Shown: positions 1 through 31,134 of the stretch, in pieces
How positions within the stretch are numbered: position 1 is the stretch's first letter
Layout: the number at the start of each line of letters is the position of its first letter
Assembly (NCBI GenBank): GCA_048941015.1
Contig: JBHLNZ010000037.1
Location: 1-31,134, forward strand
Direction of reading: 5' to 3'
Source of the DNA: Promethearchaeota archaeon
GTDB taxonomy: Archaea; Asgardarchaeota; Lokiarchaeia; Sigyniarchaeales; SOKP01
Length of the DNA stretch: 31,134 bases
Notes under the pieces: generated by a model
What the model was told of the DNA's origin: nothing
Seen by the model: the letters and a program-made list of their open reading frames with translations, nothing else
The model's database searches: none
Translations under genes and position numbers: made by a program

Positions 1-2
1 TT

Positions 3-227
3 ATTTATTTGTTATTTCTATATGGAGGATATTTTGGGATGCATAAGAAAGCAGATTTCTCAGTAGCAAAAATGTTAGAAGAATTTAATTTTTCTTCTAA
101 TAGAGATTCTATTGATTTAGAAGATATTAACCGCAAATTCATGCATAAAGCATTACTCCATGGTTATACACCGAAAGAATATAAGAAATATTTAAATTCA
201 CTCTTATTTAGTAATGATCTTTATTAA
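3..227 (+). CDS. Hypothetical protein, 5'-truncated by the window edge; paralog of 12479..12865 (GGYFG...HKAxLxG family)
   Basis: The frame is open from position 3 (ATT TAT TTG...). IYLLFLYGGYFG...FMHKALLHGYTP aligns by eye with MYNMFSAFGGYFG...LLHKAFLYGIPP of ORF 12479..12865. Confidence 0.75.
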   Translation: MYLLFLYGGYFGMHKKADFSVAKMLEEFNFSSNRDSIDLEDINRKFMHKALLHGYTPKEYKKYLNSLLFSNDLY

Positions 228-266
228 TGTCTCTTTTTTATAAATCAAGAAAATTAAAAAAAAAAT

Positions 267-2135
267 TTATTTCTTTAATTTAGAACTCTTAATCTTCATG
301 AGAGAAATTATAGAGATTAATGCTATAAAGGCAATAAGAATCATTTGATATCCTGGAATAATACCTTCAGGACCCTGTGAAGTTTTCCAGCTTAATAGTT
401 GAAAATTTCCTTTTACTGAGCTTTTATCATATGCATCAATGTTTATAAAAGCATTATCTTCTATCCCTTCTAAATCTTCATGGAAAGCGATATAACCTAT
501 GGGAGAATATACAAAAGCCCATGGAAAATCACGTTCAATTATAAGTTGCTGTATTTTATTATAAAGTGTAATTCGCTCTTCATTATCAATACTACTTATT
601 GCTTGCTCCATTAAGAGTTGAACATCATTATCTTCGCTATAAGGAGTAAAACCACCATATCCACCATTATATTGAACTGAATTAAAGCTATATGTACTAT
701 TACTCAATAAAGCATTGATAAATTGAGAAGGATCGTTATAATCTGCAGCCCATGCGATAAAAAAGAGCTCGAGCATATCTCTAGTAAATCCATCCTTTTC
801 AAATAATTTGTATAAAAAGGTGACCCATGGTTCATCGTGAATCTCAACATTTATTCCTATTTTACTAAGATTATTCATCAAAAGATCCCCTATTTGTTCT
901 CGAAATGTACTTCCTGTATTATATGTATAATTTAATGTTCTGAAATTCGCTGATGTCCAATTAATCTCATGTAAACCTCCTGGAGTCACATCCCAACCTA
1001 TACCATAACCCATGCTTTGCATTATTTCTCTTGCTTTTGATAAATTATATATGGGAACATCAAAAGAATAATTACTAAAAAGCATACTTTTTGGGATTGG
1101 AGATTTTAATCTTTCAGCATGCCCTCCCCTAATATTATCAATTATATGAGAATAATCTATTGCATAGCATATAGCTTCTCTAAATGATTGGTCTATAAGA
1201 TGATTATTCATTCCCAAATAATGGAGTACCCACCCTCCTCTTTTCGATTCTATTAGTTGGAGATACTCCGCATTAGTAATATTCTCAAAATACAAAGGTG
1301 AAGGATTTATAAGCATATCGATTTCTTCATTAATCAGTGCTTGAGTTAGAGAGAGAGAATTTGAAATAATTTTGAGGGTTAAGTTCTGAATTTTTGAAGT
1401 AGTACGCCAATAGTTATCAAATGAATGAAAAGTTACATTAACATCATAATTATATTCATCATATACAAAAGGCCCACTACCAATTAAGTCTCCTGAAATT
1501 ACATCAATAAAGCTTGTAGCGGGTGTAGAAGCCGGTGATAATATATAGGATCCACTAAAGCAAAGTAAAGCTTCAAACCCACCAAATGGTCTGTTTAAAA
1601 CAAATCTAATGGTAAAAAGATCCAAAACTTCAGTTCTGTTAATAAAAGGTGTACCGTCGAGCCAACGATAAGCTGCATCGATAGTTGTAGGATTCCCTGG
1701 TCCAGGTAGAGTTCCGGACACATTCATAAAATAAGCTAATCTTTCAAAATTCCATTTTACAGCTGTTGCATTAAAAGGATTCCCGTCATGAAAGAGAATA
1801 TTTTCTCGAAGGGATAGGGTATAATTGAGTCCATTGTTAGTCCAAACACCAAAATCAAGAGCTAAACGAGGAATTATCTCCTTATCAGGCTTTGAATAGT
1901 CATAAGTGAAAAGTCCTTCGCAAACTTGTTCTATCACATTAAATGAACCCATATCCCACGCATCATGAGGATCTATAGCAACTGGTCCATAATGTACTCC
2001 AATCGTTAGTGAATCTTTTAAAGTTTCGCTGGTTTCATTACCTTTAACAAATGAATAGCAAGATATTGTGCTTTGTATACATAACAAAAGAATAAAGATC
2101 AATAAAACTCTATTATTAAATTTTTTTTTGATCAT
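267..2135 (-). CDS. ABC transporter substrate-binding protein, family 5 (OppA/DppA-like), with Loki-CTERM-like anchor
   Basis: N-terminal signal peptide; motifs DPH, EGLF, LRENILFHDGNPFNATAVKWNFER, GSGPF, WAADYNDP; C-terminal IPGY + TM + Lys-rich tail. No permease or ATPase adjacent. Confidence 0.93.
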   Translation of the reverse strand: MIKKKFNNRVLLIFILLLCIQSTISCYSFVKGNETSETLKDSLTIGVHYGPVAIDPHDAWDMGSFNVIEQVCEGLFTYDYSKPDKEIIPRLALDFGVWTNNGLNYTLSLRENILFHDGNPFNATAVKWNFERLAYFMNVSGTLPGPGNPTTIDAAYRWLDGTPFINRTEVLDLFTIRFVLNRPFGGFEALLCFSGSYILSPASTPATSFIDVISGDLIGSGPFVYDEYNYDVNVTFHSFDNYWRTTSKIQNLTLKIISNSLSLTQALINEEIDMLINPSPLYFENITNAEYLQLIESKRGGWVLHYLGMNNHLIDQSFREAICYAIDYSHIIDNIRGGHAERLKSPIPKSMLFSNYSFDVPIYNLSKAREIMQSMGYGIGWDVTPGGLHEINWTSANFRTLNYTYNTGSTFREQIGDLLMNNLSKIGINVEIHDEPWVTFLYKLFEKDGFTRDMLELFFIAWAADYNDPSQFINALLSNSTYSFNSVQYNGGYGGFTPYSEDNDVQLLMEQAISSIDNEERITLYNKIQQLIIERDFPWAFVYSPIGYIAFHEDLEGIEDNAFINIDAYDKSSVKGNFQLLSWKTSQGPEGIIPGYQMILIAFIALISIISLMKIKSSKLKK

Positions 2136-2251
2136 TTTTTATTTGATTTTTTGTCAATTGAAATTAAGACTAATTTAAATAGAATTATATTTATATCTTT
2201 TCTTCGATTAAATAAGATTTCTTACCGTTTATTCTTTTAACAGTTAGCTTG

Positions 2252-2267
2252 ATTTTTTCTTTAAATA
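2252..2267 (+). promoter_or_regulatory. T-rich-BRE/TATA element ATTTTTTCTTTAAATA upstream of the radA paralog
   Basis: Identical 16-mer at 10009..10024. It lies in a divergent intergenic region, 72 nt before the ATG. Confidence 0.55.
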
Positions 2268-2339
2268 TTACTATAAAATCAGAAGATCAATCTTAATTAT
2301 AATTAAAAGAGATGATAAGAAAAAATTTCAGATTTAGAT

Positions 2340-3551
2340 ATGGTAAAAAATATCAATGCCCGACAAATCAAACTTCTTCAGGAAAACGGAATTAGTACCG
2401 CGGAAGCATTAGCAATGTCTCCTGCAGCGATGGTTGCTGAAATCGATGGGTTAGGGGATAAAACTGCTAGGAAATTAATATGGAATGCTCGAAACGCCTT
2501 AGGAATGACTGAATTTATGGCAGTAAAAGATATAGACGAAAATACAGAATATATTACCACTGGCTCGGAGGAATTAAATCGAATCTTAGGAGGAGGAATA
2601 GCGACCGGTAAAATCACTGAAATTTTTGGTCCATTTAAATCAGGAAAAACGAATCTTGCACAAACTATAGCGGTAACATCTCAATTACCTAAAAGTAAGG
2701 GAGGTCTTGGCGCTTCAGTTGCCTATATCGACACTGAAAATACTTTTTCCAAAGATAAGATAAAGCGCATTGCAAAAAGATTTGGAATTGATGAGAAGAA
2801 AGCACTGTCTCAAATTTATCATGCTAGAATTTACTCTTCTGACCACCAATCCCAAATGATTGCCAAGGCAGAAGGTTTATGTAAAACTAGAGGAATAAGA
2901 TTAATAATTGTAGATAGTTTAATGGCTTTGATGAGAGCGGAATATGTAGGAATTGGTATGTTAGCCCGACGTCAAAGTGTGCTTAATAACATGATTCATG
3001 CTCTATCTCGAATAGCAGAAACTTATAATTGTGCAGTTTTGGTTACCAACCAAGTTGCTACTAAAATGGTCGGAATGTTTTCTGCGGATGATGCAATCGG
3101 AGGAAATATTGTTGCTCACGGTTGTCATTTTAGAGTTATGTTTAAGACTAAGGGTTTCTCATCTAATAATTCTTTAAAAAGGAGAGCTATAATTGTCGAT
3201 GCTCCTGATCTTCCGCCAAATGAATGTGAATTCTTCATTACAGCATCGGGAATTGCTGATACTGAACAATCAGAAATGCCAAAAAACGATGAAATCGATT
3301 TTAAAGTAGAGTCCTTATTTGAAGATTCTAATGCTGATTCTAAACCTAAAGAAACTTCTGAAGAAGTAGAAATAACGCAAGTGAAAGGAATTGGGAAAGG
3401 TATCGCAGATAATCTGAAGGAACATGGAATAAATTCTATTGAAGATTTGATTGATTCAAATGCTGAAGAATTAGCAACTAAAATAAGTGGAGTATCAACA
3501 AAAAAGATCATAGAATGGCAAGAACACGCAAAAGGGCTAATAACTAATTAA
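2340..3551 (+). CDS. radA: RadA/Rad51-family recombinase paralog with N-terminal HhH domain and an extra C-terminal HhH domain
   Basis: TTGSEELNRILGGG; Walker A GPFKSGKT; YIDTENTF; Walker B LIIVDS; RAEYVG..LARRQ; VTNQV; IGGNIVAH. The C-terminal VKGIGKGIADNLKEHGINSIEDL follows an acidic linker. Confidence 0.92.
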   Translation: MVKNINARQIKLLQENGISTAEALAMSPAAMVAEIDGLGDKTARKLIWNARNALGMTEFMAVKDIDENTEYITTGSEELNRILGGGIATGKITEIFGPFKSGKTNLAQTIAVTSQLPKSKGGLGASVAYIDTENTFSKDKIKRIAKRFGIDEKKALSQIYHARIYSSDHQSQMIAKAEGLCKTRGIRLIIVDSLMALMRAEYVGIGMLARRQSVLNNMIHALSRIAETYNCAVLVTNQVATKMVGMFSADDAIGGNIVAHGCHFRVMFKTKGFSSNNSLKRRAIIVDAPDLPPNECEFFITASGIADTEQSEMPKNDEIDFKVESLFEDSNADSKPKETSEEVEITQVKGIGKGIADNLKEHGINSIEDLIDSNAEELATKISGVSTKKIIEWQEHAKGLITN

Positions 3552-3640
3552 TTTTTTTTTCCTATTTTTCAACAGATTTTTTTAAATTTAAAGAAAGACT
3601 TTCTATAGGATTTTAAGGTAAAATTTAAGAAAAACAATCA

Positions 3641-4729
3641 TTATAACGTTGGGGGAGGTATAAAAACTCTTCTCATCTCTGTTTTTTTCAAACTGATAGC
3701 ACTTTCGGGGCATAAATGAGCACAAACACCACAGCCGATACATCGTTCATTATCAACAGCTGCAACAGTGTCTATGAGATCAACAGCTTCAGCGGCACAA
3801 TGCTGTACACACGTTCCACATCCAGTGCACAATTCTTCATCAACATGAGCTAAGTGTGAAGTTAAATCCATTAAAGGTATTCCACCGGTATAATGAAGGG
3901 TAAAAACGCCACAACAGCATTTGCAGCAATTACAAATACCATCAATATCTCTCTCTATATCTAAATTGGCGTGAAAAACCTTATGAACCAAGCCTTCATC
4001 TTCAGCTTTTTTCATTATTTGTTTAGCTTCATCCTTTGAAATTTTTTCTACAAAACCGTGGGATATAAGAAATTCGGCTGTTCTTCCCAAGGCAATACAA
4101 TTTCTCCTTTCATTTGTTGTTTCACATGGTTCATCAAGAAGATCTTTTTTGTGTCTGCAATAACAAACAGCCACTCCAATAGGATCGTACTTTTCAATGA
4201 TTTTTGAGACCTCTTCCAAGGGTAGAACAATCTCTTCCTTTAATTTAACTTCTTCTTCAACAGGAATGACCCTATCAATTGATGGGGCATCCTTCCATTC
4301 TTGAACCATTTGGTTATAATTTGTTTGAGTATCTTGAACAATCTGGTTATATAATTTCACAAATAAACTTGCTAAGTTTTTTGTTTCTTCGTTTGTCTCA
4401 CCACGCATTAAAGTAAATTCAATGATTCCTGGAACTAAGGGTGTTTTTCTGTAAACCATAACACCAGTACTTTTGCTGGGTATGCCAGAAATAACACCAA
4501 TATTCATTAGATCATTTAACATCTTATTAAGCTCTTCTTCATCCATATCAGTTAAAGGTTTAATTTGATCAAGATTATATGAATGTTTTTTGAGTAAAGT
4601 GATAAATTTAGCTTGTTCTTCAGTTAGTAAAGTTTGCATTATTTCAATTACTATTTCACTTGCTCGTATTGGTAACCTTCCCGCTTTTATAAAATTTCTA
4701 GCCACCTTATACCATAATTTTTCTGACAT
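3641..4729 (-). CDS. 4Fe-4S dicluster-binding protein with N-terminal wHTH-like region
   Basis: CYCRH, CNCCKCCC and two ferredoxin motifs, CTGCGTCVQHC and CIGCGVCAHLCP. Confidence 0.9.
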   Translation of the reverse strand: MSEKLWYKVARNFIKAGRLPIRASEIVIEIMQTLLTEEQAKFITLLKKHSYNLDQIKPLTDMDEEELNKMLNDLMNIGVISGIPSKSTGVMVYRKTPLVPGIIEFTLMRGETNEETKNLASLFVKLYNQIVQDTQTNYNQMVQEWKDAPSIDRVIPVEEEVKLKEEIVLPLEEVSKIIEKYDPIGVAVCYCRHKKDLLDEPCETTNERRNCIALGRTAEFLISHGFVEKISKDEAKQIMKKAEDEGLVHKVFHANLDIERDIDGICNCCKCCCGVFTLHYTGGIPLMDLTSHLAHVDEELCTGCGTCVQHCAAEAVDLIDTVAAVDNERCIGCGVCAHLCPESAISLKKTEMRRVFIPPPTL

Positions 4730-4862
4730 TTTTAATCAATTTTCAAATTTGGATATTTAATATTTTATTTGATATATGATATTTACTTTAATAGAATAAA
4801 AATATTTTAAAATTCTTTTTTTGCTAATTAAAAAAGAACAAAAAAATTTTATTTAATATCAA

Positions 4863-5831
4863 TCATACATTTTTCCGTTTCCTTGTCATTGTAAGCAGTA
4901 TCAAGGTTCCAATGAAAACACCAGCAATAATGACCATGCCTGTCATCATTTCCGAGGGAAGTGAAAAGAATTGGGTAAAATTCGTATCGTTATCCGAAGG
5001 AGAGCCGCTATTATTTGTTGGATCGGAAATTCGATAATCCCAGCAAATAGCATATCCAATGTTAACTGCATCAATATTGCAAGAAATTGTGATGTTTAAA
5101 ACATATACTCCTGACTTAGCAGTACCGAAATTAAAAAAAATTAATTCATTAATTGTAGGCAAAGTCGTATTAAAGTAAATTTTAAATTGGATATCATTAG
5201 GTTCATAGATAAAGTAATCTAAACTTACTTCGCTGTCATCTAAAACTGAGATGGAAGAGACTCTTCCAATGTAGCAGCGATATGATACATCGGTATCGAA
5301 ATTAATATAATAAGAGAATGATGTTTCATCAGAAAAACGAGCGATACGATAAAATACTTCTCTATTAAAGAGCTGAGAAGGAATTTTATCTGTAAGACAT
5401 TGCTCTCCTTTCTCTAATCGGATATAGATATTAAGATTATTTATGCTTATAACGTTAAATCTAATTGCATAGATACCTTGTAATGCAGTTCCAAAAGGAA
5501 TTTCATGCCAATCACCTTGAGTGAGAACCGCATGAAAGATGTTGTATCTCATCGTATCAGGATCCCATAAGCTAATATTCAAAGTGCAATTGTGGGGAGA
5601 TACCACTTCTATCCAAAAGTAATAAGTAAAATCTTTTTCCATAAATATTTCGGGAAAAACTAACTCATCTTCGGGACTCAAGAAGGTATATACTTTATCA
5701 ATTAGCGTGGGATTGTCAAACTCAAATAGAGAACCGTTGATAGTTGGTAATTTATAAAATGAGATCAACAGAGTCCCGAACAGAAGAACTATGATAAGAC
5801 TTATTATTGACTTCTTTATTTTAATAACCAT
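4863..5831 (-). CDS. Type I membrane surface protein with two tandem beta-sandwich (GOLD/PPC-like) repeats
   Basis: N-terminal hydrophobic signal; repeated DP/EP...FGTAxxGxY motif; S/D/N-rich linker; C-terminal TM + RKRKNV. Overlaps the upstream Zn-ribbon gene by 11 nt. Confidence 0.7.
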   Translation of the reverse strand: MVIKIKKSIISLIIVLLFGTLLISFYKLPTINGSLFEFDNPTLIDKVYTFLSPEDELVFPEIFMEKDFTYYFWIEVVSPHNCTLNISLWDPDTMRYNIFHAVLTQGDWHEIPFGTALQGIYAIRFNVISINNLNIYIRLEKGEQCLTDKIPSQLFNREVFYRIARFSDETSFSYYINFDTDVSYRCYIGRVSSISVLDDSEVSLDYFIYEPNDIQFKIYFNTTLPTINELIFFNFGTAKSGVYVLNITISCNIDAVNIGYAICWDYRISDPTNNSGSPSDNDTNFTQFFSLPSEMMTGMVIIAGVFIGTLILLTMTRKRKNV

Positions 5832-6138
5832 ACACCTTCATATTCTTAAACTCATTGGTAAGTTCCTGTACTAATTCGCATTTATCATATGCAATACAAC
5901 TAAAGCAAGGTTGATCTGACCAGAAATATGGTTTCTGGTGAGGTTTTTCTATAATAAGTAAAGGGAAGGATGTCTTAGGGCATGTAAGTGCTGAATTTAT
6001 GATTTTTCCCCTTTTAGGAAGTGGATATGATGTTTCACAAACATCACATTTTACAAATCTCTTGTAATTATTTGTTTTGTACACAATAAGCGAACATTCA
6101 CAATTGGGACAGATCCCAATCTCATCTATTTGTTTCAT
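5821..6138 (-). CDS. Stand-alone topoisomerase IA C-terminal-type Zn-ribbon protein
   Basis: GICPNCECSLIVYKTNNYKRFVKCDVCETSYPLPKRGKI...CP...PCFSC matches the pattern of archaeal TopA C-terminal Zn ribbons (CPxC...KRFVGC...YPLPxxGKI). Confidence 0.7.
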   Translation of the reverse strand: MKQIDEIGICPNCECSLIVYKTNNYKRFVKCDVCETSYPLPKRGKIINSALTCPKTSFPLLIIEKPHQKPYFWSDQPCFSCIAYDKCELVQELTNEFKNMKVYGY

Positions 6139-6187
6139 TTATCAGGACGCCTAATACTATAATTTTATAGTAAGTTTCTCTTGATCA

Positions 6188-6203
6188 TTTATAAAAAAAA
6201 AAA
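6188..6203 (-). promoter_or_regulatory. T-rich-BRE/TATA element (TTTTTTTTTTTATAAA) for the Zn-ribbon/surface-protein operon
   Basis: Reverse complement of tttataaaaaaaaaaa; 49 nt before the ATG at 6138; divergent intergenic region. Confidence 0.5.
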
Positions 6204-6307
6204 TAAAATTCTCTTGCATTTATTGAAAAATTAATAAATGGGGTATGGGTTTCAATTTAATAGACCTTAAATTTTATAGATCAAGACTCCTATAAACTAT
6301 AATTTTT

Positions 6308-6346
6308 AAGAGAGGAGAGAAGAGTTAACTTCTAACCTCTCTTTTT
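6308..6346 (+). other. Imperfect inverted repeat (hairpin) followed by a T-run in a divergent intergenic region
   Basis: AAGAGAGG(6308-6315)/CCTCTCTT(6336-6343) and AGAAG(6318-6322)/CTTCT(6329-6333), 6-nt loop, then TTT. Confidence 0.6.
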
Positions 6347-6360
6347 GATTAATCTAGTTA

Positions 6361-6376
6361 ATTTTTTGTTTATAAA
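6361..6376 (+). promoter_or_regulatory. T-rich-BRE/TATA element ATTTTTTGTTTATAAA (leaderless-type spacing)
   Basis: 24 nt before ATG 6401. Confidence 0.6.
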
Positions 6377-6400
6377 TATCTATTTTATTCTAAATCCATT

Positions 6401-6625
6401 ATGGCAATTTTTAGTTATTTATCCAGTATGGTGAGTGCTGTCGAATTTCTTATAGCTTTAGGATCAGTTATTGGATTATTAGGTTTGCTTGTGGGATTAA
6501 TATTTCTCATCTGGGGTTCTCCAAGAATGCGTGGTAAAATGGTTGGAGTGATTATTATTTCGATTATATTATTAGCATTATGTGGAGTTAATACAGGGAT
6601 GAAATATTTTAGAGTTTATAGATAA
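6401..6625 (+). CDS. Small two-TM membrane protein, possibly VirB2/TrbC/CedA1-type pilin-like
   Basis: 74 aa; two hydrophobic helices separated by a short basic loop (GSPRMRGK). The pilin call rests on architecture only. Confidence 0.55.
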   Translation: MAIFSYLSSMVSAVEFLIALGSVIGLLGLLVGLIFLIWGSPRMRGKMVGVIIISIILLALCGVNTGMKYFRVYR

Positions 6626-6726
6626 ACAATATTTTTAGTAAAACATGCGCCATAAAACAAATTTTAACTGTTAATAAGATTATTAGAACTATTTTAAATC
6701 AAGATTTCTTTTATTTTAGTACTTGT

Positions 6727-7092
6727 TTAAATATATCCTTTTGAAGGCTTATTCCCTCCAAGGATCATTCCCATAAAATCATAAGTTATATCAGTAAGAA
6801 AACATCCAATCCATAGCAAAAGTACTCCAAAAAAAATTGCACCAATTGAAATTTTTTTTGAGATTAATACTTTGATTATTGCGTAAGCGATTAAAAGTGG
6901 ACCAAAAGTAAGACAGATTGTCCCAATATAATTAAACACTAACTTGAGCACAATATTTGTCTGATAACGCAAATTTGCTCCAAAGAACGGTACATAAATA
7001 GCTATAAATAGCAAAATTCCAGTAAAAATCCACATAACTTTACTATGACTCCTTTCTTTTCCGATTACTATAACATTTTCATTTTTTGCCAT
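6727..7092 (-). CDS. Three-TM hypothetical membrane protein
   Basis: 121 aa with three hydrophobic segments. Confidence 0.75.
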   Translation of the reverse strand: MAKNENVIVIGKERSHSKVMWIFTGILLFIAIYVPFFGANLRYQTNIVLKLVFNYIGTICLTFGPLLIAYAIIKVLISKKISIGAIFFGVLLLWIGCFLTDITYDFMGMILGGNKPSKGYI

Positions 7093-7135
7093 AATTAATT
7101 ACTTTTTTCAATTTAGTATGTTAAATTTCCGTCTC

Positions 7136-7171
7136 TTTATAAAAAAAAAATACTCATTTTTTCTTTAAAAA
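7136..7171. promoter_or_regulatory. Back-to-back pair of T-rich-BRE/TATA elements (7136..7151 on minus; 7156..7171 on plus)
   Basis: Minus: ATTTTTTTTTTATAAA, 43 nt before ATG 7092. Plus: ATTTTTTCTTTAAAAA, 21 nt before ATG 7193 and identical to 12442..12457. Confidence 0.65.
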
Positions 7172-7192
7172 TTTATATCCTTCACAAGAGTT

Positions 7193-8284
7193 ATGGGAGT
7201 TAAACTTCAAAACATTATAATTAGAAAAAAAATCGAATTTTCAGATTTAAGGGGGAAAATTATTACTGTTGATGCTCCAAACATCATAATGGGTTTATTT
7301 AACTTCGCACGAAGAGACATTGGACAGAATAGTAAAGGTTTAATTTTAGATAAAACACAACGTCCAATTTCTCATCTCTACGGGTTATTTTATAGAATAA
7401 ACTTTTATTATTCGAAGATGATAATTCCTATTTTTGTGTTTGATGGTGTTGATTCTGAGTTAAAAAAACTCAAAACGAAAGACAGGCTTCACGATTTTCT
7501 TTTTACTCAGATTTGGTATCAAGAGGCTATAAGATCAGGGAATAATCAATTAGCACGAAGTATTGCTTTAAGTAAAGAATATATGTGGAGAAATATTATT
7601 TCCGAATCAAAAGCACTTCTTGGGGCATTAGGTGTACCATATATTGAATCTCCCGCTTCAGCAGAATCCCAATGCGCCTATTTAGTAAGAGATAAAATAG
7701 CTAATTATTCTAATTCCCAGGATTTTGACTCGCTACTTTTTGGTTGCCCTAGATTGCTCCAAAATCTTTCTAAATCATTAAAAAGAAAAATAAAAGGACG
7801 TTGGACCTATTATAAAATCGATCCTTTAACAATAAATCTTAAAAAAAACTTAGAACTGCTTAATATTAATCAGTTTCAGTTAGTTGATATAGCTATACTA
7901 ATAGGAACAGATTATTTTCCAGGAATCAAAGGTATAGGGTCTAAAACTGCCTTAAAACTGATATTAAAACATCATTCCTTAGAAAATATATTGTATCAGG
8001 AGAAAAATAAATACAATTTTGAAGAATTAACTCCTGATCTCATAAAAGAAGTACGAAAAATCTTTCTACTTCCCGAAGTAATCAGAAAATATAGTGAAAT
8101 CTTTTGGAATCATCCAAATGAAGCCTTAGTATACCATTTATTATGTGAAGAACATAATCTTAACCGAGAACGTATTAAGAATAATATGGATAAGTTTATA
8201 AATAATTATGAACGATGCGTACAATATTTTAAATTTAAAAAGGATAAACCAACTCTTTTACAAAAATCATTATTATCGTTTTAA
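7193..8284 (+). CDS. fen: Flap endonuclease-1 (FEN1/XPG family) paralog with C-terminal PIP box
   Basis: MGVKL, VDAPN, PIFVFDG, AESQCA, SQDFDSLLFG, GTDYFPGIKGIGSKTA (H3TH); C-terminal QKSLLSF PCNA-interaction motif. Confidence 0.92.
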   Translation: MGVKLQNIIIRKKIEFSDLRGKIITVDAPNIIMGLFNFARRDIGQNSKGLILDKTQRPISHLYGLFYRINFYYSKMIIPIFVFDGVDSELKKLKTKDRLHDFLFTQIWYQEAIRSGNNQLARSIALSKEYMWRNIISESKALLGALGVPYIESPASAESQCAYLVRDKIANYSNSQDFDSLLFGCPRLLQNLSKSLKRKIKGRWTYYKIDPLTINLKKNLELLNINQFQLVDIAILIGTDYFPGIKGIGSKTALKLILKHHSLENILYQEKNKYNFEELTPDLIKEVRKIFLLPEVIRKYSEIFWNHPNEALVYHLLCEEHNLNRERIKNNMDKFINNYERCVQYFKFKKDKPTLLQKSLLSF

Positions 8285-8295
8285 GTAATTACTAG

Positions 8296-8311
8296 AATTT
8301 TCTTTTAAATA
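8296..8311 (+). promoter_or_regulatory. Degenerate T-rich-BRE/TATA element AATTTTCTTTTAAATA
   Basis: 54 nt before ATG 8366. It could also be the fen terminator T-tract. Confidence 0.35.
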
Positions 8312-8365
8312 TTTCAAGTTTATTCCCAAAACAATTCTTATTTATAATATTAAGATGACAATAAA

Positions 8366-8968
8366 ATGGCAGATAATTCAAATATACATTCTGAGGAGTA
8401 TATGATTCCATTTCTTATTGAACAAGAATTTACTACCAAATACAACGTACTTAATTATGTAGTACGACATATGTCTTTTGTAAATCATCAGGAAAAAATT
8501 GTTACTATACCTCAAGAAAAATTAAGAATGGTATCAAAAAATACTCATATTCCTAATTGCATAGTTAATAAAGTTGTAAGAGGCTTTTTGATAAACGTGC
8601 TTCTTTTTCGAGATCATATGAGTGCTTATAAATTTTCGTGGAGTCATGGAGTCAAAGTTCAATTAAGTAAAGTTTGTGTATATTTAGAACGTCTATATAA
8701 TATGGCACCGGTATTTGATTTTACAAGGGCAAAGAAAAATTTAGAGATATTATATAAACTTCTTGAACTAAATTGTTATTGGCCTTGTCTGACTACACAA
8801 CTCGCTTTAGTTATATTTGTGACAGATCGAAACGATTCACAAAATTATGAGTTTATTACTCAGAAAAATTTGCGAGCGATTTGTGCTAATTCCGCGTATG
8901 CGTTTCATAGAGCACGAAATAAATTAGGGATTAATAATAATGGACGGATAAGTCGATTAATACAGTAA
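8366..8968 (+). CDS. Hypothetical protein with a C-terminal TFB/TFIIB cyclin-repeat-like domain
   Basis: VYLERL...AKKNLEIL...QLALVIFV...ITQKNLRAICANSAYAFHRARNKL parallels the TFB second repeat (YVPRF...AIEIL...AAAAIYIA...[24 protein letters not shown]). No N-terminal Zn ribbon. Confidence 0.5.
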   Translation: MADNSNIHSEEYMIPFLIEQEFTTKYNVLNYVVRHMSFVNHQEKIVTIPQEKLRMVSKNTHIPNCIVNKVVRGFLINVLLFRDHMSAYKFSWSHGVKVQLSKVCVYLERLYNMAPVFDFTRAKKNLEILYKLLELNCYWPCLTTQLALVIFVTDRNDSQNYEFITQKNLRAICANSAYAFHRARNKLGINNNGRISRLIQ

Positions 8969-9018
8969 ACTTCTCATTTAAAACGCATATAATTACATCT
9001 TTAATTTTAATTGGCGAG

Positions 9019-9034
9019 ATTTTTTATTTATAAA
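9019..9034 (+). promoter_or_regulatory. T-rich-BRE/TATA element ATTTTTTATTTATAAA (leaderless-type spacing)
   Basis: 23 nt before ATG 9058. Confidence 0.6.
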
Positions 9035-9057
9035 AAAGTGCAAAATAGTTTTATTTA

Positions 9058-9990
9058 ATGATTACTGATTTAGATGATATTTTCCAAAAATTATTAGAAA
9101 AAGGGCTAACTGAAGAGGAAATTGAACGCCAAATACACAAAAAATCTCGGCAGTATGATGGGTTCATGTCGAAACAGGGAATTCTCTTTATTATTGCCAA
9201 AGAAAACGGTATTAAGCTCTATTCTCCCGAAATTGACCCTGAAATCTACAAAGAAATCGAAAAAGAGATTGATTATGATGAGTTCACCATCTCTATCTCC
9301 AATGTACAAGAAGGGATGCAAAATATTGTTATCTTAGGTAAAATAATATCCATTTTTCAGAAGCGTGAATTTGTAAGAAAAGATGGATCAGTAGGGCAGG
9401 TTGGCTCATTTATCGTAGCTGATACATCTGGAACAATTAAAGTAGTGATATGGGATGATAAAGTTGAAATGATGAATAATGAATATTTTAAAGAAGGAGA
9501 AATCATCCGAATTATTGGCGGATATTCTAAGATGGGAGAAGACAATTCGCTTGAAGTTCACCTCAGGCGAAATGGAAATCTCCATATCTCTCCAAATGAT
9601 ATAACCCAAAAATTAAGAATTCAATTGGAATCGGTCAGATGTTCTGAAAATTACCATCTTAATTTAAAAAAAGGGGTAGCAAAAAATATTCATGATTTGG
9701 TAGATAAATATGAATTTATTAGGAGTATTCAGGGTATTGTAAAAATAGAAGATTTTAAAGAATTGACTACTAAAAGTGGAGAAAAGACATTTCTTCTTAA
9801 ATTGATATTAAGCGATGATTCTGCGTCCGTTTATGTAGTAGTATGGGGGATGATTGCGATTGAATGTCTGAAATTAATAAATGAGGGAGATTCAGTCTGT
9901 ATTACTAACTTAAAGGTACAGAGAAATACGTTTAATAATGAAAAAGAGCTAATATTTACTAAGAAATCTTCTTTGCAGATTATAGGTTAG
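9058..9990 (+). CDS. Replication protein A-like ssDNA-binding protein (two OB folds, helical N-terminal domain)
   Basis: ISNVQEGMQNIVILGKI...EFVRKDGSVGQV...ADTSGTIKVVIWD and a second OB, LSDDSASVYVVVWG. Confidence 0.88.
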   Translation: MITDLDDIFQKLLEKGLTEEEIERQIHKKSRQYDGFMSKQGILFIIAKENGIKLYSPEIDPEIYKEIEKEIDYDEFTISISNVQEGMQNIVILGKIISIFQKREFVRKDGSVGQVGSFIVADTSGTIKVVIWDDKVEMMNNEYFKEGEIIRIIGGYSKMGEDNSLEVHLRRNGNLHISPNDITQKLRIQLESVRCSENYHLNLKKGVAKNIHDLVDKYEFIRSIQGIVKIEDFKELTTKSGEKTFLLKLILSDDSASVYVVVWGMIAIECLKLINEGDSVCITNLKVQRNTFNNEKELIFTKKSSLQIIG

Positions 9991-10008
9991 CCATATAAGT
10001 TAATATAA

Positions 10009-10024
10009 ATTTTTTCTTTAAATA
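10009..10024 (+). promoter_or_regulatory. T-rich-BRE/TATA element ATTTTTTCTTTAAATA for the roadblock/MglA-like operon
   Basis: Identical to 2252..2267; 48 nt before ATG 10073. Confidence 0.55.
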
Positions 10025-10072
10025 GTCCTAGTAAATTAGCATTCTAATCATTATAAAAGGTTAATACTTAAC

Positions 10073-10606
10073 ATGACAATATATGTGCCAAAAGCATTGT
10101 ATGAAAATGAGATTTCAGAAGTGCTAGATGAAATCCGACATTCTTACGGAATTCTTACTAGAAAAGGATTTATCTACGGGTTAATTGCGATTGATCAAGA
10201 TGCTAAAATTATCGCCATAGACTCTCGTTTTGACCGAAAGTTAAATTATTGGGATTTAAGTTCTATCGGAGCTGCGATGTATGGAGTGGCACGCCAAGCT
10301 CAAGATTTTTTTGACACTCAATCCTTAATACGTGCTACTTTAATTTTTAAAGACTTACAGTTATTTGTAAAATCAATAGGGCAAGTTAATCTAAAGCGAA
10401 AAGGAGATCGAGAAATTTTGGTAATACTTCTAGTGAATAATGAAGTCAATATAGGAGTTCTTATACTCCAGATGAATAAGTTTTCCGAAAAAATTAGAGA
10501 AGCAATAAAACGCAACAACGAAATTATGTCCAAGTTAGAAATGACTGAAACAGAATTAAAAGAACATATTAAAAATCTCAAGAGAAAAGTATTTGGATCT
10601 GCTTAA
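10073..10606 (+). CDS. Roadblock/LC7 (MglB-like) domain protein with C-terminal helical extension
   Basis: Pattern GLIAIDQDAKII...LSSIGAAMYG...LVILLVNNEVNIGVL; directly upstream of an MglA-like GTPase. Confidence 0.75.
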   Translation: MTIYVPKALYENEISEVLDEIRHSYGILTRKGFIYGLIAIDQDAKIIAIDSRFDRKLNYWDLSSIGAAMYGVARQAQDFFDTQSLIRATLIFKDLQLFVKSIGQVNLKRKGDREILVILLVNNEVNIGVLILQMNKFSEKIREAIKRNNEIMSKLEMTETELKEHIKNLKRKVFGSA

Positions 10607-10624
10607 TTTTAGGTGATTCATAAA

Positions 10625-11284
10625 ATGGCAGAATCAAATAGAAAAGGAGAGAGTTGCCCGTCTTTAAGTAGTAAATCTAATCAAGGTAAAATGAAAGGAG
10701 TGCTTCAATTTAAGATTGTATATTGGGGTCCCGGTGAATCGGGGAAGACTACGAATTACTTTCGGCTTAGGGAGAAATTTGATGGAGTAAAATTGAATGC
10801 AGGATACTCTATTGAAACTACAGATGGCCGCACTTTATGGCAAGATTCAGTTCGGCTTTCATTTTTTCTTAATCTCGGAGATATTAAGTATAATATCATT
10901 TCTCAAATAGTAACGGCAACGGGACAAGAACGTTTTTTATCTACCAGAGAATATGTTTTGGATGGAGCGGATGGAGTGGTTTTTGTTGCTGACTCGGATC
11001 CTGAAAAGATGGAACAAAACAAACGCAGCTTTCGAGAATTGATTAGTTTTACAAAACCTAATAAGATTCCTTATTTGGTGCAGTTAAACAAACGAGATTT
11101 AAAAAACGCCATCTCTATTGAAGAATTTAAAAAACAGTTAAATCTCCCTGATTTTGAAGAATATGAAGATGGAACCCTTGTAGTCTATTCTTCGGTAGCT
11201 TTGAAGGGCGAGAATATACGAGAATGTTTTGAAGATCTTATGCTTCATGTAATTTTTAATTATTTTAAGAAGGATTTCATTTAA
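10625..11284 (+). CDS. MglA-like small GTPase (likely start ATG 10625 after AGGTGA; the ORF track starts at 10613)
   Basis: KIVYWGPGESGKTTN (G1), TTDGRTL (G2 with the MglA-type Arg), TATGQ (G3), DGVVFVADS, NKRD (G4). Confidence 0.88.
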   Translation: MAESNRKGESCPSLSSKSNQGKMKGVLQFKIVYWGPGESGKTTNYFRLREKFDGVKLNAGYSIETTDGRTLWQDSVRLSFFLNLGDIKYNIISQIVTATGQERFLSTREYVLDGADGVVFVADSDPEKMEQNKRSFRELISFTKPNKIPYLVQLNKRDLKNAISIEEFKKQLNLPDFEEYEDGTLVVYSSVALKGENIRECFEDLMLHVIFNYFKKDFI

Positions 11285-11315
11285 TACATATTTTCTTATA
11301 AGTTTAGATAATTTA

Positions 11316-12434
11316 ATGGGGCTGTTAGATTTGGATACAGAATATGACTTTATTCAGCCGGAATTTTTAAACATTCTTTTTTTTCAGCAAATGAATTTAA
11401 TCATATTTCCTTATATAGATTTGAAACATCTTCATTCCTTACAGATTTTTACTATTGGATATGATATCATTGATATCGATGCTACAGCAATCCATAACTT
11501 ACAGGAAATTGTTGATTATGAAAAATGCAGTTCTTATTCTCAGCAACCTACCCTTTACTTTTTATATAATGTTGATGTATTAAATCTAAAAAAACTAATT
11601 ACTTCCAATAATGTTCGCTACATTGTAAACATTAATGAAGATGTGGATAATTTAGTAAATGACTCTGATGCCATATTTTTTAACAAAAAAAGCAAGAAGT
11701 TTATCAATTATACTCCTGATAATCTAGAATTTGAAACTTATCTTATTGAAAACTCCAATAGCGAAACTGTTCTTCTGGAAAAAATTCAGCAGATTAAAAC
11801 ATTAGCGACTAAAATATATTCCGAAATAAACGAAAAAGGACATCTAAAGGAATTATCTACTATTTTAAAAGAATATGATCCGTGTTATTGGAATAAGATC
11901 TTATCATTTACTAAAAAATATTATGATATTGAACTCCCTGAGGTTAGTATTCCAGAATCAGGTAAAAAAATTGCCCATAAGAAGGAATTGAAGGATTTTT
12001 CTGCAGAATATGAATTGATTATAAAAAGCAATCGACATATTGCTCAAGAATTTGTTCAATTAATTCATGAATATCGTAGTAAATATGTAAATTCTGCTAA
12101 CTTAGAAGTTGATCAATTATATTATCCTCTAAAACTCTATAATTATCTGCGAAACCACCACTGGAAAAAGGGTATTCATTCCAGCTTTTTGAAAGAATGG
12201 CTTAAAATGAAGCATACTAGTTATGTGCTTAATGAAAATGACAAAGCTGATTTTAAAACTCTTCTTCAGAAGTTAAATAGTAATAATATTGATTTCGAAA
12301 AAATACAAGCTCAACCAAATTCGGAAAATAGTCAATTGCTTAATATTAACAGCAAAAATCCAATACCTTCTATTAAAGATTTCCAAGAATTTAAAAAATG
12401 GATATTGAAGAAATTAGATCACCTTGCAAAATAA
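11316..12434 (+). CDS. Hypothetical protein; the N-terminus weakly resembles a degenerate AAA+/clamp-loader-like fold
   Basis: Long 372-aa ORF. GYDIIDIDAT / PTLYFLYNVD / RYIVNIN are spaced like RFC motifs, but there is no Walker A. Confidence 0.6.
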   Translation: MGLLDLDTEYDFIQPEFLNILFFQQMNLIIFPYIDLKHLHSLQIFTIGYDIIDIDATAIHNLQEIVDYEKCSSYSQQPTLYFLYNVDVLNLKKLITSNNVRYIVNINEDVDNLVNDSDAIFFNKKSKKFINYTPDNLEFETYLIENSNSETVLLEKIQQIKTLATKIYSEINEKGHLKELSTILKEYDPCYWNKILSFTKKYYDIELPEVSIPESGKKIAHKKELKDFSAEYELIIKSNRHIAQEFVQLIHEYRSKYVNSANLEVDQLYYPLKLYNYLRNHHWKKGIHSSFLKEWLKMKHTSYVLNENDKADFKTLLQKLNSNNIDFEKIQAQPNSENSQLLNINSKNPIPSIKDFQEFKKWILKKLDHLAK

Positions 12435-12441
12435 ATTGTAT

Positions 12442-12457
12442 ATTTTTTCTTTAAAAA
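12442..12457 (+). promoter_or_regulatory. T-rich-BRE/TATA element ATTTTTTCTTTAAAAA (leaderless-type spacing)
   Basis: Identical to 7156..7171; 21 nt before ATG 12479. Confidence 0.6.
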
Positions 12458-12478
12458 TACCTGAATAATAAGATAACC

Positions 12479-12865
12479 ATGATTTCAAAACAAGTAATGG
12501 ATAGGAAAGGAAAGGTACCTGAAATTCGATGTATTATATGTAATAATGAGACAAAACAAAAACCTCAAATTATCCAGTTAGGTGTAGAATTTTGCATCAT
12601 ATGTCCAGAATGTATCAAAAGGTTTCCCCGAAAGGATATGGAATTCATGTATAATATGTTTTCAGCATTTGGTGGGTATTTCGGACAAGTTAAAGATACC
12701 AAAAGGTCAATGTATGAGATTTTCAAACATTTGACTAAAGAATTTAATATCCAAGAAGAAAGAATTACTCTTAAAAGTGATATTCGCCTACTGCATAAAG
12801 CATTCTTATATGGAATCCCTCCCAGTCAAATATTACAAGGATATCATTTAGTACAAAAGGTTTAA
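12479..12865 (+). CDS. C4 zinc-finger protein with GGYFG...HKAFLYG helical domain
   Basis: CIIC...CPEC; the C-terminal part is homologous to ORF 3..227. Confidence 0.75.
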   Translation: MISKQVMDRKGKVPEIRCIICNNETKQKPQIIQLGVEFCIICPECIKRFPRKDMEFMYNMFSAFGGYFGQVKDTKRSMYEIFKHLTKEFNIQEERITLKSDIRLLHKAFLYGIPPSQILQGYHLVQKV

Positions 12866-12909
12866 TATTTTTAGGAGTTTAAATGGATTGATTAAGATTA
12901 AGGGGTATA

Positions 12910-13122
12910 ATGAATGTTATACAACATAGTTATTGCCCCCGTTGTCAAACTTATTTAGTATATACAACCGAGAACAAGATTTTATGTCCCTCCTGCCGAC
13001 TTACGTTTAATAAAGATGTATTCGGTGCATTAAATGACGAGAATATTCTTTCGGATCAGGAAATTAGCGGGATACTTGATTCTTTAAAAAAAGGAAGAAA
13101 TATACAAAAACTAAAAATTTAA
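12910..13122 (+). CDS. Small Zn-ribbon protein (TFB N-terminal Zn-ribbon-like)
   Basis: CPRCQTYLVYTTENKILCPSCRLTF; GGGGT ribosome-binding-like sequence just upstream. Confidence 0.65.
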   Translation: MNVIQHSYCPRCQTYLVYTTENKILCPSCRLTFNKDVFGALNDENILSDQEISGILDSLKKGRNIQKLKI

Positions 13123-13202
13123 TTATATTCTTTCTCTTCTTTTTTAGATCTTCACATCATTTATAATAGTTTAATTAAACTATATTATTTTATATTATAA
13201 AA

Positions 13203-13952
13203 TTAGAAATGGACATTATGTTTTTCTAAAATCCAAGTATCTATAGAAAATTCTTGAATTCCCTTTTTTTCTATTTTATAATCAGAATGAATTGTTGATC
13301 GAGGTAGCCATAACTCAAGATTATTTTCAAACATAATTAGTAATGCTTTATCAGAACTTCCCATAATACTTCCTTTGATTTGTATTGATTTTTTATTAAT
13401 AGCTTTCTTTTTATCTGATTTTTCAACAACTTGTTTAATTTTTTGGTGTTTTTCTGGTACTTCAATAATCTCTTCCCTAATCATCAAATTGTCAGAATTT
13501 TCCTCTTTCAAAATTTTACTGTTTTCACCATCAGGAGGTCTAAAATTGGAGCCAGTTGCATATTCAATCTTTTCAGCTAGCATATGCTCCATCAACATTC
13601 GAAAAATAATAATTTGAGCCGTTTGAAATGATTTCTTATAATCCCCAATATTAACATAGATTTGCTCTTTTTTGCTATCATCCCATTTGAAGTTAATTGC
13701 AGTTTTATCTTCCTTAAAGGAATGATAAGTTGTCCATGAGTCCGATTCTTTAGACAAAACTTGAAGAATTAATGCCATCTCTTCTAAGGAAAACTTAATT
13801 GTTTTCCCCTCCCCTTGAGATGGTTTTTCCCATACTCCATCTTTTTTTTTTCGTAAACAGGTAAAAAAGATAAAATCATCCTGTTTGGAAGAACTTTTGA
13901 TTATAATACCGGTTTTTTGTCCGAAAAAGCTTCTAGAGTGAAAATCTACCAT
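13203..13952 (-). CDS. Putative Whirly/PC4-fold ssDNA-binding protein with a C-terminal small beta-barrel domain
   Basis: N-terminal beta-beta-beta-beta-alpha pattern (FIFFTCLRKKKDGVWEKPSQGEGKTIKFSLEEMALIL) apparently repeated; charged linker; C-terminal SDKALLI...LWLPRSTI...IDTWILEK domain. Confidence 0.5.
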   Translation of the reverse strand: MVDFHSRSFFGQKTGIIIKSSSKQDDFIFFTCLRKKKDGVWEKPSQGEGKTIKFSLEEMALILQVLSKESDSWTTYHSFKEDKTAINFKWDDSKKEQIYVNIGDYKKSFQTAQIIIFRMLMEHMLAEKIEYATGSNFRPPDGENSKILKEENSDNLMIREEIIEVPEKHQKIKQVVEKSDKKKAINKKSIQIKGSIMGSSDKALLIMFENNLELWLPRSTIHSDYKIEKKGIQEFSIDTWILEKHNVHF

Positions 13953-13999
13953 AATAATATCAAATGATCTTTAATTTTAAAATAAAGAGAGGCTAGTTA

Positions 14000-14015
14000 T
14001 TTATAAATAAAAATA
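14000..14015 (-). promoter_or_regulatory. T-rich-BRE/TATA element TATTTTTATTTATAAA
   Basis: 47 nt before ATG 13952; divergent intergenic region. Confidence 0.5.
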
Positions 14016-14303
14016 AAATAAGCGAATTCGAACAGTAAGTAAGATCGATAATTAATGTATTATTATAATTGAATCAATGATATGAATCATAACTAGCTAA
14101 TTATATTGATTATGCTTTTTCAAGATATCTTCTATTAAATAATTGATATAGCCAATTACTTGTACGAGAATTTCGACTTCAATCTTTAATAAATATAATT
14201 TTTAGTGAGATTTAAAAGGTAGAATAATAAATGAAGAATAAATATTGTTTTCTATTAGATTAAAAGTTATAATTCTAATAAATCAATACTTAAGTGTTAT
14301 AAT

Positions 14304-15131
14304 ATGGAAAATAAGAAAAGAAAATTTAAATTATGGTTAACCATTTCCTCATTAGGTTCATTAATAGTCTTTAGTGTACTATATTATCTTTATTGGTCCA
14401 CTATAAGTAATGCATTAATTACTATCGAAGGTGCTGAGTTAGCAACAATTTCTGCTGCCACAAGAATTGTGATATTAAGCATCATGAGCTACATTCTCTT
14501 TAGGAAATGGTTTAAGCAAGAAGTTATTTATACTTCCGATGCGTATTTCTTATTTGCCTTATTTTTTATGATACTCACTATCGGAAAGCTTTTTGATTTG
14601 CTTTATAACCTGCTTCTTATAAGTGATACATATGGAGATTTATTTATCCTGATGCTTAGTAAAATAAGGTATTATATCATTATTATCAATATCCTTCCAA
14701 TTCTCTATATTGGACTAGAAGCCACTATGACATTTGTCAGTGTATATGTTAAAGATTTAAGTAAAAAGCAGTTCAGTAAAATACGCTTATGGATTATCTT
14801 CGTTGTTCTCCTAGGTTTGACTGTGATTATTACATTAGCTACGAACATCACATTTCTAATCAACGTTCTTCCTTTTTTCACTATTGCGATATTTATTATG
14901 ATTGCGATTATGTTTTTGTTTATGTACAAAAATAAGCGCCTCTCTCAAGCAAATGGCTTAATAATCGGAATCGCCTTCCTTTATTTCATCATTACCAACC
15001 TCTTACGATCTCTAATCTCGATCATCGCGTTAACTCACCCCTCCTTCATCGTCGTTGCCGATCTGCTCGATATCAGTGCTAATGTTTTGATGTTCATTGG
15101 CTTTATTTCAAAACCGAGCTATGCAAAATAA
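14304..15131 (+). CDS. Multi-pass (about 7-8 TM) hypothetical membrane protein
   Basis: Repeated hydrophobic helices; canonical purine-rich AAAAG-TTATAATT promoter at 14262..14274. Confidence 0.75.
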   Translation: MENKKRKFKLWLTISSLGSLIVFSVLYYLYWSTISNALITIEGAELATISAATRIVILSIMSYILFRKWFKQEVIYTSDAYFLFALFFMILTIGKLFDLLYNLLLISDTYGDLFILMLSKIRYYIIIINILPILYIGLEATMTFVSVYVKDLSKKQFSKIRLWIIFVVLLGLTVIITLATNITFLINVLPFFTIAIFIMIAIMFLFMYKNKRLSQANGLIIGIAFLYFIITNLLRSLISIIALTHPSFIVVADLLDISANVLMFIGFISKPSYAK

Positions 15132-15154
15132 AGGATATATAAAGGAGAGAAGGA

Positions 15155-15847
15155 GTGATAAATACGGTGAAGGCAAAAGAGTGGAGAAAAATTGCGTTTC
15201 TGTCTATAATAATTAGTCCTTTCCAATATATTATCTTTACAGCAATAGCGATGGGTTTTTATGCAGGGGGGACCTTTATTAATCCAAATACCATCGGATA
15301 TGATTTCTGGCAAAACTTTTTTAGCGATCTTGGTCGAACAATCGCACTTTCAGGAAGATCTAACATGATTTCCTTTTTGATATTTACCATATCGGCATTT
15401 ATATTAACGAGCTCTTTGGTATTCTTTATTCTCGCAATGCCGATCTTTTTCAAATCGGATAATTTAGAATTCAATCTCGCACGGATTAATATCATGATTG
15501 GAAGTATTGCAGGGTTTTTCATGTTCTGTGTGATTTTTACTCCATGGAATCTCTTTCCTACGGTTCATTTGACCTTTTCAAAATTATTTTCTTTTACCAG
15601 TTTATTTGTCCTAATCTTATTTTCAATTTTGATAATAAAAAATGAGAACTATCCAAACATCTATGGATGCACATATTTGCTTATCATTTTATTTGCTTTA
15701 GTTTATTCATTGATTGCGATATTTGGTCCCGGTATAACAACTTCAAATGGATTAATCTTACAAGCAAGCGCACAAAAAATTTCTCAATATTCATGGCTCA
15801 TTGGTTTTATGATTCAAGGTTACGGTTCAAATAAGTTATTGAAATAA
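15155..15847 (+). CDS. DUF998-like membrane protein
   Basis: GYDFWQNFFSDLG motif after TM1; about 6 TMs; GGAG upstream of the GTG start. Confidence 0.7.
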   Translation: MINTVKAKEWRKIAFLSIIISPFQYIIFTAIAMGFYAGGTFINPNTIGYDFWQNFFSDLGRTIALSGRSNMISFLIFTISAFILTSSLVFFILAMPIFFKSDNLEFNLARINIMIGSIAGFFMFCVIFTPWNLFPTVHLTFSKLFSFTSLFVLILFSILIIKNENYPNIYGCTYLLIILFALVYSLIAIFGPGITTSNGLILQASAQKISQYSWLIGFMIQGYGSNKLLK

Positions 15848-15889
15848 ATAAAACAAGTAAACACTTTTTGATCCATACCTAAATTTTTG

Positions 15890-16855
15890 TTAAATTCTTA
15901 TCCAAAAGGATAAAAGAAATATGTATGACATTAAATAAAGAGCAATAAACACTAATCCTGCTTTTCTATCAACTTTTTTCCGGACTGCAACTATTGTTAT
16001 GACAATGAAACTAGCAATTAACGTAAATAAAACTGTAGGAACAGCAAGACTAGCAGTTACCTCTTGTGGAAAAAGAGCTTGACCGATTCCTATTGATAAA
16101 GTAGAATCTACAATGCAAGAACCAATAATATCACCAATAGCAATCTCGTGATGTTTTAATCTTAATGCATTAATATCAACAGCTAATTCAGGTAAGGAAG
16201 TTCCCACTGCTACTATAAAGAAACTAATAATATACTCATGAACACTAAGCAATTCAGAAATAACAATAACTGATTCAACAATTATGAATGAACTAATAGT
16301 AACACCACCAAATGCTAATGCGGCAATTGCAAAATGGTATACCTTTTTTCTTGGTGCTTTTATTTTTTCAATCTGCTCTACTCTTTGAAGAATACTTTCT
16401 TTATTAGCGTTGTATACCAACCAGATATATATTCCCAAGCATCCGATCATAAGAATCGCATCTAATCGTGTAAAGTAACCTTTTTCAACAACCGTAAAGA
16501 TTAATACTAATGATAAAACTTCACATGCTCCTAATATAATAATATCTTTGCGATGAACATAAAATACGCCTGAAACTAAGGGCAAAATCCCAAAAACCAA
16601 AGTAAGCTGGGTTAAATCTGAACCAACACTATCGCCTACATCTATATCTCCATGCCCAAGCGCACAGGATATTATAGAATTAAAAATCTCTGATATATCT
16701 GTTCCTATAGAAACTAATGCAACCCCAATTACTAATGGAGAAATTCCTAAAGCTGCAGCGAGGATGGCAGAATGCTTAACAGCCCTAATACTACAAAAAA
16801 TAATTGAACTTAATCCTATTAATAATAAAAATATTGCTACTATAAACTCAATCAT
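15890..16855 (-). CDS. Sodium/calcium exchanger family (CaCA, YrbG-like) antiporter
   Basis: Alpha repeats GTDISE...VGDSVGS and GTSLPE...IGDIIGS. Confidence 0.9.
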   Translation of the reverse strand: MIEFIVAIFLLLIGLSSIIFCSIRAVKHSAILAAALGISPLVIGVALVSIGTDISEIFNSIISCALGHGDIDVGDSVGSDLTQLTLVFGILPLVSGVFYVHRKDIIILGACEVLSLVLIFTVVEKGYFTRLDAILMIGCLGIYIWLVYNANKESILQRVEQIEKIKAPRKKVYHFAIAALAFGGVTISSFIIVESVIVISELLSVHEYIISFFIVAVGTSLPELAVDINALRLKHHEIAIGDIIGSCIVDSTLSIGIGQALFPQEVTASLAVPTVLFTLIASFIVITIVAVRKKVDRKAGLVFIALYLMSYIFLLSFWIRI

Positions 16856-17137
16856 TTAACCGAAACCTATTCATCTTTTACCTTGTTTCTTATTTATTCT
16901 ATATCCCCAAAATTGAATTAACTGGTTCGTGTGGAAAAACAAGAAATCTATGAATCAGAGCATTTTAATTATAAATTATTGAATTTCTTTAGAAAAGTAT
17001 CAATTGAAAAATTCCTTAAAATAACCTAATTTGGAGTTGCGATCTTTTATTAGATGAATTATTATTTAAATATTACTTTTTAAGTAGTTTTTTCTTACGA
17101 TAAGAAAAAATTTTCAATTTGAAAAAAGTTAGAAAAA

Positions 17138-17899
17138 TCAATCATTTATTACAGCATCCATTAATTTCATTAAGATATCTCCACCTTTTCCCTGTAAAAA
17201 AACATCTGCGATACCATCCATCATAGTTTTATCTCTATTAATAAAGATTACTCTCGCTCCATGCTGTTTGGCGATAAGAGGCATTAAATTTGCAGGAGAA
17301 ACAAGTAAAGAACTCCCAACCATAAGAAAACAATCACAATTTCTACATTCCTGCATAGCTCCTTCCAATACGCCAAAAGGGAGAGGTTCACCAAAAAGAA
17401 CAACCTTTGGTTTTATTAAACCTCCACATTCACAAACAGGATATTTAACTGACTTAGTTTCAACCATACTAAAATGAAATTCCCTTTTACAATCCAAGCA
17501 TTCCAATTTTTCATAAGAACCATGCAATTCATAGATCGGGATATTATTAAAGCTTCCACTCCCAGCTTTTTGATGTAAACTATCAATATTTTGAGTAATA
17601 ATTGCATTCAATTTACCTAATTGCTCAAGTTTTGCGATTGCATGATGAATTGGATTCGGTTCTGCATTTATTAAGATCTCAGACAGCTCATTATGCATTT
17701 CCCAAAATTTAGTAGGATCTTTTAAAAAATAATGATAATTAGCATAAATGGATGGATCAAAACGAGACCATAATCCTCCTTCAGACCTAAAATCTGAGAT
17801 ACCGGATTCTGTAGATGATCCTGCTCCAGTAAATGCGACAATATAGTTGGAATTCTTAATTATATTAACTGCTTTTATTAGGTCTTTTTGTTCTACCAT
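17138..17899 (-). CDS. cobB: Sir2/CobB NAD-dependent protein deacylase
   Basis: TGAGSSTESGISDFR, TQNIDSLHQKAG, ELHG, CxxC...CxCGG, KPKVVLFGE, GSSLLVSPA. Confidence 0.93.
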   Translation of the reverse strand: MVEQKDLIKAVNIIKNSNYIVAFTGAGSSTESGISDFRSEGGLWSRFDPSIYANYHYFLKDPTKFWEMHNELSEILINAEPNPIHHAIAKLEQLGKLNAIITQNIDSLHQKAGSGSFNNIPIYELHGSYEKLECLDCKREFHFSMVETKSVKYPVCECGGLIKPKVVLFGEPLPFGVLEGAMQECRNCDCFLMVGSSLLVSPANLMPLIAKQHGARVIFINRDKTMMDGIADVFLQGKGGDILMKLMDAVIND

Positions 17900-17925
17900 T
17901 TAATTATACCTCTGAAAATGCTTCT

Positions 17926-18609
17926 TTAAAAGTTATAAAATTTACCTTTATCTTTTAATTTATATAGACCAAATCTCTCTCTTCTTCTATCTCTCATAGC
18001 TAATGTCTGCCAATGCATATCTTTCGTATAAAACTCTGTTTTATGCAATTTTAAAGCTTCATATACCTTGAACCTAAGGTCCCCAATTCTTATTTTTACT
18101 AGATTTTCACCTTGTGCTTTTAAAGGATTATATAATGCATATACATAAAATTCAAGATCGGTCATATTAAGATCTTCAGCTACTTTAACTGCAATTTCAT
18201 ATGTAGCTTGATGATCAGGATGATTATTATTTGAACTCGAAATGACGAATCTGTCTGCATCTTTAACTATATCTTTGATTTTCAATATTGCCTCACTAAT
18301 ATGTTGTTTTAATTCCTGATCATAAAATTTAAGAAAATGCCTATTAGATTTTTTAACACCTAAAAATTCTCCCGCAATATCAGCCTCTGCTAATCTTCTT
18401 CTTGCTAGTTCATCTTCTGTTATTCTTGTATCTTCACAATCTTCTAGCTCACCTAATTCTCTTGATTTTCGAAAACCAGCTCTTCCATCGGTCATCCAAA
18501 TAATATGAACATCATGACCTTCATTAAGCCAAGTCATTATTGATCCTCCAGCTCCAAAACATTCATCATCAGGATGAGGTGTAAAAACTATTATCTTAAT
18601 TCTTATCAC
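17926..18609 (-). CDS. PIG-L/LmbE family deacetylase
   Basis: PHPDDE, TDG, RxxEA, HPDH motifs. Confidence 0.92.
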   Translation of the reverse strand: MIRIKIIVFTPHPDDECFGAGGSIMTWLNEGHDVHIIWMTDGRAGFRKSRELGELEDCEDTRITEDELARRRLAEADIAGEFLGVKKSNRHFLKFYDQELKQHISEAILKIKDIVKDADRFVISSSNNNHPDHQATYEIAVKVAEDLNMTDLEFYVYALYNPLKAQGENLVKIRIGDLRFKVYEALKLHKTEFYTKDMHWQTLAMRDRRRERFGLYKLKDKGKFYNF

Positions 18610-18709
18610 TAATTTTGAATAAAATTGTATTTAAGTAATTTATAATCTTGTAAATCTTTATAAAATTTAAAATCTAATTAACATATCAAAAATAAAAAAC
18701 GATTTAATT

Positions 18710-20152
18710 ATGGCTGAAAATAAGAGGAAATATGAAAATTCAAGGTTAATTATGGCGAGTTACGGTTCGCACCAATTTTTTTCACAATGGATTACTGGTT
18801 CATTTGGGATCTTTGTATTTTATTTCTACGAAGTAGAAATCGGATTAAATGTAACAATTGCTGCTTTAGCCTTCATTATATATTCTGTTTGGAATGCCGT
18901 GAATGATCCATTAATTGGTTATATGTTAGAAAGAGTTCATATGCCTTGGCAACGTAAATGGGGAGTAAAAAGATTTCCTTGGATTATTCTAGGTGCTATT
19001 CCGTGGATGTTTACTTATTTACTTATATTCTTGGTTCCATTTAATTGGGATCCGGTAGGAGATCGATGGTCAATATTTTTATGGTATTTATTGACCCTAT
19101 GTTTGTATGATACACTTTTTACTCTCTGGAATGTAAATGCAGTAGCTTTATATCCCGATAAGTTTAGAGATCTTAATGAACGTCGAACAGCTACCGGAAT
19201 AGGAACTCTAATTGGAATGATTGGCATAGTATGTGCCATGACGATTCCTCCATTACTTGTAAGTCAAGGTGTACCTCAAACATATCGAAATATGGCTTGG
19301 TTTAGTATTGCTATTGGATTTCTTTTATTTTTTTTTATGATTCCAGGAGTTTTTGAGAATAAGAAAATGAGAGAAAGGTATAAACTAGCGAGAGACACTT
19401 TTAAGACTGAGCAGAGAGAACCATTCTTCAAGACAACAAAACGAGTTCTGACTAATCGAAGATTCATGGTAAAAATGATCTTTTTCTGGGGATATCAAGC
19501 AGCAGCAGCACTTCTTCAAGTTTCAGCAGCATATGTTGTAACTTTCATTCTTGATGAAGTTAACTTTATTCTGACAATAATATTAGCTTTTATGTTATTA
19601 GGAGCCGTAATTTCTTTACCAATTTGGACCTTTATTTCGAAAAGAATGAACAATAATAAGAAATTTAGTTTAGTAGCAGGTTTTATGATGTATGCTGCAT
19701 TTATTCCTTTGTTTTTTGGATTAAATATTGGTTTAATTGGATATGCTATTACATTATTTGCATGGGGAATAGGTTTAGGAGCTCAGTGGTTCGCAGATCC
19801 ACCAACAATGGGAGATGTTTTAGATGATGTCGCGATCAAACTAGGAAGAAGGGAAGATGCAGTTTATTATGGCTGGAATGCCTTTTTTATCAGATTAAGT
19901 GCAGCATTTCAAGCAATAATGTTTGCATTAGTTCATTCTTTAACTGGTTTTAAAGAAGGGGCAACAAGCTTATCGCAATTACGATTTCTTAGTCCAAGTC
20001 CTGAGTTAGCTCGATTTGGGATTATAATTCATAGTGCAATGATACCAGCTATAATTGTTCTTATAACAACACTCATATTCTGGAAATGGTATGATCTGAC
20101 GCCTGATAAAGTTGCAGAGAATAAAGATAAATTAAAGGAACTTGGAATTTGA
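18710..20152 (+). CDS. MFS transporter, glycoside-pentoside-hexuronide (GPH) family
   Basis: WNAVNDPLIG, RFPW, ERR, DVLDD...RREDAVYYG; about 12 TMs. Confidence 0.9.
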   Translation: MAENKRKYENSRLIMASYGSHQFFSQWITGSFGIFVFYFYEVEIGLNVTIAALAFIIYSVWNAVNDPLIGYMLERVHMPWQRKWGVKRFPWIILGAIPWMFTYLLIFLVPFNWDPVGDRWSIFLWYLLTLCLYDTLFTLWNVNAVALYPDKFRDLNERRTATGIGTLIGMIGIVCAMTIPPLLVSQGVPQTYRNMAWFSIAIGFLLFFFMIPGVFENKKMRERYKLARDTFKTEQREPFFKTTKRVLTNRRFMVKMIFFWGYQAAAALLQVSAAYVVTFILDEVNFILTIILAFMLLGAVISLPIWTFISKRMNNNKKFSLVAGFMMYAAFIPLFFGLNIGLIGYAITLFAWGIGLGAQWFADPPTMGDVLDDVAIKLGRREDAVYYGWNAFFIRLSAAFQAIMFALVHSLTGFKEGATSLSQLRFLSPSPELARFGIIIHSAMIPAIIVLITTLIFWKWYDLTPDKVAENKDKLKELGI

Positions 20153-20338
20153 AGTTCCTTAATTTTCTTTTTTTAATATTATTATTATTATAAAATTTCA
20201 TTTGATTAATTTTCAAAATTGTAATCACTAAAAAATTAGGTAAGTTTTAAAAAATTTTAAAGATATATTCAATAAACTTAAATTTACTAATTTTGTACTT
20301 TCGAGAAATAAAACTTTAGGGATAAGTTAAGATTCGAG

Positions 20339-21796
20339 ATGAGAATAATGAGTGAAAAAGAAGTTTATGAAAATTCAACTGCAGTAAGAACAAGTTATGG
20401 TTCAAGAGAGTTATTTGGTCAATGGATTTCAGCAGCATTTGGGTTTACAGTTTTCTTTTTTTATGAAGTGGTAATTGGTTTACCTACGATTCTTGCAATG
20501 ACTGCGTTTATTATTTATAGCTTTTGGAATGCGGTGAATGATCCTCTCGTAGGATATGTAATGGAACGAATACATATGCCTTGGGAAAGAAAAAGGGGAA
20601 TTAGAAGGTTTCCTTGGATGGTTATAGCAGCAATTACTTGGGTATTTTCTTATCTTTTAATTTATTTAGTTCCATCCGGATGGTATGGTTCTGCTGCTAT
20701 AGTAAGAGCTAATCAATGGCTAATTTTTGGTTGGTATTTAGGGACCCTATTTCTATATGACTTTTTAGTTGCAATTTGGGATGTTAATGTCTTATCGATA
20801 TTTCCAGATAAATTTAGAGGATTAAACGAACGCCGTTCTGTTCAAGGTTTTGGAACTATACTTGGAATTCTCGGTCTTGTATTAGCTGCAATAATTCCAC
20901 CAATGTTTATTACAACTGGAGTAGCACCTACATATATTACCGCTGCGATTGTAACAATTAGTTTAGGACTCGTTTTCTTTTTATTTACGATTCCTGGAAT
21001 AAGAGAAAATAAGAAAGTATTAGCTTATTACGCTGAACGTAAAGAAAAGGGGTTGGATCAAGAAGTTGAGTCTTTTTTCAAAGCAGCTAAAACAGCATTG
21101 ACTAATCGAACTTTTGTTATTAAGGTATTACATTTTTTTGGATATCAAGTTGGAGGTGTAATGATACAAACATCTGCTTTTTATATTGTAACTTATATCT
21201 TAGATGCACCTGCTGAAACTATAACATTGTTATTAGGATCAATGTTACTGGGAGCCTTAATTTCTGTACCATTATGGACCTATTTCTCCAAAAGGGTTAA
21301 TGATAATAGAAAAATTGGATTAATTGCTGGTTTTGTTTTAGTTTATACATTTATCCCATTTATATTCATAGAAGATCTTATATTATGGATGATATTTTTA
21401 GTCCTTTTTGGAGTTGGTATCGGTGGACATTGGTTTATTGACGCACCACTAATAACGGATGTACTTGACGATATTGCAGTAAAAACAAATAAGAGACAAC
21501 AAGCAATTTATTATGGATATCAGGCATTTTTTGCAAGATTTGGAGGTACATTTATTGCGCTTACAATATCTATAACTCACATTTTAACCGGCTTTATAGA
21601 AGGCATGCCTAGTTTATCCGCTCTTTTAGCTGCAAGTCCTACACCAGAGATGGCACTTTTTGGAATTCGTATTCATTCAGCGATTGTTCCTGCTCTCTTT
21701 GTACTTATTACTGTACTTCTCTTTTGGAAATATTATGACTTAACTCCTGATAAAGTAGCAGCAAATAGGGAGAAATTAAAAGAATTAGGAATATAA
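20339..21796 (+). CDS. MFS transporter, GPH family (tandem paralog of 18710..20152)
   Basis: WNAVNDPLVG, RRFPW, DVLDD; shared C-terminus YDLTPDKVA.N..KLKELGI. Confidence 0.9.
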   Translation: MRIMSEKEVYENSTAVRTSYGSRELFGQWISAAFGFTVFFFYEVVIGLPTILAMTAFIIYSFWNAVNDPLVGYVMERIHMPWERKRGIRRFPWMVIAAITWVFSYLLIYLVPSGWYGSAAIVRANQWLIFGWYLGTLFLYDFLVAIWDVNVLSIFPDKFRGLNERRSVQGFGTILGILGLVLAAIIPPMFITTGVAPTYITAAIVTISLGLVFFLFTIPGIRENKKVLAYYAERKEKGLDQEVESFFKAAKTALTNRTFVIKVLHFFGYQVGGVMIQTSAFYIVTYILDAPAETITLLLGSMLLGALISVPLWTYFSKRVNDNRKIGLIAGFVLVYTFIPFIFIEDLILWMIFLVLFGVGIGGHWFIDAPLITDVLDDIAVKTNKRQQAIYYGYQAFFARFGGTFIALTISITHILTGFIEGMPSLSALLAASPTPEMALFGIRIHSAIVPALFVLITVLLFWKYYDLTPDKVAANREKLKELGI

Positions 21797-21859
21797 TATG
21801 ATTATAAAGTCAAAATTTTTTATAATTCCTATTTTATTTTTTTATATTAAAGAATAATT

Positions 21860-22306
21860 TTATTTATTTTTAAAATCGTAAATGGTATCACAATATTCAT
21901 CACCATCAGCGACAGTCCTTATAATCTTTAATTGAATATCTTCGTTTACTGCAATTCGGAAATATTCAGCATCAATTTCCATCACAGCTTCGCATAATTC
22001 CCTGGAAGTGTTTTCTAACCCAAACGGGCATCTACTTCCTTGAATTTGGAATCTTTCATCCGACAGATCAATAACCTTGATATCATTTGGATTATAACTT
22101 TTAGAGAATGCCATAGCAATCGTTGACAACTTTTTGTTCGGTAATTTATTTTTGATTTTTAAACCAAGAGATCTACCTTGTTTCTTGCACACATCTTTAA
22201 TGATGGGTAATGCTTCTTTACCAAATTTTGAATAAAAAGCCTTAAATAGCATTCCTTGAGCTTCGATAGGATTTTTCGGCAATTTTTCCATATCTTTATC
22301 GTTCAA
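21860..22306 (-). CDS. V4R-like / ATC-hydrolase-like ligand-binding domain protein
   Basis: RCPFG...LCEAVMEID...RTVADGDEYC motif. Confidence 0.7.
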   Translation of the reverse strand: MNDKDMEKLPKNPIEAQGMLFKAFYSKFGKEALPIIKDVCKKQGRSLGLKIKNKLPNKKLSTIAMAFSKSYNPNDIKVIDLSDERFQIQGSRCPFGLENTSRELCEAVMEIDAEYFRIAVNEDIQLKIIRTVADGDEYCDTIYDFKNK

Positions 22307-22358
22307 ATCAACACCTCTTTTTTTAACGATTAGGAAAATGAATTAGGATATATTTATA

Positions 22359-23390
22359 TTACCAGCGCCAGTAAATATCTTCCGCATGACCTAACATTTC
22401 TTTTATTTGAATCTTTTCACCACTATCTAACACTATTTCTCCAGAATATAATCCATGTAAGAGTGAAGAATTCAAATAAATTAATCCAAAGTTTATCTTT
22501 TCTCTATTTGGTATAATTGGTTCTAAAGTCATATTAAACCTATCATCATTACTTGTAAATTTCCATGTTTGAGTAGGATCGCGATCATTTTCATGATGAT
22601 ATGTAACCTCATCAATTTTATGCGCTTTTCCATCATAAAAAATAATGTTTTCCGTATGCGTGCTTAAATCTCCAAATCCATATCCTATATTAAAAGCTAT
22701 TGGTTTTCCATCAACTAGTCCACACGCCGATCCCCAAAGCCAATGAGTTTTATAAGGCCATATTCCTCGTCCCCAATCCATTAATCCAAATGAAGATTCT
22801 GGTTCGAAATTATAGTCTTCATTTCCAAGTTTTATAGTGCCTTTGGCAGGCATATAATTAATTTTATGATTATAATAGAATAATTTTGGTTTCTTGGGCC
22901 CATAACCAGTTACTACTACTGTGTTATCCATCTTAGGGTCATCTTCCAAGGTAATGGAACCTTTTATTCCTTTTTCTAAAAATGAAGAGTCATCAATAGT
23001 AAGAATTCTTTTATCTCCTTTTTTTTCAATACTAGCTTTGAATTTATCAGTAGGAAATTCAATGTAACTATCTTCTAAGGAACTAAGAGGAAGTAATTTT
23101 GATTTGGTAAAAAATTTCATTAAAGACTGTCCACTTCGCTCTTTCTTAGTAAAGTCAAGCCATACATAACTCATTTGTGTCAGATAATATATGTCACCTA
23201 TCGTAATTTGTATTCCGAAATCTTTATTCAAAATAGAATAATGATCCCACTCTTTCAAACGCCATCTTTTATGCTTAATATCATTTTTATTATATTTTAA
23301 AGATGGTTTAGTCCCCCAACCTGCTTCAATAAGGTTACCATCCTTATCTAATAAATTTGATGTTCCAGAAATCCGATTCTGATTAGCCAT
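22359..23390 (-). CDS. DUF2804 family protein
   Basis: RLKEWDHY, FYYNHKIN, DWGRGIWPYKTHWLW, TENIIFYDGKAHK, GHAEDIYWRW. Confidence 0.85.
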   Translation of the reverse strand: MANQNRISGTSNLLDKDGNLIEAGWGTKPSLKYNKNDIKHKRWRLKEWDHYSILNKDFGIQITIGDIYYLTQMSYVWLDFTKKERSGQSLMKFFTKSKLLPLSSLEDSYIEFPTDKFKASIEKKGDKRILTIDDSSFLEKGIKGSITLEDDPKMDNTVVVTGYGPKKPKLFYYNHKINYMPAKGTIKLGNEDYNFEPESSFGLMDWGRGIWPYKTHWLWGSACGLVDGKPIAFNIGYGFGDLSTHTENIIFYDGKAHKIDEVTYHHENDRDPTQTWKFTSNDDRFNMTLEPIIPNREKINFGLIYLNSSLLHGLYSGEIVLDSGEKIQIKEMLGHAEDIYWRW

Positions 23391-23458
23391 AAATTAATAA
23401 ATTTTTCATTAATTTAATTTTCTATTCTTTTGACTTTATTTTATTTTAATTCAATGAT

Positions 23459-24103
23459 TTATATTAAATTTAATTTTAAATACCGAAATTTTACAATTTT
23501 AAGCGTAGATAATAAGCATGACACATTATGTTCTAAAATCAACTCAAAATGACCTTCTTTATAATGAAGGTCCACACTTTTATTATCTCGGAGTAATGGA
23601 TCATCATAGGATTTTTGGTTGATGCTATACAATGCAGGAATAAGCCCTTCTCCATCTCTTATTTGCACATTAACAATTTTAACTGAGTTTAGGAACCTTA
23701 ATTTCTGTAGACTACATATTTTTTTCAGTTGAGATGGCAAGACTTTCTGGAAAAATCGTGCTTCATGATTTGAAAAGCTGAATAGATAAAATCATTGTAA
23801 AATGGAAAGGAGTTCTAGAGCTGCTTTATATAATTTTATTAAGAAATCTTCAGTTTCGATATAAATTTGGTAGATTCTGTTTGAAAAGAGTATTCCTAAG
23901 ATTTTTGGTGGCTGGCACTCTAAATCTATAACTGCTAATCTCAAAGGAAATTAATTATTACTAATAGGAACCATTCGACCTTTAACATATTCATCCTCTG
24001 TTAAGGCTTCAAGAAATCCGTCGATTTGTTTTTTAACTTTTTCATTTTCCTCCGGATCTGAAAGTATATCAAAACTTAGGTGTAGATCTCTAGCTTCTCT
24101 CAT
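23459..24103 (-). pseudogene. Pseudogene of an RNase H-like/DEDD (YprB/RNase_H_2-like) nuclease with two in-frame stops
   Basis: ATG at 24103 reads in one frame to the stop at 23459 (215 codons), interrupted by TAA (23951-23953) and TGA (23792-23794). Contains LAVIDLE (Exo I-like) and ILEHNVSC (Exo III-like). Confidence 0.7.
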
Positions 24104-24225
24104 TCTGGATGCCTCACATTATTTTGGTAAATGGAAACAGCTCCTTTAGAAATCTAATAAGAATGTTGAAAAAACTAAACAAAACAAAAATTCACTCAAT
24201 AATAAAGAAGAAGAAAAAAATCTGT

Positions 24226-25299
24226 TTATAATAGTTTTGAGGATTTCTTTAGTTTCATTCTTATAAGGATTACGGCAACTGATAGAATTCCAATCAGCAT
24301 GAATAAATTAAATCCGGGAATTCTTCCACCATTTTGAGTGGTTGGGATTGGGCAAATCATTAATGGAAAATTATCTTGACTTCCTGCGGGACCAGCAATA
24401 TTATAGGGAATGTCTCCGACTCCATTATTGTCTGAATCTGAACCTGTATAATCATCCCAATAGTTGCCTATTGTTCCATTATCCCATTTATTATTTAAAG
24501 CACCATCATTAGCATGGACTCCATTATCCGTAAAACAATTAAGATATACCTCATTATTTCCGGAAGGGCCTCCCTTAAATTCTATGCCAAGAGTATTTTT
24601 ACTTATGATATTTCTCGTAATATTGTTATATCGAACAAACGACCATGTTTGTATCCCAATTTGATTGGAAATTAAGGTGTTTCCCGTAATATTGTTATTT
24701 TCAGCACCCCCTACATGTAAAACTATTCCCGTTAAATAATTATATTCAATACTATTTCCCGAAATGGTGTTATTATCACCATCATTTAAAAGTATCCCGC
24801 AATAGTCGTTATGGTCTACGATGTTTCCCGAGATCGTGTTATTATGACTGGCATACAAGCTTATTCCGCTATAATTAGGAGAACAAACATTATCAGTTAC
24901 CTGTCCATTATTCGTGTTGTTAAGTTTAATACCTGCTGCAGGATAATCTCCCGAGTTGTAGAGGTTACATTTTTCAATCCTAAAGTACACGGTGGAATTT
25001 TCAATCAAGATACAGCTTCCCGATCCCCCTCCATCTATTTCCAAATCTTCTATAATATAAGGTTCGGAATAAGTACCATTTCCAGTACATATTCCCGCAT
25101 CTTTAGCAACAGACCAATTCATAGTTGGATTAGTATCATCGATGTGAATTGGTGATACAGCTGAGATTTTCAAATTTCCATTATCTGAACAAAATTCTGA
25201 ATTATTTAAGCTGAGATTAATGCTAATTATTGATGAAAAAGCAAAAAAAATTCCTAAAATTATTAGAACAACTATTTTTATTTTTCGATTTGATTTCAT
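24226..25299 (-). CDS. Secreted right-handed parallel beta-helix (NosD/CASH) protein with Loki-CTERM-like anchor
   Basis: GNGTYSEPYIIEDLEID, repeated NNTISGN, GNYWDDY...GDIPY, IPGF + TM + Lys tail. Confidence 0.9.
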   Translation of the reverse strand: MKSNRKIKIVVLIILGIFFAFSSIISINLSLNNSEFCSDNGNLKISAVSPIHIDDTNPTMNWSVAKDAGICTGNGTYSEPYIIEDLEIDGGGSGSCILIENSTVYFRIEKCNLYNSGDYPAAGIKLNNTNNGQVTDNVCSPNYSGISLYASHNNTISGNIVDHNDYCGILLNDGDNNTISGNSIEYNYLTGIVLHVGGAENNNITGNTLISNQIGIQTWSFVRYNNITRNIISKNTLGIEFKGGPSGNNEVYLNCFTDNGVHANDGALNNKWDNGTIGNYWDDYTGSDSDNNGVGDIPYNIAGPAGSQDNFPLMICPIPTTQNGGRIPGFNLFMLIGILSVAVILIRMKLKKSSKLL

Positions 25300-25360
25300 T
25301 TTGAGTTCATCAGAATCTTATTTCGTTATATATATAAAAAGATGTTTGTAAAATTTATTT
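25277..25360. repeat. Repeat A copy 1 (84 bp: start of nosD-like gene plus 5' leader)
   Basis: Matches 27449..27532 with one mismatch. Confidence 0.9.
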
Positions 25361-25472
25361 AAATATTTTTTATCGTTCAACTAGCAAAAATAAGTTTTTA
25401 CTAGTAAAAATGTATTTTTGACTGTGAATTTTTCACTTTATTTTTTAGTTAAAAAAAATAAAAAGAAGTATT
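25355..25472. repeat. Repeat B copy 1 (118 bp promoter/upstream region)
   Basis: Matches 28686..28803 with three mismatches. Confidence 0.9.
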
Positions 25473-25643
25473 CTTCTTCCTCATTAAGCGCATCTACAGC
25501 CCCCATTGGAATCACTCCTCCTATAGTAGATAGCCATTAAAAAAACGAAATAAAATTAGGTTTATGAAGAATCTAGGAGTAATATAAAAGTATTACATTC
25601 AAAAAATTTAAGAAAAAAAAAATTGAATTATTTTATGAATTAC

Positions 25644-25973
25644 TTACCTGTCTTTAGGGGCTTTCATTCCTACTATTGGCATGGCCTCTGTTATATCCAT
25701 GAAAGTCTCAATTTCATATCTATATCCCTCGATATCTACAGAGGCATCTTGAGAACTCTGAACTTGTCGGAGAAATGCTTCTCCAAATTTTCCTTTTACT
25801 ACATCACCGATTCCTATGATTTTATAACCATCCTTGGTCGGTCTTACTCCTATTGCGAGTGTTTTAGATATTGATGGATCTGGGGGATACTTTTTTAGAC
25901 TTTCAAGATAGCTTTTTCCTAACTCACTTGCCTTAGCAGGTGGGATATGTACAGTTACCACCATTAATACCAT
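25644..25973 (-). CDS. Small hypothetical protein (probable ferredoxin-like alpha/beta fold)
   Basis: 109 aa with a strong AAGGTGA Shine-Dalgarno and a purine-rich BRE/TATA upstream. Confidence 0.75.
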   Translation of the reverse strand: MVLMVVTVHIPPAKASELGKSYLESLKKYPPDPSISKTLAIGVRPTKDGYKIIGIGDVVKGKFGEAFLRQVQSSQDASVDIEGYRYEIETFMDITEAMPIVGMKAPKDR

Positions 25974-26250
25974 GTTTTTTCACCTTCTATAAATTATTGC
26001 ATTTTAAATTAGAATTTGATGTGAGTATTAGATTCTTTTTTATAGCATTTAAATTTTACATATCTGTCTAAAATCAGCTCTTAATAAGTCAGTTAAAACG
26101 AGTGAGATGCTAGAGCTTGATAAGCCTGCTACTCTTAAAACTGTTATCAATCAGATTTTTTACTTAATAACTTTTTCATGAAAGGTAAATTCAAAGGCTG
26201 ATTTCAATGAAAATTTCCTTTGAAAAAACTTACCCAAAAATAAATGGATT

Positions 26251-27471
26251 TTAAGATTTCTTTACTCTTTTGCTTATATAGATTGTTAGAATAGATAGAA
26301 TGCCAAATAGAATGAAGAGATTATATCCTGGAATTATTCCACCATCTTGAGCTGAAATTGGACATGTCATTAATGGAAAGTTATCTTGGCTTCCTGCAGA
26401 TCCACTAATATTGTATGGAACATCACCGATTCCATTGCCATCTGCGTCTGAACCGGGATAATCGGCCCAGTAATTTCCCTTAATTCCATTATCCCAATTA
26501 TTGTACGAACCATCATCCTTCGCATTGAATACGTTATCAAAACAATTTAGATATATATTGTTAAAGAAAGATGAACCCAAACTTATCCCAGCATTGATTG
26601 TATCCCCATTTTGAGTAACAATGTTTTCTGTAAAATTGTTATAATCGCTACCAGATACGGTTATTCCCCATCTGATGTTATTTTCCACAATGTTTCCAGA
26701 AATTATGTTATTATCAGCTATAAGAATAGCAATCCCAGCATTATTATTATTATTTACAATGTTTTCAGAGACCACATTATTATCAGAATCATCTATTGAT
26801 ATCCCATAGAAGCCGTTATCACATCTGTTTCCCATAATGGTATTATTATAAGAATCCCTTACCAAGAGCGTATATTCATTATGATCATTATTAATAACGG
26901 TGTTTCCTGATACTATGTTATTATGACTATCACCTAATCCTATTTCCGTAAAATTATTATTTCTTACATTGTTTCTCGAAATTTCATTATAGGTACAATT
27001 CCACAATGTTATCCCATTACCACTATTATTTAAAACTTCATTGTCTTTTAATAATCCATTAGTAACTGAATCTAGCCTAATACCAACACCTGGCCAAACC
27101 CCCGAATTATAAACCTTACAATTCGCTATTTTAAAATATACATTAGAATTTTCAATCCAGATACAACTTCCTGAATGTCCGCCATCTATCTCCAAATCTT
27201 GTATGACGTAGGGGTTGGAGAAAATGCCTTGCCCCGTACAATTTCCCGCTGCTCGAAAGGCAGCCCAACCTGAATTATTGGTGATATGAATTTTTCCCGA
27301 TACCGCTGAGATTTTTAATTTATTATAGTCGAATTCGTCGTTGTTGTTGTTCGAAATTATATCTCGATCTCTATCCATGAATCTTGAAATATTGATAAAA
27401 ATAGGTGAAAAAGTAAAAAGGATTCCTAATGTTATTAAAATTACTGTATTTATTTTTCGATTTGATTTCAT
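26251..27471 (-). CDS. Secreted NosD/CASH beta-helix protein with Loki-CTERM-like anchor (paralog of 24226..25299); true start ATG 27471
   Basis: The MKSNRKI start is identical to the paralog. The ORF-track extension to 27540 is just the shared leader. Confidence 0.9.
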   Translation of the reverse strand: MKSNRKINTVILITLGILFTFSPIFINISRFMDRDRDIISNNNNDEFDYNKLKISAVSGKIHITNNSGWAAFRAAGNCTGQGIFSNPYVIQDLEIDGGHSGSCIWIENSNVYFKIANCKVYNSGVWPGVGIRLDSVTNGLLKDNEVLNNSGNGITLWNCTYNEISRNNVRNNNFTEIGLGDSHNNIVSGNTVINNDHNEYTLLVRDSYNNTIMGNRCDNGFYGISIDDSDNNVVSENIVNNNNNAGIAILIADNNIISGNIVENNIRWGITVSGSDYNNFTENIVTQNGDTINAGISLGSSFFNNIYLNCFDNVFNAKDDGSYNNWDNGIKGNYWADYPGSDADGNGIGDVPYNISGSAGSQDNFPLMTCPISAQDGGIIPGYNLFILFGILSILTIYISKRVKKS

Positions 27472-27532
27472 TTTGAGTTCATCAGAATCTAATTTCGTTA
27501 TATATATAAAAAGATGTTTGTAAAATTTATTT
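27449..27532. repeat. Repeat A copy 2
   Basis: Matches 25277..25360. Confidence 0.9.
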
Positions 27533-27572
27533 GAATCCACACTAAATTGAACTCTTTTTTTGAAAAAGAACT

Positions 27573-28610
27573 TTAATTAACGGTTGCCCCTTCTTTCTTT
27601 AATAATTCAAATAATACACTTTTTATATTTAAAAATGACAGAGGCTCCCAATTATTCATTTCAGGGTAAATTAAACTAATGAAAAGTTCCGGATCTATTT
27701 TATACACACCTAATACAATATCCATTTTTTCTGAGTCAGATAGGTATTGATAATTCTTAAGTTTCCATAAAGCCTCTAAACTTTTTGAATAACTTTGAAA
27801 AACTTTTTTTTTGTTCTTTTCACTTAATCCCATATCTTGCACCTTTCGAAATCGTTCAATAATTTGATTAACATCCTCCTTTGGAAACAGATGATCATAC
27901 AGTTCATCTATTTGCTCTATTGGTGGTTCAATTGAGATAATATTCGTTGCTTTGGCTAGCATCATTCTTTGTTTGAATGAGGAAGCACCACTCATATCTT
28001 GAATTTCGTCTTTACGTATTAAATAAGCAACTCTGTTACTTGTTTTACCTAAACCGAAGAGATTTTTCTTTTTAAATTGATATCCATAGCATGGTATATC
28101 TTGGTCTAAAGAGTGATCACCAATGCCTTCCTTGCTTTTTGCTCTTTCATATGACCCTGATTTCCAAAAACCCATAGTCCAGAATAAAAATCCCTCTGGT
28201 TTTGCGCCACCTTTTGCCTTAAGTTTGCCTTGTGCGATGACTCTATAATTTGTAACAATAATAGTTCCACCCTTTACAGATACGCGTAAATTACTTCTTA
28301 TATCGTCAATTTGTTTTATGTCTCCTTCAAATTCAGAAAGTATTTGTTCTCCATCATACAAACAAAATTTTTCTACAATGTACTTTGCCATTTCCCTTGT
28401 ATTTATCTTAGGGTAAATCGAATTCATAAAAAACTCAGGATTTAATTTAAAAGTCTCTCCCACAATATTATAAAATTCTGTATCAGAAAGTGGTTGAAAT
28501 TCTTCTTTAGACTTTAAATCATTCAATTGAGATATGATTCGCTTACTAGATGGATTTGCACCGGTTATTTCTTCTTTAATATTATTTATAATTAGATTCA
28601 CACCACTCAT
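27573..28610 (-). CDS. Hypothetical protein with a central PH-like (GRAM/bPH) domain flanked by two helical repeats
   Basis: GEQILSEFEG...GGTIIVTNYRVI; repeat LSDTEFYNIVGETFKLNPEFFMNSIYP vs LSDSEKMDIVLGVYKIDPELFISLIYP. Confidence 0.65.
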   Translation of the reverse strand: MSGVNLIINNIKEEITGANPSSKRIISQLNDLKSKEEFQPLSDTEFYNIVGETFKLNPEFFMNSIYPKINTREMAKYIVEKFCLYDGEQILSEFEGDIKQIDDIRSNLRVSVKGGTIIVTNYRVIAQGKLKAKGGAKPEGFLFWTMGFWKSGSYERAKSKEGIGDHSLDQDIPCYGYQFKKKNLFGLGKTSNRVAYLIRKDEIQDMSGASSFKQRMMLAKATNIISIEPPIEQIDELYDHLFPKEDVNQIIERFRKVQDMGLSEKNKKKVFQSYSKSLEALWKLKNYQYLSDSEKMDIVLGVYKIDPELFISLIYPEMNNWEPLSFLNIKSVLFELLKKEGATVN

Positions 28611-28685
28611 TTTATTTCTCCTTATGATTTCATTCTGATTTCGTCAAATCTTTATTTAGTATTAATAAAAAATTAGATGGATTTA

Positions 28686-28803
28686 TTATTTAAATATTTT
28701 TTACCGTTCAACTAGCAAAAATAAGTTTTTACTGGTAAAAATGTGTTTTTGACTGTGAATTTTTCACTTTATTTTTTAGTTAAAAAAAATAAAAAGAAGT
28801 ATT
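28686..28803. repeat. Repeat B copy 2
   Basis: Matches 25355..25472. Confidence 0.9.
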
Positions 28804-28860
28804 TAAAATTCTCAATGAAGATATTAAAAAACTTGAATAGATATCTCAGACTATATAAAA

Positions 28861-29616
28861 ATGATAACGATGGATCTTTGGAAATATTATGACATAACGC
28901 ACAAGGAGCACCTTGTGTGCAATCCCACAAGCGTCGAGAAGTTAAACGAGCTTATTGATCTTTTGGCGCTAAAGTCTGGCTCGAAAGTATTAGAAATCGC
29001 TACCGGTAAAGGTGAATTTCTGATTCGGCTCGTCGAAAAGTACAATGTATCCGCAATAGGTGTTGATCTCTCGCCGTATCACCTCGGTGACGCTAAAAAG
29101 AAAGCGATAGAGCGCGTTCCGAACGCCGATTTAACACTAATCGAGATGGACGGCGCTAACTACCAGCCTGATACGCCAGAGTGCTTCGACCTCGCGTGTT
29201 GTTTGGGCGCCAGTTGGATTTATGAAGGGCATGAGGGCACGCTTAAATATTTGATGAATCAAACCAAGCGCAACGGGCTCGTTGTGGTGGGAGAACCGTT
29301 TTGGATTGGCAAGCCCCCGAAAGAATATTTCGACCTCTCGGAAGTAAAATACGAGACTTTCAGTACGCATCCTGGGAATGTGCAAATTGGAGAAAAACTC
29401 GGTTTAAAACTACTCTACATATTCGTGAGTAGCTTAGACGAGTGGGATCGGTATATCGGACTCCAATGGCATGCAACGGATAAATATGTCCAAGCACATC
29501 CGAGTGACCCCGACCTTCCCGAGCTATTAGCAAAATTAAATAAGGAGAAAAACTTATATCTAAAGTGGGAGCGGGAAGCGATTGGGTGGGCGATTTACTT
29601 GTTTAGAAAGGCTTAA
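28861..29616 (+). CDS. Class I SAM-dependent methyltransferase (YjhP-like)
   Basis: VLEIATGKGE, GVDLSP, CCLGASW, GEPFW. Visibly more GC-rich than its flanks. Confidence 0.88.
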   Translation: MITMDLWKYYDITHKEHLVCNPTSVEKLNELIDLLALKSGSKVLEIATGKGEFLIRLVEKYNVSAIGVDLSPYHLGDAKKKAIERVPNADLTLIEMDGANYQPDTPECFDLACCLGASWIYEGHEGTLKYLMNQTKRNGLVVVGEPFWIGKPPKEYFDLSEVKYETFSTHPGNVQIGEKLGLKLLYIFVSSLDEWDRYIGLQWHATDKYVQAHPSDPDLPELLAKLNKEKNLYLKWEREAIGWAIYLFRKA

Positions 29617-29690
29617 AAGTATAGATAGATACTTAAAGCCGTGTTACAGAATAATCAATAAGAAATAAAAAATAAAATCCAGAATATGTT

Positions 29691-30494
29691 ATGAAATTAT
29701 ATCTGAAACGAAGTCATTTTAGAGATGAAACCCCATGTTGCGCAAATTCATTATTCGAACGCGGTAAACGCAAAGAGGGAACTGCTCGAGGTGATCATAT
29801 TGAAGTTGATGATTGGGCTTATTTGGATTTTCCAATAAAATGGGTGTATGTAAATGGATTTGAGGCACCAATGGGTCAAATGAATTATCAAGAATTACAT
29901 ATAAAACATCCGAATGACACTCAATGGACTATAATTGATAGCCAGAGAGAATATGAATGTTTCATAGACAATCCCATTCATTATCCTACAAGTCCTTCGG
30001 GAGAAATTTTTGTTGCATATTCAAATATTCGAACTTATGAAGATGAGAACAAAGATTATGATCACTTTCTATGGATTTTTACACATGAAAGGAATCAGTG
30101 GAAATTACTAAAAAAGATTGAAATTGATCACTGGTTTCGGATTATAGATTTTAGTTCCGATAATAAAACATTATTTCTATTTGGCTTTTGGAAGATAATT
30201 GCAGTATCCATGATAGATTATTCCAAAAAAACTATTTTAGAAGAGAAATACGGTTTGGCACATTTTACAAATGCACATTTATCAGTGGATAAGAATTTTC
30301 TACTTTTAATCTTTCTTACAGAAAAGAAGAAACTCAGATATCATCTTATTGAGTTATCGAATTATAAACAGATAATCCTATCTCGAGGAATGAATACCGT
30401 GAAAGACAACATTTTTGATATTCCTGATGAAGTAAAAGTACCACTTGCAGTGGATAATGGCAGTGTATTACTTACCATCTCGAAAAAAATGTGA
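29691..30494 (+). CDS. Hypothetical protein with beta-propeller-like (SPSG/SSDN/SVDK) blades
   Basis: 267-aa ORF with recurring S-x-D/S-G/N/K turn motifs. Confidence 0.55.
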   Translation: MKLYLKRSHFRDETPCCANSLFERGKRKEGTARGDHIEVDDWAYLDFPIKWVYVNGFEAPMGQMNYQELHIKHPNDTQWTIIDSQREYECFIDNPIHYPTSPSGEIFVAYSNIRTYEDENKDYDHFLWIFTHERNQWKLLKKIEIDHWFRIIDFSSDNKTLFLFGFWKIIAVSMIDYSKKTILEEKYGLAHFTNAHLSVDKNFLLLIFLTEKKKLRYHLIELSNYKQIILSRGMNTVKDNIFDIPDEVKVPLAVDNGSVLLTISKKM

Positions 30495-30604
30495 TGTTGC
30501 GGCTTTTTACATGGGGGCAATAACTCAATTAATAGCGGATATGGCAAGTTAGCCTCATATCTTGTATTATAAAGAAGTAACTGGAAGTCTAGAACCTTCA
30601 TATC

Positions 30605-30862
30605 CTAATTTTGAACAAATAAATTATTCGTATAAAATTGTCCAGAAGTTAACTGAACGGTACTTCCTAGCCCTGCTGCGATTGCCGCATCGAATGCTGC
30701 TTGGATATTTGCAGTATCATCACGACCTGATGGAGATATAATAAAAATCGGTGATTCATTATCATCAGCATAAGCTGTTCCAACAATAAGAGTTAAAAAT
30801 CCCATAATCGTTGCCAATGATAAAATTACGATTAGTATATTCGATTTTGTTTTTATTTTCAT
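30605..30862 (-). pseudogene. Truncated secreted beta-helix (pectate-lyase-3-like N-terminus) gene fragment
   Basis: MKIKTK signal peptide after GGGAG; DDTANIQAAFDAA...TVQLTSGQFY, then a stop after only about 85 aa. Confidence 0.65.
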
Positions 30863-31134
30863 TTTTTCTCCCTTATTTGATTCAATTTTTATAAACGAAT
30901 ATTGATTATTTTTGATCATAAAATCAACTAAAAATAATGGATAAAACAAAATCATTGAATTCCCGATCAAAAATAACCGAATAATAATAAAAACAATTTA
31001 ATATTTAACACTTTTGTAAAAATCATTTAATAGGAATAAGATATTCGGTTTATCAGGCATAGTTATAAATCAAATATGCATAAAGTTTTATATAATTATA
31101 TAGATTAGATTTCTTAATAATAAGATTTAGATTT

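Follow-up and report, generated by a model that had tools for sequence, protein, structure and literature searches.

The first 13,952 positions of the contig analysed here (31,134 nucleotides in all, hereafter the window) are one arm of a dispensable chromosomal island present in many Loki-type Asgard archaea (Promethearchaeota). The island holds a second, divergent set of recombination and repair genes, linked and co-present, which carry a rare promoter signature. We consider it likely that a dedicated factor switches these genes together; the island is probably a recombination programme under a separate switch. A search of the literature found no published description of the island.

Layout of the island

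A first-pass annotation had placed a candidate recombination and repair regulon at positions 2252–14015. Open reading frames, profile searches and structure comparison confirmed its gene inventory and supported its interpretation in part. These coordinates hold for the gene content but not for the whole extent, as the larger island has a second arm on contig C43 of the same assembly. In the nearest relative the block and the C43 genes are contiguous (in genome G037, contig C49, the order runs from the GTPase gene through RadA-a and four more genes, x1–x4, to the C43 genes), and the island therefore spans at least 38 kb and is interrupted here by an assembly gap. The C43 arm contributes Hef-like and Hel308-like helicases, a CoiA-like nuclease and a stand-alone HhH protein. 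The genes of the window arm are as follows.

3–227, plus strand: 5′-truncated remnant of the second 128-aa Zn-finger protein copy, recognized by its tblastn match to the 128-aa paralog
2340–3551, plus strand: full-length RadA paralog, RadA-a (Pfam Rad51, 235.6 bits)
3641–4729, minus strand: protein with wHTH and two [4Fe-4S]; variable insertion-slot cargo, outside the conserved island set
4863–5831, minus strand: 322-aa predicted membrane protein, hydrophobic segments at the N- and C-terminus
5821–6138, minus strand: 105-aa stand-alone Zn-ribbon protein of topoisomerase-I type (NCBIfam PRK07220)
6401–6625, plus strand: 74-aa predicted membrane protein
6727–7092, minus strand: 121-aa predicted membrane protein
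7193–8284, plus strand: FEN1 paralog (XPG_N and XPG_I)
8366–8968, plus strand: 200-aa all-helical protein without Zn ribbon, cyclin fold at residues 93–198
9058–9990, plus strand: short RPA paralog, N-terminal helical domain and two OB folds
10073–10606, plus strand: 177-aa Roadblock/LC7(MglB)-like protein, a lead only (language-model features, 0.90)
10613–11284, plus strand: Arf/Ras-family small GTPase (Pfam Arf, 49 bits)
11316–12434, plus strand: 372-aa conserved protein, fold not assigned
12479–12865, plus strand: 128-aa protein, CxxC...CxxC Zn finger and conserved helical C-terminus
12910–13122, plus strand: 70-aa Zn-ribbon protein; C43 encodes a paralog
13203–13952, minus strand: 249-aa Whirly-fold protein (ssDNA/RNA-binding type) that has an additional beta domain at its C-terminus; the island ends here on the right

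The 128-aa Zn-finger protein has two copies per island, and its paralog sits before RadA at 12 related loci; given the remnant at 3–227, the left contig end falls within the island. The 322-aa gene is a conserved island member that forms an operon with the Zn-ribbon gene, and the Roadblock-like gene, whose product had no match in a Pfam search, is followed after 6 nt by the GTPase gene. Small membrane proteins and the Roadblock/small-GTPase pair are interleaved among the recombination genes.

Divergent paralogs of recombination enzymes

Sequence comparison supports the reading of the window's recombination genes as divergent paralogs. The alignment of RadA-a to Pyrococcus furiosus RadA starts at residue 11 and thus takes in the N-terminal HhH; besides this and the ATPase core, the protein has an acidic linker and an additional (HhH)2 domain at its C-terminus (HHH_5, residues 344–398). 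Against P. furiosus RadA it scored 212 bits, compared with 337 bits for a congener's canonical RadA, and a PHROGs search returned a UvsX-like match. The proposed separate clade was recovered: in the tree, RadA-a sequences are monophyletic with 100% support, and a long stem separates them from canonical RadA sequences within the order. The suggested relevance to eukaryotic Rad51/Dmc1 specialization is not established, as trees do not group RadA-a with Rad51/Dmc1. A second RadA clade has been described in Heimdall-, Njord- and Gerdarchaea and, with less robust support, in Lokiarchaea, with Rad51/Dmc1 branching outside all of these clades (PMC12722695). In neither that paper nor other literature did we find a description of the genes around RadA-a, of its class of promoter or of its accessory distribution.

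The FEN paralog scored 191 bits and the canonical FEN encoded on contig C3 of the same genome 312 bits; every ortholog carries Ser in place of one catalytic Glu, and the C-terminal tail retains a degenerate PIP-like sequence. The short RPA paralog matches the NCBIfam 'replication factor A' model at 91.7 bits, far below that model's cut-off, and a canonical RPA of 571 aa is encoded on C101. The idea that these genes are second copies is thus borne out for fen and rpa in this genome, and for radA the duplicate is seen in relatives only. No canonical radA turned up in the assembly, which is 95% complete, most likely owing to assembly gaps; RadA-a could therefore also be the working recombinase of this genome. 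With E 3.3e-10, the 105-aa Zn ribbon matches positions 588–663 of PRK07220, a model for archaeal topoisomerase I, and it is 60–70% identical to the copies of relatives. The 249-aa protein, with AlphaFold pLDDT >87 over residues 1–130, gave Foldseek matches to WHY1/WHY2/MRP1/Pur-alpha (E 3e-5 and above, probability 1.0).

A T-tract promoter signature enriched on the island

An unguided repeat search returned the 13-mer TTTTTTCTTTAAA as the top repeat family. It occurs 24 times on both strands of the 3.59-Mb genome, including four copies in the window (at 2253, 7157, 10010 and 12443), each upstream of a gene, at distances of 74 nt (RadA-a), 23 nt (FEN), 50 nt (Roadblock-like) and 23 nt (128-aa protein). 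In the promoter signature, T6 and C immediately precede the TATA box TTTAAATA and occupy the place of the TFB-recognition element (BRE). The elements of the window are as follows.

2252–2267, plus strand: T-tract element T6-C-TTTAAATA before RadA-a
7156–7171, plus strand: T-tract element, 23 nt ahead of the FEN start codon
10009–10024, plus strand: T-tract element upstream of the Roadblock-like/GTPase operon
12442–12457, plus strand: T-tract element, 23 nt ahead of the start codon of the 128-aa gene

The claim of a shared upstream motif proved genuine: the motif is rare genome-wide and conserved before orthologs. In strict form it lies upstream of 8/35 island genes and 5/3098 other genes, a ~180-fold enrichment on the island. 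With at most one mismatch, it precedes 49/100 orthologous island genes compared with 14/174 neighbouring genes at 14 loci. It lies upstream of all members of the 128-aa family (12/12) and of 10/11 orthologs of the 74-aa gene. Within the window, the strict motif stands before only 4 of ~11 transcription units, and the others have looser T-tract/TATA forms, with T-tract and TATA variants at the minus-strand units. No A-rich BRE-type promoter was found within the island, and TATA-like octamers genome-wide showed no preference for a preceding T or C. In two closed genomes of another family a variant signature, its pattern chosen post hoc, clusters on the island (5/20 and 3/13 of genome-wide sites). 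From the sequence, the motif-to-ATG spacing of 23–26 nt would fit leaderless transcripts.

The 200-aa protein had been described as TFB-repeat-like. Its cyclin fold is nearest to TFIIB, Brf and TFB (Z 7.0–8.2), a Z of ~8 being within the range of common helical arrangements. Foldseek matches were not significant and sequence-profile tests for a TFB relation were negative (hhalign probability <1%, no Pfam or PDB profile match), so the resemblance stands at the level of the fold and TFB identity is not established. The same applies to the analogy drawn with TFB3, which nothing beyond the fold supports. On the modelled fold, we regard the protein as a candidate island-specific transcription factor.

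Conservation among relatives

At least 11 species within the genus keep both the motif and the arrangement of the genes, in the order RadA, membrane protein, Zn ribbon, 74 aa, 121 aa, FEN, 200 aa, RPA, Roadblock, GTPase, 372 aa and Whirly, confirming synteny across same-genus relatives. Linkage is looser in two other families of the order, two closed chromosomes included; in families f2 and f4, a rearranged but still linked set comprises RadA-a, the FEN paralog, the Whirly protein, the Zn ribbon, the Roadblock and GTPase pair and a Hel308-like helicase. Both RadA-a and the FEN paralog were found in 10/18 congeners, neither in 6/18 (two of them 98% complete) and a single one in 2/18, with RadA-a or the FEN paralog at a contig end in each of the last two. 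The identity of RadA-a between families (51–64%) parallels that of canonical RadA (47–66%), in line with a vertical history.

Alternative explanations

The block might be the remnant of a plasmid or virus, or a domesticated one, that brought in a module for recombination-dependent replication made up of a recombinase, an SSB, a flap nuclease and helicases. Such a set resembles phage T4-type modules, and the UvsX-like match of RadA-a, the block's patchy presence among congeners, its variable cargo slots and its three copies in one MAG point the same way, although that MAG has 9% contamination. Yet the window holds no integrase, transposase, capsid, terminase or other phage structural gene, replication initiator, tRNA or terminal repeats, its base composition equals that of the rest of the contig, and the right flank of the island is syntenic in two species. 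Single-contig chromosomes of relatives also hold the block, as a single copy in two closed ones, which bears out the earlier description of the locus as chromosomal. Together with the parallel divergence of RadA-a and canonical RadA, this leaves a mobile origin improbable. A DNA-uptake or cell-to-cell exchange programme, as suggested in the first-pass annotation, in which membrane proteins and a GTPase switch would import DNA and the spare recombination set would integrate it, is somewhat less remote but still unlikely. The membrane-protein genes rank with those that keep the motif most faithfully, three families show linkage between RadA-a and a Roadblock/GTPase pair, and the CoiA-nuclease-domain protein of the C43 arm (Pfam 50.5 bits, cut-off 20.3) adjoins the RPA paralog in G015; bacterial competence, too, typically has a dedicated second SSB. 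However, no pilin, pilus ATPase, prepilin peptidase, secretin, FtsK/HerA-type translocase or other pilus or DNA-import gene was recognized in the window or the scanned C43 genes. Several large island proteins have no assigned function, which we counted against this reading.

The genes could also be ordinary constitutive neighbours, the T-tract being a lineage-specific flavour of strong promoter or a composite of upstream terminator and promoter that needs no dedicated factor. Oligo-T runs are the archaeal termination signal, exact 15-mer counts in five congeners did not track island presence, and a few non-island genes, such as those for DHDPS and cytidylate kinase, carry the motif. This account is hard to reconcile with the fixed T6-C-TTTAAA register in divergent intergenic regions, where there is nothing to terminate, with the island enrichment and conservation of the motif, or with the absence of any genome-wide preference for T or C before TATA-like octamers, and we give it little weight.

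Proposed working and relation to known systems

In the favoured reading of a separately switched recombination set, a dedicated initiation factor would read the T-tract promoters instead of general TFB, and the toolkit would thereby be turned on as a whole, perhaps in response to DNA damage, incoming DNA, or a cell-cycle or contact signal. The leading candidate for this factor is the 200-aa cyclin-fold protein, with the 128-aa Zn-finger protein in second place. Once produced, the short RPA would join the Whirly protein in coating single-stranded DNA, RadA-a would build the strand-exchange filament, helicases would remodel intermediates and the FEN paralog would trim flaps, probably on PCNA.

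The Sulfolobales TFB3 DNA-damage response (Ups pili, Ced importer and homologous recombination) is likewise an archaeal DNA-exchange and recombination gene set thought to be switched on by a non-standard TFB-family member. TFB3 has retained its Zn ribbon but not the cyclin core, and it works at ordinary promoters with TFB1, whereas the island has promoters of an altered class and a candidate factor that shows a cyclin-type fold and no Zn ribbon, and the cargo consists of paralogs of the recombination enzymes themselves, with no Ups or Ced genes recognized. Haloarchaeal TFB/TBP paralogs, which serve in the manner of alternative sigma factors, also control gene subsets through variants of basal initiation and core-promoter differences, but those factors are full-length TFBs, and the seven full-length TFBs of this genome are all encoded off the island contigs. 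To our knowledge, no T-tract class of BRE confined to a single island has been described.

Other archaeal RadA paralogs, RadB and aRadC/Ral, are also extra RecA-family proteins alongside canonical RadA; RadB and aRadC lack the N-terminal HhH, whereas RadA-a is full length and has a second HhH domain. Bacterial competence regulons (ComK/ComX, with SsbB, DprA, CoiA and RecA) share with the island a switchable set, a second SSB, a CoiA-type nuclease and a recombinase, but belong to another domain of life with other regulators; the island, without identified uptake machinery, also duplicates the recombinase, flap nuclease and helicases. The phage T4 recombination-dependent replication module (UvsX, gp32, RNase H/FEN and helicases) unites the same functions in one block; in contrast, the island is chromosomal, without viral hallmark genes, and its RadA, RPA and FEN1 are of archaeal/eukaryotic type and branch among Asgard sequences.

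A block of divergent recombination genes

The window is one entire contig (31,134 bp) of an assembly of 3.59 Mb in 144 contigs that is 95% complete and has about 30% G+C. We counted 15 open reading frames (ORFs) between positions 2252 and 14015, and family and structure searches bore out nearly every item on the gene list of the first-pass annotation, the 'pilin-like' label excepted. These genes belong to a block, here called the island, in which divergent recombination paralogs share a promoter motif.

Principal genes of the island in the window
2340-3551 (+): RadA-family protein (RadA-a), Pfam Rad51
3641-4729 (-): protein with wHTH and two [4Fe-4S] (ferredoxin) clusters, variable cargo outside the conserved gene set
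5821-6138: 105-aa Zn ribbon, matching positions 588-663 of the archaeal topoisomerase I model
6401-6625 (+): 74-aa membrane protein
7193-8284 (+): FEN1-family protein (FENp), XPG_N and XPG_I domains
8366-8968 (+): 200-aa protein
9058-9990: RPA-like protein with two OB folds, Pfam OB families
10073-10606 (+): Roadblock-like protein, 6 nt upstream of the GTPase gene
10613-11284 (+): GTPase of the Ras/Arf superfamily (Pfam Arf 49 bits, Ras 26 bits)
12479-12865 (+): 128-aa Zn-finger protein
13203-13952 (-): 249-aa Whirly/Pur-alpha-type protein (predicted fold)
Between 2252 and 14015: three small or bitopic membrane proteins and two Zn-finger proteins

The grouping of these genes, first noticed in this sequence alone, recurs in relatives. 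The order that starts with the 128-aa paralog and RadA-a and ends with the Whirly gene is kept in 11 or more species of the genus, apart from two slots where the inserts vary. Linkage is looser in two other families, where RadA-a, FENp, the Whirly protein, the Zn ribbon, the Roadblock and GTPase pair and a Hel308-like helicase are linked in different orders, including on single-contig chromosomes of 4.32 and 6.04 Mb. Among 18 congeners, 10 carried both RadA-a and FENp, 6 carried neither (two of these are 98% complete) and 2 carried only one, in both cases at a contig end.

In the nearest relative (G037; RadA-a identity 84%), a single contig extends from the GTPase gene to RadA-a, then across four genes to genes that lie on contig C43 of the present assembly. 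The island therefore spans at least 38 kb, and the stretch originally annotated is one arm of it. The C43 arm encodes a Hef-type helicase that lacks the nuclease, a diverged helicase resembling Hel308, a protein with a CoiA nuclease domain, a free-standing HhH protein similar to the RadA N terminus and a paralog of the 70-aa Zn ribbon; further copies of both helicase types are found elsewhere in this genome. The genes that separate the two arms in relatives (x1-x4, of which x1 is RadB-like) were not found in this assembly.

The wHTH/[4Fe-4S] protein has at least 10 paralogs in this genome, and its slot, between RadA-a and the membrane-protein gene, holds different cargo in other species, for example a flavodoxin-ferredoxin or NosD-like proteins. 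The left contig end cuts into another copy of the gene for the 128-aa Zn-finger protein (window 3-2135 region), and an SBP_bac_5 solute-binding-protein gene (267-2135, -) sits between this remnant and RadA-a, where relatives have no gene. The right flank (Na/Ca exchanger, SIR2, PIG-L and MFS genes) is syntenic with G037.

RadA-a forms a clade of its own

RadA-a has a RecA-type ATPase core (Pfam Rad51 235.6 bits; Walker A GPFKSGKT, Walker B LIIVD) and keeps the N-terminal HhH, its alignment running from query residue 11 and covering P. furiosus RadA residues 49-349. The FxxA-type polymerisation motif reads F-M-A-V versus F-M-R-A in P. furiosus RadA, to which RadA-a matched with 212 bits, compared with 337 bits for the canonical RadA of a congener. 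Against NCBIfam models it passed the cut-off of NF003301 (313 bits; cut-off 259) and fell short of that of TIGR02236 (282.7 bits; cut-off 361). RadA-a is a divergent paralog of canonical archaeal RadA, not its ortholog. A congener typically has two canonical RadA proteins, one of about 332 aa and the other of about 415 aa; the two share about 65% identity, and their identity to RadA-a is about 40%.

In a quick maximum-likelihood (ML) tree, RadA-a sequences from three families grouped together on a long stem (100% support), apart from canonical RadA of the same order. Its sister group, weakly placed, was Jord-/Odinarchaeal RadA. The clade of eukaryotic sequences, supported at 99% and including proteins named Rad51 from fungi, a nematode and foraminifera, left RadA-a outside in this tree, and the relevance to eukaryotic Rad51/Dmc1-type specialisation suggested in the first-pass annotation found no support there. 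Our tree agrees with a published phylogeny that found two RadA clades in some Asgard archaea, with Rad51/Dmc1 outside both (PMC12722695). A literature search on an Asgard T-rich promoter class, an island TFB, Whirly proteins and the RadA neighbourhood returned only that paper; neither the island nor its promoter class was found described.

The expectation that canonical copies exist elsewhere in the genome held for fen (contig C3) and rpa (contig C101). Neither Pfam nor tblastn with congener sequences of both canonical types found a canonical radA in this assembly. Around copy 1 in G037 lie 7 genes, about 8 kb, that this assembly lacks as well, and contig C26 opens at base 1 with the conserved gene that follows them; copy 2 in G037 lies on a 7.4-kb contig, and its 1649-aa neighbour is missing here too. 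Because the surroundings of both copies are missing, one of them abutting the start of C26, we read the absence as assembly or binning gaps and rejected loss of canonical radA as a conclusion.

The C-terminal tail of RadA-a (residues 331-397) aligns with positions 674-739 of the archaeal topoisomerase I model, immediately following the segment matched by the stand-alone Zn ribbon, and it looks as if the C-terminal region of topoisomerase I had been divided between the two proteins. In three congeners (G008 twice, G015 and G017; L025:7407-8649, L026:7443-8685, L028:7054-8296 and L029:7382-8603), RadA-a is split near residue 256 into two neighbouring ORFs, one of about 290 aa and the other of about 150 aa, with a gap of about 28 nt that contains a stop between them; both pieces are well conserved, and the split gene may be either a pseudogene common to these loci or a form made in two pieces. 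A further RadA-like protein of 382 aa (G000:C38:37497-38642, L017) has a wHTH-like N terminus replacing the HhH. Its core contains an insertion and its Walker A is degenerate (ADYRVGKS); a search of the two nearest congeners showed no counterpart.

Proteins encoded alongside RadA-a

FENp matched archaeal FEN-1 structures with 191 bits across residues 1-335, and the canonical FEN of this genome, which has the PIP box QVSLDSFF, matched archaeal FEN-1 with 312 bits. The NCBIfam fen_arch score of FENp (286.7 bits) was below the equivalog cut-off of 351.95. In all nine orthologs a Ser replaces the first Glu of the SEGE motif (PASAESQ), and the other six of the seven acidic active-site residues are kept. 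Compared with the PIP box Qxx[LIM]xx[FY][FY], the C-terminal tail of the window protein is QKSLLSF and that of orthologs QETLDSIF or QKTLDQYS, which suggests that a degenerate PIP-like tail has been retained. For biochemistry, the island offers a natural RadA variant to which a DNA-binding domain has apparently been added, and a FEN1 whose active site is altered in a conserved way.

The short RPA has tandem OB folds and is 29% identical to the 571-aa canonical RPA; we consider it a paralog because its NCBIfam score (91.7 bits) is far below the equivalog cut-offs. For the 249-aa protein, whose model has pLDDT above 87 at residues 1-130, Foldseek returned WHY1, StWhy2, MRP1/2 and Pur-alpha (E values 3e-5 to 2e-3, probability 1.0, target TM scores 0.5-0.6), and the model has the beta-beta-beta-beta-alpha Whirly/PUR-alpha (PC4-like) fold of a predicted binder of single-stranded nucleic acid. 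This protein family was found in 100 of the 101 genomes searched in the family, at 2-6 copies per genome, of which only one is island-linked; further copies here are at G000:C10:10738-11460 and C45:30487-31200. The Roadblock-like protein matched Robl_LC7 clusters by Atlas features (0.90) and had no Pfam match, and an Atlas search with a 372-aa protein matched nothing meaningful (Atlas model pLDDT 0.43).

A T-rich promoter motif marks island genes

The shared upstream motif reported at first pass is real, enriched at island genes and found upstream of their orthologs. The 13-mer TTTTTTCTTTAAA occurs 24 times genome-wide: four copies lie in the window, upstream of RadA-a, FENp, the Roadblock/GTPase operon and the 128-aa gene, and four on C43. 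By a crude gene call, the strict motif precedes 8 of 35 island genes versus 5 of 3,098 others in the genome. Allowing at most one mismatch, it was found across 14 loci upstream of 49/100 orthologous island genes versus 14/174 neighbours, with the 128-aa gene (12/12) and the 74-aa membrane protein (10/11) followed by the Zn ribbon (6/8), RPA (4/6) and the 200-aa gene (4/7).

The consensus, aTTTTTTCTTTAAATAt, consists of a TATA box, TTTAAATA, preceded by T6-C at the BRE position. TATA-like octamers show no T6-C-type preference ahead of them genome-wide, and the island has no A-rich (BRE-type) promoter. The island promoter type departs from the ordinary archaeal one precisely at the site read by the general factor TFB. 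In several families the motif lies 23-26 nt from the ATG, a spacing that implies leaderless mRNAs.

Two closed genomes from another family lack the strict motif. Of the genome-wide sites of a related form, TTTYGNTTTTAWAWA, 5 of 20 and 3 of 13 fall there within the 15-18-kb island, a clustering that is suggestive only, as the pattern was picked post hoc after viewing those island regions. Counts of the exact 15-mer in five congeners were uninformative, as they failed to tell genomes with the island from those that lack it.

On C43, two motif copies point outward within one 97-nt intergenic region (G000:C43:8669-8765, L009). One of the two abuts the annotated ATG of the Hel308-like helicase, the true start of which is therefore probably further downstream. 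Outside the island, at window positions 24226-28610, three paralogs of NosD/beta-helix-type surface proteins have near-identical A-rich promoters (AAAAAATATTTAAATAA), of the opposite flavour to those of the island.

Interpretation of the island

Taken with the conserved gene order and the absence of RadA-a and FENp from some near-complete congeners, these data make it probable that the island is a co-regulated, dispensable second toolkit for recombination and repair. On this evidence, many Loki-type Asgard archaea possess an optional, complete second set of recombination enzymes. That the genes are ordinary neighbours sharing a promoter quirk we consider improbable: strict motifs do occur at a few genes elsewhere, and the motif is concentrated on island genes and recurs with their orthologs. 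Origin of the island as a mobile element seems about as improbable. The patchy distribution and the PHROGs matches (one generic UvsX-like match for RadA and one family of unknown function, nothing else) can be set on its side. The first-pass remark that no integrase is present stands, in that no integrase or transposase, no att or terminal repeats and no tRNA target were found in the window, and the C43 arm was scanned in part. Between families RadA-a is 51-64% identical, parallel to canonical RadA at 47-66%, which fits an old chromosomal paralog with repeated loss.

A specific role in DNA exchange, which the first-pass annotation had entertained, is a sub-case of the toolkit reading and would draw on the same recombination genes; we regard it as unlikely. 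Unlike the Sulfolobales Ups/Ced systems, the island has no recognised type IV pilus genes in the window and the scanned C43 genes, and no pilus ATPase, prepilin peptidase or HerA/FtsK-type ATPase was among the Pfam and NCBIfam matches there. The island core genes RadA-a, FENp, the Whirly protein, the Zn ribbon, the Roadblock and GTPase pair and the Hel308-like helicase are present in two closed genomes of the order (G040 and G047).

Candidate readers of the island promoters

The 200-aa protein has uncharacterised relatives of similar length (about 200 aa), which together make up a family of at least 234 proteins. In its model (pLDDT 82), the N-terminal half comprises three helices and residues 93-198 form a cyclin fold, with TFIIB (Z 8.2), Brf (7.9) and P. 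woesei TFB (7.0) as nearest neighbours and cyclins at 6.9 or below; in Foldseek, TFIIB and Brf2 also ranked top, at non-significant E values of 0.4 or more. The protein has no CxxC pair, hence no N-terminal Zn ribbon of the TFB/TFIIB type. It had no Pfam TFIIB match, hhalign against the TFBs of this genome (7- and 32-sequence profiles) gave probabilities below 1%, and a profile search against PDB sequences found no TFB; with these results, we rejected homology to TFB by sequence. The 'TFB-repeat-like' identity first described could not be confirmed beyond a likeness of fold.

We hypothesize, on the strength of the modelled fold, that the 200-aa protein could read the island promoters. If a dedicated factor does so, archaea would have in this island a clear example of a regulon set by its core promoters, much as with alternative sigma factors. 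A fuller scenario, which we put forward as speculative and rather doubtful, is that the island is an optional genome-maintenance kit with its own core-promoter class, read in a sigma-like manner by this Zn-ribbon-less, TFB-core-like cyclin protein. Once switched on, it would give the cell the specialised RadA-a together with accessory proteins, with which foreign or sister DNA could be recombined. Functionally, it would foreshadow, in the lineage nearest to eukaryotes, a recombination programme that is dedicated to its task and regulated separately.

The seven Pfam-detectable TFB genes of this genome were set aside as readers; they lie on other contigs, none beside motif clusters. The 128-aa Zn-finger protein, which is present in two copies per island and always has the motif at -23, is a second candidate.

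Follow-up and report, generated by a model that had tools for sequence, protein, structure and literature searches.

What kind of signal precedes ten of the genes in the window, by which we mean the whole contig of 31,134 nucleotides (C88) of an Asgard archaeal genome (G000), and which factor reads it? At each site a TATA box (TTTAWAWA, 10/10 sites) is preceded, across one spacer base, by 5-6 T's on the sense strand, and this T-run occupies the position of the A-rich BRE of archaeal promoters, the element that TFB reads through its second cyclin fold and C-terminal helix-turn-helix (PMC7289017, PMC4581349). The ten sites are best explained as the core promoters that serve the transcription units of a ~40-kb accessory island, and this island is probably run by a private, sigma-factor-like switch, since the island of related genomes encodes its own, heavily altered TFB. 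The sites are as follows, with gaps measured from the TATA box to the start codon.

2252..2267, + strand: T-run promoter, A-T6-C-TTTAAATA; gap of 72 nt to the ATG of the radA paralogue; identical 16-mer at 10009
6188..6203, − strand: T-run promoter, T11-ATAAA; gap of 49 nt to the ATG of 5821-6138
6361..6376, + strand: T-run promoter, A-T6-G-TTTATAAA; gap of 24 nt to the ATG of 6401-6625; leaderless spacing
7136..7151, − strand: T-run promoter; gap of 43 nt to the ATG of 6727-7092; back to back with 7156
7156..7171, + strand: T-run promoter; gap of 21 nt to the ATG of the FEN1/XPG paralogue; identical 16-mer at 12442
8296..8311, + strand: degenerate T-run promoter, AATTTTC-TTTTAAATA (T4-C-T4AAATA); gap of 54 nt to the ATG of 8366-8968
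9019..9034, + strand: T-run promoter; gap of 23 nt to the ATG of the OB-fold RPA-like gene 9058-9990
10009..10024, + strand: T-run promoter; gap of 48 nt to the operon 10073-12434
12442..12457, + strand: T-run promoter; gap of 21 nt to 12479-12865, followed by the Zn-ribbon gene 12910-13122
14000..14015, − strand: T-run promoter, T5-A-TTTATAAA; gap of 47 nt to the ATG of 13203-13952; within C88 the island ends here on the right

Coordinates, strands and gaps all match those of the preliminary description, and the two pairs of exact 16-mers to which it had drawn attention are real. The orientation and the spacing of the T-run relative to the TATA box are fixed. The gaps to the ATG fall into two groups, one of 21-28 nt, which is of the leaderless type, and one of ~42-72 nt; four of the ten sites do lie at the 21-24 nt claimed for them (the distance to the transcription start being taken here from the leaderless spacing), and the gap is kept in the orthologues. 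Among 46 sites pooled from G000 and two relatives (G016 and G002), T is found at the unanchored positions −6 and −7 in 44 and 35 cases, respectively, while the spacer base is C in 22; with T at positions −7 to −2 in nearly all sites, the element is not an A/purine-rich BRE. No second conserved element was seen beside the T-run. The genes at 2135, 14304 and 18710 and the ferredoxin-domain gene have the purine-rich promoters originally ascribed to them.

The genes and operons of the window that bear on the argument are these.

2340..3551, + strand: RadA/Rad51 paralogue that carries an additional HhH domain at its C-terminus (Pfam Rad51, 6e-70)
3641..4729, − strand: gene of a wHTH + 4Fe-4S protein, with its own canonical A-rich BRE/TATA promoter
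4863..6138, − strand: two-gene operon in which a 105-aa protein overlaps a 322-aa membrane-anchored protein; orthologues in G016 and G141
7193..8284, + strand: FEN1/XPG paralogue, 37% identical to the canonical FEN1 (G000:C3:201-1196)
9058-9990, + strand: OB-fold RPA-like gene, behind T-run promoter 9019
10073-12434, + strand: operon of a 177-aa protein, an Arf/Ras-like small GTPase and a 372-aa protein, behind T-run promoter 10009

The gene at 2340..3551 does not encode the canonical RadA: among the other Rad51-domain genes of G016, even the best is only ~42% identical to it. The FEN1/XPG paralogue has a T-run promoter with a gap of 21-25 nt in five genomes (G000 and four others), despite diverged flanks. 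The 322-aa protein (4863-5831) is TFB-sized and was considered as a possible TFB, but it is membrane-anchored and has no match in Pfam or the PDB.

The motif is strongly concentrated. Allowing at most one mismatch, the pattern occurs 11 times in the window against an expectation of 1.30 ± 1.21 from 100 dinucleotide shuffles, none of which attained 11 matches. The exact 16-mer pattern occurs 24 times in the whole genome of 3.59 Mb, with 7 of these occurrences in the 31 kb of C88. When a position weight matrix was applied with a score of at least 17, no more than 100 nt upstream of an ORF on the same strand, there were 12 hits, six in C88 and six in a second contig, C43. T6-N-TTTAWAWA is found 10-90 nt upstream of 14 of the 31 island genes versus 2 of the 3044 others (Fisher p 4e-28), a set of genes which was first noticed through the motif, and which was delimited independently by synteny with G016 and G141; A4-N(1-2)-TTTAWAWA, by comparison, is found upstream of none of the 31 island genes versus 65 of the 3044 others. 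Of the checks proposed in the preliminary description, the genome-wide one shows enrichment, and that of conservation shows the T-run motif kept with the island upstream of the orthologues in relatives. Overall these counts support a promoter-like class of sites limited to one gene set. The canonical promoters of G000 are harder to define de novo: a TATA-seeded ZOOPS-EM search wandered off to a weak motif, the base profile aligned on the ATG shows nothing but an SD signal, and the sequences upstream of 16 tRNA genes vary among themselves. We therefore relied on pattern counts and on an oriented k-mer analysis, in which upstream regions elsewhere in G000 show a sense-strand bias to A/purine-rich words.

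The preliminary description had called this promoter class cluster-specific, which is too narrow: the class belongs to an island of ~40 kb, of which the C88 cluster (2.2-14.0 kb) is only half, the other half being on C43 (0.4-21.6 kb), where at least nine further T-run sites extend the same class over ~21 kb. The two parts, split in G000, form a single block of ~40 kb in G016, G002 and G141. In C88 an SBP gene at 267-2135 may mark a rearrangement. Synteny between G016 and C88 stops at site 14000, and in G016 no T-run motif was found outside the island, whether in the ~25 kb before its left border or in the ~12 kb past its right one. The island contains RadA, FEN1, RPA and Hel308 paralogues together with a membrane complex, and many of its proteins have no family assignment; no integrase or virion gene was detected with Pfam among the genes of C88 and C43 and ten further island genes of G016. 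A 1240-aa protein that we use as the island marker is present in 100 of the 135 genomes of the family, in 1-3 copies (three in G008). The flanks of the island differ between G000 and G016, its distribution is patchy, and its copy number and location are variable.

In the three relatives inspected (G016, G002, G141) a gene midway along the island codes for a TFB of very divergent sequence, hereafter iTFB; in G141 this gene is at C49:11429-12649. Aligned by hhalign with the seven canonical TFBs of G000, among them that at C15:21272-22207, iTFB matches with 98.4% probability (E 9e-15), the 258 aligned columns reaching from the Zn ribbon to the C-terminal HTH; it has an N-terminal Zn ribbon with conserved CxxC...CxxC, two cyclin repeats and an HTH, while the Pfam models TFIIB and Zn_Ribbon_TF score 13-21 bits, all below the gathering threshold. 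The recognition helix reads I-x-MSTI-x-x-QVE, versus VTEVT-x-R-x-R in the seven host TFBs, so that, of T, E, T, R and R, the invariant residues of the canonical helix, most are replaced and the second T alone is retained. In all three relatives the gene for iTFB has itself a purine-rich BRE/TATA promoter, whereas most of the neighbouring island units have T-run promoters; on the G141 contig it is the sole unit with a promoter of the purine-rich type.

The candidate factor and its putative target set are co-inherited. iTFB was found in 98 of the 135 family genomes, in more than 40 of them on the same contig as the 1240-aa marker, at a distance of 2.5-26 kb, and in G008, which has three copies of the island, every copy carries an iTFB. 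Both iTFB and marker are present in 85 genomes, iTFB only in 13, the marker only in 15 and neither in 22, which corresponds to an odds ratio of 9.6 among genomes that, as kin, are not independent; the imperfect agreement can be explained by the fragmentation of MAGs. The preliminary description had supposed that canonical TFB would bind a T-rich BRE poorly, and that these promoters would stay silent until a specialised factor acts on them. The relatives' island does encode a divergent TFB with a rewritten BRE-reading helix, but neither tblastn nor a genome search gave a match in the G000 assembly, and for G000 the factor is therefore presumed. Because C43 begins inside the gene that neighbours iTFB (C43:1-192 is the tail of that gene), the segment of G000 expected to hold iTFB and four small neighbouring genes is probably unassembled, or else it was lost; an exact-match scan of the metagenome contigs with C43:63-106 found nothing of the missing segment.

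In the arrangement that we propose, the T-run would be an alternative BRE, read by the diverged TFB paralogue of the island. Host TFB would make iTFB from its normal A-rich BRE/TATA promoter, and iTFB would then switch on some 15-20 T-run promoters of the island, in a two-step cascade working like an alternative sigma factor. A TFB with a rewritten BRE-reading helix, whose own gene is under a canonical promoter, is as such a cascade predicts, and on balance we lean towards the view that the island promoters are read by iTFB in this way. More tentatively, and with somewhat less conviction, the island may be seen as a portable, orthogonal transcription unit, which would carry its own TFB and a matching 'anti-BRE', would insulate some 35 DNA-handling genes from the seven TFBs of the host, and would fire only when the island factor is made; these genes include the RadA/FEN/RPA/Hel308 paralogues, a giant HerA/VirB4-like membrane complex and a small GTPase pair. 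Helix and element also differ together in a homologous island of another family (G036), where the helix of iTFB is ITASTVYSH and the element is T-run-GC-TTTTATAAA, a covariation that rests on two lineages. The island of G033 has a T-rich element, and no TFB-like gene was seen in the 60 kb examined there.

The same sites could in principle be served by canonical TFB and TBP, with the T-run acting either as the operator of a regulator other than TFB, or through DNA structure, with rigid poly(dA:dT), DNA shape or histone exclusion setting the strength of the promoter. Poly(dA:dT) tracts exclude nucleosomes, and among the products of the island are several small Zn-ribbon and HTH-like proteins; archaeal regulators, moreover, commonly bind at or next to the BRE/TATA (PMC12993045). 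We consider this reading unlikely, while granting it real weight, as the strict strand polarity, the one-base spacer with its preference for C, and the exact replacement of the BRE all favour contact with a basal factor, and a matching island TFB exists.

If a TFB is the reader, it might also be a chromosomal one. G000 does encode, in the assembly as it stands, a divergent TFB of 341 aa (dTFB, C64:5382-6407), which is full length, with a Zn ribbon and both cyclin repeats, scores 28 bits with Pfam TFIIB, above the cut-off, and is matched by the TFB HMM built here with E 9e-22. Its helix (AEYSIRDHY) is unlike that of all seven canonical paralogues and identical in 14 congeners, and its association with the island marker in the family is appreciable (both 85, dTFB only 17, marker only 15, neither 18; odds ratio 6). 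However, dTFB is a core gene, with conserved synteny beside the 16S rRNA gene and Orc1/Cdc6 that includes closed genomes of another family, and in those genomes the helix is identical, yet T-run/TATA sites are neither enriched nor clustered; islands in that dTFB-bearing family use other elements. Furthermore, dTFB occurs without the island in the nearly complete genomes G051, G059 and G061, while dTFB is missing from G014 and G055, which have the island, and from the closed genome G082, whose island is truncated. Because it has the synteny of a core gene, carries the same helix where the motif is lacking and occurs without the island, dTFB was demoted as the leading reader, and we now regard this role for it as quite improbable.

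Archaeal RNA polymerase terminates at T-runs, and the sites could therefore be oligo-T terminators or insulators of upstream transcription that abut TATA boxes by coincidence. Site 12442, which lies 8 nt past the stop codon of a co-directional gene, would fit, and because of this position it may double as the terminator of that gene. As a general account this is very improbable: six of the ten sites lie, as first noted, in divergent intergenic regions and have no co-directional upstream gene, the distance from T-run to TATA box is fixed to one base, and the signature is confined to the island, while terminators are required throughout the genome. Lastly, although the genome has 29% G+C and contains TTTAWAWA 7516 times, the notion that AT-rich intergenic DNA produced the pattern by chance is already refuted by the counts, being contradicted by the shuffles, the genome-wide numbers, the orientation and the conservation in islands of other species.

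The proposed reading of the T-run by iTFB can be placed among known systems. With the canonical archaeal core promoter of BRE and TATA box, exemplified by the TFBc-TBP-DNA complex of P. woesei (1AIS/1D3U), the island sites share the TATA box, an adjoining upstream element and a leaderless-type spacing of 21-25 nt, and iTFB shares with canonical TFB the Zn ribbon, the two cyclin folds and the C-terminal HTH. They differ in that the canonical element is A-rich, while that of the island is a sense-strand T-run, complementary in composition, with C preferred at its end, and in that the canonical helix signature T-E-x-T-x-R-x-R is mostly replaced in the candidate reader. Alternative TFB paralogues include the haloarchaeal TfbA-G, and in organisms with multiple TFBs promoter preferences have been hard to see in the sequence. 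In Sulfolobus, TFB2 serves a cell-cycle wave, with similar BREs and different spacing (bioRxiv 10.64898/2026.09.06.749720), and TFB3 serves a UV/DNA-damage regulon, lacking the DNA-reading parts and acting with TFB1 (PMC7289017). Common to all of these and the island is a TFB paralogue dedicated to a subset of genes, and the targets of TFB3, like those of the island, concern DNA recombination and exchange; the promoter differences reported there are subtle, however, whereas here the element is sharply different and the candidate factor and its targets travel on one accessory island.

With bacterial and phage alternative sigma factors (ECF, phage-encoded) the proposed scheme shares a logic in which RNA polymerase is steered to private promoters by a factor whose own gene has a housekeeping promoter and is linked to the regulon; as the molecular system here is TFB, TBP and archaeal RNA polymerase, the analogy is one of logic and not of membership. 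TFB homologues are also encoded by Asgard viruses and mobile elements (WyrdV1, 10H_0, 7H_42-like) and by rudiviruses (bioRxiv 10.1101/2021.07.29.453957), which provides a precedent for a non-core element of Asgard archaea with its own TFB homologue. The gene content of those elements is different (PCNA, primase and similar), and the same paper, in which the word 'promoter' does not occur, describes no matching promoter class (bioRxiv 10.1101/2021.07.29.453957). No relatives of iTFB were found among IMG/VR viral contigs, and we found no paper describing the T-run promoter class.

To our knowledge, archaeal and eukaryotic transcription is as a rule described as being without promoter classes of the sigma type. 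Here a glance at the position of the BRE, A-rich or T-run, separates two classes, a candidate reader can be identified, and factor and targets are linked on an island in about 100 related genomes, so that the system offers a testable case for the evolution of TFB/TFIIB specificity, as well as a handle on the regulation of an unexplored island of recombination and membrane machinery in Asgard archaea. Should the island prove to be a portable and orthogonal unit, it would provide, for the first time in archaea, an equivalent of the element-encoded sigma factor with its defined promoter. Within the C88 cluster, the wHTH + 4Fe-4S gene at 3641..4729 is an insertion, absent from the corresponding place in G141 and G016.

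Each T-run promoter consists of a run of T's, one spacer base and a TATA box (TTTAWAWA), the T's standing at the position of the A-rich BRE. The ten sites named in the preliminary description were all found in the window (the complete contig C88), on the strands and at the start-codon distances claimed; the two pairs of exact 16-mers among them were confirmed by a sequence check, and the promoters described as normal, those of the genes at 2135, 14304 and 18710 and of the ferredoxin-domain gene, are indeed A/purine-rich ahead of the TATA box. The window holds 11 occurrences of the pattern A-T6-N-TTTAWAWA with at most one mismatch, versus 1.3 expected from dinucleotide-preserving shuffles, and none of 100 shuffles attained this number.

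ORFs were called over the whole genome (assembly G000: 3.59 Mb, 144 contigs, 29% G+C), and both pattern searches and a PWM scan were run on it. C88, a contig representing 0.87% of the genome, holds seven of the 24 exact pattern matches; PWM hits scoring at least 17 and located no more than 100 nt before an ORF on their own strand number 6 on C88, 6 on C43 (the contig carrying the other half of the accessory island) and none in the rest of the genome. Of the 31 island genes, 14 have T6-N-TTTAWAWA at 10-90 nt upstream, versus 2 of the 3044 others; the ordinary type, A4-N(1-2)-TTTAWAWA, precedes none of the 31 versus 65 of the 3044. Overall, the upstream regions of G000 are biased on the sense strand toward A-rich and purine-rich words, in agreement with the description of the BRE as an A-rich element juxtaposed to the TATA box (PMC7289017). 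Taken together, the genome-wide counts and this A-rich bias of the host indicate that the T-run class is a real and oriented one, opposite to what is normal in the host. It was originally described as cluster-specific: it is confined to one gene set, but this set extends past the C88 cluster to C43 and covers the island.

In 46 sites pooled from G000 and two related genomes (G016 and G002), with T4-N-TTTAWAWA as the sole anchor, position -6 is a T in 44 and position -7 in 35; the spacer base is most often C (22 sites), followed by T (15), G (5) and A (4). No conservation was found in these sites beyond the T-run and TATA box, either upstream or downstream. The island genes on C88 and C43 are the following.

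Window 2340-3551, + strand: RadA/Rad51 paralogue with an extra C-terminal HhH domain, behind a T-run motif
Window 3641-4729, - strand: winged-helix (TrmB/TFIIE-alpha-like, weak) and 2x[4Fe-4S] protein, between the radA paralogue and a 322-aa gene
C88: FEN1/XPG paralogue, behind a T-run motif
C88: OB-fold RPA-like protein, behind a T-run motif
C88: Arf/Ras-like small GTPase coupled to a 177-aa protein, behind a T-run motif
C88: several proteins without family, behind T-run motifs
C43: Hel308-like helicase and a second helicase, with T-run promoters
C43: radical-SAM, ThiF/E1-like, GNAT and PP-loop proteins, with T-run promoters
C43: five-gene block around a 1240-aa protein, with T-run promoters

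The gene at 3641-4729 is missing from the corresponding position in G141 (the closest relative) and G016, and is a later insertion into the island, which is consistent with its canonical promoter. G015, G017 and two of the G008 island copies encode the homologue of the RadA paralogue in two separate ORFs, of about 286-295 aa and about 145-151 aa.

Homologues of genes from C43 and from C88 lie on a single contig, about 20-30 kb apart, in five relatives (G016, G002, G015, G008 and G017). In G016, T-run sites occur throughout 114.7-155 kb of contig C1, and none lies in the adjoining 25 kb or so on the left and 12 kb or so on the right. Both flanks consist of ordinary host genes that share 55-85% identity with those of G000, and the island proteins are only 25-75% identical. 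G141 has the entire island on one contig, with proteins 57-94% identical, in the order, from the GTPase pair, C88 genes to RadA, six genes absent in G000, and C43 genes. The 1240-aa protein, taken as island marker, is present in one to three copies in 100 of 135 family genomes, and at E 1e-30 in none of 19 genomes of three other families. The cluster FEN is a second paralogue, 37% identical to the canonical FEN1 (C3:201-1196), and is present in 11 of 18 sampled congeners (3-4 copies in G008). With regard to conservation upstream of orthologues, several T-run sites are kept at each of the FEN-paralogue loci of eleven other genomes, and none was found at canonical FEN1 loci. We have very little doubt that this is a real class of promoters, conserved and spanning the whole island. 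In the closed genome G082 of the same family the island is truncated to its C43-like half (C1:206474-223918, L048-L049), with Hel308 shortened to 285 aa and T-run promoters retained; its island-type TFB lies 740 kb away, adjoining another T-run site.

Besides seven canonical TFB paralogues, G000 encodes one complete TBP and a protein of 428 aa in which the TBP repeat occurs once. The recognition helix of all seven TFBs reads V/I-T-E-V/A-T-x-R-x-R (T, E, T, R and R invariant), and with this common signature none of them stands out as a reader for a pyrimidine element. Two divergent TFBs were found, iTFB and dTFB. The former, a 406-425-aa protein, is encoded mid-island in G016, G002, G141 and the homologous island of G036, a genome of another family. 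Pfam gave only sub-threshold matches to it; profile-profile comparison with the seven canonical TFBs gave 98.4% probability (E 9e-15, 258 columns, Zn ribbon to C-terminal HTH). In the three congeners G016, G002 and G141, 42-48% identical overall, its recognition helix is I-(Q/K/R)-M-S-T-I-x-x-Q-V-E, without either of the canonical invariant arginines. It occurs in 98 of the 135 family genomes, in more than 40 of them on the same contig as the marker, 2.5-26 kb apart, and each of three island copies in G008 has its own; the odds ratio for co-occurrence with the marker is 9.6, for kin that are not independent and MAGs that are fragmented. G036 departs from the congeners in its iTFB helix (ITASTVYSH) as well as in its island element (T-run-GC-TTTTATAAA); in the island of G033 the element is TTTYGA-TTTTAAATA. 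The promoter of iTFB itself in G016, G002 and G141 has an ordinary A-rich BRE/TATA, versus the T-run found before most of the other units of the island (13 of about 14 in G141, with iTFB as the exception), which is the layout expected of a cascade in which a host TFB would drive iTFB, and iTFB the island promoters. As judged from these comparisons of sequence, the best-supported mechanism, toward which we lean slightly, is that the T-run would be an alternative BRE read by the island TFB.

Alternative TFBs are known from haloarchaea and Sulfolobales (PMC7289017). Sulfolobus TFB2 differs in that its BREs are similar and only the spacing is different (bioRxiv 10.64898/2026.09.06.749720), and TFB3 works jointly with TFB1 (PMC7289017). 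Asgard viruses and MGEs encode TFB homologues, in a paper that describes no promoter class (bioRxiv 10.1101/2021.07.29.453957); full-text literature searches for a T-run BRE, or for a TFB tied to an island, in Asgard archaea turned up no paper.

The original interpretation, of promoters that would stay silent until a specialised factor acts, is supported in part. The factor gene is missing from this assembly: a genome search of G000 found no iTFB. C43:1-192 is the tail of a 762/973-aa gene, the neighbour of iTFB in G141, G016 and G002, and left of RadA on C88 there is an SBP_bac_5 gene where G141 has four small genes, so that the iTFB segment is either unassembled or was lost through rearrangement. 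An exact-match scan of metagenome contigs gave no extension of C43.

The other candidate reader of the T-run is dTFB.

G000:C64:5382-6407 (L031:5382-6407), + strand: dTFB, eighth TFB paralogue, 341 aa, with Zn ribbon, both cyclin repeats and recognition helix AEYSIRDHY

It co-occurs with the island marker (odds ratio 6), and 14 congeners, as well as three closed genomes from another family, have exactly the same helix, despite an overall identity across the two families of only 43-46%. Yet dTFB is a core gene, whose neighbours, the 16S rRNA gene, a Roadblock/small-GTPase set and Orc1/Cdc6, are kept in conserved synteny; T-run/TATA sites are neither enriched nor clustered in those three closed genomes; and nearly complete genomes have dTFB without the island, just as the island occurs without dTFB. 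In dozens of MAGs the dTFB contig begins about 5 kb upstream of the gene, where the three closed genomes have the 16S rRNA gene, and a break at the rRNA is the likely cause.

The distances from TATA box to ATG in G000 fall into two classes, 21-28 nt and about 42-72 nt, as they do in G016 and G002 with few outliers (miscalled starts and one 115-nt gap). We infer that the shorter class fits what a leaderless mRNA needs, provided that the TATA box stops about 22 nt short of the start. Five genomes keep a gap of 21-25 nt ahead of the FEN paralogue despite diverged spacer sequence, which supports the TATA part being a genuine TATA box directed at the gene. Reading the T-runs as oligo-T terminators is compatible with site 12442, 8 nt past the upstream stop codon, which may serve in both roles, but does not work at the six sites that lie between divergent genes and leaves unexplained why the T-run/TATA junction is fixed to one base. 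On the - strand of G000:C43, at L001:8640-8668, the Hel308-like ORF opens with an ATG that overlaps the TATA box of the ORF's own promoter, a T-run one, likewise in G016; translation probably begins at an ATG further downstream, on a leaderless mRNA.

A further site, T6-C-TTTATATA, lies at G000:C84:19334-19348 (+), 123 nt before a gene (C84:19472-20686) whose product is a paralogue, 30% identical, of that of the island GNAT-domain gene; a ThiF-like fragment is close by, and site and gene may have been left behind by the island or be a satellite of it. Finally, a 144-nt direct repeat of 90% identity (window 25329-25472 and 28660-28803) is located upstream of the minus-strand genes 24226-25299 and 27573-28610, and may be a common regulatory region of a paralogous gene set; genes 24226-25299 and 26251-27540 have internal repeated segments in common.

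Follow-up and report, generated by a model that had tools for sequence, protein, structure and literature searches.

A family-restricted Asgard protein with a single predicted cyclin box, encoded between FEN1 and RPA-like paralogues amid T-rich promoters

The ORF described here lies in a 31,134-nucleotide stretch of DNA from a Promethearchaeota archaeon, called the window below, and is a genuine, conserved gene. Its 200-aa product, for which we use the working name X200, has a predicted N-terminal three-helix bundle followed by what is soundly read from the model as one cyclin box, and in the genomes sampled it occurs in a single family of Asgard archaea. We favour, tentatively, the hypothesis that X200, a basic and probably TFB-derived protein, binds DNA as an accessory of a recombination/repair module specific to the family, together with an RPA-like protein and a FEN1 paralogue encoded next to it. 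X200 is unlikely to be the reader of the T-rich promoters that surround its gene, the role proposed for it in the initial annotation. The features discussed are collected in Table 1.

Table 1. Positions in the window of the X200 gene, its predicted domains, its neighbours and the associated promoter elements
Feature	Position	Strand	Basis or remark
TTTTTTCTTTAAA promoter element of the FEN1 paralogue	7157..7169	+	exact-copy search
FEN1 paralogue, lineage-specific, upstream of X200	7193..8284	+	Pfam XPG_I/XPG_N, identity, synteny
T-run + TATA-like element TTTTCTTTTAAATA	8298..8311	+	55-68 nt upstream of the X200 ATG; conserved in orthologues
Proximal TATA-like element TTATTTATAATA	8338..8349	+	17-28 nt upstream of the X200 ATG; unconserved in orthologues
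X200 CDS, 200 aa	8366..8968	+	ORF list, homologues, sole genomic copy
X200 N-terminal domain, residues 1-90, predicted three-helix HTH-like bundle	8366..8635	+	AlphaFold, structure search
X200 C-terminal domain, residues 91-200, predicted single cyclin box, five helices	8636..8965	+	AlphaFold, structure search
X200 cyclin-box helices 4-5, residues 165-187, predicted HTH-like unit	8858..8926	+	model, conservation
RPA-like protein, two OB folds, downstream of X200	9058..9990	+	Pfam OB folds

The gene occurs once in its own genome. A word-indexed search (E <= 0.01) returned about 200 homologue clusters at 90% identity, nearly all of 190-216 aa and with source labels from Asgard archaea only. An exhaustive search of 1.84 billion representatives gave 78 at 50% identity, all about 200 aa long bar a 392-aa form, P0132, which carries a 220-aa N-terminal extension with no Pfam match. 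A phylum-wide sample of 301 species genomes was searched with the X200 profile, which matches 38 of the 68 genomes of the window's GTDB family and none of the 232 genomes from 29 other families. The distribution is patchy in the window's genus (11 of 27 genomes). Two relatives with 100% complete genomes, G083 and G174, have the RPA-like gene directly after the FEN1 paralogue, with no X200 between them. A back-translated CSAYAFH pattern gave background-level matches in the genomes without the gene, none of them fitting the family HMM, and the absences appear genuine. X200 is thus lineage-restricted and dispensable, being found in one family that itself includes members apparently devoid of it. 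Some genomes carry extra copies (G207:C28:174795-175328; G195:C33:13799-14173; three matches in G225), among them a pseudogene with five in-frame stops and a partial copy with one stop. Comparison with Pfam, NCBIfam, PHROGs and PADLOC yielded sub-threshold noise and no assignment, neither the single protein nor the profile retrieved a relevant PDB sequence, and the ESM Atlas gave no usable match. Foldseek against viral models provided no sign of a viral origin (E of at least 0.4, with TFIIB, Brf and cyclins leading). The family is undescribed in the literature searched.

The AlphaFold2 model of X200, built from a 33-sequence alignment, has a pLDDT of 89.2 and a pTM of 0.83, with helices at residues 9-35, 50-60, 64-87, 96-113, 119-135, 142-155, 166-172 and 177-187. 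A Foldseek-independent search of 48,161 PDB representatives gave 35 top matches that are all cyclin-fold proteins aligned to residues 91-198. TFIIB leads, with 3k1f_M at Z 8.4 (3.4 Å, 94 residues), 5wh1_A at Z 8.2 and 7o4i_M at Z 8.1, values near 8 being only moderate for an all-helical domain by the structure tool's own caution. The remainder of the TFB family (Brf2, Z 7.8; Brf1, 6.9; Pyrococcus TFB, 1ais_B, 6.8), cyclins F, A, B, C and D (Z 6.7-6.9), Orc6 (6.6) and Rb (6.1) are also matched. When Foldseek's 290 best chains were re-aligned to X200, the best 27 were all TFIIB, TFB or Brf at Z 7.0-8.4, followed by cyclins at 6.3-7.0 and Rb at about 5. The highest scores of this second comparison belong to 8s52_M (Z 8.4, 2.7 Å, 96 residues) and 5wh1_B (Z 8.4); 1d3u_B, from the Pyrococcus TFB-TBP-BRE complex, reaches Z 7.8 over its residues 1102-1202, Brf2 Z 7.4 and Brf1 Z 6.9-7.1. 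Across TFIIB, TFB and Brf the rmsd is 2.3-3.7 Å for 90-99 residues. Foldseek E-values against the PDB are weak (0.4 and above), with TFIIB, Brf and cyclins again at the head of the list. The cyclin box is a sound reading of the modelled C-terminal domain because the match list is uniform and the whole domain is covered, and the lean of this box to the TFIIB type is suggestive. A cyclin fold with a C-terminal HTH, as foreseen by the initial annotation, is thereby recovered in the predicted structure, a five-helix box whose best matches are TFIIB, TFB and Brf at Z 7-8.4.

The C-terminal domain superposes on repeat 1 of these proteins (residues 105-207 of human TFIIB, 119-220 of the yeast protein and 1102-1202 of Pyrococcus TFB), the exception being Brf1 in 8ffz, where repeat 2 is aligned. 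The N-terminal 92 residues modelled alone form a three-helix bundle (pLDDT 84) that matches the SRP54 M domain at Z 7.0, followed at Z of about 5 by numerous DNA-binding domains of the homeodomain or HTH type; its 50 best structural matches include no cyclin fold. That it could be a degenerate cyclin repeat is improbable, given its three helices and the lack of cyclin-fold matches. X200 therefore appears to carry a single cyclin box where the TFB core carries two. A Zn ribbon (PF08271) is matched by neither Pfam nor NCBIfam models, the N-terminus is helical, and the cysteines at positions 65, 104, 137, 141 and 173 make up no CxxC pair and no C4 motif. No extended segment of the B-reader or B-linker type is present in the model, in which residues 1-90 are a bundle packed on the C-terminal domain. 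The lack of ribbon and B-reader, already remarked when the ORF was annotated, is therefore confirmed. Devoid of Zn ribbon, B-reader and B-linker, and apparently of a second repeat, X200 should be unable to bring in RNA polymerase or to function as a TFB.

Sequence comparison did not extend the structural likeness. The claim that the C-terminal 95 residues or so follow the second TFB repeat finds no support in profile searches, and the superposition falls mostly on repeat 1. Across all TFB comparisons hhalign probabilities range from 0.1 to 6% (one set of own TFBs comprised 6 of them): the 71-member X200 alignment gave 0.3% against the genome's own TFBs, and at best 6% against 35 Asgard TFBs taken as core, repeat 1 and repeat 2, with the N- and C-terminal domains of X200 split. 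The best alignment, itself weak, pairs X200 residues 50-80 with positions 4-34 of repeat 1 (P 0.006, probability 6%); for the C-terminal domain and repeat 2 the P value was 0.26. The Pfam TFIIB model (PF00382), with E up to 1, and the Pfam cyclin models match no member among 71, the X200 family HMM retrieves no TFB in the genome and the TFB-core HMM no X200 member. The resemblance to TFB, as seen in the model, is at the level of the fold only, and statistical support for sequence homology is absent.

The initial annotation had also aligned a TQ pair and the segment SAYAFHRA of X200 with the HTH of TFB. TQ (residues 165-166) stands at the start of helix 4 (166-172) and SAYAFHRA (176-183) in helix 5 (177-187), positions that correspond topologically to TQ and TEVTVRNR in the TFBs of this genome, whose recognition helix reads VTEVT[VL]R. 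This register is right as topology, helices 4-5 being where every cyclin repeat has its HTH, and it lacks statistical support as homology; the TQ match is either a two-residue coincidence or a relic. No column is invariant in the fast-evolving N-terminal domain. Nearly all conserved positions belong to the C-terminal domain: A114, P115, F117, R121, A122, N125, P140, T144, Q145, T153, D154 and a set in helices 4-5, where Q166, N168, R170, S176, A177, Y178, A179, F180, H181, R184 and N185 are each kept by at least 80% of the 71 members. The family has a median pI of 9.9, and of 10.2 for the C-terminal domain (range 9.2-11.4), which fits nucleic-acid binding.

The genome encodes 7 full TFBs with two PF00382 repeats each (14 repeats found), on contigs C101, C18, C64, C58, C109, C15 and C17. 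Matches to this repeat number 8-24 per genome in four other sampled relatives of the family (17-24 in three, 8 in the fourth) and 3-16 in other Asgard families. TFB paralogues have expanded in the window's family and are candidate readers of distinct promoter classes.

The X200 gene sits in a conserved neighbourhood. Among 29 X200 loci from 8 genera, a FEN1-like gene is found immediately upstream on the same strand in 25 and an RPA-like gene downstream in 23; X200 identity among the syntenic loci is 31-45%, and 75% for the closest one. The window's FEN1 shares 35-39% identity with FEN1 of other Asgard families, whereas the canonical FEN1 (G000 contig C3:201-1196) shares 43-50% with those and 71% with that of a family member. 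Both FEN1 types are present in four other complete genomes of the family that were checked; in G019 the canonical type alone was found. The RPA-like gene has a longer paralogue of 576 aa on C101. Between the FEN1 paralogue and X200 the gap is at least 68 nt in every locus and holds a conserved T-run+TATA element. In 7 of 24 loci, drawn from five genera, the RPA-like gene begins at -32 to +32 nt relative to the X200 stop, a spacing that implies operon-like co-transcription, sometimes with overlap of the two genes. Within about 1.5 kb of flank, six X200 loci have no RPA-like gene downstream, and the RPA-like gene and the FEN1 paralogue are both retained where X200 is absent (G083, G174). The coupling of X200 and RPA-like genes is thus frequent, and their partnership at most facultative.

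Several other genes of the window deserve mention. The RadA gene (2340-3551) encodes an extra C-terminal HhH_5 domain (residues 344-398); the genome's remaining strong RadA-like matches are far less similar (C38, 34% identity across the ATPase core). A roadblock-like gene and then an Arf/Ras-like small GTPase gene occupy 10073-11284. No kinase partner was seen in the X200 neighbourhood. A 70-aa Zn-ribbon protein (12910..13122) belongs to a multi-copy family of up to 5 copies per genome, and in many relatives one copy lies just upstream of the FEN1 paralogue, in the order Zn-ribbon, FEN1 paralogue, X200, RPA-like. We considered a split TFB made of X200 and this small protein and rejected it: the ribbon is generic (Zn_Ribbon_TF, E 0.095, far below the cut-off) and its family is present also in genomes without X200.

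The cluster of T-rich, non-canonical promoters reported around the gene is real. The element TTTTTTCTTTAAA has 24 exact copies in 3.59 Mb, of which 4 are in the 31-kb window and 4 on contig C43. The copies in the window that are additional to the one given in Table 1 are at 2253 (RadA), 10010 (roadblock-like gene) and 12443 (a 128-aa Zn-finger protein); the RadA element is about 75 nt upstream of the gene. The BRE position is occupied by a T-run in 31 and is A-rich in 154 of the 606 upstream regions with a TTTAWAWA box, and 14 of these 31 T-run promoters are on C88 and C43. On C43 the exact element directly precedes the gene of a Hel308-like helicase. The T-run+TATA promoter class is concentrated in the window and on C43, whose cluster (G000 contig C43:4000-25400) numbers 7 such promoters. 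Other products of this second cluster are B12/radical-SAM, ThiF-like, PP-loop and GNAT proteins; a 1240-aa protein is among several of unknown type, and a copy of the small Zn-ribbon protein lies at 23911-24096. The T-run element is found upstream of X200 in nearly all orthologues, and X200 looks like a member of the regulon because its own upstream region has the element. Roadblock orthologues keep it upstream in most relatives, those without X200 included.

The relation between gene and motif was assessed by the ratio of motif to reversed-control counts in genomes with and without X200. The exact 15-mer TTTTTTCTTTAAAWA, a C-variant, has a ratio of 2.19 with X200 versus 1.27 without, in a comparison uncorrected for phylogeny. 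For TTTTTTNTTTAAATA, in which the seventh base is free, the equally uncorrected ratios are 2.32 versus 1.85 overall, 1.96 versus 2.04 in the window's genus (g1) and 2.49 versus 3.40 in genus g2; in genus g4, where X200 was not found, the ratio is 1.96. The co-occurrence of gene and motif across genomes, which the initial annotation had named as a check, is apparent with the exact 15-mer and largely gone with the looser motif, and we read the difference as lineage drift of the variant. Two X200-less genomes, both 100% complete, have clusters of their own: G040 carries 7 motif copies at 84.7-115.7 kb of contig C35, with a FEN1 paralogue at 100.2 kb, and G147 has a similar cluster of 7 copies within about 30 kb. 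In G083 and G174 the RPA-like and roadblock promoters retain the element. The promoter class is independent of X200, since the motif is enriched and kept in genomes that lack the gene.

These data bear directly on the proposal that X200 is an altered-specificity TFB-like factor reading the T-rich element instead of the BRE, required for these promoters to fire and closing a self-contained regulatory circuit. The promoter class exists and is clustered, the invariant helix 5 is topologically equivalent to the BRE-recognition helix, and the exact motif is more enriched in genomes with X200. We nevertheless regard this proposal as very improbable, because TTTTTTNTTTAAATA is equally enriched without X200 in g1 and g4, 7 copies are gathered within about 30 kb in each of two genomes devoid of the gene, orthologous promoters retain the element in two more, and a protein with one cyclin box and neither ribbon, reader, linker nor second repeat would not recruit polymerase. 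The 7 full TFBs of the genome could read the element. The T-run+TATA promoters need a reader other than X200, most plausibly one of these TFBs.

We lean, with reserve, towards the accessory role stated at the outset. The most economical origin of X200 would be a TFB core repeat that diverged past sequence recognition, because TFBs have expanded in the lineage and TFB is the sole other archaeal cyclin-box protein known. X200 would belong to a module of divergent DNA-transaction paralogues and be regulated along with them rather than control them; the module would comprise FEN1, the RPA-like protein, RadA and the Hel308-like helicase of C43, all presumably driven by T-run+TATA promoters. It may bind DNA through helices 4-5 of its basic cyclin box and through the HTH-like N-terminal bundle, and could serve alongside the RPA-like protein and the FEN1 paralogue, as a dispensable accessory for DNA binding or recruitment. 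Several points temper this reading: both neighbours persist in genomes without X200, six X200 loci show no RPA-like gene in the flank, Z near 8 is moderate, a regulator placed first in an operon with its target would yield the same synteny, and the invariant serine and two alanines of helix 5 are small and may have a structural role rather than contact DNA.

A doubtful but possible alternative is that X200 is a dispensable transcription modulator, a TFB-derived half-factor docking on TBP-promoter complexes or on the T-run by the TATA box, which would compete with full TFBs as a repressor or dominant-negative or would aid a TFB paralogue as a co-activator. The rank of TFIIB-type cyclin boxes above cyclins, the near invariance of helices 4-5, a basic charge as expected of a DNA-binding domain and the greater enrichment of the exact C-variant with X200 all agree with it. 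The gene also lies inside the motif-rich cluster and has its own element, making autoregulation possible; retention of the motif after gene loss would make sense if X200 were a dispensable repressor, and TFB3 (PMC6101594) and TFB2 (bioRxiv 10.64898/2026.09.06.749720) provide precedents. Against such a modulator, X200 has a single repeat that superposes best on repeat 1 and not on the BRE-reading repeat 2, has no sequence homology to TFB, and loses its co-occurrence signal with the looser motif, in a comparison that ignores phylogeny. It is unlikely that X200 is instead a cyclin- or Rb-like protein adaptor that does not bind DNA, for example a subunit tuning the FEN1 paralogue, the RPA-like protein or the adjacent roadblock/small-GTPase pair, or that its cyclin-box likeness is convergent and its function unrelated. 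Cyclins, Rb and Orc6 do match X200 at Z 5-7, the neighbours are syntenic, and the invariant loop TDRND (153-157), acidic and exposed, is better suited to a protein interface than to DNA. A pI near 10 throughout the family favours nucleic-acid contact, however, TFIIB-type repeats score consistently above cyclins, and the neighbourhood is without a kinase partner.

To our knowledge, the only cyclin-box proteins described in archaea are TFB and its paralogues. One cyclin box standing by itself and joined to an HTH-like bundle, in a family undescribed in the literature searched, would thus be a new architecture for this fold. X200 is conserved in one Asgard family, amid divergent paralogues of the FEN1, RPA-like, RadA and Hel308-like kinds with a distinct promoter class in common. 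The narrower practical outcome is that the T-rich promoters are unlikely to be read by X200.

With the repeats of TFB/TFIIB, Brf1 and Brf2 (PF00382), X200 has in common the five-helix cyclin box and the HTH-like pair of helices 4 and 5. Unlike these two-repeat factors, it has a single repeat, lacks the Zn ribbon, B-reader and B-linker, carries an unrelated N-terminal three-helix bundle and shows no similarity to them by sequence or profile. Cyclins and the Rb pocket are of the same fold class (Z 6.3-7.0 and 5.1-6.1, respectively); they rank under the TFIIB-family matches and have no sequence similarity to X200, which is strongly basic, and the cyclin Pfam models (PF00134) match none of the 71 family members.

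Sulfolobales TFB3 is a truncated TFB paralogue that activates DNA-damage genes and retains the Zn ribbon, a coiled coil replacing the C-terminal HTH core (PMC6101594); TFB2 drives cell-cycle genes (bioRxiv 10.64898/2026.09.06.749720). X200 resembles TFB3 in being a partial TFB-like protein associated with genes of DNA damage or DNA exchange, and in occurring beside full TFBs in its lineage. The two are not homologous, and X200 corresponds to the other half of TFB, a core-like cyclin box without ribbon. If X200 acts at promoters, it would be a new kind of partial-TFB regulator beside TFB3. A more elaborate and rather improbable version makes it a ribbon-less TFB-derived half-factor working in trans as a dispensable switch on the T-run+TATA promoters of a recombination/repair regulon, the structural mirror of TFB3; were this true, it would reveal a new route to promoter-class control from pieces of general transcription factors.

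The likeness to Orc6 lies in a cyclin fold of TFIIB type, which in Orc6 serves replication rather than transcription. The similarity is at fold level only (8s0d_F, Z 6.6, 2.9 Å, 87 residues; 3m03_A, Z 3.9), with Z lower than for TFIIB and no sequence similarity, and Orc6 has two such domains where X200 has one. Orc6 binds DNA through its TFIIB-like domain. If X200 binds DNA with the RPA-like protein, as we tentatively favour, it would be an archaeal parallel to this use of the TFIIB fold.
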